From the NCBI GenBank assembly GCA_009929795.1, contig RZZR01000003.1, positions 3,747 through 67,746 of the forward strand: DNA of 64,000 nucleotides, given 5' to 3'. The notes beneath the pieces are model-generated. The model did not search any database and was not told the origin of the DNA. It worked only from the letters and a program-made list of their open reading frames with translations. This stretch comes from Deltaproteobacteria bacterium. Its GTDB lineage: Bacteria > Desulfobacterota > Desulfovibrionia > Desulfovibrionales > Desulfomicrobiaceae. This document shows positions 1 through 64,000 of this stretch, piece by piece. A program made the translations under genes and the position numbers. Within the stretch, counting starts at the first letter, position 1, and the number at the start of each line of letters is the position of its first letter.

Positions 1-497
1 CCTCCAACGCCCTGCGCGTCGGCCTTTCACTCCCTCAGGCCCTGGAAATCATCGCCAAGGAACTCCCTCCGCCGGTCAGCCAAGAATTCGCTCTGGCTCT
101 CAAGGAGCACCGAATGGGCAAAACCCTTGACGATGCCCTGAGCACCATGGCCGACCGAATTCCCAGCCTGGATCTGACCATGGTCGTCAACGCGGTCCTC
201 ATCCTGAGGGAGACCGGAGGAAACCTGGCCGAAACCTTTGACACCATCGTCTACACCTTTGTCGAGCGGGAAAAGGTCAAGGACAAGATCCGAACCCTGA
301 CCGCCCAGGGCCGGGTCCAGGGTATCATCCTCATGGCCATGCCCTTTGTCCTCGGCTATGCCTTGAACTGGGCCAACCCCGACTATATGCGGCCCCTCTA
401 TTCCACCCCTTTTGGCTGGATCCTGATTACCTTCATGATTCTCATGCTGACTGTCGGCGGACTGATGATCAATAAAATTGTGAACATCGACGTTTAG
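1..497 (+). CDS. tadB: Tad/Flp pilus inner-membrane platform protein, TadB-like (T2SS-F family); 5' end lies outside the window
   Basis: Frame 3 is open from the window edge (SNALRVGLSLPQALEIIAKELPPPVSQEF...) into listed ORF 114..497. It has a GspF/T2SS-F type helical region followed by two C-terminal TM helices (GIILMAMPFVLGYAL; WILITFMILMLTVGGLMI). It is clustered with flp, tadC and a CpaF-type ATPase. Confidence 0.8.
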   Translation, partial: SNALRVGLSLPQALEIIAKELPPPVSQEFALALKEHRMGKTLDDALSTMADRIPSLDLTMVVNAVLILRETGGNLAETFDTIVYTFVEREKVKDKIRTLTAQGRVQGIILMAMPFVLGYALNWANPDYMRPLYSTPFGWILITFMILMLTVGGLMINKIVNIDV

Positions 498-508
498 GAG
501 AACATCCC

Positions 509-895
509 ATGAAAACTCTTGCATTGAGATTGCTCGTCTGTTCGGTTCTTCTGTCCCTGTTGGCCTGCGCCAAGACTCCACCTGCCCCTCCGGAGGATCC
601 ATATCGATGGATCGCCGCCGAAGGAGCTTGGTATGGCGAAATGTTTCACGGCCGGAAGACCGCCAGCGGCGAGGTCTTTGACATGCGCCTCTCCACCGGG
701 GCCCATTCCGAACTCGCCCTTGGAACCGTGGTCGAAGTCAAGAATCCCCAAAACAACACAATTGTCAGGGTCACCATCAACGACCGCGCCAACGAGGACC
801 GCGGTGTCGATCTGCTCCTGAGCAAGGCCGCCGCCGAAAAACTCGGCCTAGTCCGGGAAAGACGGTTCCAGGTCGAATACCGCCTGGCTCGCTGA
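509..895 (+). CDS. rlpA: RlpA-like lipoprotein (double-psi beta-barrel, rare lipoprotein A / septal lytic transglycosylase family)
   Basis: Signal peptide with lipobox LLAC. The core WYGEMFHGRKTASGEVFDMRLSTGAHSELALGTVVEVKN...VRVTINDR fits the RlpA DPBB signature. GGAG lies upstream of the ATG. Confidence 0.75.
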   Translation: MKTLALRLLVCSVLLSLLACAKTPPAPPEDPYRWIAAEGAWYGEMFHGRKTASGEVFDMRLSTGAHSELALGTVVEVKNPQNNTIVRVTINDRANEDRGVDLLLSKAAAEKLGLVRERRFQVEYRLAR

Positions 896-897
896 CC

Positions 898-1092
898 ATG
901 GGCATGTCCGGGCTTTTTTTCAGTGCTCTAAACCGATTCAAAAGAGGGGTATCGGGCCAGACGACCACCGAATACATGCTCGTCATCGGAGTTTTGGTCC
1001 TGGCCTTGGTATTCGCTTACTGGTTCATCGCTCCGGGCCTGCGGGACGGCTTCGTGGAACTGGCCGAAAAGATCACGGCCCAAAAGCCATGA
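898..1092 (+). CDS. flp: Flp/Fap-family type IVb pilin precursor
   Basis: 64 aa. A basic leader ends in G, then QTTTEYMLVIGVLVLALVF, which is the Flp motif (G/XXXXEY followed by a hydrophobic helix). It lies between tadB and tadC. Confidence 0.7.
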   Translation: MGMSGLFFSALNRFKRGVSGQTTTEYMLVIGVLVLALVFAYWFIAPGLRDGFVELAEKITAQKP

Positions 1093-1134
1093 TGGCCCAC
1101 ACTCAAGAGCAGAGAATCTGATTGGAGTAACCCA

Positions 1135-2022
1135 ATGAGTTCCTTGATTTTACTAGGTATACTGGTGTTGATCTGCGTGGCCGGGTACATTTTTACGGCC
1201 CAGTTTTTTGCCCGGGAAGGGGACGTGGACCGTTTGGAGGTCCTGGGAGTAAAGGATGGACGCAAGGAAACCAAATCTCTGCTCCTGCGCCTGAGTAGAC
1301 CGTTCCTTCCGCACCTGATGCACGTCACCCAGAACCTGGCCATGCCCGAGTGGCGCCGTAAACGTCAACGACAACTACTTGCAGCAGGCATGTCCGATGA
1401 AATCACCATCGAGGAACTTTTGGCCTACAAGGCCTTCATGGCCCTGGTCGCCCTAATTTTGTTGGCTGTTTTCAAGCCCGATACATCCTGGTGGGTTTTC
1501 GTGATCGTGCCGCTCATCGGGTTTTTCTTCCCCGACCAATGGCTGGCCGACCGGGTCAAGCGACGAGGCAAGGCCATATCCAGGGCACTTCCGGACGTCG
1601 TGGACATGCTGGCTCTGTCCGTTGAGGCCGGGCTGGATTTCGTGGCCGCCATGAACAAGGTCGTGAAGAAGTCCCGGCCGGGGCCTCTGATCGACGAACT
1701 GGCCCAATCCCTTGCAGAAATGCGTGTCGGTTCGAGCCGGGCCGATGCCCTGCGAAACATGGCCTTCCGCTGCAATCTCCGGGAGCTGAACTCGTTTGTT
1801 TCCCTTCTTGTCCAGGCCGACAAACTCGGCGTTTCCATTGGCAAGGTGCTGAGAAACCAGAGCGAACGCATGCGCATGGAGCGATTCCAGAAGGCGGAAC
1901 GTCTCGGGGCCGAGGCCTCCCAAAAAATCCTCTTTCCCCTGGTTCTCTGCATCATGCCCGCGGTCTTCATCGTCTTCTTCGGCCCCTTGGTCATCCGGTT
2001 CCTGACCGGGGGATTGTTTTGA
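1135..2022 (+). CDS. tadC: Tad/Flp pilus inner-membrane platform protein, TadC-like (T2SS-F family)
   Basis: 295 aa. It has an N-terminal TM helix, a T2SS-F domain (LPDVVDMLALSVEAGLDFVAAMNKV...SSRADALRNM) and C-terminal TM helices. RBS GGAG lies upstream of the ATG at 1135. Confidence 0.8.
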   Translation: MSSLILLGILVLICVAGYIFTAQFFAREGDVDRLEVLGVKDGRKETKSLLLRLSRPFLPHLMHVTQNLAMPEWRRKRQRQLLAAGMSDEITIEELLAYKAFMALVALILLAVFKPDTSWWVFVIVPLIGFFFPDQWLADRVKRRGKAISRALPDVVDMLALSVEAGLDFVAAMNKVVKKSRPGPLIDELAQSLAEMRVGSSRADALRNMAFRCNLRELNSFVSLLVQADKLGVSIGKVLRNQSERMRMERFQKAERLGAEASQKILFPLVLCIMPAVFIVFFGPLVIRFLTGGLF

Positions 2023-2061
2023 CTTTCAGGCCCAAACGGATAGGCTGACTTCGCAAGGTTC

Positions 2062-2442
2062 ATGACTCCGACGGAAATACAAAGGGGTGCCTCGTTTGCC
2101 TGCTACCTGACCGACTCGGGAAAAGCACTCGCCTTGAATATCCAAAGGGCGGACACTTTGTTCGCTCGGATGCGTGGCCTGCTCGGAGCTCCAAAACAAG
2201 CCAATGGCCAAGGCCTCTGGATCGTGCCCTGCAAGCAAGTGCACACGGCCTTCATGCCTTATGATCTGGACGTGGTCTTTCTCGACCGTGAACACATAGT
2301 CGTGGGTTTCGTTTCCCGACTGCGACCTTGGCGCTTGAGTCCGTTCTTTCTTGGCGCCCACAGCGCCCTAGAACTGCCGGGGGGCTCTGTCGAACGCATG
2401 AACCCCGGACAGCGACTGACTTTTGCCCGGAACAAGGATTGA
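2062..2442 (+). CDS. DUF192-family protein
   Basis: 126 aa. RGLLG...GLWIVPCKQVHTAFMPYDLDVVFLD...ALELPGG resembles the DUF192 (COG1430) pattern. Assigned from memory of the family only. Confidence 0.55.
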   Translation: MTPTEIQRGASFACYLTDSGKALALNIQRADTLFARMRGLLGAPKQANGQGLWIVPCKQVHTAFMPYDLDVVFLDREHIVVGFVSRLRPWRLSPFFLGAHSALELPGGSVERMNPGQRLTFARNKD

Positions 2443-3942
2443 ATGGTGAGCTCATTCTCCCTGGAAATTCTCACAGGCCCACGCAAGGGGAAAATTGTCT
2501 CCCTGACCTCCAAAGCCCAGATTCTGGGACGAGGAGAGGCCGCCGACATCGTCGTTGACGACCATGAAGTCTCTCGACGCCATTGCCAGATATCCGCCTC
2601 CGAGGACGGGGGGAAACTCTCGGATCTGGGAAGCGCCAATGGTGTTTTCGTCAACAACCGGATGATCGAAACGGCCAGCCTGCAGGACGGAGACCTCATC
2701 AGAATTGGAACAACGGAACTTCGGTTCATCTCCATCGAGGCTCCCAATTCCGGCCCTGAGACCACTCCGAAAGGAATGCCGGAAACCGTTCTGACTCGTA
2801 TCGCCGGGCTCAAATGGTCTACCCTGGTACTGCTCGTCATGCTGGCCGCCGGTCTTCTCTGGCACCTTTTGGCCTCCTGGCCGTTGATCGTCGCCCAGCG
2901 CCAGGTCGTGGCCAACGAGGCCCTGCGGCGGGCCCAGGCGCTGGTCTCGGCCTTGGCGGCCCAAAACCAGGAAGCCCTCCGTCTCGGCGACGAAATGCTT
3001 CTGGTGACCGAGGACGTGACCAGACACGACGGCGTGGTCCAAGCCATGATATACGACAACCAGGGCCGAATCCTTGCTCCCCTGGCCAACTTTCACGAGA
3101 GACACACCGACTCCGACACGCTTCGAGCCCTTGGGGCTGAAGCTCCGATCATGTTCGAGCGGTCGCGAGGTGTTTACGACCTGGCCGAACCCATTCGCAT
3201 CTACAACGCCCAGACAGGGCAATTTGAAAAATTCGGCACGGCCCGGATTCTCTTCTCCATCCAGACCGTCCTTGATCTCGAGGCAGGACCCAAAAGATGG
3301 GCCTGGATCAGTTTCATCGTCCTTCTGATGACCGCCTTCCTTCTGGCCAAGCTGATCGGGCTGCTCACATCCCGCTCGGTTACAACCCTGCGCGACGATC
3401 TCGAGGCCGTACTCAAGGGGGATAGGGCCGATCTCGGCCGAGAATATGGACTGACCGCCCTGGACAGATTGGCGGCCAGCATAGAACGCTGTCTCGTCAA
3501 ACTTTCGGCATCCCCCGTCCCCGCTGCCTGGAATTTCCCAGCCGGAGGAGGCGAAACTCCACAAGACAAAGGACTCCTGCCTCCTGAACTTCTGGCCGAA
3601 ACGGTAAACGAAGCCGTGCTCGTGGCCGATGCCCACAATGAAATCCTGCTGGTCAACGCGGCCTTTGAAAATCTCATGGGTCTCAAGCGCCAGGGACTCA
3701 TCGGTCGACACTTCTTCGAGGCCTTTACCGACCAAAAAATCCTAAACAAAGTCCTCAAACTCGTGCAGGAAGCCACGTCGTCTCAGGAAAACCGGGCCGT
3801 TGGACGCGTCGATGACGGGACCAGATTCTTCTCGATTCAGATCGCCGTCCAGGCCGGGCACTCCGGAACAGAGGGTGACTATCAATATCTCGTCATCGTC
3901 CTGGAACTTCAAACGCATGGAGCCGACCATGTCGGGGACTGA
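2443..3942 (+). CDS. FHA-domain membrane protein with two TM helices, HAMP and PAS domains, no recognisable output domain
   Basis: N-terminal FHA (ILGRGEAADIVVDDHEVSRRHCQI...LSDLGSANGVFVNNRMI...GDLIRIGTTELRF). TM helices are WSTLVLLVMLAAGLLWHLL and WAWISFIVLLMTAFLLAKLIGLL. These are followed by a HAMP-like segment and a PAS-like segment (VLVADAHNEILLVNAAFENLMGLKRQGLIGRHFFEAF). Confidence 0.75.
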   Translation: MVSSFSLEILTGPRKGKIVSLTSKAQILGRGEAADIVVDDHEVSRRHCQISASEDGGKLSDLGSANGVFVNNRMIETASLQDGDLIRIGTTELRFISIEAPNSGPETTPKGMPETVLTRIAGLKWSTLVLLVMLAAGLLWHLLASWPLIVAQRQVVANEALRRAQALVSALAAQNQEALRLGDEMLLVTEDVTRHDGVVQAMIYDNQGRILAPLANFHERHTDSDTLRALGAEAPIMFERSRGVYDLAEPIRIYNAQTGQFEKFGTARILFSIQTVLDLEAGPKRWAWISFIVLLMTAFLLAKLIGLLTSRSVTTLRDDLEAVLKGDRADLGREYGLTALDRLAASIERCLVKLSASPVPAAWNFPAGGGETPQDKGLLPPELLAETVNEAVLVADAHNEILLVNAAFENLMGLKRQGLIGRHFFEAFTDQKILNKVLKLVQEATSSQENRAVGRVDDGTRFFSIQIAVQAGHSGTEGDYQYLVIVLELQTHGADHVGD

Positions 3943-4912
3943 ACACTCCCCCTGCTCTCCGAAACTCTCCGTCACTCAGGCTGACGGCCGAAAGATGGAA
4001 CATGTTTTGTCCGCGGACTCCGTTCTTGTCGGCCGGGCCCAGGAATGCGATTTGACCCTCGACGATCCAGGGGTCTCCCGGCGCCACGCCCGCATCCGAA
4101 AGACACCGAACGGCTGGCAGGCCGAGGACCTCGAATCAGCCAACGGGCTCATGGTCAACGGCCGAAAAATCAAATCCATCCTACTAGCGCCCGGCGATGT
4201 CCTGTCCCTGGGGACTTCCAGCCTCGTCTTCCTCCTGCCCGAGGCCCCCGGATCCGACCCCGACAAGACCGTTTTCCGCAAGGTCGAGCCCCCTCCCATC
4301 CCCGAATCTCCAAAATCCTCGCACGGCCAAAAGCCCACCCGTATCCGCAATCCGAGGCGCATGGTTCTTCTCGGCGCCGTTTTGGTCCTCTTTACCGTCA
4401 TCGTTGCATCGTTTTTGGGTTCGAACCCGGCCGTGGATCCGAATCAATCCGCGCCAGCGTCCTCGAACTTGGCCGAACCAGCCGTCCCGGAACCGGCCCC
4501 ACTTTCGCCTGCAATGGTCAGGCAGGAGCCCAAACCCGAGTCGAGCCAAAATCCGACCCTGGAGGAGTCCACTTCCAACGCTCTTGCGGAGGCAGCCATC
4601 CTTGCCCAGGCCGCTCAGGTATCCTACGACACGGGCAAGCTACCCGACGCCGTCATGGAATGGCGAAAGGCCGTGGCCCTGGACCCTCAGAATCCCATCT
4701 ACAGGGTCAAGCTCGAAACCGCCGAGGCCCAGCTGACCGCCAAGGCCGAGGAAGCCTACAGCCGAGGGGCCAAGAACTATCAATTTCTGAAATATGACGA
4801 GGCCGTCAGGGATTGGAATCAGGTTCTCCACCTGATACCCGATCCCGAACATCCCCTGCACCAGAATGCCAAAAAGAACCTGGAACAGGCTCAGGCCCAG
4901 ATGCAGAGATAG
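3917..4912 (+). CDS. FHA-domain protein, single TM helix, Pro-rich linkers, C-terminal TPR-like region
   Basis: FHA motif VLVGRAQECDLTLDDPGVSRRHARI...AEDLESANGLMVNGRKI...GDVLSLGTSSLVF. TM helix MVLLGAVLVLFTVIVASFLG. C-terminal TPR-like helices. The listed ORF starts at 3800 but overlaps the previous gene. ATGs at 3917 and 3929 keep the first FHA strand (KLSVTQADGRKMEHVL). The start is ambiguous (3917, 3929 or 3995). Confidence 0.7.
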   Translation: MEPTMSGTEHSPCSPKLSVTQADGRKMEHVLSADSVLVGRAQECDLTLDDPGVSRRHARIRKTPNGWQAEDLESANGLMVNGRKIKSILLAPGDVLSLGTSSLVFLLPEAPGSDPDKTVFRKVEPPPIPESPKSSHGQKPTRIRNPRRMVLLGAVLVLFTVIVASFLGSNPAVDPNQSAPASSNLAEPAVPEPAPLSPAMVRQEPKPESSQNPTLEESTSNALAEAAILAQAAQVSYDTGKLPDAVMEWRKAVALDPQNPIYRVKLETAEAQLTAKAEEAYSRGAKNYQFLKYDEAVRDWNQVLHLIPDPEHPLHQNAKKNLEQAQAQMQR

Positions 4913-4921
4913 GAGAAGGTT

Positions 4922-6382
4922 GTGCTTTTACTCACTGTTTTCAAGGACGGTCGACGGATCATGGAACGAAAACTCCCTCCGGGGGAGTACGTGCTCGGTC
5001 GCCAGAGTGACTGCGACATCATTCTCGAAGACCGGCAAGTGTCGCGTCGCCACGCCCGAATGACCGCCTTTGAAGACAGGGCGACCATCGAAGACCTGGG
5101 ATCGGTCAACCGCCTGATCCAAGAAGGCAAGGAGTCTGGATCGGCTACCTTGGACCCGGGACATCCGGTGATCATCCGTCCATTCACCTTGACCGTCGAA
5201 GCCCAAATCAAGACGGAAAGGGTCGAAGCGGACAAAACCATCATCCTCGGATCCCGTGAAACAGCCGGTATCGACCCTCCCACGGTGATTCTCAAACCTA
5301 ATGCTCCGTCGAACGACCCACAACCTCTCATCGGTTCCCCGTTCTCGAAGCTTGGACCTCTGGGCGAAAAGCGGACCCTCCTCTATACCCTGGCGGGCCT
5401 GGCGGCCGTCGCGGTCGGGATGATGCTCGTATTCGGCGCCGGGGACGGCTCCGACGGCAGCCCTTCCAAAACGGTCGACATGACCCGACCCACCCAGGAA
5501 AAAGAACTGAGCCAGGTCGAGAGGATGGCCGCCATCAATCTGGTCAAGGGGAAACAGGCCCTGGAGTCAGGAAGGCTTGAGGAGGCCGCCGATCTTCTGC
5601 ACCGGGCGGCCGTGGCCGCTCCCGGGAACGAGGAAATCGCCAACCTACTGGCCCAGGTCCAAGATCTTCTTGAGACCAAGAGGAACGAGCGGGAACGGCT
5701 TCAACGAGAGCAGGCGGTCATGGCCGAAGAAACCGGGCGCCTCATGTCCCTGGCCGCCGCAGCCATAAATGACCAAAATTTCGACCAGGCCGAGGCCCTG
5801 GCCCTGGAGGTCCTGGAACTCGACCCGAGTCACCAGCAGGCACAGGATCTGGCCCGATTTGCGGCCGAGTCCCGTCAAGAGGCGGCGGAAACTCTCCAGA
5901 CCATGGAGCGGTCTCTGTCCGAGGCTTTGAGTCGGGGCCGGGAGCTAAAAGCCGATGGGAAGCCCGTCGAGGCCGTCTCGGTCTGGGAGGAGGCTCGACT
6001 GCTCGATCCCGGCCTGAGGTCTGAACTCACCGAAAAAATCCAGGAACTGATTGACGGCACCAGGGCTGAACAGCGCAAGCTGGCCCTTCCCCGGGTGGAC
6101 AAGGCCAAAAACCTGCTCAAGAGCGATCCCCGCCAGGCCTTCAAGGAACTTCGTGAGGTATTGACGACCGATCCCTGGAACACAGAGGCCGGGGAACTGA
6201 TGGAAAAGGTATTGGCCCGCCTCAATTCCGAGGCCAAAAAACTCTTCGATCAAGGCCTGGTTCTAGAAAGCCTGGGTGAACGCCGCAAGGCCTGCGCCAA
6301 ATGGGCCGAGGCCCTGAAATCGGCTCCTGAAGATGGAGAACTCCATCGACAGATCGAAGCTAAGGGGTCGATGTGCGACTGA
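4922..6382 (+). CDS. FHA-domain protein, single TM helix, long periplasmic TPR/coiled-coil region
   Basis: GTG start preceded by AGGAGAAGG. FHA motif YVLGRQSDCDIILEDRQVSRRHARM...IEDLGSVNRLI. TM helix LLYTLAGLAAVAVGMMLVFGAG. The C-terminal half is Ala/Glu/Leu-rich and TPR-like. Confidence 0.7.
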   Translation: MLLLTVFKDGRRIMERKLPPGEYVLGRQSDCDIILEDRQVSRRHARMTAFEDRATIEDLGSVNRLIQEGKESGSATLDPGHPVIIRPFTLTVEAQIKTERVEADKTIILGSRETAGIDPPTVILKPNAPSNDPQPLIGSPFSKLGPLGEKRTLLYTLAGLAAVAVGMMLVFGAGDGSDGSPSKTVDMTRPTQEKELSQVERMAAINLVKGKQALESGRLEEAADLLHRAAVAAPGNEEIANLLAQVQDLLETKRNERERLQREQAVMAEETGRLMSLAAAAINDQNFDQAEALALEVLELDPSHQQAQDLARFAAESRQEAAETLQTMERSLSEALSRGRELKADGKPVEAVSVWEEARLLDPGLRSELTEKIQELIDGTRAEQRKLALPRVDKAKNLLKSDPRQAFKELREVLTTDPWNTEAGELMEKVLARLNSEAKKLFDQGLVLESLGERRKACAKWAEALKSAPEDGELHRQIEAKGSMCD

Positions 6383-7581
6383 TCGTGAAGGGTTCGGTCG
6401 GCCTCTGGCCGGCGGCTCTGCTTTTGCTTCTCCTGCCCCTGGGCTGCCAATGGCATCGCCCCCAGGATTCATCAGGTCCAGACGTCTTTCCGTCCGATCT
6501 GACCCAGGCCACTTCCGAACAGGCCCTCCTGGCCATGTGGTCCTTCTGTCCCTGGCGACTGGGCTCGGCTTGTCCGGCCTTCACCTCCAACGCAGCCGTC
6601 CCGCAGGCCGATGCTCGCTGGAAGGCCCTGGCCATCGAATGCCGAGCCTTGCAGATCATGATCGCCCGCAATCTGCGCCGGGAGAATCCCCCCTTCGATC
6701 TCGACGGACTCACCCGTCAGGCCAGGACCGTTTTGGACGAAAATCCCCGTTCCCTGGAATCCAAACGGGCCTTGGCCCTGGCCCTCATGCTCAATGACCG
6801 AGTTACCGAGGCGGCGGGCCTCCTTCAATCGGCACTCAACGACGATCGGAATAATCCCTACACCCTCCTGACCCAGGCCGTCCTGGTCCGAAAGGATCCG
6901 GTTCAGGCCGAGGCCTTGCTGCGTCGGGCCGAAGCCCAGGCCCCAAATCTTCCCGCCCTTTGGCTGGTCCGGGCCTGGCAAGCCGAGGAGAGAAACGATC
7001 CGGAACTGGCCGAACGTGCCTATCGCCGAGCATTGACTCACGATCCGCGAAATACGGCCGTCATGATCGGTCTAGGTCGGTTGGAGATGGACAACGTCGA
7101 CACCCAGGCCATAGCCGCCGAGCGCTTTGCCCAAGTCCTGGCCCTGAACCCCGGGGACGAGGTCGCCATGTTCAACCTAGCTCTAATCCGCCTACGGGAA
7201 GGTCATCCCGACCAGACCCGGGGGCACGTCCAGCGCCTGCTGGAACTCCATCCCAAAGACCCCATGGCCTGGGAACTACAGGGCCTTGCCCAGCGGGCCA
7301 CAGGGGCCTACCTCGACGCAGCCCATTCTTTTCGCATGGCCATATCTCTTGATCCCGCTCTGGCCGGTCCTTTTTTCAACCTTGGAGTCCTCTGCGCCGT
7401 CCATCTGATGGACATCTCCTGCGCCAGGGACTCCTTCTCCTCTTTTCTCAACCTGGAGCCTCAGGGGGCTCGGGCCGACCAGGTGCGTGCCTGGCTCCTG
7501 GACCACCAGGACCCTAAACCCCTCGAATCCCCTGTCCATTTGCCGTTGTCTCCTTTGCCCACGGCAGACTCTTCGCAATGA
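6373..7581 (+). CDS. TPR-repeat lipoprotein (TadD-like candidate)
   Basis: GTG start overlapping the previous gene by 10 nt. Signal peptide with lipobox LLLLLLPLGC. Multiple TPR-type repeats (AERAYRRALTHDPRNTAVMIGLG..., FAQVLALNPGDEVAMFNLA...). Confidence 0.65.
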   Translation: MRLIVKGSVGLWPAALLLLLLPLGCQWHRPQDSSGPDVFPSDLTQATSEQALLAMWSFCPWRLGSACPAFTSNAAVPQADARWKALAIECRALQIMIARNLRRENPPFDLDGLTRQARTVLDENPRSLESKRALALALMLNDRVTEAAGLLQSALNDDRNNPYTLLTQAVLVRKDPVQAEALLRRAEAQAPNLPALWLVRAWQAEERNDPELAERAYRRALTHDPRNTAVMIGLGRLEMDNVDTQAIAAERFAQVLALNPGDEVAMFNLALIRLREGHPDQTRGHVQRLLELHPKDPMAWELQGLAQRATGAYLDAAHSFRMAISLDPALAGPFFNLGVLCAVHLMDISCARDSFSSFLNLEPQGARADQVRAWLLDHQDPKPLESPVHLPLSPLPTADSSQ

Positions 7582-7605
7582 CCATTTGAACTCCGAGGAG
7601 GCACC

Positions 7606-8703
7606 ATGAGCCAAGACATGTTCTCCCAGACCGTTCTGCAATTTCTCGGTCCGGTTCAGGATTTTCTCCTGGACGAAGGCGTCAGCGAGATCATGATCAA
7701 CGGGCCGCGGGAAATCTATATCGAACAGCGTGGCAGGCTCGTCCTGACCGATCGACACTTTTCCTCGTCCGAAAGCCTTCTGGCCGCCATCCGCAACGTC
7801 GGTCAGTTCGTCGGAAGAACCATCGACGAAACAAAGCCCTACATGGATGCCCGTCTGCCCGACGGCTCCCGGGTCCACGCCATGATCCCCCCCATTGCAA
7901 GACGGGGCCCCTACATGGCCATTCGGCGCTTTTCCAAAAACATGTTGACCGTCGACGACCTCATCGAAAAAGGCAGTCTGACCGCCGAAGCGGCCCTGTT
8001 TCTCAAGGCCTGCGTGAGAATCAAGAAAAACGTCGTCGTTTCCGGGGGCACGGGAAGCGGCAAGACCACCCTGCTGAACATTATCTCGGAATTCGTCCCG
8101 GGTCATGAGCGGATCATCGTCATCGAGGACGCCAGCGAACTCCAGCTCCGCCAAGCCCATGTCCTTCCCATGGAAACCCAGAAGGCCGACAAGAAGGGGC
8201 GTACCGAGGTCGGCATCCGTGAACTGGTGGCCTGCTCCCTGAGGCTGCGACCGGACCGAATCATCGTCGGCGAATGCCGGGGAGGAGAGGCTTTGGATAT
8301 GCTTCAGGCAATGAATACAGGCCACTCCGGCAGCATGACCACTCTGCACGCCAACTCAAGCCGGGATGCCCTGAGCCGTCTGGAAACCATGGCGATGATG
8401 TCCGGGGTGAACATGCCTCTGAACGCCGTTCGAGGCCAAGTGGCTTCGGCCATCGACATCATCGTCCAGATCTCCCGTTTTCCGGACGGTTCTCGGAGAA
8501 TGACCGAAATCACCGAGGTTCTCGAATTGGATTCCGAGGGTCGCTATCAATCGGCTCCGTTGTTTGTTTTCAATCTCCAGGGCAAGGACGACGAAAACCG
8601 GATCGTCGGAAATATGCGCTCCACGGGCAGCAAACCGACATTTGTCAAGGAATTGCAATTGTGCGATGTTGAATTGCCACAGGGGATATTCGACGGGCTA
8701 TAG
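7606..8703 (+). CDS. cpaF: CpaF/TadA-family type II/IV secretion ATPase (short, core-only form)
   Basis: Walker A VSGGTGSGKTTLLN, Walker B/Asp box RIIVIEDASEL, His box GHSGSMTTLHAN, plus RPDRIIVGECRG. RBS GGAGG lies upstream of the ATG. At 365 aa it starts directly at the VSEIMINGP N2 region. Confidence 0.85.
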   Translation: MSQDMFSQTVLQFLGPVQDFLLDEGVSEIMINGPREIYIEQRGRLVLTDRHFSSSESLLAAIRNVGQFVGRTIDETKPYMDARLPDGSRVHAMIPPIARRGPYMAIRRFSKNMLTVDDLIEKGSLTAEAALFLKACVRIKKNVVVSGGTGSGKTTLLNIISEFVPGHERIIVIEDASELQLRQAHVLPMETQKADKKGRTEVGIRELVACSLRLRPDRIIVGECRGGEALDMLQAMNTGHSGSMTTLHANSSRDALSRLETMAMMSGVNMPLNAVRGQVASAIDIIVQISRFPDGSRRMTEITEVLELDSEGRYQSAPLFVFNLQGKDDENRIVGNMRSTGSKPTFVKELQLCDVELPQGIFDGL

Positions 8704-8748
8704 CCTTTTGTCCTCGCGCTCGATTCAATTTTCGGTGGGACAGCCAAC

Positions 8749-10692
8749 ATGATTCATGTCGAACGGTTCAAAGACTACTACCTGACCAGGCGCATCGGCG
8801 TCGGCGGTATGGCCGAAATTTTCCGCGGCCGGAAAATCGGCGAGGGTGGCTTTGAAAAGCCGGTTGTCGTCAAACGGCTGCTAACCCACCTAGCCAGCGA
8901 CGAGTCCTTTCGGGCCATGTTTCTGGACGAGGCCCGCCTAGCCAGCCAGCTCTCCCACCCAAACATCGTCCACGTCTACGACCTTGGCAAATACATCCAG
9001 GGTGGGTCTGAAAACTACTTCATCGCCATGGAGTATGTCTTCGGCAAAAACTTGGCTGAAATTCGGAACCAGGCAGCCGCCCGAAATCTTTTTCCGTCCA
9101 TCGAGCATATCGCTCGCATCGTCTCCGGGGCCGCTCTGGCCTTGCATCACGCTCATTTCAGGATGGACGACTGCGGCAAGCCTTTGAACATTGTTCACCG
9201 GGACGTCAGTCCGCAGAACATTCTCCTCTCCTACGAGGGCGAGGTGAAGCTGGCCGACTTCGGCATCGCCAAGGCCCTGACCAAGTCCCAGCACACCCAG
9301 GCCGGGGTCCTCAAGGGCAAGCTGGCCTACATGTCCCCGGAACAGGCCAGGGGCGAATCCATAGATTACCGGGCCGACATCTATGCCCTGGGAATCGTTC
9401 TGTGGGAACTACTGACCGCCAAGCGCCTCTTCGTTGGAGACAACGAGGCGGCCACTCTGCGTAACGTACTCGAACCCACCGTTTGCCCTCCAACCGAGAT
9501 TGCCCCCCACGTGCCACCGGAACTGGACGCCATGTGTCTGCGGTGTCTGGCCGTCAAACCCGAAGATCGCTACCCGAATGCCATGGCCCTGGCCAAGGAC
9601 CTGGAAAAATTTTTGCACGACTCCGGGCTAACGTCCGGGTCACATGCCCTGCGGGACTATCTGCGGGGGCTCTTCGCCAAGGAAATCGAAGAGGAGAACG
9701 CCCAGATCCAGGAGGAAGCTCTGGCCGTACGCAGGATGGTCGGTGCGGAAAACAAAGGGGTCGAGGAAAAGACCCTGGCTGCGGAACCGGTTTCGGACGG
9801 GACAGGGTCTCGATCGGAAAACAGGTCTACGAATTCCGTCAAGCCGAAAAGATCCCGTAGGCCGATATGGGTCATGCTGGCCATCGGCGGACTCGCGATA
9901 TTGGGAATTGGCGGACTTCTCCTTTTGAGCGGGAATGACCCTCAGGTCAATCTCAAGGATACTCCTCAGCCGCCGTCCACATCTGTCGAGACCACCGAAG
10001 CGCATGAGGACCCATCGGCGGCACTCCCTGTGGAACCGGCTTCAGAGATCCCCGAGACTCAGGAAGAAACGGATATTGAGAAGCCTTCCTCCGAGGACCT
10101 TGAGGCCTCCCGCCTGGCCAGGACCCGCAGTCAAATCGAAGGATTGGTGCAAGCGGGTCAGGTCGAGGATGCCCTGGCCATTCTTGATCAGGCCGAAGAC
10201 CGTCGCCCTTGGAGCGTCCCCGAGCTCGGCCCGGCCCGGTCCGCAGCCTTGAAGGCCTTGGCTGCTGGGCTCCAGGACGGGGACCCTGAACGGGCCGTGG
10301 CCATCCTGCGAGAGATCGCCGCCCATGAGCGGGATAACGCCCAGACCTATCTGACCCTGGGACGGATGCTGACCCGCCTCGGCCGAATCCCCGAGGCCAT
10401 CGAGTCCTACGACTTGGCCCTGCTCCAGGATGAGCGGCTCCACGAGGCCCATTACAACAACGGGGTCCTCTGGCTCCGTCTGGGACGAATGGATCTGGCC
10501 GAACGGGCCTTGCTCAGAACCTTGGCCCTGAATCCGCCCTACTCAGCCGACATCTACGTCAACTTGGCCGCCTGCAAGGCTCAAGGCGGAGCAAAGGACG
10601 AGGCCGTGGCATATCTTCGCAAAGCTCTTGAAATTGACCCCGGCCATGAAATCGCACGGTACAACCTCAACGTATTGGCATTCCAACCCTAA
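8749..10692 (+). CDS. Hanks-type Ser/Thr protein kinase with one TM helix and periplasmic TPR domain
   Basis: Gly-loop IGVGGMAEIF, catalytic loop HRDVSPQNILL, DFGIAK and YMSPEQ. TM helix IWVMLAIGGLAILGIGGLLLL. C-terminal TPR repeats (YLTLGRMLTRLGRIPEAIESYDLALLQDERLHEAHYNNG...). Confidence 0.85.
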   Translation: MIHVERFKDYYLTRRIGVGGMAEIFRGRKIGEGGFEKPVVVKRLLTHLASDESFRAMFLDEARLASQLSHPNIVHVYDLGKYIQGGSENYFIAMEYVFGKNLAEIRNQAAARNLFPSIEHIARIVSGAALALHHAHFRMDDCGKPLNIVHRDVSPQNILLSYEGEVKLADFGIAKALTKSQHTQAGVLKGKLAYMSPEQARGESIDYRADIYALGIVLWELLTAKRLFVGDNEAATLRNVLEPTVCPPTEIAPHVPPELDAMCLRCLAVKPEDRYPNAMALAKDLEKFLHDSGLTSGSHALRDYLRGLFAKEIEEENAQIQEEALAVRRMVGAENKGVEEKTLAAEPVSDGTGSRSENRSTNSVKPKRSRRPIWVMLAIGGLAILGIGGLLLLSGNDPQVNLKDTPQPPSTSVETTEAHEDPSAALPVEPASEIPETQEETDIEKPSSEDLEASRLARTRSQIEGLVQAGQVEDALAILDQAEDRRPWSVPELGPARSAALKALAAGLQDGDPERAVAILREIAAHERDNAQTYLTLGRMLTRLGRIPEAIESYDLALLQDERLHEAHYNNGVLWLRLGRMDLAERALLRTLALNPPYSADIYVNLAACKAQGGAKDEAVAYLRKALEIDPGHEIARYNLNVLAFQP

Positions 10693-10716
10693 TCCTCAAC
10701 CCACGGAAGAATTCCC

Positions 10717-11226
10717 ATGTCTGTACGCCGTTTGCTTCTAATATTTCTTTGTCTTCTGGCTCTTGGGCTCTGCCTCGGGTGCAAAAAAAAACCTTCGAGC
10801 CAGTCAAGTCCGGCGACCGAAAAGCATCTCTCCCACACCATCCGCCACCAGGGTGAAACGCTGGCCATCATCTCCCAATGGTACACCGGAGACCCGGGGC
10901 ACTGGCGGACCCTGATGAACCTCAATGGCATCGCCTCTCCCACGGCTCTTCGTCTGGGGCAGACCATTGTCATCCCCATGAACCTGGTCAAGACCTCCAA
11001 GCCATTGCCTGCCTCATTCATTAAGGAACAAACTCGGCCCAAGGCCCAGACCAAGACCCAAACCAAGGTCCAGAAAAAGCCCAAGCCCGACATGGCGCCG
11101 GCTTCCGATGCCCAGGCCGAACCCGAATCCCCACTGGTCGAATCCGAGAAAATCGCCGATGAACAGGCTGCTCCGGACACGGATGCCCAGACTCCACCTC
11201 CTTTGATCATCGCCCCGCCCCGATAG
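10717..11226 (+). CDS. LysM-domain lipoprotein with Lys/Pro/Thr/Gln-rich tail
   Basis: Lipobox LGLCLGC. LysM segment HTIRHQGETLAIISQWYTGDPGHWRTLMNLNGIASPTALRLGQTIVIP. Confidence 0.7.
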   Translation: MSVRRLLLIFLCLLALGLCLGCKKKPSSQSSPATEKHLSHTIRHQGETLAIISQWYTGDPGHWRTLMNLNGIASPTALRLGQTIVIPMNLVKTSKPLPASFIKEQTRPKAQTKTQTKVQKKPKPDMAPASDAQAEPESPLVESEKIADEQAAPDTDAQTPPPLIIAPPR

Positions 11227-11242
11227 ACAAAAAGACCTTTCC

Positions 11243-11278
11243 AAAAAAAAGCTGCGGGATCAACGTCCTGCGGCTTTT
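11243..11278. terminator. Bidirectional stem-loop terminator between convergent genes
   Basis: AAAAAAAA-GCTGCGGGA-tcaacg-TCCTGCGGC-TTTT. The 9-bp stem has two G-U pairs and is flanked by an A-run and a T-run. It overlaps the last codons of the minus-strand gene. Confidence 0.55.
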
Positions 11279-11970
11279 GTTATATACGCCGGGGTTCCGT
11301 TCAGTTCGGACCACGGGATGAAAATTCTCTTCTGTCCTTCCACATACGGCGCAACCGTTCCCCGGGAGAAAAAAATATACACCCCATCGGACATGGGGGC
11401 CACCAGACGGAAGTTATCCTCTCTCGGCTCTGTCACTCTGTACAGCATGGACGGCTCAAGCATGTCCCCGAGTTCTCGGGACAGCTTCTTGCTGGCCGAA
11501 GCTCCCATCCGCTCCAGGGACTTTGGGTCGTCCAGACCGAGATCGGCCAAACGAATCCGTTCCTTTCGCAGGCAGTCTATGGTGACGCTCAGCAAGTCGT
11601 GGCTTGGATGCGCCCCGCCAGCGTAGGACTCGATCTCGTAGACCACCGTGACCAACCTGGGGCTGCCCCAGTACACGGAATACCAGACGTCCAGGTTGTT
11701 GATCGGGCCCGGCTCCAGATCATGACCAAGCCTCGAAACAGCCCTGAAATCTTCAACGAATCCCTTTAGGGGCCAAAAGGCCAAACGATCGAGTTCCGGG
11801 TCGGAAAAAACGGGAAAGCGGATAACCATGATATGGTCGCAATCCCGTTCTTCCAGAATACCGGAGCGGACCACCGGATGTATGTTGCGCGGAACCTGGA
11901 CTGCAAGACAACCGGCCGAAACACTTAGGATCACGGTCCCCAGAATGAACGTGAGCGCGACCCTCTTCAA
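11260..11970 (-). CDS. DUF3298/DUF4163-like lipoprotein
   Basis: Signal peptide with lipobox VSAGC. The YAGGAHPSH motif is typical of DUF3298 (PdaC/RsiV-type) domains, as I recall the family. Confidence 0.5.
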   Translation of the reverse strand: MKRVALTFILGTVILSVSAGCLAVQVPRNIHPVVRSGILEERDCDHIMVIRFPVFSDPELDRLAFWPLKGFVEDFRAVSRLGHDLEPGPINNLDVWYSVYWGSPRLVTVVYEIESYAGGAHPSHDLLSVTIDCLRKERIRLADLGLDDPKSLERMGASASKKLSRELGDMLEPSMLYRVTEPREDNFRLVAPMSDGVYIFFSRGTVAPYVEGQKRIFIPWSELNGTPAYITKAAGR

Positions 11971-11976
11971 GGTTTC

Positions 11977-12180
11977 CTAGACCACCCTGCTCTGGACCAA
12001 CTGGGCGAAATGCTCGAAGGACCTGTCGAACGTCTTCTCGGCCGAGGCCGGAAAACAGCAAGCCGGCAATTCCCTGCTGCGCAGGTGATATGCCAAGCAC
12101 TCGCAGCACATCCCCTTTCTCGGACAGGGCTCGTAGGTGCAATTGCATCGCATACGGTTTTTGTCCTTTTGGCAGTCCAT
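11977..12180 (-). CDS. Small Cys-rich cytoplasmic protein (DUF6485-like)
   Basis: MDCQKDKNRMRCNCTYEPCPRKGMCCECLAYHLRSRELPACCF. The ATG at 12180 is preceded by GGAGGG. The longer listed ORF (to 12228) would run into the qrc terminator. Confidence 0.5.
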   Translation of the reverse strand: MDCQKDKNRMRCNCTYEPCPRKGMCCECLAYHLRSRELPACCFPASAEKTFDRSFEHFAQLVQSRVV

Positions 12181-12220
12181 TGTTCCCTCCAGATCGCTTT
12201 CGGTGTGTGTCGAATCCATA

Positions 12221-12249
12221 AAACTCAAAGGGCCGCCCCATGGCGGCCC
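12221..12249 (-). terminator. Rho-independent terminator after qrcD
   Basis: On the minus strand: GGGCCGCC-atgg-GGCGGCCC followed by TTTGAGTTTT. Confidence 0.65.
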
Positions 12250-12285
12250 TTCTCGGATTCAAAGACAATAAGAAAAACCCACGGA

Positions 12286-13521
12286 TCAGGCGTTCAGCTT
12301 CCGCTCCTGAGGGAACACAGGCAGATATCTGTAGGACAGGCTGAGGATCAGGAAGGAATAGGCCACGATCATCAGCGTGGTGGACCACTCGGCCCAGTTG
12401 GGAATGTAGTACTGCCAAGTGTCAAAGGGCATGACCGGGATGGCCAAAGCCTGAACGGTGAAAACGAAACGGTTCACGACAACGCCTAGACAGTTCAAGA
12501 TGGCCGCCGAATACAGCAGAGCGGGCCGGTTGCGAAAAGCCGGAACCACCAGAAGGATGGCCGGGAGCACTCCGCATATTCCGAGTTCAAGCCACAAGAG
12601 CCACGTTCCGTATCCAAGCTCGGAGTTGAACATCTGGTCAAAGGTCAGGCCCATGTTGGGCAGGATTCCTTGAGCCCAGGCCCAAGTGTCCAGAATCTTA
12701 AAGAACATGTAGAAGCAGAGCAACAAACCGGCGATCTTGCCCATCAGTACCTTCGTCGAAAAATCAACAAGCTTCTTGCCGGTCAAAAGTTCCATGAACT
12801 TGGCCACCAACATGGTGAAGGCCGGCCCTGAAGCGATGGCCGAGGCGATGAACAAGAAGAAGGTCCAGGGCCAGATGAAAAATCCCTCGCGGAAGACAAA
12901 GGGTCGACCGAACAGCACACCGTACATGCCGCCCAGAGATCCTTGGTGGAAGAAGGACAGAAAGGTGCCAACACCGGCAAAAAGCGGCATGTACACATGG
13001 AGATTGTGGGCCATGTGATGGAGGAACCGAATTTCGTTCAACTTCCTATTCTCGAAAATGATCGGCAGATATTCAATAATCAAAACCATGCAGTAACAAG
13101 TGATGCAGAAGATAACTTCGGTCAGCATGGAGTGGACATTAGGGTGCCAGTATCCGAACCAGGCCCGGATGGGCTGCCCAATATCCAGGGTCAGGATGAT
13201 CATGGCCCCGGAATAACACAGGAACCCGACGATGACCGCCAGATTGATGATGTTCTTCAGTTGGTCGATACGGATGATGTACCTGAGAAAACCGCTGAAG
13301 AAGGCACCGGCCCCGAGACCAATGACTGCGAGGTCGAAGGTGATCCACAGCCCGAATCCGAAATAGTTATCCAGGCCTGTAACGCCCAGGCCAGAACTCA
13401 GGATACGGAAGGCACCGTATAGACCCCAGGCCAGGAACAGGCCAATGAATCCGAGCCAGGCAAGGAATCGTCCGAGAGAACAGCGCTCCACCCCTTCGGG
13501 CATCAAGGCTTTGTCTATCAT
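12286..13521 (-). CDS. qrcD: Quinone reductase complex membrane subunit QrcD (NrfD/PsrC family)
   Basis: 411 aa polytopic membrane protein of NrfD type. It is the last gene of a cytochrome c / molybdopterin-like / FeS / NrfD four-gene set. Confidence 0.75.
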   Translation of the reverse strand: MIDKALMPEGVERCSLGRFLAWLGFIGLFLAWGLYGAFRILSSGLGVTGLDNYFGFGLWITFDLAVIGLGAGAFFSGFLRYIIRIDQLKNIINLAVIVGFLCYSGAMIILTLDIGQPIRAWFGYWHPNVHSMLTEVIFCITCYCMVLIIEYLPIIFENRKLNEIRFLHHMAHNLHVYMPLFAGVGTFLSFFHQGSLGGMYGVLFGRPFVFREGFFIWPWTFFLFIASAIASGPAFTMLVAKFMELLTGKKLVDFSTKVLMGKIAGLLLCFYMFFKILDTWAWAQGILPNMGLTFDQMFNSELGYGTWLLWLELGICGVLPAILLVVPAFRNRPALLYSAAILNCLGVVVNRFVFTVQALAIPVMPFDTWQYYIPNWAEWSTTLMIVAYSFLILSLSYRYLPVFPQERKLNA

Positions 13522-13524
13522 GGC

Positions 13525-14292
13525 CTACTCCCCCTTGGTCTTTTCGTGTTTGAGGTAGTTGTCACCCTGTCGGCGGACCCACTCGCGCTTGGAGTAGTAG
13601 TACACCTGAGGATCCGTGCCCAATTTTTCCAAAAGCCGGAAAGCATATGGACTCTTGGATAGCTTGTGCACTTCGTGCTCCGGGTTCAAAAGATCCCCGA
13701 AATGCATGGCCCCGGTGGGGCAGATATCGACACAGGCCGGAATATAGGCATCCTCGGCCAAATGGCTGGGGTCATGTCCTTCGTGGCGAGCCTTTTCCTT
13801 GGCCGCCATCCAGCGATGGTGGCAGAAGGTGCATTTCTCGACCACGCCCCGGGGCCTGACGGAAGTAAACGGGGTCAAAACCTTGTCCAGTCCTTCGGGC
13901 CAAACCGGGTCGTGCCAGTTGAAGTACCTGGCATGATACGGGCAGGCGGCCATGCAGTACCGGCAACCGATGCACCGGGGGTAGACCTGGCTGACGATAC
14001 CACCCTCCTCGTCTTTGGTCGTGGCTACCACAGGGCAGACCGTAGAACACGATGGATGTCCGCACTGCATGCACGGACGGGGCAGATAGGCCACATCATG
14101 GTTCGGAAAATCCTGCTTATTGGACAACTGATAGACCAGCATCCAGGACAACGTCCTCAATTTGTTGGAGGCCTCGGTCACCGGTGCAACATTGTTCTCG
14201 GCCTGACAGGCGACCATGCAGGCTCCGCAACCCGTGCACTTGTCGATGTCAATGACCATTCCCCATTTTATGTGAAAAGTATGCGCTTGCAT
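13525..14292 (-). CDS. qrcC: Qrc iron-sulfur subunit QrcC (4Fe-4S ferredoxin, HybA-like)
   Basis: CTGCGACMVACQ, CMQCGHPSCSTVCP, CIGCRYCMAACP and CTFC...CVDICP cluster motifs. Confidence 0.75.
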   Translation of the reverse strand: MQAHTFHIKWGMVIDIDKCTGCGACMVACQAENNVAPVTEASNKLRTLSWMLVYQLSNKQDFPNHDVAYLPRPCMQCGHPSCSTVCPVVATTKDEEGGIVSQVYPRCIGCRYCMAACPYHARYFNWHDPVWPEGLDKVLTPFTSVRPRGVVEKCTFCHHRWMAAKEKARHEGHDPSHLAEDAYIPACVDICPTGAMHFGDLLNPEHEVHKLSKSPYAFRLLEKLGTDPQVYYYSKREWVRRQGDNYLKHEKTKGE

Positions 14293-14326
14293 ATCAATAT
14301 CCCTCTTGGTTTCGCTTCAGTGGGTC

Positions 14327-16396
14327 TTAGGCCCTGGACACCGTAATCTGGGGATTGCCGAAGGAGGCTCCGCCCTGGCTGTCAAGGCCCTGGACAAGAA
14401 GCACGTCACAGGCATTGGTCCCCTTGCCTCTGGAGAAATCGTCCCAGGCCGTATGGCCGAAACCCAGGCACGCTGACACGGCCCCGGGCACGACACCTTC
14501 GAAAATCTGAACCCGGCCCTTCATTTCCCCGGACTGGCTGGCAATCTTGACCATGCTCCCCTGATCGACGCCTATCATGGCCGCCGTGGCCTTGTTCATG
14601 GCCACGAAACAATCCTGGCCCTGTAACTCCCGTTCGGAAATGGTCAGAACATTGAAGGGTGGTGTGGCCATCTTGGCACTTCCGATGTTCAACTTGACCA
14701 CCGGAGCCAAAACCAGTTGTCCGTCGGCCCCCTTCTTGCCGAGGTCCGCATCGAACGGAACCTTCCACATTGAGAGGAAGAACTGGAAGGCCGTACGTTC
14801 CGAAGTCCAGGCTTCCCCATCCTCGAGCAGACCCGACCAGTCGGCCCCGAGATTCTCGGCTCTGGCCTGAAGGACCTCTTCGAAAGATTCTAACCCCAGA
14901 CCGAGGCCGAGTTCATCCGCCACAGCAAGAATTATGTCGCCTGCGGTTTTGGTGTCGTTAACCGGGCCGATGACAGGGGCTGTTGCCAGGTATGTTCCCT
15001 TGGCCGAGCCGTAGGGCGTGTAGGAGTCGTCGAATCCCTCAAATGAATAAGACGCAGGAAGGATGAGGTCGGCCATGGCCGCCGTCTCGTCCATGAACGA
15101 ACTGAAACTGACCAGGAACCCGGCCTTCCGCAAAGAGTTTGCCATGCTCTGCCCCCCGGGCAAGGCATAGGCGGGATTGGCCTCGTGGACGAGCATGACC
15201 GCTGGTGCCTCGTTCCGGCCAACCGCGACTCCTTCGAGAAAAGCGACCAGATCTTTCGCCAGCATGGCGTCGCGACGCGGAGCCCCCTCAAACACCGGCT
15301 CGGCCCAGGGCACGATTCGCACCCCACCTTCCTGGTTGATGCGGCCGAGGAGAAAATTGAGGCTCATGCCGGCCGCAGCCTCGAACGTGCTCAATCCCTG
15401 TCCGATTTCAGATCCGATGACCACAACGGGCTTTTTGGCCCGGAGCAGCCGCTCTGAAAGGTCCTTAATCTTGGCGGCCTGAACCCCGGTCTTGGCCTCC
15501 ACCTGGGCCGGGCTAAACCCCTTGCGCACGAAGTCGGAAAATTCGCTCATACCCATGGTGTCGGCGCTTCGACCAGCCTGGATCAGGGCGTTGGCGACAC
15601 CCAAGGCCAGAATGGCCTCGGTGCCTGGCATACAGGGTATCCACTCATCGGCCACAGCCGCAGTCCCATTCTCAACGGGACCGGCATAAAGCAAGGATCC
15701 CCCTGTGGCCTTGGCGTCCATACAGGACTTGCCGACGCCCGGTCCCCACGCCTGGCAGATATCGGCTCCAAGGACCAAGATGCAGTCGGAGTTTTCGAAA
15801 TCGTATCCAGGTTGCCCGTCACCGCCAAAGACATTCTGCCATGCTCGAACCGCCGGTCCGGCCTCGCTGGGCATCAGAAAATACTGATCCGAACCAAGCC
15901 CTGCCACAAGGGCGGCCAAGACCTCGGCCGCGGTGCCGGTCTCGTCTCCGGATATCATAGCCACCTTGTCACCAGCAACCTTAATCTTATCCTTTAAAAT
16001 GGACAAACCCTCGTCCCAGGATATCGGAACCATGGAGGCCCCGTCTTTCTTCATCGGCGATTTGACCCTGGCCGGGCTGTACAGGAGTTGAACGCTGGCC
16101 GCTCCGAGCGGACAGACGCCGCCCTTACTGGCCGGATCCTTTTCGTTCCCGTAGGCTGTGACCGGCCGGCCCCCGACGGTCAACACTTCAACGCCGTATG
16201 CGTCGGGTCCCAATTTACACAAGGCCGACTTTCGATCCAGTGCCCCATAGGACAGGCGCGGAATCCATGGCCAATTCTGAGACCATATGGATGCATCGTC
16301 CAGGAGTTTCCACACAACCGGGGTGAAGAGGATACCGCCGGTGCCACCAGCCAAGAACGAGATAAAGCTTCTTCGATCGAGTCCCATCTTCTTCAT
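14327..16396 (-). CDS. qrcB: Qrc molybdopterin-oxidoreductase-family subunit QrcB
   Basis: Start taken at MKKMGLDRRSFISFLAGG (twin-arginine-like leader) with GAGGGG upstream. The body is a large molybdopterin oxidoreductase-like protein. The listed ORF extends to 16456 but overlaps qrcA. Confidence 0.75.
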   Translation of the reverse strand: MKKMGLDRRSFISFLAGGTGGILFTPVVWKLLDDASIWSQNWPWIPRLSYGALDRKSALCKLGPDAYGVEVLTVGGRPVTAYGNEKDPASKGGVCPLGAASVQLLYSPARVKSPMKKDGASMVPISWDEGLSILKDKIKVAGDKVAMISGDETGTAAEVLAALVAGLGSDQYFLMPSEAGPAVRAWQNVFGGDGQPGYDFENSDCILVLGADICQAWGPGVGKSCMDAKATGGSLLYAGPVENGTAAVADEWIPCMPGTEAILALGVANALIQAGRSADTMGMSEFSDFVRKGFSPAQVEAKTGVQAAKIKDLSERLLRAKKPVVVIGSEIGQGLSTFEAAAGMSLNFLLGRINQEGGVRIVPWAEPVFEGAPRRDAMLAKDLVAFLEGVAVGRNEAPAVMLVHEANPAYALPGGQSMANSLRKAGFLVSFSSFMDETAAMADLILPASYSFEGFDDSYTPYGSAKGTYLATAPVIGPVNDTKTAGDIILAVADELGLGLGLESFEEVLQARAENLGADWSGLLEDGEAWTSERTAFQFFLSMWKVPFDADLGKKGADGQLVLAPVVKLNIGSAKMATPPFNVLTISERELQGQDCFVAMNKATAAMIGVDQGSMVKIASQSGEMKGRVQIFEGVVPGAVSACLGFGHTAWDDFSRGKGTNACDVLLVQGLDSQGGASFGNPQITVSRA

Positions 16397-16404
16397 CCCC
16401 TCGT

Positions 16405-16950
16405 TTATTTGTGACACACGAAGCAGGCATTGCTGGCGCCATTCTCGGCGTGGCAACGCTCACACTCCCACATTTTCATGGTCTGCTTGCTGTATTTGGT
16501 CAGCCTGTTCTCGTAGTACACCGGCAAAGTCTCGTTGAAGGCCATGTCCGGATGGCAGGCCGTGCAGTCCACACCGTCATGGGCGATGTGGGAGAAATAC
16601 ACGTTGTCCGGCTGCTTCTGATAGACATACCATGGTACTTCCTTGTAGTCGCCTTCATTGACGTACTTCTCGACGAACTCAATCTCTGCGGGATCGTCCC
16701 CCATGGGGGCCTCGTGGCAACTGGCGCAGCTTTCCGTTGTCGGAAGGCCGGCGTAGGATCCGTCCTCGCGATAAAAATGGCAGTCTTCGCAGGACATAGC
16801 CTGGTCTTCCACGTGCACCTTGTGGCTGAACTGGAGTGGTTGCGTCTTCTCGCTGTAGAGCAACTGGGGGAACCCCCACCAGCCGAGAAAGAGCGAAGCC
16901 ACAAAACCCGCCACAAAGGGCAGTACAACACAGCTCTTCTTTTTCGACAC
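16405..16950 (-). CDS. qrcA: Qrc membrane-anchored multihaem cytochrome c QrcA
   Basis: GTG start at 16950, 8 nt after GGAGG. N-terminal TM anchor. Five CXXCH motifs counted (CEDCH, CASCH, CTACH, CERCH, CFVCH). Confidence 0.75.
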   Translation of the reverse strand: MSKKKSCVVLPFVAGFVASLFLGWWGFPQLLYSEKTQPLQFSHKVHVEDQAMSCEDCHFYREDGSYAGLPTTESCASCHEAPMGDDPAEIEFVEKYVNEGDYKEVPWYVYQKQPDNVYFSHIAHDGVDCTACHPDMAFNETLPVYYENRLTKYSKQTMKMWECERCHAENGASNACFVCHK

Positions 16951-17046
16951 CTTGTTAACCTCCGTTCCAGAGAATTGAAAAGAACCCCAGCATCCTGACA
17001 AAAGCCCGGATCAACCTATGCAACACCCCGAAGAGGTGTCAAGAGC

Positions 17047-17064
17047 AAATGAAATATTTCACGA
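17047..17064. promoter_or_regulatory. Palindromic operator candidate upstream of qrcA (Rex-box-like)
   Basis: AAATGAAATATTTCACGA contains the perfect palindrome TGAAATATTTCA. It matches 11 of 14 defined positions of TTGTGAA-N4-TTCACAA. It lies in an AT-rich island 5 nt upstream of a candidate TTGACA-N17-ATAGGT promoter (17042..17014, minus strand). Confidence 0.35.
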
Positions 17065-17134
17065 GTAAAAATCAAACAAAAAAATAATTATTCCAAAAGA
17101 ATAGTTGACAACATGGCAGCTTGCGGCCTTAGAT

Positions 17135-17716
17135 CTACTCATTCGGAGCATAGTCGAACGGACTTTGAAATCCTTTCCAGCCGGGGAGTCTCGAATCCTT
17201 TTCAGACAGGAGGGGACGTGTCACCGGCCAATCAACGGCAAGGTCGGGATCGTTCCAAATGAGACCGGCATCATGCTCCGGGGCATAGGGGTTGTCGACC
17301 TTGTAGAGAAATTCAGCTTCCCTGGTCAGCGTCAGATAGGCATGGGCGAACCCCCGGGGCACAAACAGCTGGAGCTTGTTTTCGGCCGACAGTTCCACCG
17401 AATACCAGCGCCCGAAAGATGGCGAACCGCGCCGAAGGTCGACGACCACGTCCAGTACCGTGCCCCGAACCACCCGGACGAGTTTGGCCTGGGCGAAGGG
17501 TGGCAGCTGGAAGTGGAATCCTCTGAGAACTCCCGCCTCTTCGGATCGGGCATGGTTGTCTTGAACGAATTCGCAGTCGAGGCTCTGGGCCATAAAAACC
17601 GCACGGCTGTAGGTTTCCATGAAAAAACCCCGGGAATCGGAAAATACCCTGGGTTTGAGAATCATGAGTCCCGGCAGGGACGTGGTAATGAATTTCATGA
17701 CTTCCAGTTGAAACAT
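17135..17716 (-). CDS. rfbC: dTDP-4-dehydrorhamnose 3,5-epimerase
   Basis: PGLMILKPRVFSDSRGFFMETY...GVLRGFHFQ...QAKLVRVVRGTVLDVVVDLRRGSPSFGRW...LFVPRGFAHAY. An alternative start is at 17698 (MKFITT). Confidence 0.85.
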   Translation of the reverse strand: MFQLEVMKFITTSLPGLMILKPRVFSDSRGFFMETYSRAVFMAQSLDCEFVQDNHARSEEAGVLRGFHFQLPPFAQAKLVRVVRGTVLDVVVDLRRGSPSFGRWYSVELSAENKLQLFVPRGFAHAYLTLTREAEFLYKVDNPYAPEHDAGLIWNDPDLAVDWPVTRPLLSEKDSRLPGWKGFQSPFDYAPNE

Positions 17717-17720
17717 TGGA

Positions 17721-17846
17721 TTATTTGGAGAGCCGTCCGAAGAAAAAAGCCAGAAAGGCCGTCACTCCGAGAGTCCAAAGGAAGAACTCGTTGTCGAGAA
17801 CCGTCTGGAAATTTGACAAAAACCTGTCCCATGTCTCGTAAATCAT
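17721..17846 (-). CDS. Possible 41-aa small membrane protein upstream of rfbC
   Basis: Not in the ORF track (below 60 aa). ATG is preceded by AAGGA. Sequence MIYETWDRFLSNFQTVLDNEFFLWTLGVTAFLAFFFGRLSK, with a TAA stop 4 nt before the rfbC ATG. There is no homology support. Confidence 0.25.
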   Translation of the reverse strand: MIYETWDRFLSNFQTVLDNEFFLWTLGVTAFLAFFFGRLSK

Positions 17847-18150
17847 GCTCAATCCTTGAATATCGAAAAAAATGTGTGGCGATGGCCGAAAAACGTCCGC
17901 ATCACGGGCCCGTCTACATCAAGGGAGCAAAGGCTGCAAACACTTTCTTAAAGCCTGTTGAGAACCTCTCTGGACAAGCTCACAAACGGTCCTAAAAAGA
18001 ACTATGACACTTCGAAAAATCAAGCCTCCAATTTGGCGAACTGGATTCTGGCTCGTCTTCACCGTCCTGACCATCGGCGCCCATCTCTTGTCGGCCCTTC
18101 CGGTCGGTGGCGGATTAGTGTCCACAAGAACCTTCAGCAAGGATACGAAA

Positions 18151-18552
18151 ATGACCGACAACAAGCCCGACATCAAAGCCCAGAAACGAACACTGACCCC
18201 AGAACAATTCCGAATCACCCAGGAGAAGGGTACTGAGCGCCCGTTTACCGGCACCTATTGGAACCACCATGAAGATGGAATCTATGACTGCGTCGTCTGC
18301 GGTAACAGTCTCTTCCAATCCGTGGACAAATTCGATTCCGGGACGGGCTGGCCGAGCTTCATCGCTCCGGTAGCCCCGGATGCCATTCGAACCCTTCCGG
18401 ACACATCCCATTTCATGGACCGCACCGAGGTGCTCTGCGGGTCTTGCGACGCCCATCTAGGCCATATCTTCGACGATGGCCCAGGGCCCACGGGCCTGCG
18501 GTACTGCATCAACTCAGGTGCCTTGCTGTTTCGACCTTCCCAAGACCTATGA
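18151..18552 (+). CDS. msrB: Peptide-methionine (R)-S-oxide reductase MsrB
   Basis: [18 protein letters not shown]...[11 protein letters not shown]...[11 protein letters not shown]...[19 protein letters not shown]...RYCINS. The ATG at 18151 has AAGGA upstream. The longer listed ORF (18004) would add a TM-like leader without an RBS. Confidence 0.85.
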
Positions 18553-21500
18553 CCGGCCCAAGAAACCCGGTCGCACATCCTCGGGCCAACCCACCATGGC
18601 CTCGATCATGGACATGATCTGGACTGTTTCGGATCCCTGCAGCCTTATAGCCCCGGATCGACAGGAGGCCACGCACAGTCCGCATCCCTTGCACAGGGTC
18701 GGCTGGATGGAGGCTCTTCCGGTCGTTTCGTTCCAGGCAGGGGCCGAGTAGGGGCAGACAATCACGCAGACCCCGCAGGCCACGCAGTATCGGGGGTCAA
18801 CAATGGCTACGGCCCCGGGGACGGATATCCTGTCCCGAGCCAGGAGGGTCACGGCTCGAGCCGCAGCAGCCTGGGCCTGGGCAATGGACTCATCGATGGG
18901 CTTGGGACCGTGGGCCATGCCGCAGACGAAAACGCCTTCCGTGGCGAAATCGACGGGCCGAAGCTTGACATGGGCCTCAGCGAAAAAACCGTCCTCGTCC
19001 TGGCTGATCTTGTACAACCGGGTCAGTCGATTGTCCTTTTCGGCCACGATGGCCGTTGCCAGAACAAGCATTTCCGGGCGGATGGACATCTTTCGGCGAA
19101 GCACGCAGTCCGAAAACCCGACCTCCAGACCTTCGTTGTCCACTTCCACGGTCAACCCCTTGTCGTAGCAATAGCGTATGAACCGGATCCCGGCCGTCCG
19201 GGCCTTCTGGTACAAATCCTCCTGAAAAGCGTAAGGCCTCATGTCCCGGTACAGGACGAAGATGTTCATATCTGGATTGAGTTCCCGCATCTTCATGGCG
19301 CTCTTGATGGTCTGGGTGCAGCAAAGCTTGGAGCAATATGGTCGCTCCGGAATCCTTGATCCTACACATTGAACGAGAACCACGCTTCGCAACCGGGCCA
19401 GCTCCTCGGGAACGTCGATGAACTTTCTCTGCAACTCGAGTCTGGTGAGCACTCTCGGGCTTCGGCCATACCCCATCAGGTCAGGCTTCAATTCCGAAGC
19501 CCCGCTGGCGACAATGGTCACCCCGTGCTCCACGACCACCTCATCACCCTGACAACCTCGAACCGTGGACCGAAAATTGCCGACAAACCCCTCGGCCTCG
19601 ACCACCTCCGATTCCATGTGAATTAAAATCAGCGGATCGCTTCTGACCGCGTCGATCAGACCCTGGAGATAGGCCTGCACGTCCTCGCCCCGCCAGGTAC
19701 GCTGAATGAACCAAGCATTGCCTCCCAAATGGGAGGTCCGCTCGACGATATGAACAGGAAAGCCCTGGGCCGAGAGGCTCCTGCCTGCCTCCATCCCGGC
19801 AACTCCCCCTCCCACTACTAGAACTGCCTTGCCCACTTCGAGCTCGGGATCCCTGAGGGGAACGGACAGGGCTACCTTGGCCACAGCCATCCGTAACAGA
19901 TCCTTGGACTTGTTCGTGGCCGCTTCAGGCATCTCTCTATGGACCCAGGAGCACTGATTCCGGATGTTTGCCATCTCGAAGAGATATTTATTGATCCCGG
20001 CCTTGATCAGGGTCTCCTGAAAAAGGGCCTCGTGGGTCTTGGGCGTGCAGGCTGCCACGACCACCCTGTTCAACCCCTGCTCCCGGATGACAGCGGTGAT
20101 CTTTTCCTGGGTGTCCTGAGAGCAGCTGAACAGGTTCACCTCCACGTGGACCACACCAGGAAGGCTTCGGGCAAAGACCTCCAGTTCTTGCATCCTGACT
20201 ACGCCGGCGATGTTGGTTCCACAACAGCAGAGGAACACCCCGATCCGGACCGGGTCTTTGGAGGTGTCCAGTTCCATCGGAACCGGCCTGGTTTTGGTTA
20301 GGGTCCACCTGGCAGGACCGAGCAGCTTTCCGGCCAGGCCCGCAGCCGCGCTTGAATCTATGACCGAAGTCGGGATGTCCTTAGGCGCTTGGACCGCCCC
20401 GCAGACGTAGATCCCGGGCCGGGATGTCTCGACCGGAGAGAAGCTTCCTGTGTCCACAAATCGATAGCTGTTCAGCCGAACTCCGAGGGCCTCGGTCAGG
20501 GCCAAGCCTCTGCCGGAAACGGCCAGTCCGGCCGAAAGCACGACCATATCGAAGGATTCCTCGACGATTGCCCCCGTGTCGTCCACATACCGGACGGCGT
20601 GGCAACCGTTTTGATCCAGGACACCCACGGTTGAAATTTTTGATTTAACAAACCGCACGCCGGCCTCGTCCCTGGCCCGGTTGAAATACCGCTCGAAATT
20701 CTTTCCGTTGGTTCTGATGTCAATATAAAAGATTGCCGTGTCCAAAAACCCCTTGCTGTGCCCCTTGGCCAACATGGCCTCCTTGACCGCAGCCGTGCAG
20801 CAGACCGAGGAACAATAGCCTTGGGCACCCTTGTGCAGATCCCGGGATCCGACGCATTGCAGCCAAGCGATCTTTTTGGGCTCCCGACCGTCTGAAGGCC
20901 GCAGGAGATGCCCTCCGGTGGGTCCCGAAGACGAGAGAAGGCGCTCGAACTCCATATTGGTGACGATGTTTGGAGAATTGAGATACCCGTAGGTGTCCAC
21001 GGCCCCGGGGTCGAAAGCCTCGGAACCCGTGGCCAGGATCACGGCCCCGACCTGAAGGGTGCGCTCCCGGACCGTGTCGGTGAAATCGATGGCCTGGTTC
21101 GGGCAAACTTTGGCGCAGGCGCCACATTTACCCTTTTGCAGGTAAATGCAGTGTTCGGGATCGATGGCATATTTCAGGGGCACGGCCTGCGCGTATTTGA
21201 GATAGATCGCCTTTCGTTTTTTGAGGCCCTGGTCGTACTCGTCATCGACCTTCTTCGGGCATTTTTCTGCGCATAGGCCGCAGGCGATGCACTTAGACGT
21301 ATCCACGTAACGTGGATGGATTCTCAGACGAACCTCGAAACTTCCGGCCTCGCCCGTGACCGACGTGACCTCGGACAGAGTCAAAAGTTCGATATTGATA
21401 TGCCGGCCGACCTCGACCAGTTTGGGCGAGATGATTCACATGGCGCAGTCGTTGGTCGGAAAGGTCTTGTCCAACTGAGACATCATCCCTCCGATCGAGC

Positions 21501-21618
21501 TGGTCCTTTCCGATAGGTACACTTGGTACCCGGAGTCAGCCAAATCAAGGGCTGCCTGCATACCGGCCACACCTCCCCCGATCACCAAAACGGATCCGAT
21601 GCACGTCTCGGCACTCAT
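18547..21618 (-). CDS. hdrA: HdrA-like FAD/FeS oxidoreductase, tandem two-module form, selenoprotein (in-frame UGA at 21436-21438 read as Sec)
   Basis: Listed ORFs 21436..21792 and 18547..21384 are in one frame and joined by TGA: ...[32 protein letters not shown]..., the conserved HdrA motif where Cys or Sec occurs. The ATG at 21618 follows GGAGGG and overlaps the hdrB stop (ATGA). There are two Rossmann motifs ([15 protein letters not shown]; [14 protein letters not shown]), several CxxCxxCxxxCP ferredoxin motifs and an MvhD-like CCCG segment. Confidence 0.8.
21403..21420 (-). other. Candidate bacterial SECIS hairpin
   Basis: It begins 16 nt after the UGA: CUGGUCG-AGGU-CGGCCGG. The stem is 7 bp including two G-U pairs, with a GU-containing tetraloop. 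Confidence 0.4.
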
Positions 21619-22463
21619 ATTCCCTCCTCGCTTGTCGTAGTATCCAAAATCCTCGACGCCAATTCGCTCCCCATCCCAAGGGCCGCCGGGTCCAGGCCCA
21701 TGGCCAAGCCCAGCAGTTGCGGATAGAGGATCGGCTCCACATCCGTGGCCCTTGCGGCAAACTGCGCTTGGCAAAACGGACAGGCCGTGCACAAATACCG
21801 GGCACCGGCGGATCTTGCGCTTTCGATCTTGCGGTTCATGATCGTCGTGGACAGTTCATTGTCGACGGCTCGCAGGGGCGCACCACAACACTCGAGTCGA
21901 AGGTCCCACTCGACGCTTCGAGCCCCGGTCTGGGCGATAAGATCCTCAAAAATTGTCGGTTTATACGGGTCGTCAAAATTGGTGACATCGCTCGGCCTCA
22001 AGGCGTGACATCCGTAGTGAGGGGCCAGTGGCAGGCCTTTGAAAAGCCGAACGACCTTGGTTTCGAGTGCCTGAAGGCCCACGTCGTGACGTAGAACGCT
22101 CAAGACGTGACGGATTTTGACCTCCTGCCCCAGACCGAGCCCGACTCTGCCAAGATGGCGCGCTATCTCCGCCCTGGCCTCGGGCTCCTCCCGAAGAAAC
22201 TGGCGAGCCTTTTTCAAGGTTCCGAAACAACACGCGCACAAGACCAGCAAATCCAGTCCGGCCTGTTCGGCCAAGGCCAGATTCCTGACCGCCGAAACCA
22301 AGAAGGACAGCCGATCAATGTTGCGCATTGGATATCCACAACACCCGAAGGCCGAAATGTCCAGCAGGTCCACCCCCAAGGATTGAAGCACCGCCCTGGT
22401 CGAAGTCTCGTACTGAGGAACCAGGGCCGGGGCCGTGCAGCCGATAAAAAAGGCGAATCGCAT
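21615..22463 (-). CDS. hdrB: HdrB-like heterodisulfide reductase subunit (two CCG domains)
   Basis: FFIGCTAP...FGCCGYP and HYGCHALRP...ECCGAP, plus a C-terminal CTACPFC. RBS GGGAGG. Confidence 0.75.
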
Positions 22464-22466
22464 GAT

Positions 22467-24191
22467 TCAGACCTCCCGCCTGGACAGTCCGATTTCAGCC
22501 ACGGCCGTGTGCTTTAGTCGGTAGAAAAGGTCTACGATCCTGACCTGCTGGGGACAATATTCCTGACATTTATAGCAGGTCAGGCACTTCCAGATCATCT
22601 TGCTCCCCAAAGCCATCTCGGTCAGACCAAGCCCTAGGCAGCACATGATCTGGTGGGGAAGAAGCCCCAGCTCCTTCTCCGGATTCTCGTAACTCATGAC
22701 CACCGGGCAGAGCGTCGTGCAGGTCTGGCAGCTGAAACAATAGGAAAAGGTCTTGTTCCTAGACAATTGGGCCGCCAGTTTGTTTTCCTGATCCACAAGA
22801 GGAATGGGGCCTGCCGGATTCCGGAAACCTCCCCGGATGAGGTTGAAGGCGGCTTTGGAGTCAACTTCGAAATCCCTACACGCGTTCATGACGGAGCGGG
22901 CGAAGAAAAACGGAGACAGCGCGAAAGGCTCCGGACCATGCTCCCTGACCAGCACGTTTCGAGCCTCAAGCCAGATGGACTTCAGATCGATACCGGAAGG
23001 ACAGAGTGCCGTGCACCTTCCGCAGCTCGAACAGACCGACACTCCCTGGCGAAGGGCTTCCCGCTCCTGCCTGGTCAGGCCAAGGCCCAAAAGCGTCCTC
23101 CTCAGGGCCTGAACCTTTTCGCCAGGAAGCACGAGGTCATTGTCCAAGGTCCAGGACGCGGCCATGGCCGAGCAGTTGGCACTGCACTCCCCGCAATGGG
23201 TGCAGGCATCCAACTCCAAAACCCGCCTGGTCATAAAATTCTCGGCAGTTGCGGTTCCCAGTCCCGACACCCTGCGGACGATGAGGCTGAGCGGCGTGGC
23301 CAAAATGTGAAACATCTTGGTGAAGGGCAACGAGGCCAGCCCAAACAGAGTCAAGAGCACGTGAACCCACCAGAGCATATCCACGGCCCGAAAATGGTTC
23401 CACTCCAGGGCCAGGGGGGAAAAACCCCGAGCCAAGGCGAAACTTACAGGAGCCCATCGGCTCGGAGCATGGCAAAATGCACAGGCCTCTTCGTTCACCT
23501 CTCGGCCCTTGTCCAACACCTCTGGATCGAAGGGACGCCCAACCCGGTGGGAAACCAGTCCGCACTCGGCCGCCCAAAAGGACTCCAGAGCCGGAACGTC
23601 GTCAGGGTCGACGGACGAGTAGTCACTGACCATCCGGTCAAACTCGTCCATTGAGGTCATCTTCATGGCCTGCAGGCCGAAGCCCGAACAGACGATACCG
23701 CCGACCAAGGCCAGGGCGATCCAGTCCCTGGCCGAAGACAAAACATGCTTTCTGATCCGTCGGACCACGGCCACGGCCACTCCGGACAGGACCAGGGCGC
23801 CAGCCGCATCGCGGAGAAAGAACCAGGGGTTCAGGCTCGATTGGTAGTCGGAAAAAAGTTCCTCGGTCACCATCCCATCCAGGGCGTGGAAAAGGACCAA
23901 ATAGAGAACTCCCCAGAAGATGGCACCGTGCATGATCCAGCGCTGGAGACTTCGCTTCCGGGTCCGCTCGAGCAGGAAGACGTCCAGAACCGTGGCCAGG
24001 CCGAGATCACGAAATCCCCGCCCCCGGGATAGGCAGCGCCAGGTACCGGACAGGGCCGCACCTGTCCTGCGCCAGACCGAAGCCCCTCCGGTCTCCCCTT
24101 CCAAACACCGCGAGAACCAGCCGTAGACCCGATACAGAATTCCCAGGATGCAGACCGCAACAGACAACCAGAGCAGGACATCGTAGACCAT
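22467..24191 (-). CDS. Membrane cytochrome-b-like (NarI/DsrM/HdrE-type) domain fused to a double HdrC-like 4Fe-4S domain
   Basis: Start taken at MVYDVLLWLSV (AGGAG upstream). About 5-6 TM helices carry paired His (IMHGAIFWGVLYLVLFHAL; WWVHVLLTLFGLASLPFTKMFHIL). The cytoplasmic part follows with CTHCGECSANC, CSSCGRCTALCP, CFSCQTCTTLCP and CLTCYKCQEYCP. Confidence 0.7.
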   Translation of the reverse strand: MVYDVLLWLSVAVCILGILYRVYGWFSRCLEGETGGASVWRRTGAALSGTWRCLSRGRGFRDLGLATVLDVFLLERTRKRSLQRWIMHGAIFWGVLYLVLFHALDGMVTEELFSDYQSSLNPWFFLRDAAGALVLSGVAVAVVRRIRKHVLSSARDWIALALVGGIVCSGFGLQAMKMTSMDEFDRMVSDYSSVDPDDVPALESFWAAECGLVSHRVGRPFDPEVLDKGREVNEEACAFCHAPSRWAPVSFALARGFSPLALEWNHFRAVDMLWWVHVLLTLFGLASLPFTKMFHILATPLSLIVRRVSGLGTATAENFMTRRVLELDACTHCGECSANCSAMAASWTLDNDLVLPGEKVQALRRTLLGLGLTRQEREALRQGVSVCSSCGRCTALCPSGIDLKSIWLEARNVLVREHGPEPFALSPFFFARSVMNACRDFEVDSKAAFNLIRGGFRNPAGPIPLVDQENKLAAQLSRNKTFSYCFSCQTCTTLCPVVMSYENPEKELGLLPHQIMCCLGLGLTEMALGSKMIWKCLTCYKCQEYCPQQVRIVDLFYRLKHTAVAEIGLSRREV

Positions 24192-24207
24192 CGGTGCTCC
24201 TTGCCTC

Positions 24208-25068
24208 TCAATAGTCCGGGGGGAGCCGATCCAGCTCGGCCTTGGTGAAAACCGGACCGTCCTTGCACACGTAGTAGGGTCCGACGTTGCAGCGCCCGCA
24301 AATCCCAATCCCGCATTTCATCCGGTTTTCAAGGCTGAGAAAGATTCGGTCCGCGGTCCAGCCCAGCGAATCGAACACCGGCTGGGTGAAGCGGATCATG
24401 ACCGGAGGGCCGCAGACCAGAGCAATGGAGTTGTCCGGACTCGGGGCCACCTGACCGACCACGTTCGGGACGAACCCGACCAGACCGTCCCATCCCTCCG
24501 CCTCGCGATCCACGGTGACGTGACAATGGACATCGTCCCCGAAACGTGCCCATCGATCGAGTTCCCGACGATAGAGAAGCATGCCGGGAGTCCTGGCCCC
24601 ATAGATGAAATCGATCCGACCGTAGTCCTTCCGGTGTTCCGGCGAGAGAAGCCAGTTCATAGTCGCCCGCAAGGTGGTGACCGCGAATCCCCCGGCCACG
24701 ATGACCACGTTGCGCCCCCGATTTTCCTCCAATGGATAGGGCCTGCCCAAGGGGCCCCGGACCCCCATCACGTCACCGGCCTGCATATTGTGCAGGGCCG
24801 TGGTTACCCTTCCAGTCCTGTTAACCGTGAACAAAAGATTCCGCCCCTCTGTGGGGCTGGACGCAATGCCAATGGGAATCTCCCCGTGACCGGCCAGGCT
24901 CAGTTCGGCGAACTGACCGGGCATGTAGTTGAATTCCGGGGCGTCGTCCGGGTCGAGACGCTCGAGCCAATAGGAACGTAGCTGTCTGTCCTCGGTTTCC
25001 ACGGCGACGTCGACGATCCGCGCCGGGGTAGGCACGTACGGGTTACTCACGAACGCCCTCCGCCTCAT
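24208..25068 (-). CDS. flxA: FlxA-like FAD/NAD(P)-binding oxidoreductase with C-terminal [2Fe-2S] (PyrK/AsrB type)
   Basis: PGQFAELSL...IASSP (FAD-binding), VVIVAGGFAVTTL (NAD-binding), CGIGICGRCN (cluster). An alternative GTG start at 25050 lies 6 nt after GGAGG. Confidence 0.65.
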   Translation of the reverse strand: MRRRAFVSNPYVPTPARIVDVAVETEDRQLRSYWLERLDPDDAPEFNYMPGQFAELSLAGHGEIPIGIASSPTEGRNLLFTVNRTGRVTTALHNMQAGDVMGVRGPLGRPYPLEENRGRNVVIVAGGFAVTTLRATMNWLLSPEHRKDYGRIDFIYGARTPGMLLYRRELDRWARFGDDVHCHVTVDREAEGWDGLVGFVPNVVGQVAPSPDNSIALVCGPPVMIRFTQPVFDSLGWTADRIFLSLENRMKCGIGICGRCNVGPYYVCKDGPVFTKAELDRLPPDY

Positions 25069-26101
25069 TCATCCGGGCCACAATCTCCCGGACGTCGATG
25101 TTTACCGGACAGAGCCGTGTGCACCGCCCGCAGCCCACGCAGCCCATCATACCATTTCTGCGCATGGGGATATACTTGAACTTGTGCATGAATCGCTGTC
25201 GGAACCGATCGGTCTTGGTTGCCCGGGGATTGTGACCCGAGGCGTGCTGGGTGAAAAGCCTGCTCATGCAGGTGTCCCAGTTTCTGACCCTTTGCCCCGA
25301 GGCTCCAGACACCTCGTCCTGGATGTCAAAACAGTGACAAGTGGGACAAAAAAAGGTGCACGCTCCGCAGTTCAGACAGGTGAAGGCCGCCTCTTCCCAA
25401 AATTTCCGGTGAAACAGATCGAGAACTTCGGCCTCGGCAATATGGTCCGTATAAACGGCCACGGCCGCTGCCGCCTCGGCCTGCCTGCGGCGCCGACCGG
25501 CCCGCACCGAATCTCCCCGCTTGGGTGAGGGAAGGCCTTTGACCAATGTCTCGCCTGCCTCGGACAAAACCCTGACCACATAGCCCTCGCCCACATCCAC
25601 AAACAGGAGATCAAACCCTTCCTCGTGGTGAGGCCCACACTGCATGGCCATGCAGAAACTGGACGGGCAGGGCTCGTTGCAGGCTAGGCCGACCAGAATC
25701 GAATTCTGCCGCTTGGCCTGCCAGTAGACATCCGGGCAGGCGGGATCCTGAAGAAAGATGGCATCCAAAAGAACCAGGGACCGAGCCTCGCAGGGCCTGA
25801 CGTTCAGAATGACCAGCCGTTCGGAATCGAAAGGCACGGGCCGCATGACCATGCCCTCGGGAGATCTCGGTTCATTCAGAAACCTCATCATACACTCGGT
25901 CTGGGGAAAAAACAGCGACTTGAGTGGCGTGACCGTGTTGACGAATTCTCGGATCATGTGTCCGAAATGCTGCACCGGCCCCCAGTCAGGTCCTGCGCTG
26001 GTCTCCACCGGGGCCAGAACCGGCATTCGTTCCAGAACCCCCTGGGCCCATTCTTCCAGGCGATCTTTGGTCACGTATCTGTTTTTCCTCGCCACCGACA
26101 C
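25043..26101 (-). CDS. flxB: FlxB-like iron-sulfur protein (AsrA / sulfhydrogenase beta type)
   Basis: CLNCGACTFFCPTCHCF and CVGCGRCTRLCP motifs. Positioned between flxC-like and flxA-like genes. Confidence 0.6.
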   Translation of the reverse strand: MSVARKNRYVTKDRLEEWAQGVLERMPVLAPVETSAGPDWGPVQHFGHMIREFVNTVTPLKSLFFPQTECMMRFLNEPRSPEGMVMRPVPFDSERLVILNVRPCEARSLVLLDAIFLQDPACPDVYWQAKRQNSILVGLACNEPCPSSFCMAMQCGPHHEEGFDLLFVDVGEGYVVRVLSEAGETLVKGLPSPKRGDSVRAGRRRRQAEAAAAVAVYTDHIAEAEVLDLFHRKFWEEAAFTCLNCGACTFFCPTCHCFDIQDEVSGASGQRVRNWDTCMSRLFTQHASGHNPRATKTDRFRQRFMHKFKYIPMRRNGMMGCVGCGRCTRLCPVNIDVREIVARMNEAEGVRE

Positions 26102-26102
26102 C

Positions 26103-27068
26103 TCACGTATTGAAGATCAGGAAATCTTGAGAATCTTCGGACTTGAAGGACATCAGCGGCTGACGGTCCACAGGGTCCAGCCCGGGCTCATGGCCGTAGA
26201 GAAATCGGACGTCCTTTTCCAGCTTAGCGGTCAGTCTCCGCACCTTCACTCCCACCGGACAGGCCGACTCACATGCACCGCAATCCGTGCAACGTCCGGC
26301 ACAATGCAGTGCCCGCAAAAGATGAAACGTCTGGACATCGGCCTCGTCCTGTCCCTTGCCGCACCATTGGGGCCTGCTTTCGTCGACGAAGCATACCGGA
26401 CAATAGCACAGGGGGCAGGCGTCCCGGCAGGCATAGCACCGGACGCAAGACGCAAAGGTCGAGACAAAGGATCGCCATCGGTCGGAGGCCTCCAAGGATT
26501 CCCAAGGCGCGGCGACCATGTCCAGATTCCCGCCACCGGTCTCGTCCACCGGGGAAGCGGCCAGAAAGTCGTGAATCACCGGATTGCGATGCATGCAGGT
26601 CATGCAATTGTCGCGGCGCATGTGGGCTCGAACAAGGCGCTCCTCGAAATCCATCCCCCGAACCGTGATCTCCCCTTCCCCGTCGTCGACGACCTCAAGG
26701 ATTGTCCGGCCTCCGACCTTGGCCTGGATTTTCCGTCGATCCAGCATTCCCAGGCATGGAACCCCCAGAAACACCACCCTGTCCCGCTCGATCTGCCTCT
26801 CCTGAATCAGCCCGACGATGTTGCGACTCACGCAACCCTGGGCGACGATGCCGATCCGGCCTTTGAAACCCGACAGATACGTGGCCGGGTTGCCGACACA
26901 GAACCCGGACCAGATCAGTTCGCCGACCTGGGACGAATCCCGGATCAAAATGGGCCTGTCCCGCATGGGCACCGTGCCCCGGGCGTGACCGAGCACGGCA
27001 TCGACCCGTCCCTCGTCCAGAATTGCGGCAGCGAATTCTCGAATGGCCAGGGTTCTCTCCGTCAGCAT
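26103..27068 (-). CDS. flxC: FlxC-like iron-sulfur protein
   Basis: Start at MLTERTLAIREF, an ATG that overlaps the flxD stop (ATGCTGA). Motifs CVRCYACRDACPLCYCPVCF and CTDCGACESACP. The listed 425-aa ORF is an upstream over-extension. Confidence 0.6.
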   Translation of the reverse strand: MLTERTLAIREFAAAILDEGRVDAVLGHARGTVPMRDRPILIRDSSQVGELIWSGFCVGNPATYLSGFKGRIGIVAQGCVSRNIVGLIQERQIERDRVVFLGVPCLGMLDRRKIQAKVGGRTILEVVDDGEGEITVRGMDFEERLVRAHMRRDNCMTCMHRNPVIHDFLAASPVDETGGGNLDMVAAPWESLEASDRWRSFVSTFASCVRCYACRDACPLCYCPVCFVDESRPQWCGKGQDEADVQTFHLLRALHCAGRCTDCGACESACPVGVKVRRLTAKLEKDVRFLYGHEPGLDPVDRQPLMSFKSEDSQDFLIFNT

Positions 27069-27556
27069 GGCCCGGCCCCTTCTTCGATCTTTTTGACCAG
27101 CCTCGTGTTCGGCCCCAGCCCTCTGACGGTCTCCACCACCTCCGTGGCCGTCCGTCGAAAGGCCTCGGCCTCGGCCGAAGAGATCCAGGAGAAAAGAACT
27201 CTTCCCGGCTCCAGTCCCACATACTCCAGAAGATTCTTCAGCAGGGCGAAACGACGCCTGGCATGGAGGTTGCCTGAGATGTAGTGGCAGTCTCCAGGAT
27301 GGCAGCCCGAAATCCAGACCCCGTCGGCTCCCCGGCGAAAGGCCTGAAGAACGTAGCGGGCATCGAGTCCTCCCGTGCAAGGAAGTCGGACGACCCGAAA
27401 ATTAGGTGGATACTGCATTCGGCCTACACCGGCCAGATCGGCCGCGCCGTAGGTGCACCAGTTACAAAAAAAAGCGACGATCCTCGGCTCGAACTGCTCC
27501 ACCAAGTTCTCCATGACCAAAGGTTTCGGATCGATCCTCGATACCTTTCTATACAT
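27062..27556 (-). CDS. flxD: MvhD/FlxD-like hydrogenase iron-sulfur (delta) subunit
   Basis: IVAFFCNWCTYGAADLAG...VVRLPCTG...GADGVWISGCHPGDCHY is the MvhD signature. Confidence 0.75.
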   Translation of the reverse strand: MYRKVSRIDPKPLVMENLVEQFEPRIVAFFCNWCTYGAADLAGVGRMQYPPNFRVVRLPCTGGLDARYVLQAFRRGADGVWISGCHPGDCHYISGNLHARRRFALLKNLLEYVGLEPGRVLFSWISSAEAEAFRRTATEVVETVRGLGPNTRLVKKIEEGAGPC

Positions 27557-27612
27557 CCCAACTCAAAAAAAATGCCCGGCTCGCGAAACTTGCGCTGCGC
27601 CCCTGACCGTTT

Positions 27613-29562
27613 CTACTGAAACAACCGGGTTATGATTTCCTTGTATTTTCGCTCAATGACATGACGCTTTTTCTTCAAGGTGTTGGTCAATTCCTCGCCA
27701 AGTTGGAACTCCCGGTCAAGAAAAGAAATCCGATGCAGTTTCTCGTAAGGCTTGAATCCTTTCCTGGTATCGAGCAATTTGTTCATCTCCTTGCGAATGC
27801 CTTCGAGTATGCTCGAATCGCTCAAAAAATCTTCTGTTTCCTGAGAGATGCGTTGGTATTTGCGCCTCAAGTACTCGCGCAGTTCCTCCATGTTCGGCAC
27901 GATGAGGGCCCCCAGCCCCTTCTGGTCTTGGCCGACCAGCACGGCATCGTTCACAAAAGGAAACATGGAGATGGTCGCCTCGATCCGACTGGGATCCACA
28001 TTTTCTCCGCTGGTCAGGACGATGATCTCCTTGGATCGTCCGGTGATCACCAATTCTCCTGTGACGGTCAGCATCCCGAGATCTCCGGTCCGGAAAAACC
28101 CGTCGGCCGTAAAGGCCTTTCGATTCTCCTCATCGGCCATGTAATACCCGCCGAAGACCTGCCCCCCCCGGACCTGGATCTCGCCCTCATGCCCTGGGGG
28201 AAGAGGCTGATCTCCATCGTCTGCGATCCTCAGTTCCGTTTCCGGCACCGGAGGCCCGAGGGTTCCGAAAACAGGACAATTCCAACCTCTGCCGGCGATG
28301 CCCGGCGAACATTCGGTCATGCCATAGGCATTGACGATTCTGATGCCCAGGGCATCGATCCATTCGTCGAGATAGGCCGGCAGACTTCCCCCTCCGCTGA
28401 TGGCCATTCTCAGACGGCCTCCGAATCGCTCCTGAACAGCAGACAATTTTTTCCGAGCAAGGCAGTACGGCAGGGCCAATGCCGCCATGGCCCAAAAAGC
28501 TCTGGCCCTGTCGATCGCCACCCTGAACCGCCCCGGCCTCACAAATACCGGCAGTTCATTGCGGACTATACGCCGATTTCTGCGGTAGGCCTTGGAGGTC
28601 CAGACCAAGGCAGCAAAAATCCGCTCGGGCCAAACCCCCTTCTTCCGCACGGCCGCCTGGATTCGGTTGTACAGGGACTCCCAGAGCCTGGGGACACTGG
28701 CCACCAGGGTCGGCTTGTACTCGGCCAAATCAGCGGCAAAGGTTTTGATCGAGGAGTAGACGATTTCGCTCCCCCGAGCGACCGAAAGGTACTCGGCGGT
28801 CCGCTCGAAAATGTGCCAAGTCGGGAGGACCGAGAGCCATCGGTCCTTTTCGGTCAGCCCGATCAGCCCCGGCAGGTTGACGATGTTGTGGTGGATGTTG
28901 GCATGGGTCAGAACAACCCCCTTGGGGACCCCGGTGGTTCCCGAGGTGTAGATGATGGTCATCGGATCCTCGGGCAGAATGTTTCGGGCCGCATCAAGAA
29001 ATTCGTCTCGATCCTGGGCGGTGAAGGTGCGCTCTCCAAGAATATCGGCATAGGAAAAAACGCGGTCGAACCAGCTCCCCCGACCTTCACCGGCGATGAC
29101 TAATGTGGTCATCACGCCTTTGATGCCTTTGATCGTCTCTTCGTGACAGCCTAAAAGCTCCGCTGTTTCGAAGATCAGATGTGAACATCCGGAGTGCTCG
29201 AGAATGAACCGCAACTCCTGAGATGGTGCATCGCTGCCTCTGGGCACGCTGATGGCCCCCAGGGACTGAAGGGCCATGTCGGTCACGATCCATGCGTAAC
29301 GGTTGTCCGAAAGGAGAAGAACCCGCTCCCCCTTCTGAATTTTCTTCTTGGCGAAAGCTCTGGACAGGAGCAGGACGTCCTCAAGGAACTTTTCGTAGGT
29401 CACCTCAAACTCCTGCTCTCCGGCCCTGTACCGGAAAGCCGGGCGATCCTTGAAACGTTGGCACGCCTCAACAAAGACCCCGATGACCGTTTTCCTCTCG
29501 AACTCCATCCCATCCCCCGGTTTGCCCGACCTGTTGATCAAGCCTCGAACCTCAGACACCAT
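27613..29562 (-). CDS. Long-chain acyl-CoA synthetase (AMP-binding enzyme)
   Basis: AMP-binding motif IIYTSGTTGVPKGVVLTH, plus GYGMTE-like NAYGMTECS and TGDLG. The start is uncertain (29562 or 29508). Confidence 0.8.
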   Translation of the reverse strand: MVSEVRGLINRSGKPGDGMEFERKTVIGVFVEACQRFKDRPAFRYRAGEQEFEVTYEKFLEDVLLLSRAFAKKKIQKGERVLLLSDNRYAWIVTDMALQSLGAISVPRGSDAPSQELRFILEHSGCSHLIFETAELLGCHEETIKGIKGVMTTLVIAGEGRGSWFDRVFSYADILGERTFTAQDRDEFLDAARNILPEDPMTIIYTSGTTGVPKGVVLTHANIHHNIVNLPGLIGLTEKDRWLSVLPTWHIFERTAEYLSVARGSEIVYSSIKTFAADLAEYKPTLVASVPRLWESLYNRIQAAVRKKGVWPERIFAALVWTSKAYRRNRRIVRNELPVFVRPGRFRVAIDRARAFWAMAALALPYCLARKKLSAVQERFGGRLRMAISGGGSLPAYLDEWIDALGIRIVNAYGMTECSPGIAGRGWNCPVFGTLGPPVPETELRIADDGDQPLPPGHEGEIQVRGGQVFGGYYMADEENRKAFTADGFFRTGDLGMLTVTGELVITGRSKEIIVLTSGENVDPSRIEATISMFPFVNDAVLVGQDQKGLGALIVPNMEELREYLRRKYQRISQETEDFLSDSSILEGIRKEMNKLLDTRKGFKPYEKLHRISFLDREFQLGEELTNTLKKKRHVIERKYKEIITRLFQ

Positions 29563-29702
29563 CTCTGCGCCTCTACAGGGACTCGGCCTTCCGGGCAAGC
29601 GGAACATGCCTCAATGCGATGGCCTTGCCCTGGAAGTGTTTTTCGGGCATTCTCATCAGCACAGGACAGTCCCACTTCTAAACGGCATTTGGAGTCACGA
29701 TC

Positions 29703-30158
29703 ATGGCCGCCTACCTCGTGTGGTTTATCATCGGCTTGGTGTTCATCGTTCTGGAAATCACCATGCCCAATTTCGTATTCATCTTCTTCGGAGTCGGAGC
29801 CTGGGCAGCTTCGGCCGTCGCCTTTTCGGACACCCTCGGCCTCGAGTTTCAGATCGTGACATTCATCCTGGCTTCAGTCCTTGGGCTCGTTTCTCTCCGA
29901 CGCCTGGGTCTGAAGGCCTTCACCGGCCGAGCGAAGGACACGGAGGATGACGGACTGGATGCCAGTCCCGTGGGGAGCAAATGCCTGGTCACCAAGCCGA
30001 TCGCCCCGGACATGCCCGGATCCGTCAAATTCAGGGGTTCCTTCTGGCGAGCCGTGGCCCAAGAGTCCATCGAAGCCGGAGCCATGGTCGTGGTTGAAAA
30101 AATAGAATCCAACCAAGAAGGGACCGTCTACCACGTCCGGCCCGTGACTAGAGGCTGA
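29703..30158 (+). CDS. NfeD-family membrane protein
   Basis: Three N-terminal TM helices and a C-terminal OB-like soluble domain (GSVKFRGSFWRAVAQESIEAGAMVVV). It lies immediately upstream of an SPFH gene. Confidence 0.7.
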   Translation: MAAYLVWFIIGLVFIVLEITMPNFVFIFFGVGAWAASAVAFSDTLGLEFQIVTFILASVLGLVSLRRLGLKAFTGRAKDTEDDGLDASPVGSKCLVTKPIAPDMPGSVKFRGSFWRAVAQESIEAGAMVVVEKIESNQEGTVYHVRPVTRG

Positions 30159-30195
30159 ACCCCCGATTCTTAACCAAATATCACAGGAGATACCC

Positions 30196-31182
30196 ATGCT
30201 TGCTCAGTTGTTCGCCAGCGACTCCCTCGTCGTGGTCCTTCTTTTGGCCGGTCTGGTCATTTTCGTTCTCTACCGGTACACTGTCGTTGTCCCCCAACGT
30301 TCCGAATTCATTGTCGAACGTCTCGGAAAATATCGAACCACATTGGGGGCCGGTTTTCATATCCTTTTTCCCTTTCTCGATCGAGTAAGCTATAAACGCT
30401 CCCTGAAAGAGGAGGTCCTGGACGTGGTTTCCCAGACATGCATCACCAGGGACAACGTCACGGTTGAAGTCGATGGTGTCATTTATTTGCAAATAGTCGA
30501 CAGCAAACTCTCCGCCTATGGCATCGAGGACTACAAGCTGGCCGCAAACCAACTGGCCCAGACATCCCTTCGTTCGGCCATCGGCAAGATCGACCTGGAC
30601 AAAACATTCGAGGAACGGGAAAGCATCAACATGGCCGTTGTCGATGCCGTGGACGAAGCCGCCCAGACCTGGGGGGTCAAGGTGCTCCGCTACGAAATCA
30701 AGGATATCACCCCGCCCCAAAGCGTCATGGACGCCATGGAACAACAGATGAAGGCCGAGCGGGAAAAACGGGCCGAGATCGCCCGCTCAGAAGGTGACAA
30801 GCAGGCCCGCATCAACCGGGCCGAAGGCCTTCGCCAGGAGGCCATTGCCATATCCGAAGGCGAAAAGCAGAAACGAATCAACGAGGCCGAGGGAAGGGCC
30901 CGCGAAATCGAACTCGTGGCCCAGGCCACGGCGCGGAGCATCGCACTGGTTGCTCAGGCCATGACCAGGGACAACGGCATGGGCGCGGCCAATCTCCGCG
31001 TCGCCGAACAATATCTGAATGAATTCGGAAAACTGGCTAAAGAAGGAAACTCCCTGATCATCCCCTCGAATCTGTCGGATGTGGCCTCCATGGTCGCTTC
31101 GGTCACCCGGGTCATCGGACACGAGGGGTCCGTGTCAGGTTCGGGCCAGAATATGGATTTTTCCCTGGCCGAAGAACGCTGA
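30196..31182 (+). CDS. SPFH/band-7 (stomatin/paraslipin-like) protein
   Basis: N-terminal TM helix, an SPFH core (VPQRSEFIVERLGKY...TRDNVTVEVDGVIYLQIVD) and a coiled-coil tail (AEREKRAEIARSEGDKQARI). Confidence 0.85.
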   Translation: MLAQLFASDSLVVVLLLAGLVIFVLYRYTVVVPQRSEFIVERLGKYRTTLGAGFHILFPFLDRVSYKRSLKEEVLDVVSQTCITRDNVTVEVDGVIYLQIVDSKLSAYGIEDYKLAANQLAQTSLRSAIGKIDLDKTFEERESINMAVVDAVDEAAQTWGVKVLRYEIKDITPPQSVMDAMEQQMKAEREKRAEIARSEGDKQARINRAEGLRQEAIAISEGEKQKRINEAEGRAREIELVAQATARSIALVAQAMTRDNGMGAANLRVAEQYLNEFGKLAKEGNSLIIPSNLSDVASMVASVTRVIGHEGSVSGSGQNMDFSLAEER

Positions 31183-31216
31183 GCACTGCCGGGGCCTCTC
31201 AAAAATCTGACATCTC

Positions 31217-31242
31217 GGGGCCGGTGAAAACCGGCCCTTTTC
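31217..31242 (+). terminator. Rho-independent terminator after the SPFH gene
   Basis: GGGGCCGG-tgaaaa-CCGGCCC followed by TTTTCC. Confidence 0.7.
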
Positions 31243-31273
31243 CGTTTGCAACCCGAAAGAGCGAGTGTGACGT

Positions 31274-31987
31274 GTGGTGAATGCCAAGAATGACCCGATT
31301 TCAGATCTTGAAATGAAGCTCGGCTATAAATTCGGCGACCAGTCCCTGGTGCTCCAGGCCTTGACCCACAGCTCGTATGCCAACGAGCAAGGCATGGAAA
31401 GCAACGAACGGATGGAATTCCTAGGAGACGCGGTCCTGGAGTTGGCCGTTTCGGTGAAGATATATGACCTCTTCTCGGATATGCGGGAGGGGGACATGAC
31501 CAGACTCAGGGCATCCCTGGTCAATGAAAAGGCCTTGGCCGAACGGGCCAGATCCATGAATCTCGGACGACACGTCCTGCTCGGGAAGGGCGAGGAATTA
31601 CAGGGGGGGAAGGACAGAGACTCCATCTTGAGCGACGCCCTGGAGGCTCTGCTCGGGGGGATATACCTCGACGCCGGATTCGACCGGGCCATGGATTGCA
31701 TCGACCGGATTCTAGGCCCGATCTGGCCGACATCCCCAGATCTGGATCGTCCCAAAGACGACAAGTCCCGATTACAGGAACTTACCCAGTCCCTGCACAA
31801 GGCAAAGCCGACGTATATCCTCAAGGAAACCATGGGGCCGGACCATTGTGCGAGCTATCTGGTCGAGGTCCGTCTGCCGGATGGATCCTTTGCCGAGGCT
31901 CGGTCCTCGACGGTTCGCAAAGCCGAGCAACTGGCAGCCCGCAAGGCAATTCACAAGCTGCTGAACCAAGGCGATCAAAGGCCTTGA
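31274..31987 (+). CDS. rnc: Ribonuclease III
   Basis: NERMEFLGDAVLELAVS signature and a C-terminal dsRBD (KSRLQELTQ...RSSTVRKAEQLAARKAI). GTG start. Confidence 0.9.
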   Translation: MVNAKNDPISDLEMKLGYKFGDQSLVLQALTHSSYANEQGMESNERMEFLGDAVLELAVSVKIYDLFSDMREGDMTRLRASLVNEKALAERARSMNLGRHVLLGKGEELQGGKDRDSILSDALEALLGGIYLDAGFDRAMDCIDRILGPIWPTSPDLDRPKDDKSRLQELTQSLHKAKPTYILKETMGPDHCASYLVEVRLPDGSFAEARSSTVRKAEQLAARKAIHKLLNQGDQRP

Positions 31988-31993
31988 CCTTGC

Positions 31994-32022
31994 CCGCCAT
32001 GGGGGCCAATCCCCCATGGCGG
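31994..32022. terminator. Perfect 12-bp hairpin between convergent rnc and flagellin genes
   Basis: CCGCCATGGGGG-ccaat-CCCCCATGGCGG. There is no clear U-tract on either side. Confidence 0.45.
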
Positions 32023-32071
32023 ACCATGTCTTAGCCACAGCCACTCACGGAATGACTGTCACCTCTATCAA

Positions 32072-32980
32072 CTACCCGCCCTGAATGAGCTGCATGGCCA
32101 TCCTGGGCAGCGAGTTGGCCTGTGAAAGCATGGCCACGGCGGCCTGGGTCAGAATCTGATTCCGGACGAACTCGGTCATTTCTGCAGCGACATCCACGTC
32201 GGAGATCCGGGATTCAGCGGCCTGGAGATTCTCGGCCTGGATGCTCAGATTGGTGATGGTGTTGGCCAACCTGTTCTGCATGGCACCGAGATTGGCGCGG
32301 ATATTGTCCTTAGAAGTGATGGCTGCGTTTAGGGCATCCAGCGCGTTCTGGGCCAGGGCCTGTGTGGAGATGGAACGACCGGCGTTTTCAGCGAGGGTAG
32401 TACCTCCTCGGGCGCCAAAACCGACTCCCAACGCCGAAGCCGTGGCCGCGCCGATTCGGATGTAATAGTAGTCTTCAGCGCTGTCGTTGCCTGCTCCGAA
32501 ATGGATCTTCAAATCACCACTCGACTGCAATCCCGTACCTTCATGCGCGCCCGATAATGTTCCGTCCAAGAGCTTGATGCCGTTGAAATCAGTAGCCATG
32601 GCGATTCGGGTGATTTCCGAGGCCATGGCTTGGTACTCGGAGTCGATGATCAGTCGCTGGGCCGACGTGTAGGTGCCCGTGGCCGCCTGGGTCGCCAGCT
32701 CCTTCATCCGGATGAGTTTCTCATCAATGACCCCCAAGGCCCCGTCGGCCGTCTGGATCATCGAGATGGCATCGTTGGCGTTTCTGATGCCCTGGTTCAT
32801 TGAAGCGATGTCCGCCCGCATGAGCTCGCGGATCGCCAATCCGGCGGCATCGTCGGCCGCCGTGCCGATCCGGAGCCCCGAAGACAGTCGCCTGGTTGAC
32901 ACACCCAGACTGTTGTACGCATTGGACAGATTCCGGGTGGCATTCATTGCCATGAGATTATGGTTGATGACTAAAGACAT
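32072..32980 (-). CDS. fliC: Flagellin
   Basis: N-terminus MSLVINHNLMAMNATRNLSN...RLSSGLRIGTAADDAAGLAI and C-terminus NRLANTITNLSIQAENLQAAESRISDVDVAAEMTEFVRNQIL. Confidence 0.95.
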   Translation of the reverse strand: MSLVINHNLMAMNATRNLSNAYNSLGVSTRRLSSGLRIGTAADDAAGLAIRELMRADIASMNQGIRNANDAISMIQTADGALGVIDEKLIRMKELATQAATGTYTSAQRLIIDSEYQAMASEITRIAMATDFNGIKLLDGTLSGAHEGTGLQSSGDLKIHFGAGNDSAEDYYYIRIGAATASALGVGFGARGGTTLAENAGRSISTQALAQNALDALNAAITSKDNIRANLGAMQNRLANTITNLSIQAENLQAAESRISDVDVAAEMTEFVRNQILTQAAVAMLSQANSLPRMAMQLIQGG

Positions 32981-33011
32981 GGTGAAACCTCCTTAGGCTT
33001 TTTCAGAATTA

Positions 33012-33027
33012 TGCAATCAAGGGGCCA
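33012..33027 (-). promoter_or_regulatory. Sigma-54 (-24/-12) promoter candidate for the flagellin gene
   Basis: The minus strand reads TGGCCCCTTGATTGCA, with GG and GC at exactly the consensus spacing of TGGCAC-N5-TTGCW. It lies 31 nt upstream of the ATG and is followed by AAGGAGG. Confidence 0.55.
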
Positions 33028-33141
33028 AAAAATTATATATATTTAAAACAGTATATTAAGTATATTTTTGGCCATTTTTTCCCTTTCATGTCATCCTTCC
33101 GGCCTTAAAAATCCTCCCATCCGTCATTTTTTTCCCACCCC

Positions 33142-33169
33142 TAAAGTTTCAAGTGCTTTCGGCCGATTA
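33142..33169 (+). promoter_or_regulatory. Sigma-28 (FliA) promoter candidate for flaG
   Basis: TAAAGTTT-N12-GCCGATTA against the consensus TAAAGTTT-N11-GCCGATAA. It lies about 30 nt upstream of the flaG ATG. Confidence 0.6.
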
Positions 33170-33198
33170 TTGTTATGACCATCAAGGAGGTAAGAAGC

Positions 33199-33591
33199 AT
33201 GATCATCCAACCACTCCTGCAGCAAAACGACGGGGGAGCGGAACGACTGGCAGCCGAAGCACGGCACCGTGTTGAGGAATCCATCGGTCGTGACCAGGAA
33301 ATGGCTCAACGCGAGCAAAAAAACACCGTCCAGAATTTCCAGCAACGCGAAGACGACGAGCTTCTCGATCGGGACACAGCCCGAACCTTGGCCTCGGCCA
33401 TGGAAAGCTACGCCTCGGCCATGGGCTCCCAGCTCAAGTTCAATCTCGACGACAAGCGAAATGTTCTCCAGGTCGAGGTGATCGATCCGGCCACCGACAA
33501 GGTCATCCGAAAAATTCCTCCGGACGAACTTGTCGATCTGGCTTCTTCTCTGGAAAAAGCCACTGGGATCATGATGAATCGAATGTTTTGA
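33199..33591 (+). CDS. flaG: Flagellar protein FlaG
   Basis: The ATG at 33199 follows AGGAGG. The C-terminal LKFNLDDKRNVLQVEVIDPATDKVIRKIPPDELVDLA is the FlaG family pattern. Confidence 0.75.
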   Translation: MIIQPLLQQNDGGAERLAAEARHRVEESIGRDQEMAQREQKNTVQNFQQREDDELLDRDTARTLASAMESYASAMGSQLKFNLDDKRNVLQVEVIDPATDKVIRKIPPDELVDLASSLEKATGIMMNRMF

Positions 33592-33615
33592 GTCGGACCA
33601 TGTCTTGGCCTCCCA

Positions 33616-33657
33616 AACACCGATAGCCCGCTGAAATCCCAGCGGGCTATCGGTGTT
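33616..33657. terminator. Bidirectional terminator between flaG and flgE
   Basis: Perfect 18-bp inverted repeat AACACCGATAGCCCGCTG-aaatcc-CAGCGGGCTATCGGTGTT. Confidence 0.7.
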
Positions 33658-33679
33658 GGTTGTCGACTTGGAGCCGTTC

Positions 33680-35392
33680 TTATCTCTTGAGTTGTATGAG
33701 AATGGACAGCATCTGGTCCGTGGTGGTAATGGTTTTGCTGTTGGCCTCGAACCCCTTCTGTGTCGTGATCATGTTCACGAACTCCGTGGCCAGATCGACG
33801 TTGGACTGCTCAAGGGAGTTGGAAGCGATGCTCCCCTTGCCGGCCGTTCCAGCCAAACCAGTCAACGGCGGTCCGGAAGACCGGGTTTCCGAGAACAGGT
33901 TGTTTCCTTCCCGGTACAATGCGTACTGATTGTTGAAATCTGCCAGGGTCAAGGCGTAGAGTTCCAAGACTTGACCGTTGGAATACCTACCAACGAGCAC
34001 CCCGTCCCGGTCCACGGAAACGCTCTGCAAAAATCCCGCACCATACCCGTCCTGAGACTGGTACAGGGTGGTTGATCCCGTACTATACGTTGTGCTCGAC
34101 AGGGCGCTGATTTCCGGATCTCTTACGGTCATCAAATTGTCCGGGTCAGTTCCATATGTCGCAGGATCACCGCCTGTGGCACCCGAGTTGCTCGTCCATC
34201 CAGGGCCAATGGGATTAACGGGATCTTCTTCTAAGTTCTTGTTGCGCAATCCAAAATTGATTTCAATATTCTTGGGATCTGCAGGAGGATTTGCGGTGGC
34301 GCCTCCCGGGTAGGAAGTCGAGCTGGCATTTGCGGCTCCAGTGAAGTTGGCCGTGCAGATGGGGTAACCGTTCTGGGAAAAATTGGCAGGAGTCCACTCA
34401 GCCAAATCACTTGGGTCGGCGGGAAAAGTATACGGACCGCCATCCGGACCGTCCGCATTAATCGTGAAACCGGTCATGCCCTCGATCTCGCCGGCCGTGT
34501 TGAAGGTCAGGGTCCCGATCATCAACACACCGCGCATCCTCTCGTTATCTCCCCCTGCGTCTATAACGAATTCCCGATGATCTTCGTTAGGCGGAACCGT
34601 GACCATGTACTCCACATACTTCTTGCCTCCGGCCGCATCGATAACGTCCTCGTGGTTGACCGGATCGAAATACACGGTAAGATTGTGCGAAGTTCCGTTC
34701 TCGTCATATACCTTGATCGTGCTTTGGTAGGCATATTGAGCGTCGCCTAATGGCGGGTCCACAGTAGCGTCCCAATTGCTATACAAGGCGAAGAACGGGT
34801 CCGTTTCGCTGGTCGACTTGTCTTCCGCCCTGGAATCGACGTTCACAATCATGCTGACGTTCGTGGTCGCCTGAGGCGGAGACTGAAAATTTTCCAATCG
34901 GATGTCGGTTGGTACACCGATGGTCTTGACCCCGACCGTGGCCGAACTGGTCGACGCCGTCGTGGCCGCAGCGGAGATGTTTTCCCGCTGCACTTCCCAG
35001 CCCTGAAGCACGTAGCCATTGGGATCGACCAGATAGCCATCCTTGTCGAACCGAAAATTCCCGGCCCGAGTGTAATAATTCGTCTCATACCCCTTGGGGG
35101 AGACCATGAAGAATCCCTTGCCACCGATGGCCAAATCCGTGGCCTCGGTGGTGGTTTCCAGGGAGCCCTGGGCGAAATCGGCCATGACCGTGCCGACCAT
35201 GACGCCCCGCCCTACCTGTCCGCCCCCTGCCGCCGTGGTGATGGACTGACTCAAGGCGTCCATGAAATGCATCCTAGAACCCTTGAAGCCTAGGGTGCTG
35301 ACGTTGGCGATGTTGTTACCGATGACCGACATGGCCTCGCCATGGGCCTTGAGTCCGGTGGTGCCCGAGTAAAGAGCTGCTGACAAACCCAT
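33680..35392 (-). CDS. flgE: Flagellar hook protein FlgE
   Basis: N-terminus GLKAHGEAMSVIGNNIANVSTLGFKGSR and C-terminus LEQSNVDLATEFVNMITTQKGFEANSKTITTTDQML. Confidence 0.9.
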   Translation of the reverse strand: MGLSAALYSGTTGLKAHGEAMSVIGNNIANVSTLGFKGSRMHFMDALSQSITTAAGGGQVGRGVMVGTVMADFAQGSLETTTEATDLAIGGKGFFMVSPKGYETNYYTRAGNFRFDKDGYLVDPNGYVLQGWEVQRENISAAATTASTSSATVGVKTIGVPTDIRLENFQSPPQATTNVSMIVNVDSRAEDKSTSETDPFFALYSNWDATVDPPLGDAQYAYQSTIKVYDENGTSHNLTVYFDPVNHEDVIDAAGGKKYVEYMVTVPPNEDHREFVIDAGGDNERMRGVLMIGTLTFNTAGEIEGMTGFTINADGPDGGPYTFPADPSDLAEWTPANFSQNGYPICTANFTGAANASSTSYPGGATANPPADPKNIEINFGLRNKNLEEDPVNPIGPGWTSNSGATGGDPATYGTDPDNLMTVRDPEISALSSTTYSTGSTTLYQSQDGYGAGFLQSVSVDRDGVLVGRYSNGQVLELYALTLADFNNQYALYREGNNLFSETRSSGPPLTGLAGTAGKGSIASNSLEQSNVDLATEFVNMITTQKGFEANSKTITTTDQMLSILIQLKR

Positions 35393-35403
35393 AACGTACC
35401 CCC

Positions 35404-36102
35404 TTATACTTCGGATTCTTGGGCCTGCTGGCCCGAATCCACCACTTGAGTAACCTGCATGAAGTCGAGATACCGCCCGTCCTGCAATCGAAGATAGATC
35501 TGACCGCCCACATTCTCCACTCCGGCCACCACCCCGGCGACCTCGGAATTGACCAGGACGGGCTGCCCGTTGACTCCTTCAGCCGCGATATAAACGTAGT
35601 ACACACCGTCCGGGGCTGAGCCACCCATGTAGTTGCTGCCGTCCCAGGTGAACTCGTAGGATCCTGGCTGCTTGGACATGGCGTTGGCCGAATAGATGAT
35701 GTTTCCGTCAGCGTCGTAAACGTTGATGTACATCTTGGCCGCCACGTCGTCGAAGGAGTAATAGATCGGGCCAGCCTTGCCGTCGACCTTGCTGACCTGA
35801 TTACCTTCGGCGGTCACGGTCTTGCCGATGAAGCTCACCGCTCCGAGCATTTCCTGCCTGCTTGAATTTTCCTGAAGGCCGTCGATGCCCTTGGCGATCT
35901 GGGTCAACTGTTCGAGGCTGGAAAACTGGGCCAGTTGGGCCGTGAATTCCTTGTCGTCCATGGGATTCAGGGGATCCTGGTGCCGAAGCTGGGTGACCAG
36001 AAGCTGGAGAAAGGCCTCCTTGCCCAGTTCTGACCGGTCTCCGGTCTTCTTCTGGTCAAGGGCCTGTTCCTGCTCGTAAGTCCCGATGACGTTCGTGATC
36101 AT
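35404..36102 (-). CDS. flgD: Flagellar hook assembly/capping protein FlgD
   Basis: FLQLLVTQLRHQDPLNPMDDKEFTAQLAQFSSLEQ, plus a C-terminal FLgD Ig-like region. Confidence 0.9.
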   Translation of the reverse strand: MITNVIGTYEQEQALDQKKTGDRSELGKEAFLQLLVTQLRHQDPLNPMDDKEFTAQLAQFSSLEQLTQIAKGIDGLQENSSRQEMLGAVSFIGKTVTAEGNQVSKVDGKAGPIYYSFDDVAAKMYINVYDADGNIIYSANAMSKQPGSYEFTWDGSNYMGGSAPDGVYYVYIAAEGVNGQPVLVNSEVAGVVAGVENVGGQIYLRLQDGRYLDFMQVTQVVDSGQQAQESEV

Positions 36103-36114
36103 AATTTCATAACC

Positions 36115-38397
36115 TCACGCAAAGATGTCCAACCCATCGGAGGAAAAACTTTCCGCCATGCCTGGACTTTGCATCTCCCGGACCACATCCTGGCCGCCTC
36201 TCTGAAAGAGTCCCTGCCAACGCATCTTCCGGGCCTGCCTGGCCACCTCCTCCTGCAGTTCATTGTGGCCCTGGGCGCCCGTCCATTCTCCGGCAGAATC
36301 GTGATGATTGGCCTCGGATTGAACGTCCAGCCGCGAAACCCTGAGCCCCTGTTGCTCCAGATTCTGACGCAGGGCCTGCATCTGATCGCTCAAGGCCGTG
36401 GCCGTATCGGTGTTCGAGGTGTGCATGACCGCCTGAATCTCCTTGCCCTTGACCTGAAGAACCACCCGAATGGTTCCCAGGTCCTCGGGCTGCAATCGAA
36501 GCACGAGCTGTCTCTTGCCCTGGCCCAGATCCCTGAAGACACCCTTCTCCAATTGAGCCAGAATCTCGTTCGAACTCGGCTTGGAAGCTGACTGAGCCAT
36601 GGATCTGGTCTTCTGCCCGGCCTCTGTTCCGGCATCAGCCTTGACGTCCGCCATGGTCTGCGTGATTTGACCGCTCAGCTCTCCAGTCTTGGCAGCCGCT
36701 CGGAAAAAACTGCCTGCGGCCCTGTCGTTCGAAGCCGCCTCGCCGTGACTGTCCTTGGCCTTGGCGTCCTGTCGAAACCCGAACTGATCGGCACCCGGAC
36801 GTTGTCCTTCAGAAAATTTTCCTGCGGCCGTCACCCGATTCGACAGACCTTCCCGCAACTCGGTGTCGGCCTTGACGGCACTGCTGAAACGTGTGGTATC
36901 TTTGCCAATGGCCTCAGTACCAACTGTTTCGACATTGCGCTCTCCACCTGCCACGGCATCGTTCCTGGCCGAATTTGTGCGGGTATTCCGAATTTGATCT
37001 GCGGCAGTTCCATCCTTAAGTGTCCGTGTTCGGATGGTGTCCACAAAGTGAGCGTCCTCTTTTCCTTCTTCCGAATTCATGCCCTCGCCTTTGAAGCCGC
37101 CTTGCCTTCTCTCTTGCCCATTGAAAAGTTGGTTTTTCAAGGAAGACCGATCCATTTGAATCTCGATGGCCTTGTCGGCATCTGCCGACTCCTGACGATT
37201 CATGCTCATTGATCCGACTTCCGCCGAGGCCCCTTTGCTCATTCCTTTCAAATCTTTGCCCACAACTTGCCGGAATTTAGATCGGGCACCGTCGTTTCGG
37301 CTATCCCCAAGCAATCTTTGATTGTCCCTGTTTCCGACACGACTCTCATCAATTTGGACATGCTCACCTTGACGTGCCAACAGAGACAAAGCCTTCTTGG
37401 CCTCTGGACCAACTTGGCCCACCGAGGTCAAATCGACTCTCGTTTCTTTCGAAAGAGAAACCCAGCCGAGGACCAGACTCGCTTGCTTTTGAGCAGACAA
37501 CGCCCCGAAGCCTTCCTGTCGCCAGGGAGGAACCGATTCGGAACCGGCCTTGGCTTGTCCCGATGTCTGTATGGCCCGCTTCATTCGCTCAACGAGTCCG
37601 TGGACCTCAGTATTTCCTCCTGCCAAGCCCTTCAAAAAAGACATGAGGGCCTGCCACTCCTCCAGCCGGATACTCGTTGTTTCTTTGTCACGATCCTCCG
37701 GCAAGAGGGGCTCAGCACGCCCATCGGCGATCTGTTCGAAAGTATCTCTCGAATCGAACTCATTTCTTTCCTGCCCAGCCGCGTCCTCGAGAGAAGTTCG
37801 CTCCGCTTCTCCCGACAAGCCTTCGGCAACATGCCCGACATCACCCTCGGACAGCGGATCATTCTGGCCCTGATCGTCGTCGGGATAGCCGCCGGAGTAT
37901 TGAGGACTCTCGTCGGCCCGGGCTTCCACCCCGCCGCTCGCGGCATCAGGCCCATACCCGTCGTCACGAGATCGGCCGTGATTGTCTGAGTCGTCCCCGA
38001 CTGTTTCACGGCCCCGGGCCGCTTCGGTCGTATCCGTCGACCAATCCGAAGATAACTGTTCATGCGCGTCCGGTTCATGCTGCGCCGAGGTTGGGGAATA
38101 CTCGATCACCATTTCTTGCGGAGTTCCTTCCCACCATGAACAATCGGAAACTTTGCCGGCATCCGAATAATCGGTCCATGGTTCGGAAACCGACCGACTG
38201 TCGCTCGGCTGAGAGATAAGGTCGAACGACTCCTTGCCGGTCTCGAACAGGGGTTGCCCACCTTGGCTATCGAACAGAAACCGGCCAAAAAACGACTCGA
38301 AAAGCTCATTGGCGCTTTCCGGAAGGGATGAAGACGTTCCCGGGCTGACATTGGAGTTTGACTCGGTGCCGGACGAAAAAAGGGGAAAAAACTGCAT
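36115..38397 (-). CDS. fliK: Flagellar hook-length control protein FliK (long, acidic, low-complexity N-terminal part)
   Basis: C-terminal Flg_hook-type domain LRLQPEDLGTIRVVLQVKGKEIQAVMHTSNTDTATALSDQMQALRQNLEQQGL. Located upstream of flgD-flgE. Confidence 0.75.
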   Translation of the reverse strand: MQFFPLFSSGTESNSNVSPGTSSSLPESANELFESFFGRFLFDSQGGQPLFETGKESFDLISQPSDSRSVSEPWTDYSDAGKVSDCSWWEGTPQEMVIEYSPTSAQHEPDAHEQLSSDWSTDTTEAARGRETVGDDSDNHGRSRDDGYGPDAASGGVEARADESPQYSGGYPDDDQGQNDPLSEGDVGHVAEGLSGEAERTSLEDAAGQERNEFDSRDTFEQIADGRAEPLLPEDRDKETTSIRLEEWQALMSFLKGLAGGNTEVHGLVERMKRAIQTSGQAKAGSESVPPWRQEGFGALSAQKQASLVLGWVSLSKETRVDLTSVGQVGPEAKKALSLLARQGEHVQIDESRVGNRDNQRLLGDSRNDGARSKFRQVVGKDLKGMSKGASAEVGSMSMNRQESADADKAIEIQMDRSSLKNQLFNGQERRQGGFKGEGMNSEEGKEDAHFVDTIRTRTLKDGTAADQIRNTRTNSARNDAVAGGERNVETVGTEAIGKDTTRFSSAVKADTELREGLSNRVTAAGKFSEGQRPGADQFGFRQDAKAKDSHGEAASNDRAAGSFFRAAAKTGELSGQITQTMADVKADAGTEAGQKTRSMAQSASKPSSNEILAQLEKGVFRDLGQGKRQLVLRLQPEDLGTIRVVLQVKGKEIQAVMHTSNTDTATALSDQMQALRQNLEQQGLRVSRLDVQSEANHHDSAGEWTGAQGHNELQEEVARQARKMRWQGLFQRGGQDVVREMQSPGMAESFSSDGLDIFA

Positions 38398-38459
38398 ACC
38401 GGACCTCCTTTGTCCGGTAGCGATACAAAACCCGTACCCTTCAAAAGAAGGCCCTGGGC

Positions 38460-39848
38460 TCAGAGGTCAAAGGGAAGTGCGTCGATCAGGAAAAGGCAGG
38501 TCTTCAGGGCTTCCCGACCATGGTCTCCGTTATCGAGCACATGCTGGACATAGCTGGTCAAAGGCCGGATTCCGGGGGGGAACGAACGCCAGAAAGAAAG
38601 GGGGCCAAAAGATAATGATGATTTAGCCTGACGACCAAGGACCAAGGCGAGACGGACTCGGGACCGGGCCAGGGCCAGGGCCAAATCGGGAAATGTTTGC
38701 CGCAGGAGGAGCCATTTGGCCTTCGCTTCCTGGCCAGAGCCGGGTCCGAAAACCGACCAGAAAAATGCCTTCCAGAAAGTACTCACGCACTCCCTGGCCT
38801 CCGGTCGAGCCTTTCTCCCGACCGAAGCCAAATCGTAGAGCCCGTCCGCATCCCGTCGCACAGACCAGACCCGGAGGGTCGAAACCTCCATTCTGACGAT
38901 TTCCTTTCTGAGAACGCGGCTGGCCAAGGACGATATCTTGGTTGCCGTGACCGCGTCGGCGCAAAAAACCCTATTTTGCCGACACGACCAGCACCCTGTA
39001 CAACTCGATCCGGACCTGACGATCCAGCTTCCGGGCCGAAATGGTCCGGTGTCCCAGGGATACACTGGCCCTATAGACAAATTCAGAACCGGGAGGCCGG
39101 CCCATGAGGCCAGATGCATGGGACCAGTATCCGGGGCGATCAACAGGTTGAGGCTCGCGAAGACACGCATCAGTCCGGCCAAATCGGTCTGGCCGCAAAG
39201 GTTCATGACCTTGGCAGGCAGGGCACGACTGATGGCCCGCCCTACCGAACTCTCGACCTTTCCACCAAGCAGAACCGGGGCGTGCCCCTGGCTCAGAAGC
39301 CGCTGGGCGAGGGAAATCCAGAAATCCACCCCTGGAGTTTTGGCCGCAGTGCTCGCGCCTGGGAAAAGGCCGATTCTGGCCGGGATTCCGGTCCTGCACA
39401 CTGGCGTCGGCCAGACGTGACCCCGAACCAGATCCGGCACAAGATCCAATCCGTACAGCTCAGACCAGTGGAATCTGTTGTGGCGGCTGTTGTCCGTCAG
39501 GCTGGATCGGTACAGGTTCCAGTCGCCCCTGATGTACAGTCGTCCGTCCGGCGTCCGAAAAGGGCCGAAGAGCGCCTCAGCGCGAACTCCTCCAGCTAGG
39601 GCCGCTGCTTCCTCTCTGGAGGAAAGATTCAGACAAAACAGGAAGGTCTGGGTCTTCAGGGCCGGATCGGACGGCAAAACATGACGGACCTTCGGCCCGA
39701 TGCCCTGGAGGGCCATGGAAACAGGGGGCTGGGCCGCCACCCAGACCGGATGCCCGGGCCAGGCCCGAGCCAGCCAGTCGAACAGGGGGAAGGCCATGAC
39801 CATATCGCCCATCCGATGCATCTGTATGACGAGGATCGGCTTGGCCAC
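38460..39848 (-). CDS. Glycosyltransferase family 9 (heptosyltransferase-like) protein with extended C-terminal region
   Basis: GTG start. ILVIQMHRMGDMVMAFPLF...GLFPGAS...LLIAPDTGPMHLA pattern of GT9 enzymes. Confidence 0.6.
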   Translation of the reverse strand: MAKPILVIQMHRMGDMVMAFPLFDWLARAWPGHPVWVAAQPPVSMALQGIGPKVRHVLPSDPALKTQTFLFCLNLSSREEAAALAGGVRAEALFGPFRTPDGRLYIRGDWNLYRSSLTDNSRHNRFHWSELYGLDLVPDLVRGHVWPTPVCRTGIPARIGLFPGASTAAKTPGVDFWISLAQRLLSQGHAPVLLGGKVESSVGRAISRALPAKVMNLCGQTDLAGLMRVFASLNLLIAPDTGPMHLASWAGLPVLNLSIGPVYPWDTGPFRPGSWIVRSGSSCTGCWSCRQNRVFCADAVTATKISSLASRVLRKEIVRMEVSTLRVWSVRRDADGLYDLASVGRKARPEARECVSTFWKAFFWSVFGPGSGQEAKAKWLLLRQTFPDLALALARSRVRLALVLGRQAKSSLSFGPLSFWRSFPPGIRPLTSYVQHVLDNGDHGREALKTCLFLIDALPFDL

Positions 39849-39854
39849 GAAACC

Positions 39855-41552
39855 TCAAGCGTAGACCTCGGCCATGATCTTGGCGATCCTGGCCAGGCGG
39901 TGATCGTAGGTGTGTTCGGCCAGAACCCGAGTCCTGGCCGCGGCCGCCATGGTTCGGCGTTGCTCCGGCCTTGCCAGATAATGACGGACCAAATCCGGAA
40001 TCTCGTCCGGATGACTGAAACAGACCACCTCCCGGCCGGGCTCGAACAGGGTCTCTATCTGCTCTCTGGCGTCCGTCAGCAAAAAGCTCTCGCAGGCCGG
40101 AACATCGAAGACCCTCTGGTTGACGGCCCCTTTCATCTGCATGCTGGTGCAGTTAAAGTTGACGGCCACGGTTGGATACAGTCCTGGAAGATCCCGATAG
40201 TAGTTCATCTCCGCCTGCCATCGCCAGGAATGGTCCCCGGGCAGAAGTTTCCTCCACCCCCGGTCGCCGACAATCAGCGGCCTGAACTCCAAAAGTCGCT
40301 GCACGCACGCGAGGCGGTACGCGAGAGTGGCCTGCCAGGTCAGCATGGTCTCGAAGGCCAGTTGCCGCTCCAGTGTTCCGAGTTTTTGAAAATGGGCATA
40401 GAGTTCGGGATGGTTCTCTTCAAGAAAGACCCGGACCGACCGGTTCGAACTGGCCGCATATTCATCGGCCGTCTGTCGGTAGATCCGCAAAAGCTCACGT
40501 GGAAAACGTCCGGCTTTGAGCCTGGCTCCGACCTTGTAGACCATGGAATTTCCGACAAAGGCCGCGTCCCATCCCACCCCGGTTCGGACTGGAACAAAAC
40601 GGGTCACATCGGTTCCCAGGGGGAGATACTCGACCGAAGAGAAACCCAGGCTCCGCAATCCCTCGACATTGTCCCGGTCCCAGGTAAATACGGCCACCCA
40701 CTTCGAGACCAATCCCTGATAGAGCGACAAAATCAGTTCCGGATTGTCCACGAACCACGAAGCCAGGGGCAATTCCATCCGGGACAGAAGATCGGTCAGC
40801 ACCCCTTCGCGGTCCACGCCGAGATGGTTGACGGTCAGGACGAAATCCGGACGGAACTCAAGGACGGCCTGAAGAAGCCCCTCTATGAAAGCCGTGCATC
40901 CTTGCTCCTGGCTTTCCATCTGCAAAAGCCGGCAGGTGAATCCGCACCTCCGACAGGCCGATTCAAGTTCCCCGATGAGGAAATAGGAACTGGTCAGAAG
41001 CAGAATCCGTGGCAAGGCCGGGTTGGTGAACTTTTTGTATCTGAGCCTGTCCCAAATGTTGAACCGCGCGCTGGCCTTGAGATGTTCGAGGATTGGGCGA
41101 TAGTACTCCGGGTCGAGACGCAGATAGGCGGGCAGAATCACCGGGACCAACGGCAGGCCTCCGTTTCGAGTCTGCCATTGAGTCAGACGGTTCAGGGCTT
41201 CACGAACATCCCCGTCCGAGACCCAGAACAGGTTCGAATGCCTGGAGACGAGAGTGTCCAAACCGGTCAACCTGAGAACATCGAATTCCTTGTCCACCAG
41301 GGCCACAGGACCGGCCCAGCCTTCCAGAAAAAATTTCAGGCCATGGCCAAGGCCGCTTCCCAACACCACCGGCAAGCAGGGTTCTTTCCCCATCAGGGCT
41401 TCGAAGACGCGACGTTCGGACACTGGCCCGCCTCGACCGCACAGAGATACCTCCAGCCCGGCTTTGACGACAACCACGTCCAGTAGTTCCTCCCCGTCCA
41501 GAACAGGACGGGCTTTCGCCCGGGAGAGGAAACCGTTTCCTTGGGTCACCAT
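39855..41552 (-). CDS. CgeB-like glycosyltransferase (DUF3880 / Glyco_trans_1_2-type C-terminus)
   Basis: The C-terminal NQRVFDVPACESFLLTDAREQIETLFEPGREVVCF...RRTMAAAARTRVLAEHTYDHR resembles CgeB-family proteins. The ATG overlaps the motB stop (ATGGTGA). Confidence 0.55.
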   Translation of the reverse strand: MVTQGNGFLSRAKARPVLDGEELLDVVVVKAGLEVSLCGRGGPVSERRVFEALMGKEPCLPVVLGSGLGHGLKFFLEGWAGPVALVDKEFDVLRLTGLDTLVSRHSNLFWVSDGDVREALNRLTQWQTRNGGLPLVPVILPAYLRLDPEYYRPILEHLKASARFNIWDRLRYKKFTNPALPRILLLTSSYFLIGELESACRRCGFTCRLLQMESQEQGCTAFIEGLLQAVLEFRPDFVLTVNHLGVDREGVLTDLLSRMELPLASWFVDNPELILSLYQGLVSKWVAVFTWDRDNVEGLRSLGFSSVEYLPLGTDVTRFVPVRTGVGWDAAFVGNSMVYKVGARLKAGRFPRELLRIYRQTADEYAASSNRSVRVFLEENHPELYAHFQKLGTLERQLAFETMLTWQATLAYRLACVQRLLEFRPLIVGDRGWRKLLPGDHSWRWQAEMNYYRDLPGLYPTVAVNFNCTSMQMKGAVNQRVFDVPACESFLLTDAREQIETLFEPGREVVCFSHPDEIPDLVRHYLARPEQRRTMAAAARTRVLAEHTYDHRLARIAKIMAEVYA

Positions 41553-42298
41553 TTCTCGAACTGGGGCTGATGGTAGTAGAACTCCACCCGGCGGTTCATA
41601 TCCCGGTTGGTCTCAGAGACGTTCGGCACCAGAGGCCGTGTCCCGGCATAGCCGATGGCCTTGAGCCGCGAGGGGGAAATCCCCCCCTTGTCCACCAGAT
41701 ACCGAACCGCCGCCGCGGCCCGGGACGAGGACAATTCCCAATTAGAGGGGTAGACGCTCGACGCGATGTACTGGTCGTCCGTATGCCCTCTGACCACAAG
41801 ATCGAAATTGTGCTCCTTGAGAATGCCGATCACCGCATTCAAGACCAGAGATGCATTGGGTTCGAGGACGGCGGATTGGGGAGGAAACATCAGCCCGCTT
41901 TCGACCCGCATCAACACGCCTTGGTCGTCAGGAGAAATCTCTATGCCGTTCTTGATTTCCTGGTCGTTGCTGACCAGGGCCTTAATCTGGAGCGTTAGAT
42001 CCAGGATCGCCTTGCTCTCCCTGTCAAGGGCAACGTCCTGGCGTTCGTAAAGGGAAGGGGAAAAGGCCACGTGACTGGTCGGAGGTCGTTTGACCTGAAC
42101 ACCAAACGCATCCCGGACCGAACCCATCATGTCCTGGAACTTCTGAATGTCCATGTTCGCGAACGACAAAAGGAGAACGAAAAAGGTCAAGAGCAGAGAG
42201 ACCATGTCGGCGAAGGTGGCCATCCAGGGAGGCAGACCCTCTTCGCACATGCGATCTTCCTGTTTTTTGCAACGCACCTGCCCGGACCTGGCGGTCAT
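41546..42298 (-). CDS. motB: Flagellar motor stator protein MotB (OmpA-like C-terminus)
   Basis: PPWMATFADMVSLLLTFFVLLLSF plug/TM region. The C-terminal VRGHTDD...NWELSSSRAAAVRYL...NRRVEF is an OmpA-type peptidoglycan-binding motif. Confidence 0.85.
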   Translation of the reverse strand: MTARSGQVRCKKQEDRMCEEGLPPWMATFADMVSLLLTFFVLLLSFANMDIQKFQDMMGSVRDAFGVQVKRPPTSHVAFSPSLYERQDVALDRESKAILDLTLQIKALVSNDQEIKNGIEISPDDQGVLMRVESGLMFPPQSAVLEPNASLVLNAVIGILKEHNFDLVVRGHTDDQYIASSVYPSNWELSSSRAAAAVRYLVDKGGISPSRLKAIGYAGTRPLVPNVSETNRDMNRRVEFYYHQPQFEKW

Positions 42299-43050
42299 TC
42301 CGCACCTCCCCGAAGGGTGGGTGATAGGAAGGCCTCCAACTTCTCCTGCAAGATCCTCGGGTTGTCACCGTTCAGGATGGAGACCACCCCCTCGACCGTG
42401 ATCTCCATGTACAGGGCGTCCAGGGCCGAAAGTTGGCCCAGCTTATTGGCGATGGGCAAAAAGACAATGTTGGCCAGCAAGGCCCCGTACAAAGTCGTCA
42501 GCAGGGCCACGGCCATGGCCGGACCGATGGACGCCGGGTCGGAAAGATTCTGAAGCATATTCACCAGGCCGACCAGAGTCCCAATCATGCCGAAGGCCGG
42601 CGACATGGTCCCCATGCCCTTGAAGATACCCTGGCCCTGGTGGTGGCGCTGCTTCATGAAGTTGATCTCGGTCTCCATGACCGATCGGACCAGATGTTCC
42701 TCGGTGCCGTCAGCGACCATGAGCAGACCTTTCTTCAGAAAGGCGTCCTCCACCGGAGCCTTTTCCAGGGCCACCAGGCCATCTTTTCTGGCCACGTTGG
42801 CCAGATCGACGATCTGGCGGATGAGCCTCCGGGCGTCAGGGGCCTTACTCAGAAAGGCCTTGAGCATGACTTTGAAGCCCCCGAAAACAGCGATCATCGG
42901 ATACATGACAAAAGTCACGCTCACGGTCCCACCGATGACGATCAGAATGGACGGCACATCGACGTACGCCACGAGGCTTCCGTTGAAGAGGATGGCCGTG
43001 ACGACAAGGCCGAAACAGGCAACAATGCCGACAATAGTTCCTAAATCCAT
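42295..43050 (-). CDS. motA: Flagellar motor stator protein MotA
   Basis: Start at MDLGTIVGIVACFG with GGGAGG upstream. MotA/TolQ/ExbB channel motif PAFGMIGTLVGLVNML...LLTTLYGALLAN. The listed ORF to 43173 is over-extended. Confidence 0.85.
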   Translation of the reverse strand: MDLGTIVGIVACFGLVVTAILFNGSLVAYVDVPSILIVIGGTVSVTFVMYPMIAVFGGFKVMLKAFLSKAPDARRLIRQIVDLANVARKDGLVALEKAPVEDAFLKKGLLMVADGTEEHLVRSVMETEINFMKQRHHQGQGIFKGMGTMSPAFGMIGTLVGLVNMLQNLSDPASIGPAMAVALLTTLYGALLANIVFLPIANKLGQLSALDALYMEITVEGVVSILNGDNPRILQEKLEAFLSPTLRGGAE

Positions 43051-43096
43051 GCGCCTCCCGGTTCGGCGGACGCTCCGATCGTTATCACTTCGAGCC

Positions 43097-44212
43097 TCAT
43101 TTCTCCAGAGCCGGGGACAGCATGGCCACCTCGCCGTCCTGGAGCACAAACCTTTTGTCCCTGAGAAAATCATTAACCTTCATCTGCGAGCTTCCGATCT
43201 GGACAAACACTCCGGGCCTGATCTCCCCGGGAATCAACAACTTGGCCCTAGGATTGAAACCGGCCTCCAGATCCTCCCAGGTACCGGCGCGTTTTCTCTT
43301 CAAGATGTCGAGCTTCCGCTCCAGTTTGGCCCCCTCATCCAGGCATCCCTCCTTGTGGGCCGCTCCTTTTTCGGCCTGCCGGGAGCAGAGATCCAACCTC
43401 GCCTCGAGGCGCTCGATCTTAGTGTCCAATCCTTCGACTCGGGCAAGCAGACCAGCGTCGTAACCCAGAACCACCTTGGTCATGGTGTTCATGCCGCCTC
43501 CAAGTTGCTCCCCGACGTAGACCGCATGGCTGGAGTGGACTTCGCCGCCCACAAGCCGCTTCCGGACGGTGATAAACCGGCCCGCGTAGAGGTTGCAATG
43601 CATACTCGCCCCGTCGACGATTATGGACTCCCCGGCCTTGAGAATCGCATTCTCGGCATACGAGCACCGGATGCTCCTGACCGCGTTTACCATACCCTTC
43701 TTGGCCCCCTTGATCCCGCCTTCGATCAGAACCGACCCTCCGGCCTGAAGCGAGGCCGCCTCGACATTGCCCTGGACCCTGATGTCCTGGGCCTGGCATT
43801 CAAAACCCGAGGCCACGTCACCGTGGACGATGGCGTCCGAAACAAAATAGACGTTTCCGGTCCTGGAGTTCACCCCCTTGCGCAGGTTCAGGACCCGTTT
43901 CACGTGAATTTTTTCGTCCAGATAGAACACATACCCGTTGGCCGTGGAGACGAGCTGGTCGGGGTTGGCCGGGTTGGGCCTGCAATTGTGGCCCGCCGGA
44001 AAAATCTTGTCATCGAAAACGAATTTCGGATCCAAACCCGCAGGAAGGGCATCGTCCGGCACCGGGATCCATTCGGCCAGCACCTGACCGATGATGGAGT
44101 TCTGCACGTATCCGAGATTGAAATGATCGACCCGTCCATGATCGTCCGTTTTGGGCTTCAGACGCTGATAATCGAAATCCGGGTCGAAATGATGCTTGAG
44201 AAAAAAACGCAT
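43097..44212 (-). CDS. FapA (DUF342) family flagellar-assembly-associated protein
   Basis: Start at MRFFLKHHF, 8 nt after the STAS stop. Repetitive beta-helix-like segments (VHGDVASGFECQAQDIRVQGNVEAASLQAGGSVLIEGGIKG...) and a C-terminal coiled coil are typical of FapA/DUF342. Confidence 0.6.
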   Translation of the reverse strand: MRFFLKHHFDPDFDYQRLKPKTDDHGRVDHFNLGYVQNSIIGQVLAEWIPVPDDALPAGLDPKFVFDDKIFPAGHNCRPNPANPDQLVSTANGYVFYLDEKIHVKRVLNLRKGVNSRTGNVYFVSDAIVHGDVASGFECQAQDIRVQGNVEAASLQAGGSVLIEGGIKGAKKGMVNAVRSIRCSYAENAILKAGESIIVDGASMHCNLYAGRFITVRKRLVGGEVHSSHAVYVGEQLGGGMNTMTKVVLGYDAGLLARVEGLDTKIERLEARLDLCSRQAEKGAAHKEGCLDEGAKLERKLDILKRKRAGTWEDLEAGFNPRAKLLIPGEIRPGVFVQIGSSQMKVNDFLRDKRFVLQDGEVAMLSPALEK

Positions 44213-44220
44213 CGACAGGC

Positions 44221-44565
44221 TCAGTCGGGAAGGGAGGCCAAGAGATCTTCCTCGTCTTGAACAATGGTCAAAAACGAGGTCAACTTGACCAGATGCAAAG
44301 TCTTGGTCACCGATTGAGAGGGTTTGTAAATAAAGAAGCTTTTGCCCCGCTGCTTGATCTGATTGTTCAAGGCCACGAGCAGGCCAATACCAGAGCTGTC
44401 CAGAAAACCGACGTCGGTCAACTGAAAGACAAGGGCCTGCCAGGAGGGATCTGCCAGAATTTCCTCCATGCGGGCCTTCAGCCCGGCCGTGGTGTCCAGG
44501 ACCAGTTCGCCGTCCAGCCTGATCCAAGCCACTCCATCCCTGTATTCGACGGAAAGATCTTCCAT
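44221..44565 (-). CDS. STAS-domain anti-sigma-factor antagonist (SpoIIAA/RsbV-like)
   Basis: 114 aa. ...VFQLTDVGFLDSSGIGLLVAL... has the conserved phosphorylatable Ser in the DSSG context. Confidence 0.8.
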   Translation of the reverse strand: MEDLSVEYRDGVAWIRLDGELVLDTTAGLKARMEEILADPSWQALVFQLTDVGFLDSSGIGLLVALNNQIKQRGKSFFIYKPSQSVTKTLHLVKLTSFLTIVQDEEDLLASLPD

Positions 44566-44572
44566 GTCCAGC

Positions 44573-46165
44573 CTACCTCGTCCGTTTGAGCATGAGCAGA
44601 GAATTGCGGTCGCCCCGCCGCTGCATTTTCACCTCGTCCATTAGGGCACGGATGATGAACATCCCCCGACCGTGGATCTGTCGGCGACTCGGGGTCGTCA
44701 CCGCCTCCTTGCGCTCAAAATCTCGCCCCCAATCCTCGATCTCCATAGATACCCCCCATGAAGGACGGAATTCGACCCGCAGCATGACCCGGCCCGGAAG
44801 CCCATTGTATCCATGAACGGCGATATTTGCCAATGCTTCGGTCATGGCCAGTTCGCAGTCGAAAAGAATCGATTCGTCTCCAATGTGCTCCCGGAGGAAG
44901 GTCAGTACCGTTCTCGTTATTGGCCTGACCATACCGATGGATACGGGCTCGTCAATGGTCATGACCTGGTTCTCGGCGACCGTATTTCTGATCGATGCGG
45001 GCTGGGCGCATATCTCCCCGCCGGAAGACGGGTTTCGGGCCTCGATCCACAGAGCGGTCAGATCGTCCCTATAGGTAGCCGGGGAAATCAGAGCGGCCTC
45101 CATCTCGATCTTCAGCCCCTCGAGCCGAAACGGCCTTTCCCGGGTCAGGCGCACGGCCAGATCCCAAAATCGCTCGAACCCGAACAGCTCACTCTGGCCC
45201 ATATCCCATTCATACAGGCCGTCGGTGAACAAAAATAGACCGGCCCCCGGCATGAACTCGCACTCCTGGACCTCGAACTCCAGGGGAAAAAAACCCAGTG
45301 GTGGATACTGGGGGTCCAGCCGCTCGTGCCCCCCTCCGGGACGAGCCAGAATGCCGGGACAATGTCCCGCGTTGACAAAAGACAGACGATGGGCATTGAA
45401 ATCGATCTCCGCTGCGAAAAATGTCACGAAGTCGGCTTCATCGCCCAGGGTCTCGGTCATCTGGGTGTTGATCAAGGCCATGGTCCGAGCCAGGGAGGGA
45501 AGATGTTGCCGAGTTCCCTGGACGAGAGCCCTGATCATGGACATGACAAAGGCAGCCCGAACTCCGTGGCCGGACACGTCGGCCATCACCACCCGGACCG
45601 TGTCCGGTCCGACCGGGAAAAAATCGTAGTAGTCGCCGCTGGCCTGCCCAGATGGGTGGTACATGGCCTGGATCAAGGCTCCGGGGCAATCCAGATATCC
45701 CCGGGGGAGAAGTTTGGCCTGCAGCTCGGCCGCAGCGGCCACGTCCAAAGCAATCCGCTCGTAGGCTTGACGAAGCTGGCGCATGAGCTGGACATGGCGG
45801 AGGGCCGAACCGGCCCGAGCCATGAGGACCTCCATGTGAAAGGGCTTGGTCAAAAAATCATTGGCGCCGAGGTTGAGGGCCTCGGCCATGTCCTGGGGCG
45901 TGTCATTGGCGGTCAAGACGATGACGTACACGTCCTGGTCGTTGGCCTGCTCCCGGATATAGCGAAGGCATTCCTTGCCGCCCATGCCCGGCATATTCAG
46001 ATCCAGGAAGATGCAATCGGGCCTCGACGCCAGATAGGCTTCAAGGCCAGGCTCTCCATCCTCGGCCACCTCAACCTGGAAACGTTTCCCCAGGGCTCCG
46101 CGCAGCAGTTCGCGGATAACCGGCGAATCGTCGATGACCAGACAGGACATGAGAATATCGTTCAT
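44573..46165 (-). CDS. Fusion protein: response-regulator receiver + PP2C (SpoIIE-type) phosphatase + RsbW/SpoIIAB-like Ser kinase (HATPase)
   Basis: REC: CLVIDDSPVIRELL...CIFLDLNMPGMGG...VIVLTAN...FLTKP. PP2C: SGDYYDFF...VVMADVSGHGVRAAFVMS...FLFTDGLYE. Kinase: TEALANIAVHGY (N-box), IEDWGRDF and HGRGMFIIRALMDEV (G-boxes). Start taken at MNDILM (46165). Confidence 0.75.
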   Translation of the reverse strand: MNDILMSCLVIDDSPVIRELLRGALGKRFQVEVAEDGEPGLEAYLASRPDCIFLDLNMPGMGGKECLRYIREQANDQDVYVIVLTANDTPQDMAEALNLGANDFLTKPFHMEVLMARAGSALRHVQLMRQLRQAYERIALDVAAAAELQAKLLPRGYLDCPGALIQAMYHPSGQASGDYYDFFPVGPDTVRVVMADVSGHGVRAAFVMSMIRALVQGTRQHLPSLARTMALINTQMTETLGDEADFVTFFAAEIDFNAHRLSFVNAGHCPGILARPGGGHERLDPQYPPLGFFPLEFEVQECEFMPGAGLFLFTDGLYEWDMGQSELFGFERFWDLAVRLTRERPFRLEGLKIEMEAALISPATYRDDLTALWIEARNPSSGGEICAQPASIRNTVAENQVMTIDEPVSIGMVRPITRTVLTFLREHIGDESILFDCELAMTEALANIAVHGYNGLPGRVMLRVEFRPSWGVSMEIEDWGRDFERKEAVTTPSRRQIHGRGMFIIRALMDEVKMQRRGDRNSLLMLKRTR

Positions 46166-46190
46166 GGTCCCAGCTCTAAGCGCCCGATTT

Positions 46191-46667
46191 TCAGCGGGCA
46201 CTCTCAAGTTCTTCACTGTCCAGCACAATCGTCACCGGCCCCCAATTGCAGAGTTCAAGATCCATGTCTGCTCCGAACACGCCCATCCGGACTTTGCCGA
46301 AGGAGTGTCCCATCTCCTGAACAAAGGCCTCGTAGGCCAATTTAGCATCAGGACTTGGCAGGGATCCGGAATAGGAGGGCCGACGTCCCTTCCGGCAATC
46401 GGCGTACAGCGTGAACTGGGATACCACCAGGACTTCCCCGCCGTGATCGACTAGGGACAGATTCATCACCCCTTTTTCGTCGGGAAAGATTCTCAAATTC
46501 AGGATCTTGGAAATCATGCGGGTTCTTCGTCCGCCGGCCTCCAGGGAATCTGGCGAATCTTTGGGGCCGAAAGCCGCCAGGAGCAGGAGTCCGGTTCCGA
46601 TTTCGGCCACGGTCTCGCATCCGACACAAACATTAGCCCGCCGAACCCGTTGCAAAGCAATTCTCAT
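46191..46667 (-). CDS. dtd: D-aminoacyl-tRNA deacylase
   Basis: MRIALQRV...VVSQFTLYADCRKGRRPS...GADMDLELCNWGPVTIVLDS. Confidence 0.85.
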   Translation of the reverse strand: MRIALQRVRRANVCVGCETVAEIGTGLLLLAAFGPKDSPDSLEAGGRRTRMISKILNLRIFPDEKGVMNLSLVDHGGEVLVVSQFTLYADCRKGRRPSYSGSLPSPDAKLAYEAFVQEMGHSFGKVRMGVFGADMDLELCNWGPVTIVLDSEELESAR

Positions 46668-47089
46668 GCACAATCATCCGGAACCATTGAGGATACTCCG
46701 TTCCGACTTCGAAAGGTGGCCGTGGACCCGGCCTTCTCCGACACCGAAACGTATTCCAGGCGGACCGCCAGCCCCTGGACTTTGGAAGCCAAGGCTTCGT
46801 AGATAAAACGGGCCAGAGTCTCGGAAGACGGATTGATCTCGGTGAACTCCGGCAATTCGTTGAGGTGGCGATGGTCCAGCAGGGACAATACCTCCCCAAG
46901 CATGGCCTTGAGAGTCTTGAAGTCCAGAAGGATGCCTGTCTTGGGGTTCAGCCTCGTCCCGCTGACCGCCACCTCGACCCCGAAGTTGTGGCCATGCAGG
47001 GCCTCACATTTCCCTTCGTAGTGTCGAAGCTGATGCGACGCGCTGAACTCGCCAGCAACGGTCAAGGTCCATTCGCCGTTGGTCGTCAT
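46664..47089 (-). CDS. queD: 6-carboxy-5,6,7,8-tetrahydropterin synthase QueD (PTPS family)
   Basis: FSASHQL...KCEALHGHNFGVEV...LDFKTLK...LDHRHLNE. Confidence 0.8.
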   Translation of the reverse strand: MTTNGEWTLTVAGEFSASHQLRHYEGKCEALHGHNFGVEVAVSGTRLNPKTGILLDFKTLKAMLGEVLSLLDHRHLNELPEFTEINPSSETLARFIYEALASKVQGLAVRLEYVSVSEKAGSTATFRSRNGVSSMVPDDCA

Positions 47090-50000
47090 TGAGGCCTCCC
47101 GCTCAATCGCTCATATTCCCGCCAAAAGGACGGCTCCGGCCCAACGCACCACCGCCCTCCCAGTTGGAGCCGGCAGTGAAAATCATTGTCCCGCACCGAA
47201 ATCCGGACCGGGCAGGAACCGGGGTGGGCGGCCAGCAAGCCAGCAAGACCGTCGAGGCAGGCGTCCAGGTCCTCTGACGAGAACTCTAAATCCACAGGCT
47301 CGGTTCCGGAGCTTATGACATCCGTCAAGGAAACAAAGGACTCGGCCAAAACCTTGGTTCTGGCGGACGTTCCCTCCTCGGCCTGGTCCTGATCCCGCTT
47401 CAGGCTTCCCTCGATGACCAGAGGAACGTCCTGCTCGAGCCATTGTCTGCAGGTCGCGAAGACCGACGGAAAGATAACCGCCTCCGCAGCTCCGGTCATA
47501 TCCTCGATCTGGGCGAAGGCCATCCTTTCGCCTTTTTTGCTGACAATCTTCTTCAATCCGGTGACAACAACCGCCACCCTGACCTTGGTCCCGTTGTCGA
47601 GGTCCAGGCAGTCGGCCAGGCGCTTCAACCCGAGGCGGTCAATGTCCGTGCGGTAAGGAGAAAGCGGATGGCTAAAGAGGAAAAATCCGAAACTCTCCTT
47701 CTCCAGGCGCAGACGCTCCTCCTCCGGATATTCGTCGGGTTCGCTGTCAAGGTCCATGCCCAAACCCGTCATGGAACAGGTCTTGGTCTCGGGCATGAAG
47801 GTCATCAGCGACAACTGGCCCATGGACTTCTGCTTGGCCGTCTTCTGAGCCGCAGACTGGGCCCGGTCCAGACCGGCCATCAACATCGCCCGTGCGCACC
47901 CCAGACAGTCCATGCTTCCGGATTTGATCAAACATTCGAGGACTTTTTTGTTCACCCTCTTCAAATCGAGTCTCTGGCAAAGGTCCAACAAACTCTGGTA
48001 GGGGCCCCCAGCCTCACGCTCGGCCACCAAAAGCTCCGCCGCTCCCTGACCTACTCCCTTGATACCGGCCAGCCCAAAACGGATCTTTCCGTCCTCAACC
48101 GTAAACTGGTATCGACTCCAATTCACGTCCGGAGGCAGGATCTCGATGCCGGCATCCCGACAGGCATTGATGTGGACCATGACCTTGTTCGAATCGTTGA
48201 CCTCCGAGGTGACGATGGCAGCCATGAACTCCACCGGATAATGGGCCTTCAGATAGGCCGTCTGGTAAGAAATCAGTGCATAGGCGGCACTATGGGACTT
48301 GTTGAATCCGTAACCGGCGAACTTCCGGACCAAGTCGAAGATGTAGTCCGCAGCCTCGTCGGGTATGCCGTTGGCCCTGGCTCCCTGAAGAAACCGAGAT
48401 CGCTGCTGGGCCATGACCGCCTCGTCCTTCTTGCCCATGGCCCGCCTGAGGATATCCGCCTCCCCCAAAGAATAATTGGCCATGTCCGAAGCTATACGCA
48501 TGACCTGTTCCTGATAGAGAATTACTCCGTAGGTGTCCTTGAGGATCGGATCCAGGACTTTTTCAAGGCAGGGATACGGATACTCGACCCTGGTCCGGCC
48601 ATGCTTGCGGTCCACGAAATCCTTGACCATGCCACTTTCTAGCGGACCTGGGCGGTAGAGGGCCAGCAGGGCGACGACATCCTCGAAACAGGTCGGGCCC
48701 AGATCCTTGAGAACGGCCCGCATCCCCGAGCTTTCGAGCTGAAAGACCCCCTCGCTCTCCCCTCGGCCAAGCATTTCGTAGGTCTTGGCATCGTCCAGGG
48801 GAATGGTCTCCAACACCGGGGGAGCCACTCCCCGCCCGGCAATCAGCTTTAAAGTCTCATCGATCACGGTCAGGGTTTTGAGACCGAGAAAGTCGAACTT
48901 GATCAGCCCGGACTTTTCAACCTTCTTCATGTCAAACTGGGTGATCAGTTCGTCGTTCTTGCCCTTGAAGAGCGGAACGTACTCCATCATGGGCTTTCTC
49001 GAGATGACAATACCCGCTGCGTGGGTCGAAGGATGCCTGGCCAACCCTTCCAACCTGCGGGAAACATCCAGAAGTTCGGCGATTGACTCGTCCTCGTCGG
49101 CCAGCTTCTGAAGCTCCGGCTCCTGCTCCAGGGCCTTTTTGAGGGTCATCTTCAAATCCGTGGGAACGAGCTTGGCCACCCTGTCCACAGTGGGCAAAGG
49201 AATGTCGAGAGCTCTGCCGACGTCCCGGAGCACCCCACGGGCCTTCATGGTCCCCACAGCGATGATCTGGGCCACGTGATCGAAGCCGTATTTTTCCGTA
49301 ACATAACGGATGACCTCGTCCCGTCGATTGTAGCAAAAATCCACGTCGATGTCCGGGAGGCTCTCCCGCTCGACATTCAGAAACCGCTCGAAGATGAGTC
49401 CATAGCGGATCGGGTCGAGATCGGTGATCCGCAGGGCGTAGGACACGAGGCTTCCGGCCGCGGACCCCCGACCAGGGCCTACCGGGATTGATTTGGACTT
49501 GGCCCAGTTGATGAAGTCCTGAACAATCAGAAAATAGGCCGGGAACCCCTTTTCACAGATGATGTCCAGCTCGAAGTTCAAGCGTTTCCAATAAATTTCC
49601 TCGTCGATCTCATAGGGCAGTGCCTTGATCCTGGCCTTGAGGCCTTGGTTGACCAAATCCCGGAATTCCTCCTCAAGGCTCCGCCCCTCGGGCACCTGAT
49701 AGACCGGAAAATGGTGCACGTTCAGTTCCAATTCCACATTGCAGGCCTGAACAATCCGCTCCACGTTCTCAAGCGCCTGGGGACAGAAGGAGAACTCGGC
49801 CTCCATTCGCTCCGGCGACTTGTAGAAGAACTGGTCGGAACCGAACCTAAGACGTTTTTTCGTTTCAACGGTCTTGCCGGTACCGATGCAAAGAAGCACG
49901 TCGTGGGCCTCAGCGTCTTCCTCATTCAGATAATGGCAGTCGTTGGTGGCCACCAGCGGCAAGCCTGTCTGGGCGGCCAGCTTGACCAAACCCTCATTGG

Positions 50001-50586
50001 CCTCCCGTTGATCGTCCATGCCGTTTTCCATGAGTTCCAGATAGAAACGGCCCGGAAAAATGGCTGCATACTCCTTGGCGGTCTTCAAGGCGGCGTCCAT
50101 GCCTTCGTGCCTGTACCGATACGGGACTTCCCCTTGGAGACATGCCGAACAGGCGATGAGCCCTGCCCCCCATTGCCTCAGGGCGGCCTTGTCCACCCGG
50201 GGTTTGTAGTAGAATCCTCGGGTATACCCGGTCGACACCAGACGGACGAGATTGTGATACCCTTCCAGGTCCTGGGCCAGAAGCAGGAGATGAAACCGTT
50301 GCTGATCCTTGTCTTCCATGGACCGGGGGGCCACATAGACCTCGGATCCGATGATCGGCTTCAATCCGAAGGAACGGGCCTTGAGATAAAAATCCAAGGC
50401 TCCAAACATGCTCCCGTGATCGCTGATGGACACGGCCGAAAAACCGAAATCCACCGCCTTGGCGCAGAGATCCTGGATTCGGATTGCTCCGTCCAGAAAG
50501 CTGTACTCGGTATGGCAATGAAGATGGGTGAAATCTGACACGATGATGGAGTGGTGTTGAGTGTCACTCGAAGGCAAAACCTTCAA
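47086..50586 (-). CDS. dnaE: DNA polymerase III alpha subunit
   Basis: PHP domain FTHLHCHTEYSFLDGAIRI, polymerase core GPGRGSAAGSLVSYALRITDLDP, and an OB fold near the C-terminus. The listed start is a TTG that overlaps the upstream ORF. A GTG at 50541 (VSDFTHLH) is an alternative. Confidence 0.9.
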   Translation of the reverse strand: MKVLPSSDTQHHSIIVSDFTHLHCHTEYSFLDGAIRIQDLCAKAVDFGFSAVSISDHGSMFGALDFYLKARSFGLKPIIGSEVYVAPRSMEDKDQQRFHLLLLAQDLEGYHNLVRLVSTGYTRGFYYKPRVDKAALRQWGAGLIACSACLQGEVPYRYRHEGMDAALKTAKEYAAIFPGRFYLELMENGMDDQREANEGLVKLAAQTGLPLVATNDCHYLNEEDAEAHDVLLCIGTGKTVETKKRLRFGSDQFFYKSPERMEAEFSFCPQALENVERIVQACNVELELNVHHFPVYQVPEGRSLEEEFRDLVNQGLKARIKALPYEIDEEIYWKRLNFELDIICEKGFPAYFLIVQDFINWAKSKSIPVGPGRGSAAGSLVSYALRITDLDPIRYGLIFERFLNVERESLPDIDVDFCYNRRDEVIRYVTEKYGFDHVAQIIAVGTMKARGVLRDVGRALDIPLPTVDRVAKLVPTDLKMTLKKALEQEPELQKLADEDESIAELLDVSRRLEGLARHPSTHAAGIVISRKPMMEYVPLFKGKNDELITQFDMKKVEKSGLIKFDFLGLKTLTVIDETLKLIAGRGVAPPVLETIPLDDAKTYEMLGRGESEGVFQLESSGMRAVLKDLGPTCFEDVVALLALYRPGPLESGMVKDFVDRKHGRTRVEYPYPCLEKVLDPILKDTYGVILYQEQVMRIASDMANYSLGEADILRRAMGKKDEAVMAQQRSRFLQGARANGIPDEAADYIFDLVRKFAGYGFNKSHSAAYALISYQTAYLKAHYPVEFMAAIVTSEVNDSNKVMVHINACRDAGIEILPPDVNWSRYQFTVEDGKIRFGLAGIKGVGQGAAELLVAEREAGGPYQSLLDLCQRLDLKRVNKKVLECLIKSGSMDCLGCARAMLMAGLDRAQSAAQKTAKQKSMGQLSLMTFMPETKTCSMTGLGMDLDSEPDEYPEEERLRLEKESFGFFLFSHPLSPYRTDIDRLGLKRLADCLDLDNGTKVRVAVVVTGLKKIVSKKGERMAFAQIEDMTGAAEAVIFPSVFATCRQWLEQDVPLVIEGSLKRDQDQAEEGTSARTKVLAESFVSLTDVISSGTEPVDLEFSSEDLDACLDGLAGLLAAHPGSCPVRISVRDNDFHCRLQLGGRWCVGPEPSFWREYERLSGRPQ

Positions 50587-50890
50587 GCGCCTCGTTCAGA
50601 GGAATTGTCTTGGACAACGTCCCTTCGGGGTCGATCAGGTACCGCTCCATTTCCCAGGCCTCGACGTCAATGACGTCGATCCAGGCCCGGCCCTGACGGG
50701 CGACGGATCGGGAAATGAGGTCCACGATCTCCTCGTGGGCCATATATCCTCCCTCGTAGGCTATATCCGCTGTCCCCGGACCCTGCCGACAAACTTCAAA
50801 CTCGGGTCCGAGGGAACACAAAACGTCCAGGTCGGGCTCGCTCGCTCCCTTGATGGTCGCGTAGAGCTTCAGTCTTGGAGCGTGGGCCAC
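50564..50890 (-). CDS. Hypothetical protein (108 aa)
   Basis: The ORF has coding-like composition and is tightly packed between the LysM gene and dnaE. No motif recognised. Confidence 0.45.
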   Translation of the reverse strand: MAHAPRLKLYATIKGASEPDLDVLCSLGPEFEVCRQGPGTADIAYEGGYMAHEEIVDLISRSVARQGRAWIDVIDVEAWEMERYLIDPEGTLSKTIPLNEALEGFAFE

Positions 50891-50906
50891 TGCGCGACGC
50901 CGGTCG

Positions 50907-52394
50907 TCACTCCATGTCCCGAACGGCGAAACAGCGATAGCCCTTGAGGGAAAACAGGGCCACGAGATAGGGATCGGCCGTGCGCTCGTCCAGAAGAACG
51001 ACCTTGGTCTGCTTGCTGTCGATCACCCGGGCTGGGACGGACAGGGCCACATGTCCGCCTTGGGCCTTCCAGGACAGGTACAGGGTCCTCTCGGCCGCCA
51101 AGCCTTCATTCTTGAGACAGGCGAAGTATCCGGACAGATCCTCCGGACATTCGCCTGAAATATCGGCAAGCCCTGGAACCTGAAGCAGCCCGGTTCTGAC
51201 CTTGGCCCCGCGAATCCAGGGCACAAACAGCGCGCCCCGGCCAATGGCCTCTCTGTCTTCCTCCTCGGCCGACAAGTTTCCATCCGGGGGAATGGTGACC
51301 AGGTAGACCCGAGCGAGTTCCAGATAGGAACGAAGAAGTTCCGGAAACTCCCCTCCACCCGACTGGGACACGGTGAAAACATGCAAAACGCTGTCCCCAT
51401 CACACTCCACCTGGACCAGGGCCTCTGCCTGGGCCTCAATGCCAACGCCCCGGGAATGGACGATGAAAGGATGGTTGCGGGTCCAGAACTTGAGCCGACC
51501 CGGATAGGCTTCCGCCAAAGGCGGGGCTAAGCCTGCCATGGTCAGGGGACGGCCATACACGCATGTCTTGGGAAAAAGACGCTTCAACTCGTCAGGCCAG
51601 GATTTGAACATATCCTGGGGCACGAATACGATCTGACCGCCCAAGGGATCTCGGGCAAAACGAACGGCCCCTAGATCAATCCGCCACCAGCGGCCCCCCG
51701 GAGCAGGAATCAGGACTTCCCTTCCCTTAGAGAAGACGAACCCGAGGCGTTCGACCATGGCCCAGGTCACGGCCGGCCAGTCTACGGCCATGGTCTGATC
51801 CGCCACGTCCCGTTGCCGCTTCTCTGAGGCCATGGGAACCCGAACCGGGACCAGGAGGCGCATCCCGGGAGTTATTCTGTTCACGTCAACGAGATCGGGA
51901 TTCAGGCGGTGAAAGGCGGTCATGGTGTCCTTAGACACAACACCTCCATCCAAAACCCCGTGCCTTCGAAAAATCTTGAACACGCTCTCGCCCGGCTGGA
52001 CCACGTGTTCTATGCTTCGCCACTCCGGAAGCACCTGCGCAGCCTCATCATCCTCGGCTTGAATCAAATTTTCGGCGGATCCGGCCTCGGCTTGATCCTC
52101 TGCAAATGTTTCGCTTTCCCGGCCGGGAAGAAAAACGACTTGGCCGGGCTTCAGAATTTCAACGTCACCGATATCGGGATTCAAGGCCCTGATCTCCGGT
52201 AGAAGGACCCGGCAGTCATCCTGACAGTATCCGCTCTCTCGCAGGATCTTGAACAACCATTCTCCTTTGCTGACCGTGTGGCTGACGACCTCGGTTCCGC
52301 TTTCCTCGGCCTTCGAGCGGTCAGGCTGGATCAATCCCGACAAACCGGCCAAGAATACCATCGCCCATATCAGTGGTATCGATTGTTTTTGCAT
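50907..52394 (-). CDS. Secreted protein with two LysM-like repeats and an uncharacterised C-terminal domain
   Basis: Signal peptide MQKQSIPLIWAMVFLAGLSG. LysM-like segments HTVSKGEWLFKILR...LKPGQVVFLP and HVVQPGESVFKIFR...ITPGMRLLVP. Confidence 0.6.
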   Translation of the reverse strand: MQKQSIPLIWAMVFLAGLSGLIQPDRSKAEESGTEVVSHTVSKGEWLFKILRESGYCQDDCRVLLPEIRALNPDIGDVEILKPGQVVFLPGRESETFAEDQAEAGSAENLIQAEDDEAAQVLPEWRSIEHVVQPGESVFKIFRRHGVLDGGVVSKDTMTAFHRLNPDLVDVNRITPGMRLLVPVRVPMASEKRQRDVADQTMAVDWPAVTWAMVERLGFVFSKGREVLIPAPGGRWWRIDLGAVRFARDPLGGQIVFVPQDMFKSWPDELKRLFPKTCVYGRPLTMAGLAPPLAEAYPGRLKFWTRNHPFIVHSRGVGIEAQAEALVQVECDGDSVLHVFTVSQSGGGEFPELLRSYLELARVYLVTIPPDGNLSAEEEDREAIGRGALFVPWIRGAKVRTGLLQVPGLADISGECPEDLSGYFACLKNEGLAAERTLYLSWKAQGGHVALSVPARVIDSKQTKVVLLDERTADPYLVALFSLKGYRCFAVRDME

Positions 52395-52445
52395 AGCCCA
52401 GACATTTGAACCATATCAATCCGCGGGTCAAGGCCCCGATGCATC

Positions 52446-53336
52446 TTAATCTGAATCTGCCCCGGTGTTGGCCCGGCCATGAAGCCGAGACATAAATTTG
52501 ATGAAGGAATCTACTCCCGAATCCCGATACTCGGAATAGATCAGGACAAATTGGGCATAATTCACCCTATACCCGTAGAGGTTGAACGTTGTCTTCTCGT
52601 CCAGCCATTCCAGGCTGAAAATCTCGGCCAGACCGGGATGAACGGGAAGATCCAGGGCCGTGTAGTAGTCATCCGGGCCGAGCGAATCGGAGACGAGCGA
52701 GGGATCCAAGCCCAGTTGATCCAGAATCTGGTTGGCAGTATCCACCAGCAATTCTACCCCGGGGTGGTTTATGGTGTGGAAAAGGCGTCGTTTTCGACCC
52801 TCGGAAATCATCCGATCCAGATATTTTATGGGCGTCCTGACTTCCTTGCCTCGCTCATGGGCCAGAGATCGTTCAACGATTCCCTGAAGATCGTAGTGTC
52901 TGAGCAGAGACGGCCTAGAGGCCAGATGGATGAACTCCTTTCTGGTCGGACGATGTTTTCTGATGTCTTCGAGCAGCCTGTCTCGAAGGACGTTTTTCCC
53001 CGCGTTGAACTCCAACGGCCAGTACGTCCGGCAAAAATAGTTGGGAATACACAGCGAGACGCACTTGGGTCCGAGTTGGGACAAAAGGCGGTTGGATGCC
53101 AATTCTCCCCACTCGTCTCCCAAATATTGATACAGAAAGACGTCGCAACCTGCGAGGACATCAGCCGGTAAGGGCTCCCGGATGTAGTTGGTGAACAGGC
53201 GGCAATCGAAAGCCTGAACGAACTCGTCGTGACCTCCGAGCATCCGCAAAAGGACCTCGCCCTGACAGTTGGCATGCATGACCAATTCCCGTTTCACGAC
53301 CGTCCCTGAAATCCTCGGCCTTTGTTTTTTCCACAC
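52446..53336 (-). CDS. Hypothetical protein, possibly WcbI-like polysaccharide-modification enzyme
   Basis: The N-terminal VMHANCQGEVL... and ...IPNYFCRTYWP... resemble my recollection of the WcbI family. The call is weak and the start is uncertain. Confidence 0.35.
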   Translation of the reverse strand: MWKKQRPRISGTVVKRELVMHANCQGEVLLRMLGGHDEFVQAFDCRLFTNYIREPLPADVLAGCDVFLYQYLGDEWGELASNRLLSQLGPKCVSLCIPNYFCRTYWPLEFNAGKNVLRDRLLEDIRKHRPTRKEFIHLASRPSLLRHYDLQGIVERSLAHERGKEVRTPIKYLDRMISEGRKRRLFHTINHPGVELLVDTANQILDQLGLDPSLVSDSLGPDDYYTALDLPVHPGLAEIFSLEWLDEKTTFNLYGYRVNYAQFVLIYSEYRDSGVDSFIKFMSRLHGRANTGADSD

Positions 53337-53505
53337 AAACCGTGCGCTCGCACCCGTGTCCTCTTGGCCGCCATGATTTTCGAACCCTTCCTGTATGTAC
53401 AGGCCAGTACTATTTGGAAACCAGTTTGACTTTGCCTGGGATCAATGATGAATGTCGAAAAAATTCCCGCCCAGGATAATCTCAGCCCACGGCAGGAGGC
53501 TCTCC

Positions 53506-55161
53506 ATGCGACCCCACCCCTTAGCCGGCCGCCCGGTCCCCGATGAGGACCTCGCCAACATCCCGGCCCTCGTGTCCGCCTACTACACCTTGTCCCCGGA
53601 CCCCGAAGAACCAGCCCAGAGGGTTTCCTTCGGCACATCAGGGCATCGGGGTTCAGCCCCTATGCGAACTTTCAACGAGGATCACATTGCCGCAATCTGC
53701 CAGGCCATCGCCGATTGTCGACGGAAAGCCGGCATCGACGGCCCTCTCTTTCTCGGCAAGGATACCCATGCCCTGTCCGAGCCGGCCTTTTTGACCTCTC
53801 TGGAGGTCCTCGCCGCCAACGAGATCGATGTCCGTATTCAAAACGGAGGAGGCTATACCCCGACCCCAGTTGTCTCCCACGCCATTCTGACCTGGAACCG
53901 CGGCCGGTCCGAAACCCTGGCCGACGGAATCGTGATCACTCCGTCCCACAACCCTCCCCAGGACGGCGGCATAAAGTACAATCCGCCCCAGGGAGGCCCG
54001 GCCGACACGGCCACCACGACCGACATCGCCCGACGGGCCAACAGGCTCCTGTCCGAAAATCTGCGGTCAGTTAGACGCCTGACTCTGGACCGCGTCCGGG
54101 CCTCGGGCCGAATCCAGCCCTTTGACTTCATTGACCACTATGTCTCGGACCTCGAAAACATTGTGGACATGAAGGCCATTCGCCAAGCCGGCCTCCGGCT
54201 CGGAGTCGACCCCATGGGAGGCTCGGGCATCGCCTATTGGGACCCCATCGCCGATCGCTACGGGCTGGATATCGTCGTGGTCAACAGGCGGGTGGACCCC
54301 ACCTTCTCATTCATGCCCCTGGATCGGGACGGGGTCGTACGCATGGACTGCTCCTCGCCCTTTGCCATGTCGAATCTCATCGCGCTCAAGGACCGCTTCG
54401 ACATCGCCTTCGCCAACGACCCCGACTACGATCGGCACGGAATTGTCACCGCCGGATCCGGGCTCTTGAACCCCAACCACTATTTGGCCGTGGCCGTGGA
54501 CTATCTCTTTTCCCATCGGGAGCAATGGGGCACGAAGGTCGGCATTGGCAAGACCCTTGTGACCAGTTCCATGATCGACCGAGTGGCCGCAGGCCTGGGT
54601 CGCGAAATTCACGAGACCCCTGTTGGGTTCAAGTGGTTCGTCAACGGGCTTCTGCAAGGGACCCTGGGCTTCGGCGGTGAGGAATCGGCCGGGGCCTCGT
54701 TCCTGCGCCGGGACGGAACCGTCTGGACCACGGACAAGGACGGCATCATCATGGATCTCTTGGCCGCTGAGATCACCGCGGTTCTCGGGCAGGATCCCGG
54801 AGCCCGGTATCGGCGACTGGAGGATCGGTTCGGGTCCTCGATCTATGAGCGAACAGATGCCCCCATCGACGACATCCGCCGCCAAGCCTTTTCCAGGCTC
54901 AATCCCGAAAAAATGCAACTGAAGGCCCTGGCCGGAGAACCCGTCCTTCAGGTTTTGACTCGGGCCCCAGGCAACGACGCACCCATCGGGGGACTCAAGA
55001 TTGTGACAGCCAGCGGCTGGTTTGCAGCCCGTCCCTCGGGAACGGAAAATATTTACAAGATCTATGCCGAAAGCTTCATGGGGCTCGATCATCTCCGCAG
55101 CATCCAGGCCGAGGCACAGGTCTTCGTCGACCAGACCCTGGCCGACTGCATCGAAACATGA
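53506..55161 (+). CDS. pgm: Phosphoglucomutase (alpha-D-glucose-1,6-bisphosphate dependent)
   Basis: Active-site FGTSGHRGS, metal loop GVDPMGGSG...ANDPDYDRHGIV, and GGEESAG. The ATG at 53506 follows AGGAGG. Confidence 0.9.
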   Translation: MRPHPLAGRPVPDEDLANIPALVSAYYTLSPDPEEPAQRVSFGTSGHRGSAPMRTFNEDHIAAICQAIADCRRKAGIDGPLFLGKDTHALSEPAFLTSLEVLAANEIDVRIQNGGGYTPTPVVSHAILTWNRGRSETLADGIVITPSHNPPQDGGIKYNPPQGGPADTATTTDIARRANRLLSENLRSVRRLTLDRVRASGRIQPFDFIDHYVSDLENIVDMKAIRQAGLRLGVDPMGGSGIAYWDPIADRYGLDIVVVNRRVDPTFSFMPLDRDGVVRMDCSSPFAMSNLIALKDRFDIAFANDPDYDRHGIVTAGSGLLNPNHYLAVAVDYLFSHREQWGTKVGIGKTLVTSSMIDRVAAGLGREIHETPVGFKWFVNGLLQGTLGFGGEESAGASFLRRDGTVWTTDKDGIIMDLLAAEITAVLGQDPGARYRRLEDRFGSSIYERTDAPIDDIRRQAFSRLNPEKMQLKALAGEPVLQVLTRAPGNDAPIGGLKIVTASGWFAARPSGTENIYKIYAESFMGLDHLRSIQAEAQVFVDQTLADCIET

Positions 55162-55306
55162 CCTGTTCGCGTAGGCGATCCGAACGGCTGCCCGGCAACG
55201 CGCAACGATACGGAGTGTCACCTTTTTGATTTTCTCTTTATTCCTCTTGCAAAAATTATAAAAAATCTGTACCGATCGTTCAATTTTTAATTTTTTCTGA
55301 AGGAGG

Positions 55307-55615
55307 TTGCGTATGTTCCAGAAAATTGGCCGCATCGTGTTTTGTCTTCTCGCCCTTGGTTTGATCGTGTCCACTCTGCCGGCCTCGGCGTCGGAAAAAA
55401 TTGACATCAACACGGCCTCTGCCGAAACCCTCCAGACCATTCCCGGCATCGGGCCTGTTCTGGCCGAGAGGATCGTCGAGCAACGCACCGTGGAACCGTT
55501 CCAAAGCATCGAACAAATCAGGCTGGTCAAGGGTATCGGAGAGGAAACCTTCAACAAGATCAAAGACTATATCATGGTCACGCCCCACGCATCGAACCGC
55601 GACGCCAACCAGTGA
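55307..55615 (+). CDS. comEA: ComEA-family helix-hairpin-helix DNA-binding protein
   Basis: Signal peptide followed by IDINTASAETLQTIPGIGPVLAERIVEQR...IEQIRLVKGIGEETFNKIKDYI. Confidence 0.8.
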   Translation: MRMFQKIGRIVFCLLALGLIVSTLPASASEKIDINTASAETLQTIPGIGPVLAERIVEQRTVEPFQSIEQIRLVKGIGEETFNKIKDYIMVTPHASNRDANQ

Positions 55616-55632
55616 CCCTGTCGATGATTTTT

Positions 55633-55665
55633 CGCCGCCGACCCGGCTCATCCGGTTCGGCGGCG
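55633..55665 (+). terminator. Stem-loop after comEA
   Basis: CGCCGCCGACCCGG-ctcat-CCGGTTCGGCGGCG. The arms are 14 nt with one mismatch. The T-tract is weak. Confidence 0.4.
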
Positions 55666-55750
55666 CTCCTTCACTCTTTACCCCATACCGGATCTGCGCT
55701 ACCCAATCCTCCCCATCACTTGAAACCTCGGACAAAAACGGACCGACTCC

Positions 55751-56305
55751 ATGAACCTGCTCGACATCATCATCCTCGGCGTGGCCGCTTTCATGCTCAT
55801 ACGAGGGTGCTTCCGGGGCCTCGTCCGGGAAGTGGCCTCCATTGTCGGACTCGTCCTGGCCTTTTATCTGGCCAACTCCTACCATAATCAAATCACTCCT
55901 CTCGTGGCCAGATACGTAGTCTACGAATATGCCCAGGCTATCTCGTATCTACTTGTATTTTTAGGTGTAATGCTTGGAGCCTTTCTCGTTTCAACGATCG
56001 TTCGGCGCTTTCTTCGCCTGATTATGCTCGGCTGGCTCGACACCCTCGGGGGAGGAATCCTCGGCGGAGCCAAGGGTCTTCTTTTCGGATGCGTTCTGAT
56101 CCTGGCCCTGACCACCTTCCTGCCCCAAAACTCACCCATTGTGGCCAGTTCAAAACTGGCCCCACACCTCACGCACCTTAACAAACAGATCTCAGCCCTT
56201 CTGCCTCAGGAAATGAAGGAACAATTCAAGGAAAAGAGCAAGTCCTTGGCCGAATTCTGGAAGGGTGAATGGGCAGAAAACCTCAAGGATACGGACCGGC
56301 AATGA
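55751..56305 (+). CDS. cvpA: CvpA-family membrane protein
   Basis: MNLLDIIILGVAAFMLIRGCFRGLVREVASIVGLVLAF... is the typical CvpA N-terminus. Four TM helices. Confidence 0.8.
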   Translation: MNLLDIIILGVAAFMLIRGCFRGLVREVASIVGLVLAFYLANSYHNQITPLVARYVVYEYAQAISYLLVFLGVMLGAFLVSTIVRRFLRLIMLGWLDTLGGGILGGAKGLLFGCVLILALTTFLPQNSPIVASSKLAPHLTHLNKQISALLPQEMKEQFKEKSKSLAEFWKGEWAENLKDTDRQ

Positions 56306-57096
56306 GCGACAACCCCATCGACGAAGTACTTGACCGTCTGCTGGCCCCGGAGGGATGCCCGTGGGACCGAAAGCAGACGCCTCTGTCCCTCTGCGACTAT
56401 CTCGTGGAGGAATGTTTCGAACTGGCCGAGGCCATCCGGTCCGGGGTCCTGGGCGACATTGATGAGGAGCTGGGCGACGTCTTCTTCCTGCTCTTCTTCA
56501 TCCTCCGCCTCTACCGTGATCACAATTTGACCGCCGATCAAGTCTACCGGCACTCGGCGACCAAGATGATCCGCCGCCATCCCCACGTCTTTTCAGACAC
56601 TGTGGTCGGCTCCATTCGTGAGCTCTGGGACAATTGGGAACGGATCAAAAAAGAAGAAAAATCCGAGAAGGAAACCGGACCGGGTCCGAAGCGAGCCTTT
56701 GCCTCCCTACCGGCATCTCTCCCTCCCCTGCTCCGGGCCTACAGAATCAACGCAAAAGCCGCCAGGGTCGGGTTCACTTGGCATTCGGACGAGGATCAGG
56801 AGACCGCCCTCGGCCATGAGTGGCATGAATGGCTGCAGGCCCTCGACCGGAAGGACAAGGACCACATGGAGGACGAATTCGGAGACTATCTTTTTGCCCT
56901 GGTCGAATACGGCCGCCGCCGCGGCCTCAAGGCCAACGCTGCCCTGTCCAGGGCCAACGCCAAGTTTTTGAGACGCTACGCGGCCATGGAGGATTTGGCT
57001 GCCGAACGGGGATACGAACTTGATTCCCTTGATCTTGAATCCAAAAACGAGCTCTGGGACGAAGCCAAGGCCGGTTCCGGGGTCCCCGCAGACTAG
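56302..57096 (+). CDS. mazG: Nucleoside triphosphate pyrophosphohydrolase MazG
   Basis: The ATG overlaps the cvpA stop (ATGA). GCPWDRKQT...EECFELAEAI...EELGDVFFLL, with a second EFGDYLFALV repeat. Confidence 0.85.
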   Translation: MSDNPIDEVLDRLLAPEGCPWDRKQTPLSLCDYLVEECFELAEAIRSGVLGDIDEELGDVFFLLFFILRLYRDHNLTADQVYRHSATKMIRRHPHVFSDTVVGSIRELWDNWERIKKEEKSEKETGPGPKRAFASLPASLPPLLRAYRINAKAARVGFTWHSDEDQETALGHEWHEWLQALDRKDKDHMEDEFGDYLFALVEYGRRRGLKANAALSRANAKFLRRYAAMEDLAAERGYELDSLDLESKNELWDEAKAGSGVPAD

Positions 57097-57105
57097 CCGC
57101 GGCAA

Positions 57106-58362
57106 TTACTTCAGACTTGGGGGACCTTCCCCGGCAGGCTCCTCGGAGCCAGGGAATGCGTCCCGGTCCCGAATGCCCAAAAAATAGAGAATTCCGTCCA
57201 GACCGAGGTGAGAGATGCTCTGCCCGGCTCCGGCCTTGACCACGGGCTTGGCGTGAAAGGCGATGCCCAATCCGACGATGTCGATCATTGGAAGATCGTT
57301 GGCCCCGTCGCCCACGGCGATGACCTGCTCCAGGTCGATACGCTCCTTGTCTGCAATTTCTCTCAGAATTTCGGCCTTCCGAGCTCCGTCCACGATTTTC
57401 CCGACGATCTTCCCTGTCAGGCGTCCGCCTTCTATCTCCAGTTCGTTTGCACAGACATAGTCGATGTCCAGACGTTTCTGAAGCAGTCGCCCGAAATAGC
57501 CGAACCCGCCCGAAATAATGGCCAGCTTGTAGCCCAGAAACTTGAGGGTCCGGATCACCCGCTCGGCCCCTTCGGTCAAAGGCAGAGTCCTGGCCACCTC
57601 ACCGAGGACTTCAGCCGGAAGCCCCTGCAGGAGTGACACTCGCCTTGTCAGGCTTTCTCTGAAATCCATCTCACCCTGCATGGCCCGGGCGGTGAGTTCG
57701 GCCACCTCGGCCCCGACCCCCGCGGCCTTGGCCAGTTCGTCGATGACCTCAGCCTCGATCAAGGTCGAGTCCATGTCAAAGGCCACCAGGCGGCGGTTTC
57801 GGCGAAAGGCGTTGTCCTCCTGGAACGCGATGTCCACTCCGCAATTCCTGGAAATGTCCATGAAGGCCGAACGCATGGCCGTCCGGTCCAGCGGCGTGCC
57901 TCTGACCGAAATCTCCATGCAGGCTCTGGGCCTGACTGCTTGCCTCCGAAAGGAAATCCGGCCCGACAGGCGGGACATGAAATCGATGTTCAGGCCGTTT
58001 TCAAAAATGACCGCCGAAACCATGGCCAGGGCCCTAGCCGAGATCCTCCGGCCCAGAATGGTGACGATGTGCCGCTGCCGGCCCTGGACCGAAACCCATT
58101 CCTCGTAGCGTTCCTCCCCGATGGGCGTAAACTTGAGCTGAACGTCGAGATTGTGGGCCCTGTAGAGAAGTTCCTTGAGGATCGGCGACGACTCCGACTC
58201 CGGAGGAATCTCCACCACCAGCCCCAAGGCCAGTCCGTCATGGATCACGGCCTGGCTGATGTCCAGGATATTCGCATTGTACTGGGCCAAGACTTCCGCA
58301 AGGCTGGCCGTCAGACCCGGACAGTCGCGTCCCGAAACATTGATGAGTATGATCTCGCGCAT
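57106..58362 (-). CDS. serB: Phosphoserine phosphatase SerB with N-terminal ACT-like domains
   Basis: HAD motifs LVAFDMDSTLI, ISGGF and AVGDGANDLPM. N-terminal ACT-like segment INVSGRDCPGLTASLAEVLA. Confidence 0.85.
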   Translation of the reverse strand: MREIILINVSGRDCPGLTASLAEVLAQYNANILDISQAVIHDGLALGLVVEIPPESESSPILKELLYRAHNLDVQLKFTPIGEERYEEWVSVQGRQRHIVTILGRRISARALAMVSAVIFENGLNIDFMSRLSGRISFRRQAVRPRACMEISVRGTPLDRTAMRSAFMDISRNCGVDIAFQEDNAFRRNRRLVAFDMDSTLIEAEVIDELAKAAGVGAEVAELTARAMQGEMDFRESLTRRVSLLQGLPAEVLGEVARTLPLTEGAERVIRTLKFLGYKLAIISGGFGYFGRLLQKRLDIDYVCANELEIEGGRLTGKIVGKIVDGARKAEILREIADKERIDLEQVIAVGDGANDLPMIDIVGLGIAFHAKPVVKAGAGQSISHLGLDGILYFLGIRDRDAFPGSEEPAGEGPPSLK

Positions 58363-58366
58363 TCCG

Positions 58367-59242
58367 TCATTCTCCAAGAGCCACCAGGCTTCCGGCCATG
58401 CCGGTCAGAACAAGACCCCCAATTAGGGCAAGGGCCTGCTCGGGGGGGAGGAATTCAATTCGCATCCACAGGGGGGGGAAATCCAAAGCCCTGGCCATGG
58501 CAATCTGGAGGCCCTTGAGAGCTCCGAGGGCCAGAATCCCGCCCAAGAATCCCTGAACCGCGCCGCCTATGAGCAGGGGATATTGAATGTACCACCTGCC
58601 CGCCCCGACCAACCGGAGGATGTCCACCTCTTCCCGGCGGCGAACCAGGGAAAGCTTGATGGTGTTACCCACGGCCAGGGCCGCCACCAAGGCCAGAAAA
58701 ACCAGCGACGGCCAAAACACCCGGCGGACCATGGTCACCCAGGAGGAGAGGGTGTCCAGCTGGACCGGATTGAAATGGACCTCGGCAACCTGGGGCATGG
58801 TCGACAGGCGGCCATACATGGCCTTACCCCAGGCCTGCACGTCCGGATCGGGAACATCGAAGTCGGCCAGGGCCGTGGCCGGAAGGGGATTGGCGGCTCC
58901 GCCGAGCCCCTTGTCCTGGGCCGCTCCCAAGGACTCGGACAATACCTCCAGGGCCTGGTCCGGGGTGAAGGTTTTCAACGACTTCAGACCTTCCAAGCCC
59001 CGCAGGGCCTCCCAGTCGGCCTGGACCAAGGTCTGTTCCGTTCCCGGCCGCCAGTAGACCTGGAACTGGACCGACCCTCGATGACGATTCAACTGAAGTT
59101 CCAGATTATGCATGACCATGAGGAAGCTGCCGCCCATGATGGTCACCAGGACGATGGCCGCCAAGGTCAAGGTCAGAGCCCAAGGCTGACGGAAAACGTC
59201 CATGACGCCCTGGAGGGTCAGGAGTCCGAAATTACGCATCAC
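58367..59242 (-). CDS. ftsX: Cell-division permease-like protein FtsX
   Basis: Four-TM FtsX layout with a large first periplasmic loop. The start overlaps the ftsE stop. Confidence 0.8.
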   Translation of the reverse strand: MMRNFGLLTLQGVMDVFRQPWALTLTLAAIVLVTIMGGSFLMVMHNLELQLNRHRGSVQFQVYWRPGTEQTLVQADWEALRGLEGLKSLKTFTPDQALEVLSESLGAAQDKGLGGAANPLPATALADFDVPDPDVQAWGKAMYGRLSTMPQVAEVHFNPVQLDTLSSWVTMVRRVFWPSLVFLALVAALAVGNTIKLSLVRRREEVDILRLVGAGRWYIQYPLLIGGAVQGFLGGILALGALKGLQIAMARALDFPPLWMRIEFLPPEQALALIGGLVLTGMAGSLVALGE

Positions 59243-59919
59243 TGTCCACCTCCCGGCACGGTGTATTCCCCTTCGATCCGCCCATCATTGAGCTGCAGAA
59301 TCCGGCCCCCGGGCTGGCTCTTGAGCACGTCGTGGTTGTGGGTGGCCAGAACGATGGTCGTCCCGTGGAGATGAAACTGCCGAAACACGGCCAGAAGGCG
59401 CATGGCCAAGCTCCGGTCCAGATTGCCTGTGGGCTCGTCGGCCAGGAGCACAGCCGGGTTGACCACCACGGCCCTGGCGATGGCCACCCGTTGCTGTTCA
59501 CCCCCGGACAGCTCTCGGCAGGGGACGTCGGCCTTGTCCTCCAGCTGGAGGCTCCGTAGCACTGCCCTGACCCTGCGCTCGGCCCTGGAGGGGGGCAGTC
59601 CGATGATATGCAGGGGGATCATGACGTTCTGAAAGGCCGTCCGGTCCGGAAGAATCTTGAAATCCTGAAAGACCACGCTGACCTTCCGCCGCAGGAGATC
59701 GACCCTGGGGCGGACTTTCGGGGCGAGGGCAAACCCGGCCACGCTCACATTTCCTCTGGTCACCGGCAAAGCACCGTGAAGGACCCTCATGAGGGTGGTC
59801 TTTCCCGCCCCGGAGGGACCGGTCAGAAAGACGAATTCCCCCTTGCCGACGCTGAAGGTGACGTCCTTGAGGACCCAATGGCGCCCGAAGGAAAAGGAGA
59901 GATGGTTGACCTCGATCAT
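59239..59919 (-). CDS. ftsE: Cell-division ATP-binding protein FtsE
   Basis: Walker A GPSGAGKTTL, ABC signature LSGGEQQRVAIARA, Walker B VLLADEPTGNLD. Confidence 0.9.
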   Translation of the reverse strand: MIEVNHLSFSFGRHWVLKDVTFSVGKGEFVFLTGPSGAGKTTLMRVLHGALPVTRGNVSVAGFALAPKVRPRVDLLRRKVSVVFQDFKILPDRTAFQNVMIPLHIIGLPPSRAERRVRAVLRSLQLEDKADVPCRELSGGEQQRVAIARAVVVNPAVLLADEPTGNLDRSLAMRLLAVFRQFHLHGTTIVLATHNHDVLKSQPGGRILQLNDGRIEGEYTVPGGGQ

Positions 59920-61079
59920 TGTTCCTCCCTCTTGATCCCCAACCGTTCGAGGGCCTGAACGGCCTCGGGAAAAATCGCCCTGGCCGCCAATGCCCTCCGA
60001 AGATAATTCGTCGCCAGCTTCACGTTGTGCTGGCCGAGCTGGGCCATGGCCATATTATAGAGAACCCCAGCGTTGTTCGGTTCCTTTTCCAGGGCCATCT
60101 GGTAGGCCTCGATGGCCTCACCCAGACGACCGGCCTTCCGCCAAGCCACACCCATGTTGCCCAGAGTCTCGGCGGTCAAAAACTTCATGATGAAGGGACC
60201 GAACTCGGCATAGACCTCCTCAACCATGCCCTGATCGAGGTAGGCGTTCCAGATGTCCTGCTTGACCTTGTGATCCCTAGAATTGACGTTCATGGCCCTG
60301 ACAAAGCTCGCCTTGGCCTGGAGGGAGTCGCCGGCCATGAGGTGGATCCTGCCCATCAGTATATGGTGATCGGGATTGTTGGGGCTCAGCTCAAGAGCCC
60401 GTCGCGTGGACTCCTCGGCCTCGGCCAGCCGTCCGTCCCGAATCTGTATCCCCGCGCAGATCTCCCAGGCCTTGGTGTGCATTGGATTAGCCGCAAGAAT
60501 GTTTCTGATCAAGACCTCCGCGTCGGGCAAACGACCGACCCGAACCAGGATGCGAGCCAGCTCGAACATGGCCCGCTGGGCCAAAGAGGGCTGTCTCGAT
60601 CCGAAATCCCGGAGCAATGCTTCGGCCTCGCCCACCCGGTCCTCGGACACGAGCATGCGGACTTCCTTCAATATTCGTTCGAATTCAACGTCCGGACTCT
60701 CGCCCAGCCTGCCCTCGATCCACTTGGCCAGTGCCCTGATGGTCAGGGGCTTGACCAGATAGCCCGTCACACCCATGTCCGAGGCCAAGGCCACGTCCTC
60801 GCCTTCGGACTTGGAGGTCAGCATCAGAAAGGGAATATCAGACCATTGCGGAGTTCTGCGGATCTCTTGAAGCAAGAGAAGGCCATTCATCCTGGGCATG
60901 TTCCAGTCGGAGACGATAAGGGTTACGCCGGGAACGGATCGCAACGTCTCCAGGGCCTCCTCCCCGTTGGCCGCCTCCTCGAAACGTTTGAAGCCGAGAA
61001 CGCGGAGCAGGTTGATCACCGTCTCCCGGGCGGCCAGGATGTCCTCCACCACAAGGACCGGCTTGGCCTTGTCGATCAT
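59916..61079 (-). CDS. Response regulator with receiver domain and C-terminal TPR repeats (no DNA-binding domain)
   Basis: REC: VLVVEDILAARE...LIVSDWNMPRMNG...FLMLTS...YLVKP. Then multiple TPR repeats (WEICAGIQIRDGRLAEAEESTRRALELSPNNPDHHILMG...). Confidence 0.8.
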   Translation of the reverse strand: MIDKAKPVLVVEDILAARETVINLLRVLGFKRFEEAANGEEALETLRSVPGVTLIVSDWNMPRMNGLLLLQEIRRTPQWSDIPFLMLTSKSEGEDVALASDMGVTGYLVKPLTIRALAKWIEGRLGESPDVEFERILKEVRMLVSEDRVGEAEALLRDFGSRQPSLAQRAMFELARILVRVGRLPDAEVLIRNILAANPMHTKAWEICAGIQIRDGRLAEAEESTRRALELSPNNPDHHILMGRIHLMAGDSLQAKASFVRAMNVNSRDHKVKQDIWNAYLDQGMVEEVYAEFGPFIMKFLTAETLGNMGVAWRKAGRLGEAIEAYQMALEKEPNNAGVLYNMAMAQLGQHNVKLATNYLRRALAARAIFPEAVQALERLGIKREEQ

Positions 61080-62371
61080 TCATCCTCCGATCGAAAAAGG
61101 ATCACGCAAAACCGACTGCCATGGGGCTCGGCATCCTCGACCCATATCCGGCCCTGCAGGAGGGTTGCTATCTTGCGGCAGAAAAAGAGACCGATTCCCG
61201 TCCCCTGGACGTTGGAATCCCTGGCCTCCCTGGTCCGCAAAAATTTCTCGAACACGGCCTCCTTGAGGTCGTCGGCCACGCCGGGCCCATCATCCTCAAC
61301 CCAGAACTTGACCACCTTTCCGTACGGGTCCTGCTTGCGCCTGGACTCCCAGGTCGACCAGCCCATGGCGATGCGGCCGCCTTCGGGAGTGTACTTGACT
61401 GCGTTGGAAAAGAGATTCTGAAGGAGATGCCGAAGCAAATCCCCATCGGCCATGACCATGACGGCCTCTGAGTCGGGAACGATCATGACCTGCCCCTTAG
61501 CCTCGGACATGGGCCTGAGTTCGTCGGCCACCTCTTGGGCTGCGGCCTGCAGATCCACGGGCACCAGCTTTCCCGACCGTTCTCGCCAATGATCAATGCG
61601 AGCGATGTCCAGAAAATCGTTGATCATCTGAAGTAACGACGAGGCCCCCTTGAGGGCCGTGCCCGCTATGGCCTCTTGCTCGCCTTCCAGTCCCATGTAC
61701 AGGAGAAGATCGAGGTTGGAGATCACTGCCGAAAGCGGACTCTTGAAATCGTGAACCACCATCTGGACCAGTTCGTCTCGCTCCCTTCCGGTCAGTTCCA
61801 GTTCCCTTTGCTTGATCTCCAGTTCTCGGGCCGTCCGCTCATAGAGTTCCTTTTCCTGTCGGACCCGCTCCAGGAGGCAGACGTTCTCCACCATGGGCGC
61901 GACGATCCGGGCATATCCGACCATCAGGTCCAGATCCCCCACCGTGAAGGATTCGTCGTCCTCCCGGTCCGAGGCGTTGACCACCCCCAAAAGGCCGTTG
62001 CCGTGTTCCGACAGGAGAGGAACGCACAAAAGCGAGTCCGTCTGATAGGAGCCACCCCGCCTGCCGAAACGAAGATCCTGGTTGATGTCCTCGACGAGCA
62101 ACGGCTCCAGATGGACGCTGACGTACCCGGACACCGAGTGGGGATCAATGGGCAAAACCTTGCCCCTGATCCGCTCGTTGGTGGCGGCCATAATCTTCAG
62201 GGTCTTATCTCTGCCCTCGGCCAGCATGATCGAACCGGCCCTGGCTTGGACGCTGGCCAGGAGAATCCCTATGCTTTTCTGAAGCCTATCCTCCAGACGG
62301 TGCTTTTGGTCCGTGAGCACGGACAGCATCTGGAGAACAAAGGAATCCCTCTGGCCGTTGCAAACGGTCAT
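61076..62371 (-). CDS. GAF-domain sensor histidine kinase (cytoplasmic)
   Basis: GAF-like N-terminal half, H-box VVHDFKSPLSAV, N-box LLQNLFSNAVKY, and G-boxes VEDDGPGV and GTGIGL. Confidence 0.8.
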   Translation of the reverse strand: MTVCNGQRDSFVLQMLSVLTDQKHRLEDRLQKSIGILLASVQARAGSIMLAEGRDKTLKIMAATNERIRGKVLPIDPHSVSGYVSVHLEPLLVEDINQDLRFGRRGGSYQTDSLLCVPLLSEHGNGLLGVVNASDREDDESFTVGDLDLMVGYARIVAPMVENVCLLERVRQEKELYERTARELEIKQRELELTGRERDELVQMVVHDFKSPLSAVISNLDLLLYMGLEGEQEAIAGTALKGASSLLQMINDFLDIARIDHWRERSGKLVPVDLQAAAQEVADELRPMSEAKGQVMIVPDSEAVMVMADGDLLRHLLQNLFSNAVKYTPEGGRIAMGWSTWESRRKQDPYGKVVKFWVEDDGPGVADDLKEAVFEKFLRTREARDSNVQGTGIGLFFCRKIATLLQGRIWVEDAEPHGSRFCVILFRSEDE

Positions 62372-62390
62372 GCCCTGTTCCGGTCCGGGC

Positions 62391-64000
62391 CTATCCGCAC
62401 TTGGTGTAGCCGCAGGAAGCGCAGACGAAGCATCCCTCCTGAAAGACCAGGGGCTGGGAGCACTCCGGGCACTGGGCCTCCTTTAAATCGTTGGCCTTGG
62501 ACTTCGGGGTCCGGCCGGACATGTACCGGTTCTCCAGGACCCAGGCCACGGCGTCGGGGATGGAGAGAAGCATGCCTTTTTTCTGAAAGACGGGATGCTC
62601 TCCCCCGATGCCCTTGAGCTGCTTGACCACCTCCTCCACCGGGATGCCTGAACGGAGGATCAAGGACACCAGCCGACCGATGGCTTCGGCCTTGGCCGTT
62701 ATGGACCGACCCGAACGCCCGATGGTGGCGAAAACCTCGAAAGGTTTGCCTTCCTCATGTTCGTTGACCGTGAGGTAGAGCTCGCCCAGGCCGGTCTTCA
62801 CCTTCTGGGTGAATCCGTACATGATCTCAGGACGCTCCTTTACCGCCCTGGACTCGGCCCGGCCCTCCTCCTTGGTCCGGTCGCCGGTGCAGAGGACCTG
62901 GACGCTCTTACAGCCGTCCCGGTACACGGTCACGCCCTTGCAGCCATTCTCGTAAGCCATCCAGTAGATGGCCCAGATATCTTCCTGGGTGGCCGAATTG
63001 GGGAGGTTCACGGTCTTGGAAACGGCATTGTCCGTGAATTTCTGGAAGGCGGCCTGCATCTTCAAGTGCCACTCCGGGGCGATGTCCATGGCCGTGACGA
63101 ACACTTTTCGAATCTCGTCCGGCAGATATTCAACATGTTGGACCGTGCCCTTGGCCGTGACCTCATCCATAAGCTTGGCGCTGTATGCCCCGGAGTTCTC
63201 CAGGGCCTTGACGAAATGCCGATTGGCCTCCAGCAGGCGCTCCCCGTCCAGAACCTGACGGACAAAACTCAAGGCAAACAGGGGTTCGACCCCCGACGAG
63301 CATCCGGCGATGATGGACAGGGTTCCGGTGGGGGCGATGGTCGTGGTCGTGGCATTCCGGTAGGGGCCGAGATTCTGACTTTTATAGACCGAGGACTCGA
63401 ATGAAGGAAACGGTTCCCGATCCATTGCCAGGCTTTTGGATGCCGACCGCGCCTCGGACTGCAAGAAATCCATGACCCGCTCGGCCAGACGAAGGGCCCG
63501 CTGGCTGTTGTACGGGATGCCCAGCTGGAAAAGCAAATCGGCCCAGCCCATGAGCCCCAGTCCGATCTTCCGGTTCCGCTTCACGGTCTCGGTAATTTTG
63601 GGCAGGGGATAGACCGAAGCGTCGATGACGTTGTCCAGAAAGTGGACGCTCAAATGAATGGCGTTTTTCAGTCCTTCCCAATCGACCCCGTCGTCGGACT
63701 CGGCATCGTGGAAACGCTCCAGATTGATGGATCCGAGATTGCAGGCCTCATAGGGAAGCAGCGGCTGCTCGCCGCAATTATGGACCACCAGACCGCAGGC
63801 ATCGAAACGGTTCGCCCCGGGAACCTGGACGTCGAAGACTTCTTCTACATTTTCCGGGATAAGTTCCAGAAACTCGGCCAGAAACCGCTCGCGATTGGGG
63901 GTGCGCCGATATCCTGCCAACCTGGTGTTCAAAGTCGATTGCTTGGTCTCGTCGTTAAAACCGACAACATCTCTGAAGCGGAACAGGTTATCCCGGGAGA
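62391..64000 (-). CDS. nrdJ: Adenosylcobalamin-dependent (class II) ribonucleotide reductase NrdJ, 3' portion; the reading frame continues past the window end and includes an intein
   Basis: CGEQPLLPYEACNLGSINL catalytic motif and a C-terminal zinc ribbon CPECSQPLVFQEGCFVCASCGYTKCG. The frame is open from 64000, and the listed TTG start at 63932 is internal. Confidence 0.85.
   Translation of the reverse strand, partial: SRDNLFRFRDVVGFNDETKQSTLNTRLAGYRRTPNRERFLAEFLELIPENVEEVFDVQVPGANRFDACGLVVHNCGEQPLLPYEACNLGSINLERFHDAESDDGVDWEGLKNAIHLSVHFLDNVIDASVYPLPKITETVKRNRKIGLGLMGWADLLFQLGIPYNSQRALRLAERVMDFLQSEARSASKSLAMDREPFPSFESSVYKSQNLGPYRNATTTTIAPTGTLSIIAGCSSGVEPLFALSFVRQVLDGERLLEANRHFVKALENSGAYSAKLMDEVTAKGTVQHVEYLPDEIRKVFVTAMDIAPEWHLKMQAAFQKFTDNAVSKTVNLPNSATQEDIWAIYWMAYENGCKGVTVYRDGCKSVQVLCTGDRTKEEGRAESRAVKERPEIMYGFTQKVKTGLGELYLTVNEHEEGKPFEVFATIGRSGRSITAKAEAIGRLVSLILRSGIPVEEVVKQLKGIGGEHPVFQKKGMLLSIPDAVAWVLENRYMSGRTPKSKANDLKEAQCPECSQPLVFQEGCFVCASCGYTKCG
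63777..64000 (-). mobile_element. C-terminal part of an intein inserted in NrdJ (splice junction HN|C at 63777|63776)
   Basis: ...NVEEVFDVQVPGANRFDACGLVVHN|CGEQPL. These are the classic intein blocks F/G (hVaDh.V....NFhA.GhhVHN) directly followed by the +1 Cys of the conserved NrdJ CGEQ motif. Confidence 0.8.

Follow-up and report, generated by a model that had tools for sequence, protein, structure and literature searches.

An HdrC-type subunit fused to a NarI/EtfD-like membrane domain as a candidate membrane link of HdrABC-type complexes

How HdrABC-type bifurcating complexes connect to the membrane is an open question. The HdrCBA-MvhD-MetVF complex of Sporomusa ovata is membrane-associated, with no TM helix in any of its subunits and with an unknown quinone-linked partner (PMC9430772). 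How electrons pass between menaquinol, NAD(P)H, ferredoxin and DsrC in sulfate reducers is still under debate (PMC4215793; PMC5947623). The window analysed here, the whole stretch of 64,000 nucleotides, contains a gene in the hdrC position of an operon, and a first-pass annotation described its product as an HdrC-like subunit fused to a dihaem-cytochrome-b-like membrane domain, possibly a membrane-anchored Flx-Hdr. Such a fusion would wire a normally soluble HdrABC-type enzyme to the membrane, and an HdrC with its own dihaem-b membrane domain, probably with a haem c in addition, would be a concrete and testable candidate for the membrane link. Is the fusion genuine, which cofactors might it carry, and which partners belong to it? 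The coordinates of all features are collected in Table 1.

Table 1. Features of the hdr operon in the window (positions in the window; strand; basis or remarks)
Feature	Position	Strand	Basis or remarks
Tandem hdrA-like gene, 1023 aa	18547..21618	-	ATG overlaps hdrB stop (ATGA)
In-frame TGA in hdrA, read as selenocysteine	21436..21438	-	In relatives: TGA 64 times, TGT (Cys) 6 times
hdrB-like gene, 282 aa, two CCG domains (CCG at 41 and 192)	21615..22463	-	PF02754 6e-23; TIGR03288 4e-59; Cys pattern
Target gene, hdrC position of the operon	22467..24191	-	574 aa: NarI/EtfD-like five-helix cytochrome domain and two 2x[4Fe-4S] domains
Second dicluster domain, aa 477-570 (C485, C536)	22482..22763	-	HdrC proper
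First dicluster domain, aa 321-416 (C330, C387)	22944..23231	-	HdrD-N/GlpC/SdhB-C type
Membrane domain, aa 1-300	23292..24191	-	Hydropathy, positive-inside counts, PF02665, Foldseek
TM4-TM5 loop, aa 177-269	23385..23663	-	Predicted periplasmic; acidic; invariant M187 and W206
C237-A-F-C240-H241, CxxCH haem-c-type motif	23469..23483	-	Invariant in 80/80
hydG/asrB/flxA-like gene, 286 aa	24208..25068	-	FAD-binding, NAD(P)-binding and [2Fe-2S] domains; ends 16 nt ahead of target
hydB/asrA-like Fe-S protein gene, 352 aa (Fer4_22)	25043..26101	-	FlxB/C-like position
fdhB/frhB-like Fe-S protein gene, 321 aa	26103..27068	-	ATG at 27068 overlaps mvhD stop
mvhD/flxD-like gene, 164 aa, first gene of the operon	27062..27556	-	PF02662 FlpD 6.8e-51; hidden in the raw ORF list

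The target ORF runs on the minus strand from the ATG at 24191 to the stop codon ending at 22467, and a GGAG ribosome-binding site lies ahead of the ATG. A longer, TTG-started reading to 24308 was rejected because it overlaps the end of the upstream gene and is unneeded. Relatives of the product are encoded in at least 560 stretches of GTDB species genomes, and conservation was assessed in the best 80 of them, which share 40-46% identity with the window protein and come nearly all from Desulfobacterales-type MAGs. All 80 are full or nearly full length, and the 570-590-aa architecture recurs in independent assemblies. Loci with this fusion include that of at least one cultured species, Desulfosalsimonas propionicica (MBA2881571.1, 590 aa), as well as closed MAG chromosomes; partners of alkane oxidisers including Eth-SRB2 also carry it. 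As the window derives from a metagenome-assembled genome, and as some database entries of relatives begin 49 residues later with loss of TM1, an artefact might be suspected, with the membrane and Fe-S parts being separate genes brought together by a frameshift or an error of MAG assembly. However, no stop codon interrupts the frame, and the same architecture was found in every one of the best 80 loci. Because the fusion is conserved, the artefact is refuted and we leave it practically no probability. The concern of the first-pass annotation that its N-terminal part might be a separate gene behind an undetected frameshift is thereby settled. The fusion has already been noticed by annotators, as seen in an IMG name and in one NCBI entry called "putative heterodisulfide reductase, hybrid of subunit". 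No description of the architecture or of its CxxCH loop was found in the published literature on HdrF/HdrL/HdrE/HdrC/NarI-type fusions, and an earlier mention is possible. The architecture appears to represent an uncharacterised version of HdrABC-type heterodisulfide reductase, whose function we infer from sequence only.

The N-terminal part contains five hydrophobic helices in the Kyte-Doolittle plot (residues 1-22, 86-106, 125-146, 157-176 and 270-292), with H88 and H102 on TM2, H277 on TM5 and H295 just past TM5. About five to six TM helices with paired His residues in two stretches had been described; both stretches are present, and the number of helices is five. The stretch 248-266 is only moderately hydrophobic and was not taken as a TM segment; with a sixth helix, the Fe-S domains would fall in the periplasm. 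The worry that proper topology prediction might yield neither TM helices nor a haem-ligand His pattern was thus dispelled. As counted over the 80 sequences, the mean net charges were +6.1 for loop 1-2, -1.1 for loop 2-3, +4.0 for loop 3-4 and -10.1 for loop 4-5, and the predicted topology has the N-terminus outside, the C-terminus inside and the TM4-TM5 loop outside.

The proposed HMM check for a nitrate-reductase-gamma-like cytochrome b turned out positive for the family, since PF02665 (Nitrate_red_gam) was matched by 15/15 aligned members with a best E-value of 1e-11. On the window protein alone the match was marginal, with 22.9 bits exactly at the gathering threshold of 22.9 and covering only the TM5 region. 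When the AlphaFold model of residues 1-320 was searched by Foldseek, M. smegmatis EtfD (9ojn) gave the best E-value (probability 1.00, TMq 0.44, E 9.8e-3), and NarI chains came next (probability 0.90-0.97, TMt about 0.44). These two were the only meaningful matches, none of the membrane-domain matches had E <= 0.001, and the models were of moderate confidence (pLDDT 72-74; 74 for the model of residues 1-320). The sequence evidence identifies the N-terminal half as a NarI/EtfD-like five-helix domain with a predicted cytoplasmic C-terminus.

The His residues are predicted to form two pairs that would bind haem b at a proximal (H88/H295) and a distal (H102/H277) site. In NarI, the TM5 His residues are spaced by 18 and the TM2 His residues by 10; the target has the same TM5 spacing, while its TM2 spacing is 14. 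For the EMO of Syntrophus aciditrophicus (SaEMO), a domain of the same type is reported from cryo-EM to have the N-terminus outside and the C-terminus inside, with the proximal haem bound by H87/H251 and the distal haem by H233 (bioRxiv 10.64898/2026.08.18.745454). The H233/H251 spacing of 18 equals that of H277/H295 here, and H87 of SaEMO corresponds to H88. A quinone site could not be identified from the target sequence, and interaction with quinones is suggested by analogy with the relatives.

The four CxxCxxCxxxC motifs start at residues 330, 387, 485 and 536, and the next residue is S after the first and P after the other three. All four CxxCxxCxxxC(P) motifs claimed previously are therefore present, the first one without P. 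Their interpretation as two HdrC-like units was not borne out, because the two domains are unequal and only the C-terminal one is HdrC proper. The first dicluster domain is of the cubane type that follows the membrane domain in HdrF/EMO/EtfD. The second one (residues 477-570) matched the solved HdrC chains 8rvu_c (6.3e-18) and 5odc_C (4.2e-15), with a Foldseek probability of 1.00. The HdrC equivalog model TIGR03290 hit the target with an E-value of 1e-13 and 51.4 bits, below its cut-off of 160 and with the C-terminal half of the model unmatched. Neither a CCG domain (PF02754) nor a CCG motif was found in the target protein; it sits in the next gene. H88, H102, H277, H295, C237, C240, H241, M187 and the 16 cluster Cys are all invariant in the 80 relatives, and the conservation of the four His and the 16 cluster Cys is well beyond chance.

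The TM4-TM5 loop has a family mean net charge of -10 and exceeds its counterpart in loop-less HdrF/EMO-like relatives by about 60 residues. Of the longer (>=480 aa) family representatives examined, nearly all have the CxxCH motif in this position, P0046 being the sole exception, and long-loop HdrF-type variants likewise have a CxxCH in the loop. The insert of about 60 residues is found together with the fourth His (H102), and both are missing from the loop-less HdrF/EMO-type relatives. A few HdrF-type proteins (P0074, P0083, P0124) contain the insert. A subfamily of NarI-type domains with an unreported CxxCH insert is thus indicated. Neither this insert nor the invariant Met had been mentioned in the first-pass annotation.

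Together, the CxxCH and the invariant Met look like a covalent haem c site, and exposure of the CxxCH to the periplasm is predicted from the positive-inside rule and from the measured topology of the homologous EMO domain. Residues of this kind, invariant and predicted to face the periplasm, would suggest a cytochrome-c-type link to that compartment, as an alternative or in addition to a quinone link. The host makes c-type cytochromes, and a multihaem cytochrome c gene is located at 16405-17001 of the window, inside a Qrc-like cluster. The potential of a His/Met haem c is usually high, and such a haem would consequently be a poor fit with low-potential Hdr chemistry.

Downstream, hdrB (a protein of the non-cubane cluster/CCG type) starts 3 nt past the target stop codon and is followed by hdrA, both genes being coupled in translation. 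Residues 10-560 of the hdrA product correspond to HdrA from residue 146 to the end, a second flavin domain of the HdrA kind occupies residues 597-925, and the C-terminus is a 2x[4Fe-4S] ferredoxin domain. Its identity as HdrL, an HdrA-GltD fusion, was considered and rejected; the second half matches the HdrA-like flavoprotein 6tjr and not GltD, and the protein was therefore named tandem HdrA. A SECIS-like hairpin is present after the in-frame TGA, with an energy no different from that of shuffled sequences (z = -0.07). Among the relatives, hdrB adjoins the target gene downstream in 75 of 76 loci and hdrA follows in 64 of 66, and many loci, such as L081, are bare three-gene operons. Conservation covers the unit anchor-hdrB-hdrA. 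As had been proposed, a genuine fusion occupies the hdrC position: a NarI-type five-helix dihaem-b-like domain is joined to Fe-S domains, the fusion is conserved, and hdrB and hdrA follow. The statement that the locus holds the same gene set as Desulfovibrio vulgaris needs correction, as the hdrA here encodes a 1023-aa tandem protein with selenocysteine and is not of the Desulfovibrio type.

Upstream of the target gene, four Flx-like genes complete a seven-gene operon, in which overlaps and gaps between genes range from -26 to +16 nt. A 425-aa ORF for the fdhB-like gene was discarded as over-extended, the true ATG being at 27068, and a promoter and terminator scan of the operon gave nothing above shuffled expectation. 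An orthologous mvhD-fdhB-hydB-hydG set with 42-64% identity was detected in six of the best 80 loci (L003, L010, L020, L026, L078 and L080). There it is always downstream of hdrA, on the side opposite to that in the window, and some of these loci are cut by a contig end. In 41 loci the sequence upstream of the target relative extends for at least 4 kb, and no hydB/hydG-like genes were found there. In other loci, NuoE/NuoF-type genes or nothing lie beside the module. The NADH-type input modules differ by locus, being Flx-like in six and of the NuoE/NuoF plus GltD-like kind in L062. The suggested comparison of flx co-occurrence across genomes has accordingly come out against a general pairing, and the Flx association is not a property of the target family. 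The idea of a membrane-anchored Flx-Hdr is therefore only partly supported: Flx-like genes do abut the target in the window, but their set accompanies few relatives and lies on the other side.

The best explanation, to which we give slightly better than even chances, is that the target is the membrane subunit of a conserved three-gene HdrABC-type complex. Synteny and homology point to complex formation with HdrB and HdrA. The HdrC domain would dock to HdrB and HdrA as in the solved HdrABC complexes, and, on the pattern of EMO/EtfD and DsrMK, the extra cubane domain and the haems would lead this Fe-S chain on across the membrane. Via the probable haem c, electrons may also reach periplasmic cytochromes c. 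The second flavin domain of HdrA would be the site where NAD(P)H enters or leaves, and in the window NAD(P)H could also pass through the adjacent Flx-like MvhD/FdhB-like/HydB-like/HydG-like proteins. In net terms, NAD(P)H, ferredoxin, menaquinone and a disulfide such as DsrC would take part in a membrane-coupled bifurcation or confurcation, which for that reason would be sensitive to the proton-motive force. Such a complex would carry the EMO/HdrDE theme, whose structural basis has only just been resolved, over to a bifurcating enzyme.

A bolder proposal, which we hold as tentative and rather doubtful, is that the family is a hitherto unrecognised, HdrC-fused b/b/c tri-haem membrane cytochrome and thus the first HdrABC-type bifurcating enzyme hard-wired across the membrane. 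The haem c would be bound covalently by the CxxCH in a periplasmic loop of the NarI-type cytochrome b, beside the distal haem b, with M187 or H102 as its distal ligand. If this is true, the enzyme would link bifurcation or confurcation between NAD(P)H, ferredoxin and a disulfide directly with menaquinone or cytochromes of the periplasm, and through them with the proton-motive force. Desulfobacterales-type bacteria are the carriers, and complete-oxidising sulfate reducers belong to this group.

Other explanations have to be weighed against a three-gene membrane complex. The four Flx-like genes directly ahead of the target, which overlap or lie no more than 16 nt apart, and the orthologous set adjoining the module in the six loci named above would suit an obligate FlxABCD-HdrABC that oxidises NADH and reduces DsrC and ferredoxin as in Desulfovibrio vulgaris, here tethered to menaquinone. 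This seems unlikely to us, as the set is found in just those six of the 80 loci and on the other side of the module, with no hydB/hydG-like genes upstream in the 41 loci named above, and many loci are bare three-gene operons or have NuoE/NuoF-type genes instead. Moreover, the hdrA product contains Sec, is a tandem protein and brings a second flavin domain of its own, and an FdhB-like protein occupies one of the two FlxB/C positions. An equally improbable option is a Tmc/Hmc-style conduit, whose outside partner would be the periplasmic cytochrome c pool reached via the loop haem c, quinones being no substrates. Those characterised proteins that come closest to the membrane domain (EMO, EtfD, NarI, DsrM and HdrE) all use quinones or methanophenazine, and one haem buried in a 90-residue loop, its attachment being putative, would offer a small docking surface. 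The invariant CxxCH and Met on the predicted periplasmic face nevertheless favour such a conduit, and a cytochrome c and a Qrc-like complex are encoded nearby in the window. In addition, the periplasmic N-terminus of P0027, a related HdrF-type protein, bears a signal peptide and a CxxCH, and a haem c facing outwards appears therefore to recur in the superfamily.

We consider it distinctly unlikely that the complex is an EMO-like, non-bifurcating NAD(P)H:menaquinone oxidoreductase, in which HdrB would merely relay electrons, the tandem HdrA would be a plain NAD(P)H dehydrogenase and the CxxCH would be a structural, metal or disulfide site. The HdrB-like domain of EMO is indeed an electron relay and not a catalytic site, and HdrF/EMO-type proteins, P0074 among them, are those that the membrane and first cubane domains resemble most. 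Large HdrA proteins that have additional flavin domains have also been proposed to be NADH-oxidising subunits (PMC4759654; PMC9430772), a role that would agree with a simple dehydrogenase. However, the locus has kept the whole HdrC domain, HdrB as a protein of its own and the conserved Sec/Cys cluster ligand of HdrA, which amounts to a full bifurcating core that a simple dehydrogenase would not need. The His right after the second Cys in every member argues for haem c rather than a disulfide.

The closest known systems to the proposed three-gene complex are the EMO/EtfD/HdrF group, QmoC, the soluble HdrABC/FlxABCD-HdrABC complexes and the DsrMK/HdrED/HmcEF/TmcBC systems. The first group comprises the ETF:(methyl)menaquinone oxidoreductase of Syntrophus aciditrophicus, EtfD of M. 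smegmatis (9ojn) and HdrF1-3 of Desulfobacterium autotrophicum. Like these proteins, the target has an N-terminal five-helix NarI-like domain, predicted N out and C in, followed directly by a 2x[4Fe-4S] cubane domain; a His at about position 88 and the TM5 His pair 18 apart are shared, and EtfD is the best structural match. EMO and HdrF contain an HdrB-like CCG/non-cubane domain in the same polypeptide and have ETF or GlpAB as partner, whereas the target has a second cubane domain in that place, HdrB is a separate gene and the tandem HdrA comes next. H102 and the CxxCH insert are absent from loop-less HdrF/EMO-like relatives, and no ETF-like or GlpA-like genes were found among the operon genes or the conserved neighbours of the 80 loci. 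Although HdrF/EMO is the closest relative of the membrane half, membership in this group was rejected because the target lacks the CCG domain.

QmoC is likewise a single polypeptide, with an HdrC-like dicluster domain and an HdrE/NarI-like cytochrome b, and its partners are HdrA-like flavoproteins. In QmoC the HdrC part comes first and there is one dicluster domain, and Qmo has no HdrB; the order of the domains is reversed in the target. The NCBIfam model qmoC NF038018 gave 40.3 bits on the target, far below its cut-off of 300 and covering the HdrC part only. On account of this score and of the reversed order, the target is not a QmoC orthologue.

With the soluble HdrABC/FlxABCD-HdrABC complexes, the locus shares the HdrC domain, an HdrB that has two CCG motifs and the Cys/Sec cluster ligand of HdrA, and in the window it also shares MvhD-like and FlxA-like neighbours with FlxABCD-HdrABC. 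Those complexes have no TM segment, whereas the HdrC here is extended by cubane and cytochrome domains with five TM helices. Compared with methanogen HdrA, the HdrA here is missing the N-terminal domain and is duplicated in tandem.

In DsrMK, HdrED, HmcEF and TmcBC, a NarI-type cytochrome b is combined with cytoplasmic Fe-S chemistry of the HdrC/HdrB kind. These systems have the cytochrome as a subunit of its own, and the cytoplasmic partner is an HdrD-type fusion without HdrA. Any c-type haems that they have are carried by separate periplasmic subunits (DsrJ, TmcA, HmcA) and not in the cytochrome b loop. As in DsrMK, HdrED, HmcEF and TmcBC, the membrane or the periplasm would be tied by the fusion to thiol/disulfide reduction.

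The target is a single open reading frame whose start was placed at ATG 24191, with GGCAAGGAGCACCG ahead of it and the upstream gene's stop codon 16 nt away; a mechanical ORF list had extended the frame to TTG at 24308. A hydropathy scan of the product gave five hydrophobic helices (residues 1-22, 86-106, 125-146, 157-176 and 270-292), with H88 and H102 on helix 2, H277 on helix 5 and H295 just beyond it; there are CxxCxxCxxxC motifs beginning at C330, C387, C485 and C536. All sequence features quoted in the first-pass annotation were present; its "5-6" transmembrane (TM) helices came to five, and the first of its four CxxCxxCxxxC(P) motifs is followed by Ser instead of Pro.

A word-indexed search over 5.8 billion proteins with the target as query returned an identical protein in a "Deltaproteobacteria bacterium" MAG (68-kb contig) and about 20 clusters of 570-590 aa at 35-47% identity. 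Searched with a profile, 1.84 billion cluster representatives yielded 245 clusters at E <= 1e-30, and when GTDB was scanned with one genome for each species, at least 560 stretches encoded a relative. The best 80 of these matches are full-length or nearly so, almost all of them from MAGs of Desulfobacterales or Thermodesulfobacteriota; among their carriers are Eth-SRB2, Ca. Desulfaltia, Desulfosalsimonas, Desulfatiglandales and two closed MAG chromosomes, and Desulfosalsimonas propionicica (MBA2881571.1) is a cultured carrier. Four His, sixteen cluster Cys, C237, C240, H241 and M187 are invariant in all 80. Because of this invariance, an undetected frameshift joining separate genes does not explain the fusion, and the fusion claimed in the first-pass annotation stands. 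The hybrid is already visible in an IMG name and in one NCBI entry, "putative heterodisulfide reductase, hybrid of subunit". Some NCBI annotations start 49 residues late and lose TM1 (P0178 and P0180, 541 aa, versus P0177, 590 aa); automated topology predictions for such entries would therefore be wrong.

The first cluster domain (residues 321-416) resembles the cubane domains of GlpC, SdhB, HmcF and TmcB and is of the type located C-terminal to the membrane part of HdrF/EMO-type proteins. The second (residues 477-570) is HdrC proper, with matches at 6e-18 to HdrC of the Methanothermobacter Elp-Hdr complex and at 4e-15 to 5odc_C. No CCG domain was found in the target protein.

As for the membrane domain, Pfam Nitrate_red_gam matched the window protein at threshold only (22.9 bits, TM5 region) and matched 15 of 15 aligned relatives, the best of them at 1e-11. 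For residues 1-320, an AlphaFold2 model (22-sequence alignment, pLDDT 74) found M. smegmatis EtfD as its best PDB match (9ojn, prob 1.00, E 9.8e-3), followed by a block of E. coli NarI chains (prob 0.90-0.97, TM ~0.44), with all remaining matches at prob <= 0.15; the scores of this predicted structure are modest but specific. By the positive-inside rule applied to 80 sequences, loops 1-2 and 3-4 were assigned to the cytoplasm (net +6.1 and +4.0) and loops 2-3 and 4-5 to the outside (net -1.1 and -10.1). Cryo-EM of S. aciditrophicus EMO shows the same topology for the homologous domain, with the proximal haem on H87 and H251 and the distal haem on H233 (bioRxiv 10.64898/2026.08.18.745454). H87 corresponds to H88 of the target, and H233/H251 to H277/H295, each pair being 18 residues apart.

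The TM4-TM5 loop comprises about 93 residues in the target family. In the membrane-domain alignment, about 60 of them form an insertion relative to the loop-less HdrF/EMO-like proteins P0023-P0026 and P0176, and this insertion carries F-x-x-M-V-x-[DE]-[YF] (M187) and C-x-x-C-H (C237-H241), both missed in the first-pass annotation. In the same alignment all loop-containing sequences have the fourth His, H102, and no loop-less one does; the loop-less relatives keep three His, as reported for EMO-like membrane domains (bioRxiv 10.64898/2026.08.18.745454). The CxxCH lies at the same position in nearly all family representatives of at least 480 aa, with P0046 as the one exception, and the CxxCH loop also occurs in the CCG-containing HdrF-type proteins P0074, P0083, P0124 and P0130. 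Attachment of c-type haem takes place in the periplasm. Because the loop is predicted to face this compartment, the simplest reading of the sequence is a covalent haem c beside the distal haem b; the distal ligand of this haem c would be M187, or possibly H102.

P0074 (L082, 757-2892) combines this membrane domain and CxxCH loop with a CCG domain in one chain. Its gene is flanked by a GcvH-like (lipoate-carrier-type) gene and two LplA-like lipoate-ligase fragments, surroundings that recall how Hdr-like systems of sulfur oxidation are linked to a lipoate-binding protein. The HdrF-type membrane Fe-S oxidoreductase P0027 (721 aa, cluster of 26 sequences) has no loop insert; instead, a signal-peptide-like segment and CTLCH precede TM1 on a periplasmic N-terminus, which suggests a putative periplasmic monohaem c module at the opposite end of its membrane domain. 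Set against the loop CxxCH of the target, it suggests that an outward-facing haem c was gained more than once in the superfamily. The window also encodes a multihaem cytochrome c within a Qrc-like quinone reductase cluster, and hence the organism makes periplasmic c-type cytochromes.

Features of the window around the target gene
Feature	Position	Strand	Remark
NrfD-like membrane protein	12286-13521	-	Qrc-like cluster (12286-17001)
4Fe-4S protein	13525-14292	-	Qrc-like cluster
molybdopterin-oxidoreductase-like protein	14327-16456	-	Qrc-like cluster
multihaem cytochrome c	16405-17001	-	Qrc-like cluster
MsrB (SelR)	18004-18552	+	downstream of operon, opposite strand
hdrA	18547-21618	-	1023 aa
hdrB	21615-22463	-	two CCG motifs
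target	22467-24191	-	574-aa product
hydG/asrB/flxA-like	24208-25068	-	
hydB/asrA-like	25043-26101	-	
fdhB-like	26103-27068	-	1e-21 to FdhB of Fdh-Hdr-Fmd complex
mvhD-like	27062-27556	-	MvhD/FlpD-like, 164 aa; FlpD, 6.8e-51
AMP-binding acyl-CoA-ligase-type gene	27613-29607	-	upstream of operon
flagellin and flagellar hook genes	32072-35392	-	beyond operon

The seven minus-strand genes from mvhD-like to hdrA are tightly packed: neighbours overlap or are at most 16 nt apart. The true start of the fdhB-like gene is ATG 27068, which overlaps the mvhD stop codon; the mvhD-like gene was masked in the ORF list by an over-extended 425-aa ORF in a neighbouring frame. Residues 10-560 of the hdrA product align to HdrA from residue 146 through its end, residues 597-925 form a second HdrA-like flavoprotein (match 6tjr), and a ferredoxin domain lies at the C-terminal end. 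An in-frame TGA at 21436-21438 (-) is TGA in relatives 64 times and TGT (Cys) 6 times, thus indicating a selenocysteine-containing tandem HdrA. Gene callers break this gene into two ORFs. A hairpin begins a few nt 3' of the TGA, with a folding energy no better than that of shuffled sequence. No functional link of the flanking acyl-CoA ligase, MsrB or flagellar genes to the target was evident.

Among the best 80 loci, hdrB follows the target in 75 of the 76 with sufficient sequence and the hdrA N-terminus in 64 of 66; L002 (Desulfococcaceae bacterium HSG9) is the sole well-flanked relative with neither. Clustering of all flanking ORFs revealed no further neighbour kept in more than about a quarter of the 80 loci, and one relative, on a 231-kb contig, has a bare three-gene operon. 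An orthologous Flx-like set occurs in six of the 80 only (L003, L010, L020, L026, L078 and L080), downstream of hdrA in each, some loci being cut off by a contig end; of the 41 loci whose sequence upstream of the target reaches 4 kb or more, not one has hydB/hydG-like genes on that side. In a further subset of loci Nuo-like genes stand in place of the Flx-like set, as Pfam confirmed for L062 (closed MAG chromosome CP070768, region 12798-21300). There hdrB is followed by only the first ~60 hdrA codons, up to the Sec position, and then by NuoE-like and NuoF-like genes, a 1081-aa NuoG-N-terminus::HdrA fusion and a GltD/NfnB-like gene, a set resembling BamGHI/BamE, the electron module of class II benzoyl-CoA reductases. 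NuoE-like ORFs are seen in 16 of the 80 loci. A similar ~3-kb gap between hdrA pieces is found in L017, L030, L031, L033 and L041, the Pfam examination covering L062 alone. Because the core synteny is strong and the Flx-like and Nuo-like sets vary among loci, the conserved module is anchor-HdrB-HdrA, to which exchangeable NAD(P)H-type input modules are added as accessories.

The domain composition, conservation of putative ligands, predicted topology, HdrC homology and tight genetic coupling to hdrB and hdrA are direct results. The general model, an HdrABC-type module joined by a cluster/haem chain to the membrane, seems to us to have slightly better than an even chance. Judging from solved HdrABC structures, HdrC would bridge the HdrA clusters and the non-cubane clusters of HdrB; by analogy with EMO, the extra cubane domain would carry the chain on to the proximal haem b (H88/H295), from which it may continue by way of the distal haem b (H102/H277), close to the periplasmic face, to the loop haem c. 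Such a complex would link HdrA's bifurcating flavin with NAD(P)H, a thiol/disulfide substrate and membrane/periplasmic carriers. NAD(P)H would connect through the second flavin domain of HdrA and, in this window, also through the Flx-like proteins. The substrate site would be at HdrB, where DsrC is the substrate usually proposed for sulfate reducers (PMC5947623, PMC4215793), and the membrane-side partner would be the menaquinone pool and/or periplasmic cytochromes. Since electrons would cross the membrane dielectric, the reaction would be sensitive to the proton-motive force. It might drive uphill steps as in the EMO reverse redox loop, or it might conserve energy as in the NarGHI redox loop.

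The label "membrane-anchored Flx-Hdr" of the first-pass annotation fits this window reasonably well, with its contiguous Flx-like genes, but not the family, and an obligate Flx-Hdr complex is unlikely. A Tmc/Hmc-like conduit serving cytochrome c only would suit the predicted haem c; we consider it improbable. An EMO-like non-bifurcating NAD(P)H:menaquinone oxidoreductase would agree with the EMO-like membrane half; it appears decidedly unlikely. That the fusion is an assembly or annotation artefact has a negligible chance, the fusion recurring with invariant ligands.

Taken together, the target probably marks a conserved, uncharacterised membrane-anchored HdrABC-type module with an added, sequence-predicted haem c. 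No description of this architecture was found in the literature searched, though it may have been mentioned earlier. The module does not amount to a new principle; it is a concrete, testable candidate for the coupling of bifurcating Hdr complexes to the membrane, and a cultured carrier exists. A survey of non-cubane-cluster enzymes in the EMO preprint describes tri-, di- and mono-haem b membrane domains and mentions neither a haem of the c type nor a membrane form linked to HdrA (bioRxiv 10.64898/2026.08.18.745454). EMO, EtfD and HdrF are the closest relatives of the membrane half. The last of these was defined in Desulfobacterium autotrophicum by a transmembrane region with HdrC-like and HdrB-like domains, beside glpAB or etfAB (PMC2702500); as the target has neither a CCG domain nor adjacent ETF or Glp genes, its membership of HdrF was rejected. 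QmoC, the classical HdrC-HdrE fusion, has the opposite domain order, one cluster domain and no HdrB, and the NCBIfam qmoC model gave the target 40 bits against a cut-off of 300. DsrMK, HdrED, HmcEF and TmcBC share its logic, but their subunits are separate and HdrA is absent, whereas soluble HdrABC and Flx-Hdr share the catalytic core of the module and differ from it in having no membrane segment.

Follow-up and report, generated by a model that had tools for sequence, protein, structure and literature searches.

The locus described here is predicted to encode an HsbR/CrsR-type partner-switching pair, consisting of a fusion protein with receiver, PP2C phosphatase and serine kinase domains and a small STAS substrate, both situated within a flagellar gene string of a sulfate-reducer-type bacterium. 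The window (the whole stretch of DNA that was analysed) comprises 64,000 nucleotides, and all genes of the locus, like all features whose coordinates are given below, lie on the minus strand. Assigned by its architecture in comparison with published descriptions, the pair is an unstudied member of the known HsbR/CrsR family and no new system; a literature search for published Desulfovibrio work on the module found none. The best overall explanation, which we consider moderately probable, combines a pair of this type with a motility output, FlgM/FliA as its likeliest target and FapA-motAB as a separate unit.

The regulator (44573..46165) is a three-domain response regulator of HsbR/CrsR type with 530 amino acids, an ATG start and no internal stops, in which Pfam matches to Response_reg (1.9e-27), SpoIIE (2e-36) and HATPase_c_2 (9e-20) follow one another from the N- to the C-terminus, each above its curated cut-off. 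The receiver domain (45815..46141; about residues 9-117, Pfam match 10-118) carries D12, D13, the phospho-acceptor D55, T85 and K107. The SpoIIE/PP2C phosphatase domain (45041..45607; about residues 187-375, Pfam match 188-376) is marked by the metal-binding Asp motifs SGDYYD, ADVSGHG, TDG and RDD, with D178, D181, D196, D315, D367 and D368 as conserved PP2C residues, and its nearest solved chain is the REC-PP2C protein of P. aeruginosa (3eq2/3f7a, 9.5e-28). The RsbW-type, HATPase_c_2 Ser-kinase/anti-sigma-like domain (44588..44929; about residues 413-526, Pfam match 414-527) contains the N-box E443/N447, D478xG480 and G499-R500-G501, and can be aligned to the structures of SpoIIAB (1th8) and RsbW (6m36); the second glycine of its DxGxG box is replaced by aspartate. 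Judged from the sequence, the catalytic residues of receiver, phosphatase and kinase all appear intact, and the catalytic and phospho-acceptor residues are conserved in 15 homologues. The three Pfam matches bear out the proposal of the earlier note that a single polypeptide unites these activities, including the C-terminal kinase-like region, for which the profile score and the SpoIIAB/RsbW structural alignments agree. The same three domains occur in one chain in dozens of database proteins. Since such homologues are common and intact fused reading frames also occupy this position in other genomes, the possibility that the fusion stems from a frameshift or from faulty assembly was rejected.

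Downstream of the fusion gene lies the gene of a single-domain STAS protein of 114 amino acids (44221..44565), the presumptive substrate, which matches Pfam STAS (1.9e-16) and the anti-sigma-factor antagonist model TIGR00377 (62.5 bits against a cut-off of 53.45). Its alignment with SpoIIAA (1auz) is gapless and places the putative phospho-acceptor S57, within the motif DSSG, opposite SpoIIAA S58. Seven nucleotides separate the fusion stop from the STAS start, a GAGG ribosome-binding site is present, and the STAS gene is predicted to be translationally coupled to the fusion gene. The direct neighbourhood of the two genes had been correctly noted before; the distance then given for it, 8 nt, is in fact that between STAS and FapA, a trivial difference. 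The logic assumed in the same place, a receiver-gated kinase and phosphatase acting on one STAS protein, is judged to be correct. By analogy with HsbR, we propose that (i) the kinase domain would phosphorylate STAS-S57 as long as the receiver is unphosphorylated; (ii) D55 would be phosphorylated by a histidine kinase or an Hpt protein from another locus, neither being encoded next to the pair; (iii) D55 phosphorylation would shift the balance towards the phosphatase and yield unphosphorylated STAS; and (iv) the phosphorylation state of STAS would select its binding partner. The ORF list and Pfam searches revealed no Hpt gene beside the pair in the gene string, and 11 Hpt domains are encoded on other contigs of the genome.

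The STAS gene is followed by the genes of a short-form FapA/DUF342 protein of 371 amino acids (43097..44212; PF03961 7.8e-44, 150.7 bits against a cut-off of 31), a PomA/MotP-like MotA of a FapA-linked stator set (42295..43050; MotA_ExbB 1.6e-30) and the MotB of the same set (41546..42298; MotB_plug 7.7e-18, OmpA 7.8e-17), an order of genes that had been suggested earlier and is confirmed by the Pfam matches. The gap between STAS stop and FapA start is 8 nt and that between FapA stop and motA start 46 nt; motB begins inside the end of motA, and motB and the glycosyltransferase gene overlap as well. The features of a MotAB/PomAB stator are present, namely a MotA_ExbB channel protein and an adjacent MotB with plug and OmpA-like domains. 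The best NCBIfam models for the pair are PomA/MotP and MotB/MotS, both below their equivalog cut-offs, with MotA reaching 3e-85 against the PomA model yet remaining below the cut-off of that model. The genome encodes three MotA paralogues, of which this is one. The string continues with two glycosyltransferase genes (38460..41552; DUF3880+Glyco_trans_1_2 and GT9), downstream of which lie the hook genes fliK-flgD-flgE (33680..38397; Flg_hook 1.6e-17), and dnaE-queD-dtd (46191..50586), conserved across loci, form the upstream flank of the module. Scans over 38-51.5 kb for promoters (sigma-70, sigma-54 and sigma-28) and terminators of the module gave no signal above chance. A near-consensus sigma-28 box precedes flaG, and we therefore regard the FliA regulon as active in the locus of the module.

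Across the Desulfovibrionales, the locus forms an order-wide syntenic block, dnaE-queD-dtd-[REC-PP2C(-kinase)]-STAS-(FapA-motAB)-GT-GT9-fliK-flgDE, which recurs in D. ferrophilus, Fundidesulfovibrio, Desulfomicrobiaceae, Halodesulfovibrio and Nitratidesulfovibrio. In some lineages of the order the kinase forms part of the regulator, in others it has a gene to itself; fused forms occupy at least four places in the REC-PP2C tree, the deep branches of which are poorly resolved, so that fusion events are not countable from it. The two glycosyltransferase genes are kept downstream of the module in most loci, and flgE was found on the contig of the module, 5-10 kb away, in nine sampled genomes. As the module is fixed in this gene block, its output is taken to be motility-related.

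With regard to the target, the statement of the earlier note that no sigma factor is encoded nearby holds for the whole contig of the window, on which a Sigma70_r2 search found no sigma-70-family gene. The genome contains six such genes on other contigs, coding for two RpoD, RpoH, FliA and two ECF factors, and both FliA (228 bits) and FlgM (50 bits), encoded elsewhere in the genome, score above their cut-offs. RpoS was not found in the genome, and this excludes RpoS as a target in the manner of CrsR. The idea that the output is the motor instead of transcription is not favoured over the alternative, since the presence of FlgM and FliA elsewhere in the genome corresponds to the situation of HsbA, whose target is FlgM (PMC5085249). 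The most likely output, by analogy, would be an HsbA-like action of STAS on the FlgM/FliA (sigma-28) pair encoded elsewhere, with direct control of FapA or the stator as a minority possibility.

The latter would mean post-translational control of the motor, in which the state of S57 decides whether STAS binds FapA or the FapA-linked MotAB and thereby recruits, releases or activates a stator with no sigma factor involved. In a more specific form, STAS would be a phospho-switchable adaptor that passes a two-component signal via S57 to FapA, which then engages or releases the PomAB-like MotAB. We consider motor control in general unlikely, and the adaptor form doubtful to the same degree; if true, it would constitute a sigma-independent, post-translational choice among the three stator sets of the genome. 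The translational or nearly translational coupling of STAS, FapA and motAB, including the 8-nt gap between STAS and FapA, is in line with it. Among 151 genomes evenly drawn from the order, 20 have the module next to FapA; these belong to several families and show a constant gene order. One family (f5) retains the module together with FapA-motAB although flgE lies elsewhere, at a distance of 2.6 Mb in assembly G013, which is a single contig, and another family of the phylum has a STAS-FapA-motA-motB operon that stands by itself, no kinase or phosphatase being encoded within 8 kb of it (locus L150). Furthermore, FapA of H. pylori co-purifies with MotB and is found near stators (bioRxiv 10.64898/2026.10.23.761471), and with SypA a STAS protein is already known whose output does not involve a sigma factor (PMC10120452).

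However, other observations argue against motor control. The module is present in 54 of the 151 genomes and FapA is missing from 27 of these; conversely, FapA orthologues occur in 63 genomes, 36 of which do not have the module, and 16 genomes keep FapA-motAB with no module beside it. The STAS protein of L150 is only 28% identical to that of the source, and in two-hybrid assays H. pylori FapA gave no signal with either MotA or FliG (bioRxiv 10.64898/2026.10.23.761471). Outside the order, 40 FapA loci from other orders of the phylum include one with STAS next to FapA and 60 from a Firmicutes-type phylum include none, the latter a soft zero, as the same scan was without any MotA/MotB match there; adjacency of STAS and FapA as a general arrangement was rejected on these counts. 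The MotA orthogroup of the FapA type (at least 57% identity) adjoins FapA in 35 of 36 genomes. From the co-occurrence and adjacency counts in the 151 genomes, it follows that FapA-motAB is a tight unit and the switch a facultative neighbour: FapA-motAB is a separate, tightly coupled, FapA-associated accessory stator unit, which in the source lineage separates the STAS gene from the glycosyltransferases. Linkage of the module to flagellar genes in other genomes, as anticipated earlier, is thus upheld for the conserved block beside the hook genes in several families, but not for FapA-motAB, which adjoins only 20 of the 54 modules.

A further reading takes the module as a general, non-flagellar signalling switch that is held in place by old dnaE-queD-dtd synteny; we regard it as improbable, and this also applies to the outputs that come into question for it, such as a diguanylate cyclase in the manner of HsbD, the glycosyltransferases next to the module or stress physiology. 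Because conservation of the dnaE-queD-dtd flank equals or exceeds that of the flagellar flank, position alone is no proof of a flagellar role. In Desulfovermiculus, the module is present without a flagellar gene nearby, and there and at some other loci it is followed by unrelated genes. Several module-bearing genomes yielded no FlgE match (1e-60) and two no MotA match (1e-40), but these thresholds are strict, hence non-motility of the genomes is not established. HsbA also works via HsbD and c-di-GMP (PMC5085249). On the other hand, flagellar genes follow the module within 10 kb, on the same strand and with minimal gaps, in most families, and the characterised relatives HsbR/HsbA affect motility.

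A CrsR-like anti-sigma action, in which the kinase domain itself would sequester a sigma factor (here FliA) until unphosphorylated STAS displaces it, would agree with the direct binding of RpoS by the kinase domains of CrsR and HsbR (PMC6482189), the alignment of the domain to the anti-sigma factors SpoIIAB and RsbW, the flagellar setting and the presence of FliA, which scores as a relative of SigB/F/G and is the only SigB/SigF-like group-3 sigma factor besides RpoH; it is nevertheless very unlikely, considering that RpoS, the sole sigma factor shown to bind three-domain regulators of the HsbR/CrsR class, is absent, that FlgM already serves FliA as anti-sigma factor, and that none of the loci examined has a sigma gene linked to the module.

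In summary, our analysis adds sulfate reducers to the Gammaproteobacteria as hosts of the HsbR/CrsR class of switches, in which a receiver gates kinase and phosphatase. In sulfate reducers, the module is a stable component of the flagellar gene region, and its kinase is repeatedly joined to the phosphatase or separated from it. Related genomes, some of which have the FapA-stator unit beside the module and some of which do not, offer a clean comparison for what sigma-less switches control. The almost invariable pairing of short-form FapA with its own MotAB orthogroup, which fits recent evidence of FapA proteins at stators, may be the more useful lead.

Regarding known systems, the Bacillus systems RsbU/RsbW/RsbV and SpoIIE/SpoIIAB/SpoIIAA as well as RssB/RssC of Pseudomonas (PDB 3eq2) share the three folds and the phospho-serine logic of the source. 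A separate kinase gene, as in the Rsb system, is found in many Desulfovibrionales relatives, whereas in the source the parts are fused, a receiver domain provides the input and the operon contains no cognate sigma gene. To our knowledge, no STAS partner has been reported for FapA. The FapA (DUF342) proteins of Vibrio vulnificus, Borrelia and Helicobacter pylori share the PF03961 beta-solenoid and are tied there to the flagellar pole and motor, with EIIA-Glc/HubP (Vibrio) and PilM (Helicobacter) as known partners; the short-form FapA of the source is coupled to a motAB pair of its own. SypE-SypA of Vibrio fischeri resembles the source in that one receiver-bearing polypeptide is both kinase and phosphatase for one STAS protein, with no known sigma factor in its output, but it is encoded in the polysaccharide (syp) locus and its domain order is kinase-REC-PP2C (PMC10120452). 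The earlier note rightly set REC-PP2C-kinase apart from this order and overlooked the identical order of HsbR/CrsR. CrsR-CrsA of Shewanella oneidensis likewise consists of a three-domain regulator, whose kinase domain doubles as anti-sigma factor, and a STAS antagonist; its target RpoS is absent from the source genome, and it is linked to a che cluster instead of motAB or fliK.

The HptB-HsbR-HsbA system (P. aeruginosa PA3345-PA3347; P. putida PP_4362-4364) shares with the source the order of receiver, PP2C and kinase/anti-sigma domains, the adjacent single-domain STAS substrate with a phospho-serine, and a location in the flagellar cluster by fliK in an operon without a sigma gene. In most Pseudomonas, the hsb genes lie in the flagellar cluster immediately upstream of fliK (PMC5085249; bioRxiv 10.1101/2021.08.29.457346), and hsbAR-hptB are co-transcribed with fliK in P. 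putida (hsbAR-hptB-fliKLMNOPQR-flhB). The source differs in its Desulfovibrionales host without RpoS, in the FapA-motAB and two glycosyltransferase genes between switch and fliK, and in having no HsbD-like cyclase nearby. The order of regulator then STAS, compared with hsbA-hsbR-hptB, and the missing adjacent hptB are unlike Pseudomonas and speak against our preferred explanation; an adjacent HptB gene is, however, a Pseudomonas feature and not defining for the wider CrsR/HsbR class. Three domains in this order together with a STAS partner represent the published architecture of HsbR/HsbA and CrsR/CrsA (PMC6482189), and neither the REC-PP2C-kinase order nor the flagellar linkage is new, both being known from HsbR-type systems.

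The fusion ORF, which runs on the minus strand from its ATG at 46165 to 44573, encodes a 530-aa protein matched from N- to C-terminus by the Pfam profiles Response_reg (1.9e-27), SpoIIE/PP2C (2e-36) and HATPase_c_2 (9e-20), all well over the curated cut-offs. Residue conservation was judged by alignment with 14 homologues: the receiver keeps the D12/D13 acidic pocket, the phospho-acceptor D55, T85 and K107; the PP2C part keeps the metal-binding aspartates D178, D181, D196, D315 and D367/D368; and the kinase part, which can be aligned with the anti-sigma kinases SpoIIAB and RsbW, keeps the N-box E443/N447, D478xG480 and G499-R-G501. The closest structure to the REC-PP2C part is a P. aeruginosa REC-PP2C protein (3eq2). 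[quoted passage not shown] A kinase, a phosphatase, a phospho-serine and gating by the receiver are supported by these sequence features, and the union of receiver, phosphatase and Ser kinase in one polypeptide, as described in the earlier note, is borne out. Three fused homologues of the Thermodesulfomicrobium type (P0025, P0045 and P0054 in alignment A1) carry pseudo-receivers that have lost the phospho-acceptor Asp, 'VVMGERLG' replacing 'ILLDMNMP', a position at which the window's protein retains D55.

All genes of interest lie closely packed on the minus strand, in the order that the earlier note had read: the gene for a 371-aa FapA/DUF342 protein (7.8e-44) begins 8 nt beyond STAS, motA follows 46 nt beyond the FapA gene, and motB overlaps motA. 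Downstream of motB are two glycosyltransferase genes, then fliK, flgD, flgE and the flagellin gene, and upstream of the fusion gene are dtd, queD and dnaE. A sequence scan found no promoter signals above chance inside this gene string. The glycosyltransferase genes (DUF3880/CgeB-like and GT9; 38460-41552) are translationally coupled to motB, are kept between the switch and fliK across Desulfovibrionales, and may have a role in flagellar glycosylation. The flagellin gene is preceded, at a distance of about 30 nt, by a sigma-54-like -24/-12 element, TGGCCC-N5-TTGCA (33012-33027, minus strand).

The best database relatives of the fusion protein are about 40% identical and all belong to Desulfovibrionales; the three-domain form is common among them, others being REC-PP2C proteins of 376-385 aa. 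Gene neighbourhoods define a syntenic block, dnaE-queD-dtd-[REC-PP2C(-kinase)]-STAS-(FapA-motA-motB)-GT-GT9-fliK-flgD-flgE, which has the window's exact arrangement in D. ferrophilus and is without FapA-motAB in Fundidesulfovibrio; in Desulfovermiculus the kinase has its own gene and nearby flagellar genes are absent. Among loci fetched from species genomes, Nitratidesulfovibrio included, the kinase is fused in some and split in others at the syntenic locus. In the REC-PP2C tree, where the window's protein groups weakly with Desulfomicrobiaceae, fused forms fall at four or more positions, in one case as the sister of a split form, and kinase fusion or fission is thus labile. At the orthologous locus of a Desulfonatronum MAG (L021:10001-11563), REC-PP2C and STAS are separated by about 100 nt with no kinase gene between, and FapA-motAB-GT-GT9 follows; the kinase for that switch must be encoded elsewhere or lost. 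One contig titled as an Acidobacteriota MAG (L009) has Desulfovibrionales synteny, with module and flanks near-identical to those of a Desulfovibrionaceae MAG (L011), and is probably mis-binned.

We searched 151 genomes spread evenly over Desulfovibrionales for the module, FapA, the window-type MotA and FlgE and compared their coordinates. The module has an orthologue in 54 genomes, FapA in 63, and the window's MotA orthogroup (at least 57% identity) occurs in 36, adjoining FapA in 35 of them, with a contig break as the sole exception. The flagellar linkage envisaged in the earlier note holds in part: in nine genomes flgE shares a contig with the module at a distance of 5-10 kb, and in 20 FapA adjoins the module, but 27 of the 54 module genomes are without any FapA. 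Conversely, FapA occurs without the module in 36 genomes and FapA-motAB without the module alongside in 16. In one family, module and FapA-motAB are joined and flgE is elsewhere (2.6 Mb off in a single-contig assembly). Outside the order, sampling was centred on FapA loci: of 40, six hold FapA-motAB trios and one has STAS beside FapA, and in 60 loci sampled from a Firmicutes-type phylum neither MotAB nor a STAS, PP2C or kinase gene was found close to FapA. The single STAS case, from another family of the phylum, is a STAS-FapA-motA-motB operon standing on its own (L150:6503-9403; G240:C21), with no PP2C phosphatase or kinase gene within 8 kb and a STAS protein 28% identical to the window's; a MscS-type mechanosensitive channel gene and smpB flank it. 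These counts, together with the sampling outside the order, indicate that the tight unit is FapA with its own stator, which fits the co-purification of H. pylori FapA with MotB and its location near stators (bioRxiv 10.64898/2026.10.23.761471), and that the partner switch is a facultative, lineage-specific neighbour. FapA-motAB itself seems to be a conserved cassette for an accessory stator. Three MotAB sets are encoded in the genome (41546-44212 in the window, with FapA; C314:20107-22393; C166:7274-8735). That of the window forms a distinct orthogroup, 57-74% identical across Desulfovibrionales, beside a short-form FapA, and its best models are PomA/MotP-type (sodium-type) stators, with scores under the cut-offs. 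A second FapA paralogue, of the long form and with an open frame of 521 aa, is found on a short contig (C121:1057-2607).

As the earlier note had observed, no sigma factor is encoded nearby; the window's contig carries no sigma-70-family gene. Elsewhere the genome encodes two RpoD paralogues, RpoH, FliA and two ECF factors, and FlgM on a contig other than the window's. The RpoD paralogues (592 and 610 aa) are full-length and in tandem, about 1 kb apart (C380:13479-18387). A second, stand-alone pair of STAS and RsbW-like kinase lies at the end of a 9-kb contig (C199:8234-9008), with no sigma gene visible. RpoS, the CrsR-type target, is absent from the genome and therefore ruled out for this switch. 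A near-consensus sigma-28 box, TAAAG-N15-GCCGATTA (33142-33169, plus strand), upstream of flaG, which is divergent from the flagellin gene, indicates that the FliA regulon is at work in this locus. Since RpoS is excluded and the HsbA-type target pair FlgM/FliA is available, our analysis favours this pair as the target, and we propose that the switch would act on sigma-28-dependent flagellar gene expression in an HsbA-like manner. The rival view that the switch directly controls FapA or the stator has genuine, though limited, support in the translational coupling of the genes, the joint retention of module and FapA-motAB in one family and the independent L150 operon; against it, module and FapA often occur each without the other. 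The earlier suggestion of an output in the motor rather than in transcription is accordingly not supported above this alternative, FlgM and FliA being encoded elsewhere in the genome. An output of the switch outside the flagellar system is unlikely, and it is somewhat less likely still that the kinase domain of the fusion directly sequesters FliA.

The comparison with SypE made in the earlier note is correct in that the order differs, SypE having its kinase at the N-terminus (kinase-REC-PP2C; PMC10120452); the window's REC-PP2C-kinase order, there called permuted, is, however, a published one, being shared, together with a STAS antagonist, by the Pseudomonas pair HsbR/HsbA and the Shewanella pair CrsR/CrsA, in which the last domain is a kinase/anti-sigma factor and whose homologues are said to be widespread in proteobacteria (PMC6482189). 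A literature search on the module in Desulfovibrio found nothing. In Pseudomonas, HptB phosphorylates the receiver of HsbR, which then acts as a phosphatase instead of a kinase; HsbA without its phosphate binds FlgM, the anti-sigma-28 factor, and in its phosphorylated state has HsbR and the cyclase HsbD as partners (PMC5085249). The hsb genes are located in the flagellar cluster in most Pseudomonas (PMC5085249; bioRxiv 10.1101/2021.08.29.457346), the P. putida operon being hsbAR-hptB-fliKLMNOPQR-flhB, so that a three-domain switch beside fliK without a sigma gene is already known. In contrast to hsb, the regulator gene precedes the STAS gene in the window, extra genes sit between switch and fliK, and no Hpt gene is adjacent, 11 Hpt domains being encoded elsewhere in the genome. 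Judged by domain architecture and STAS partner, the module is an unstudied member of the HsbR/CrsR type, whose architecture is not new.
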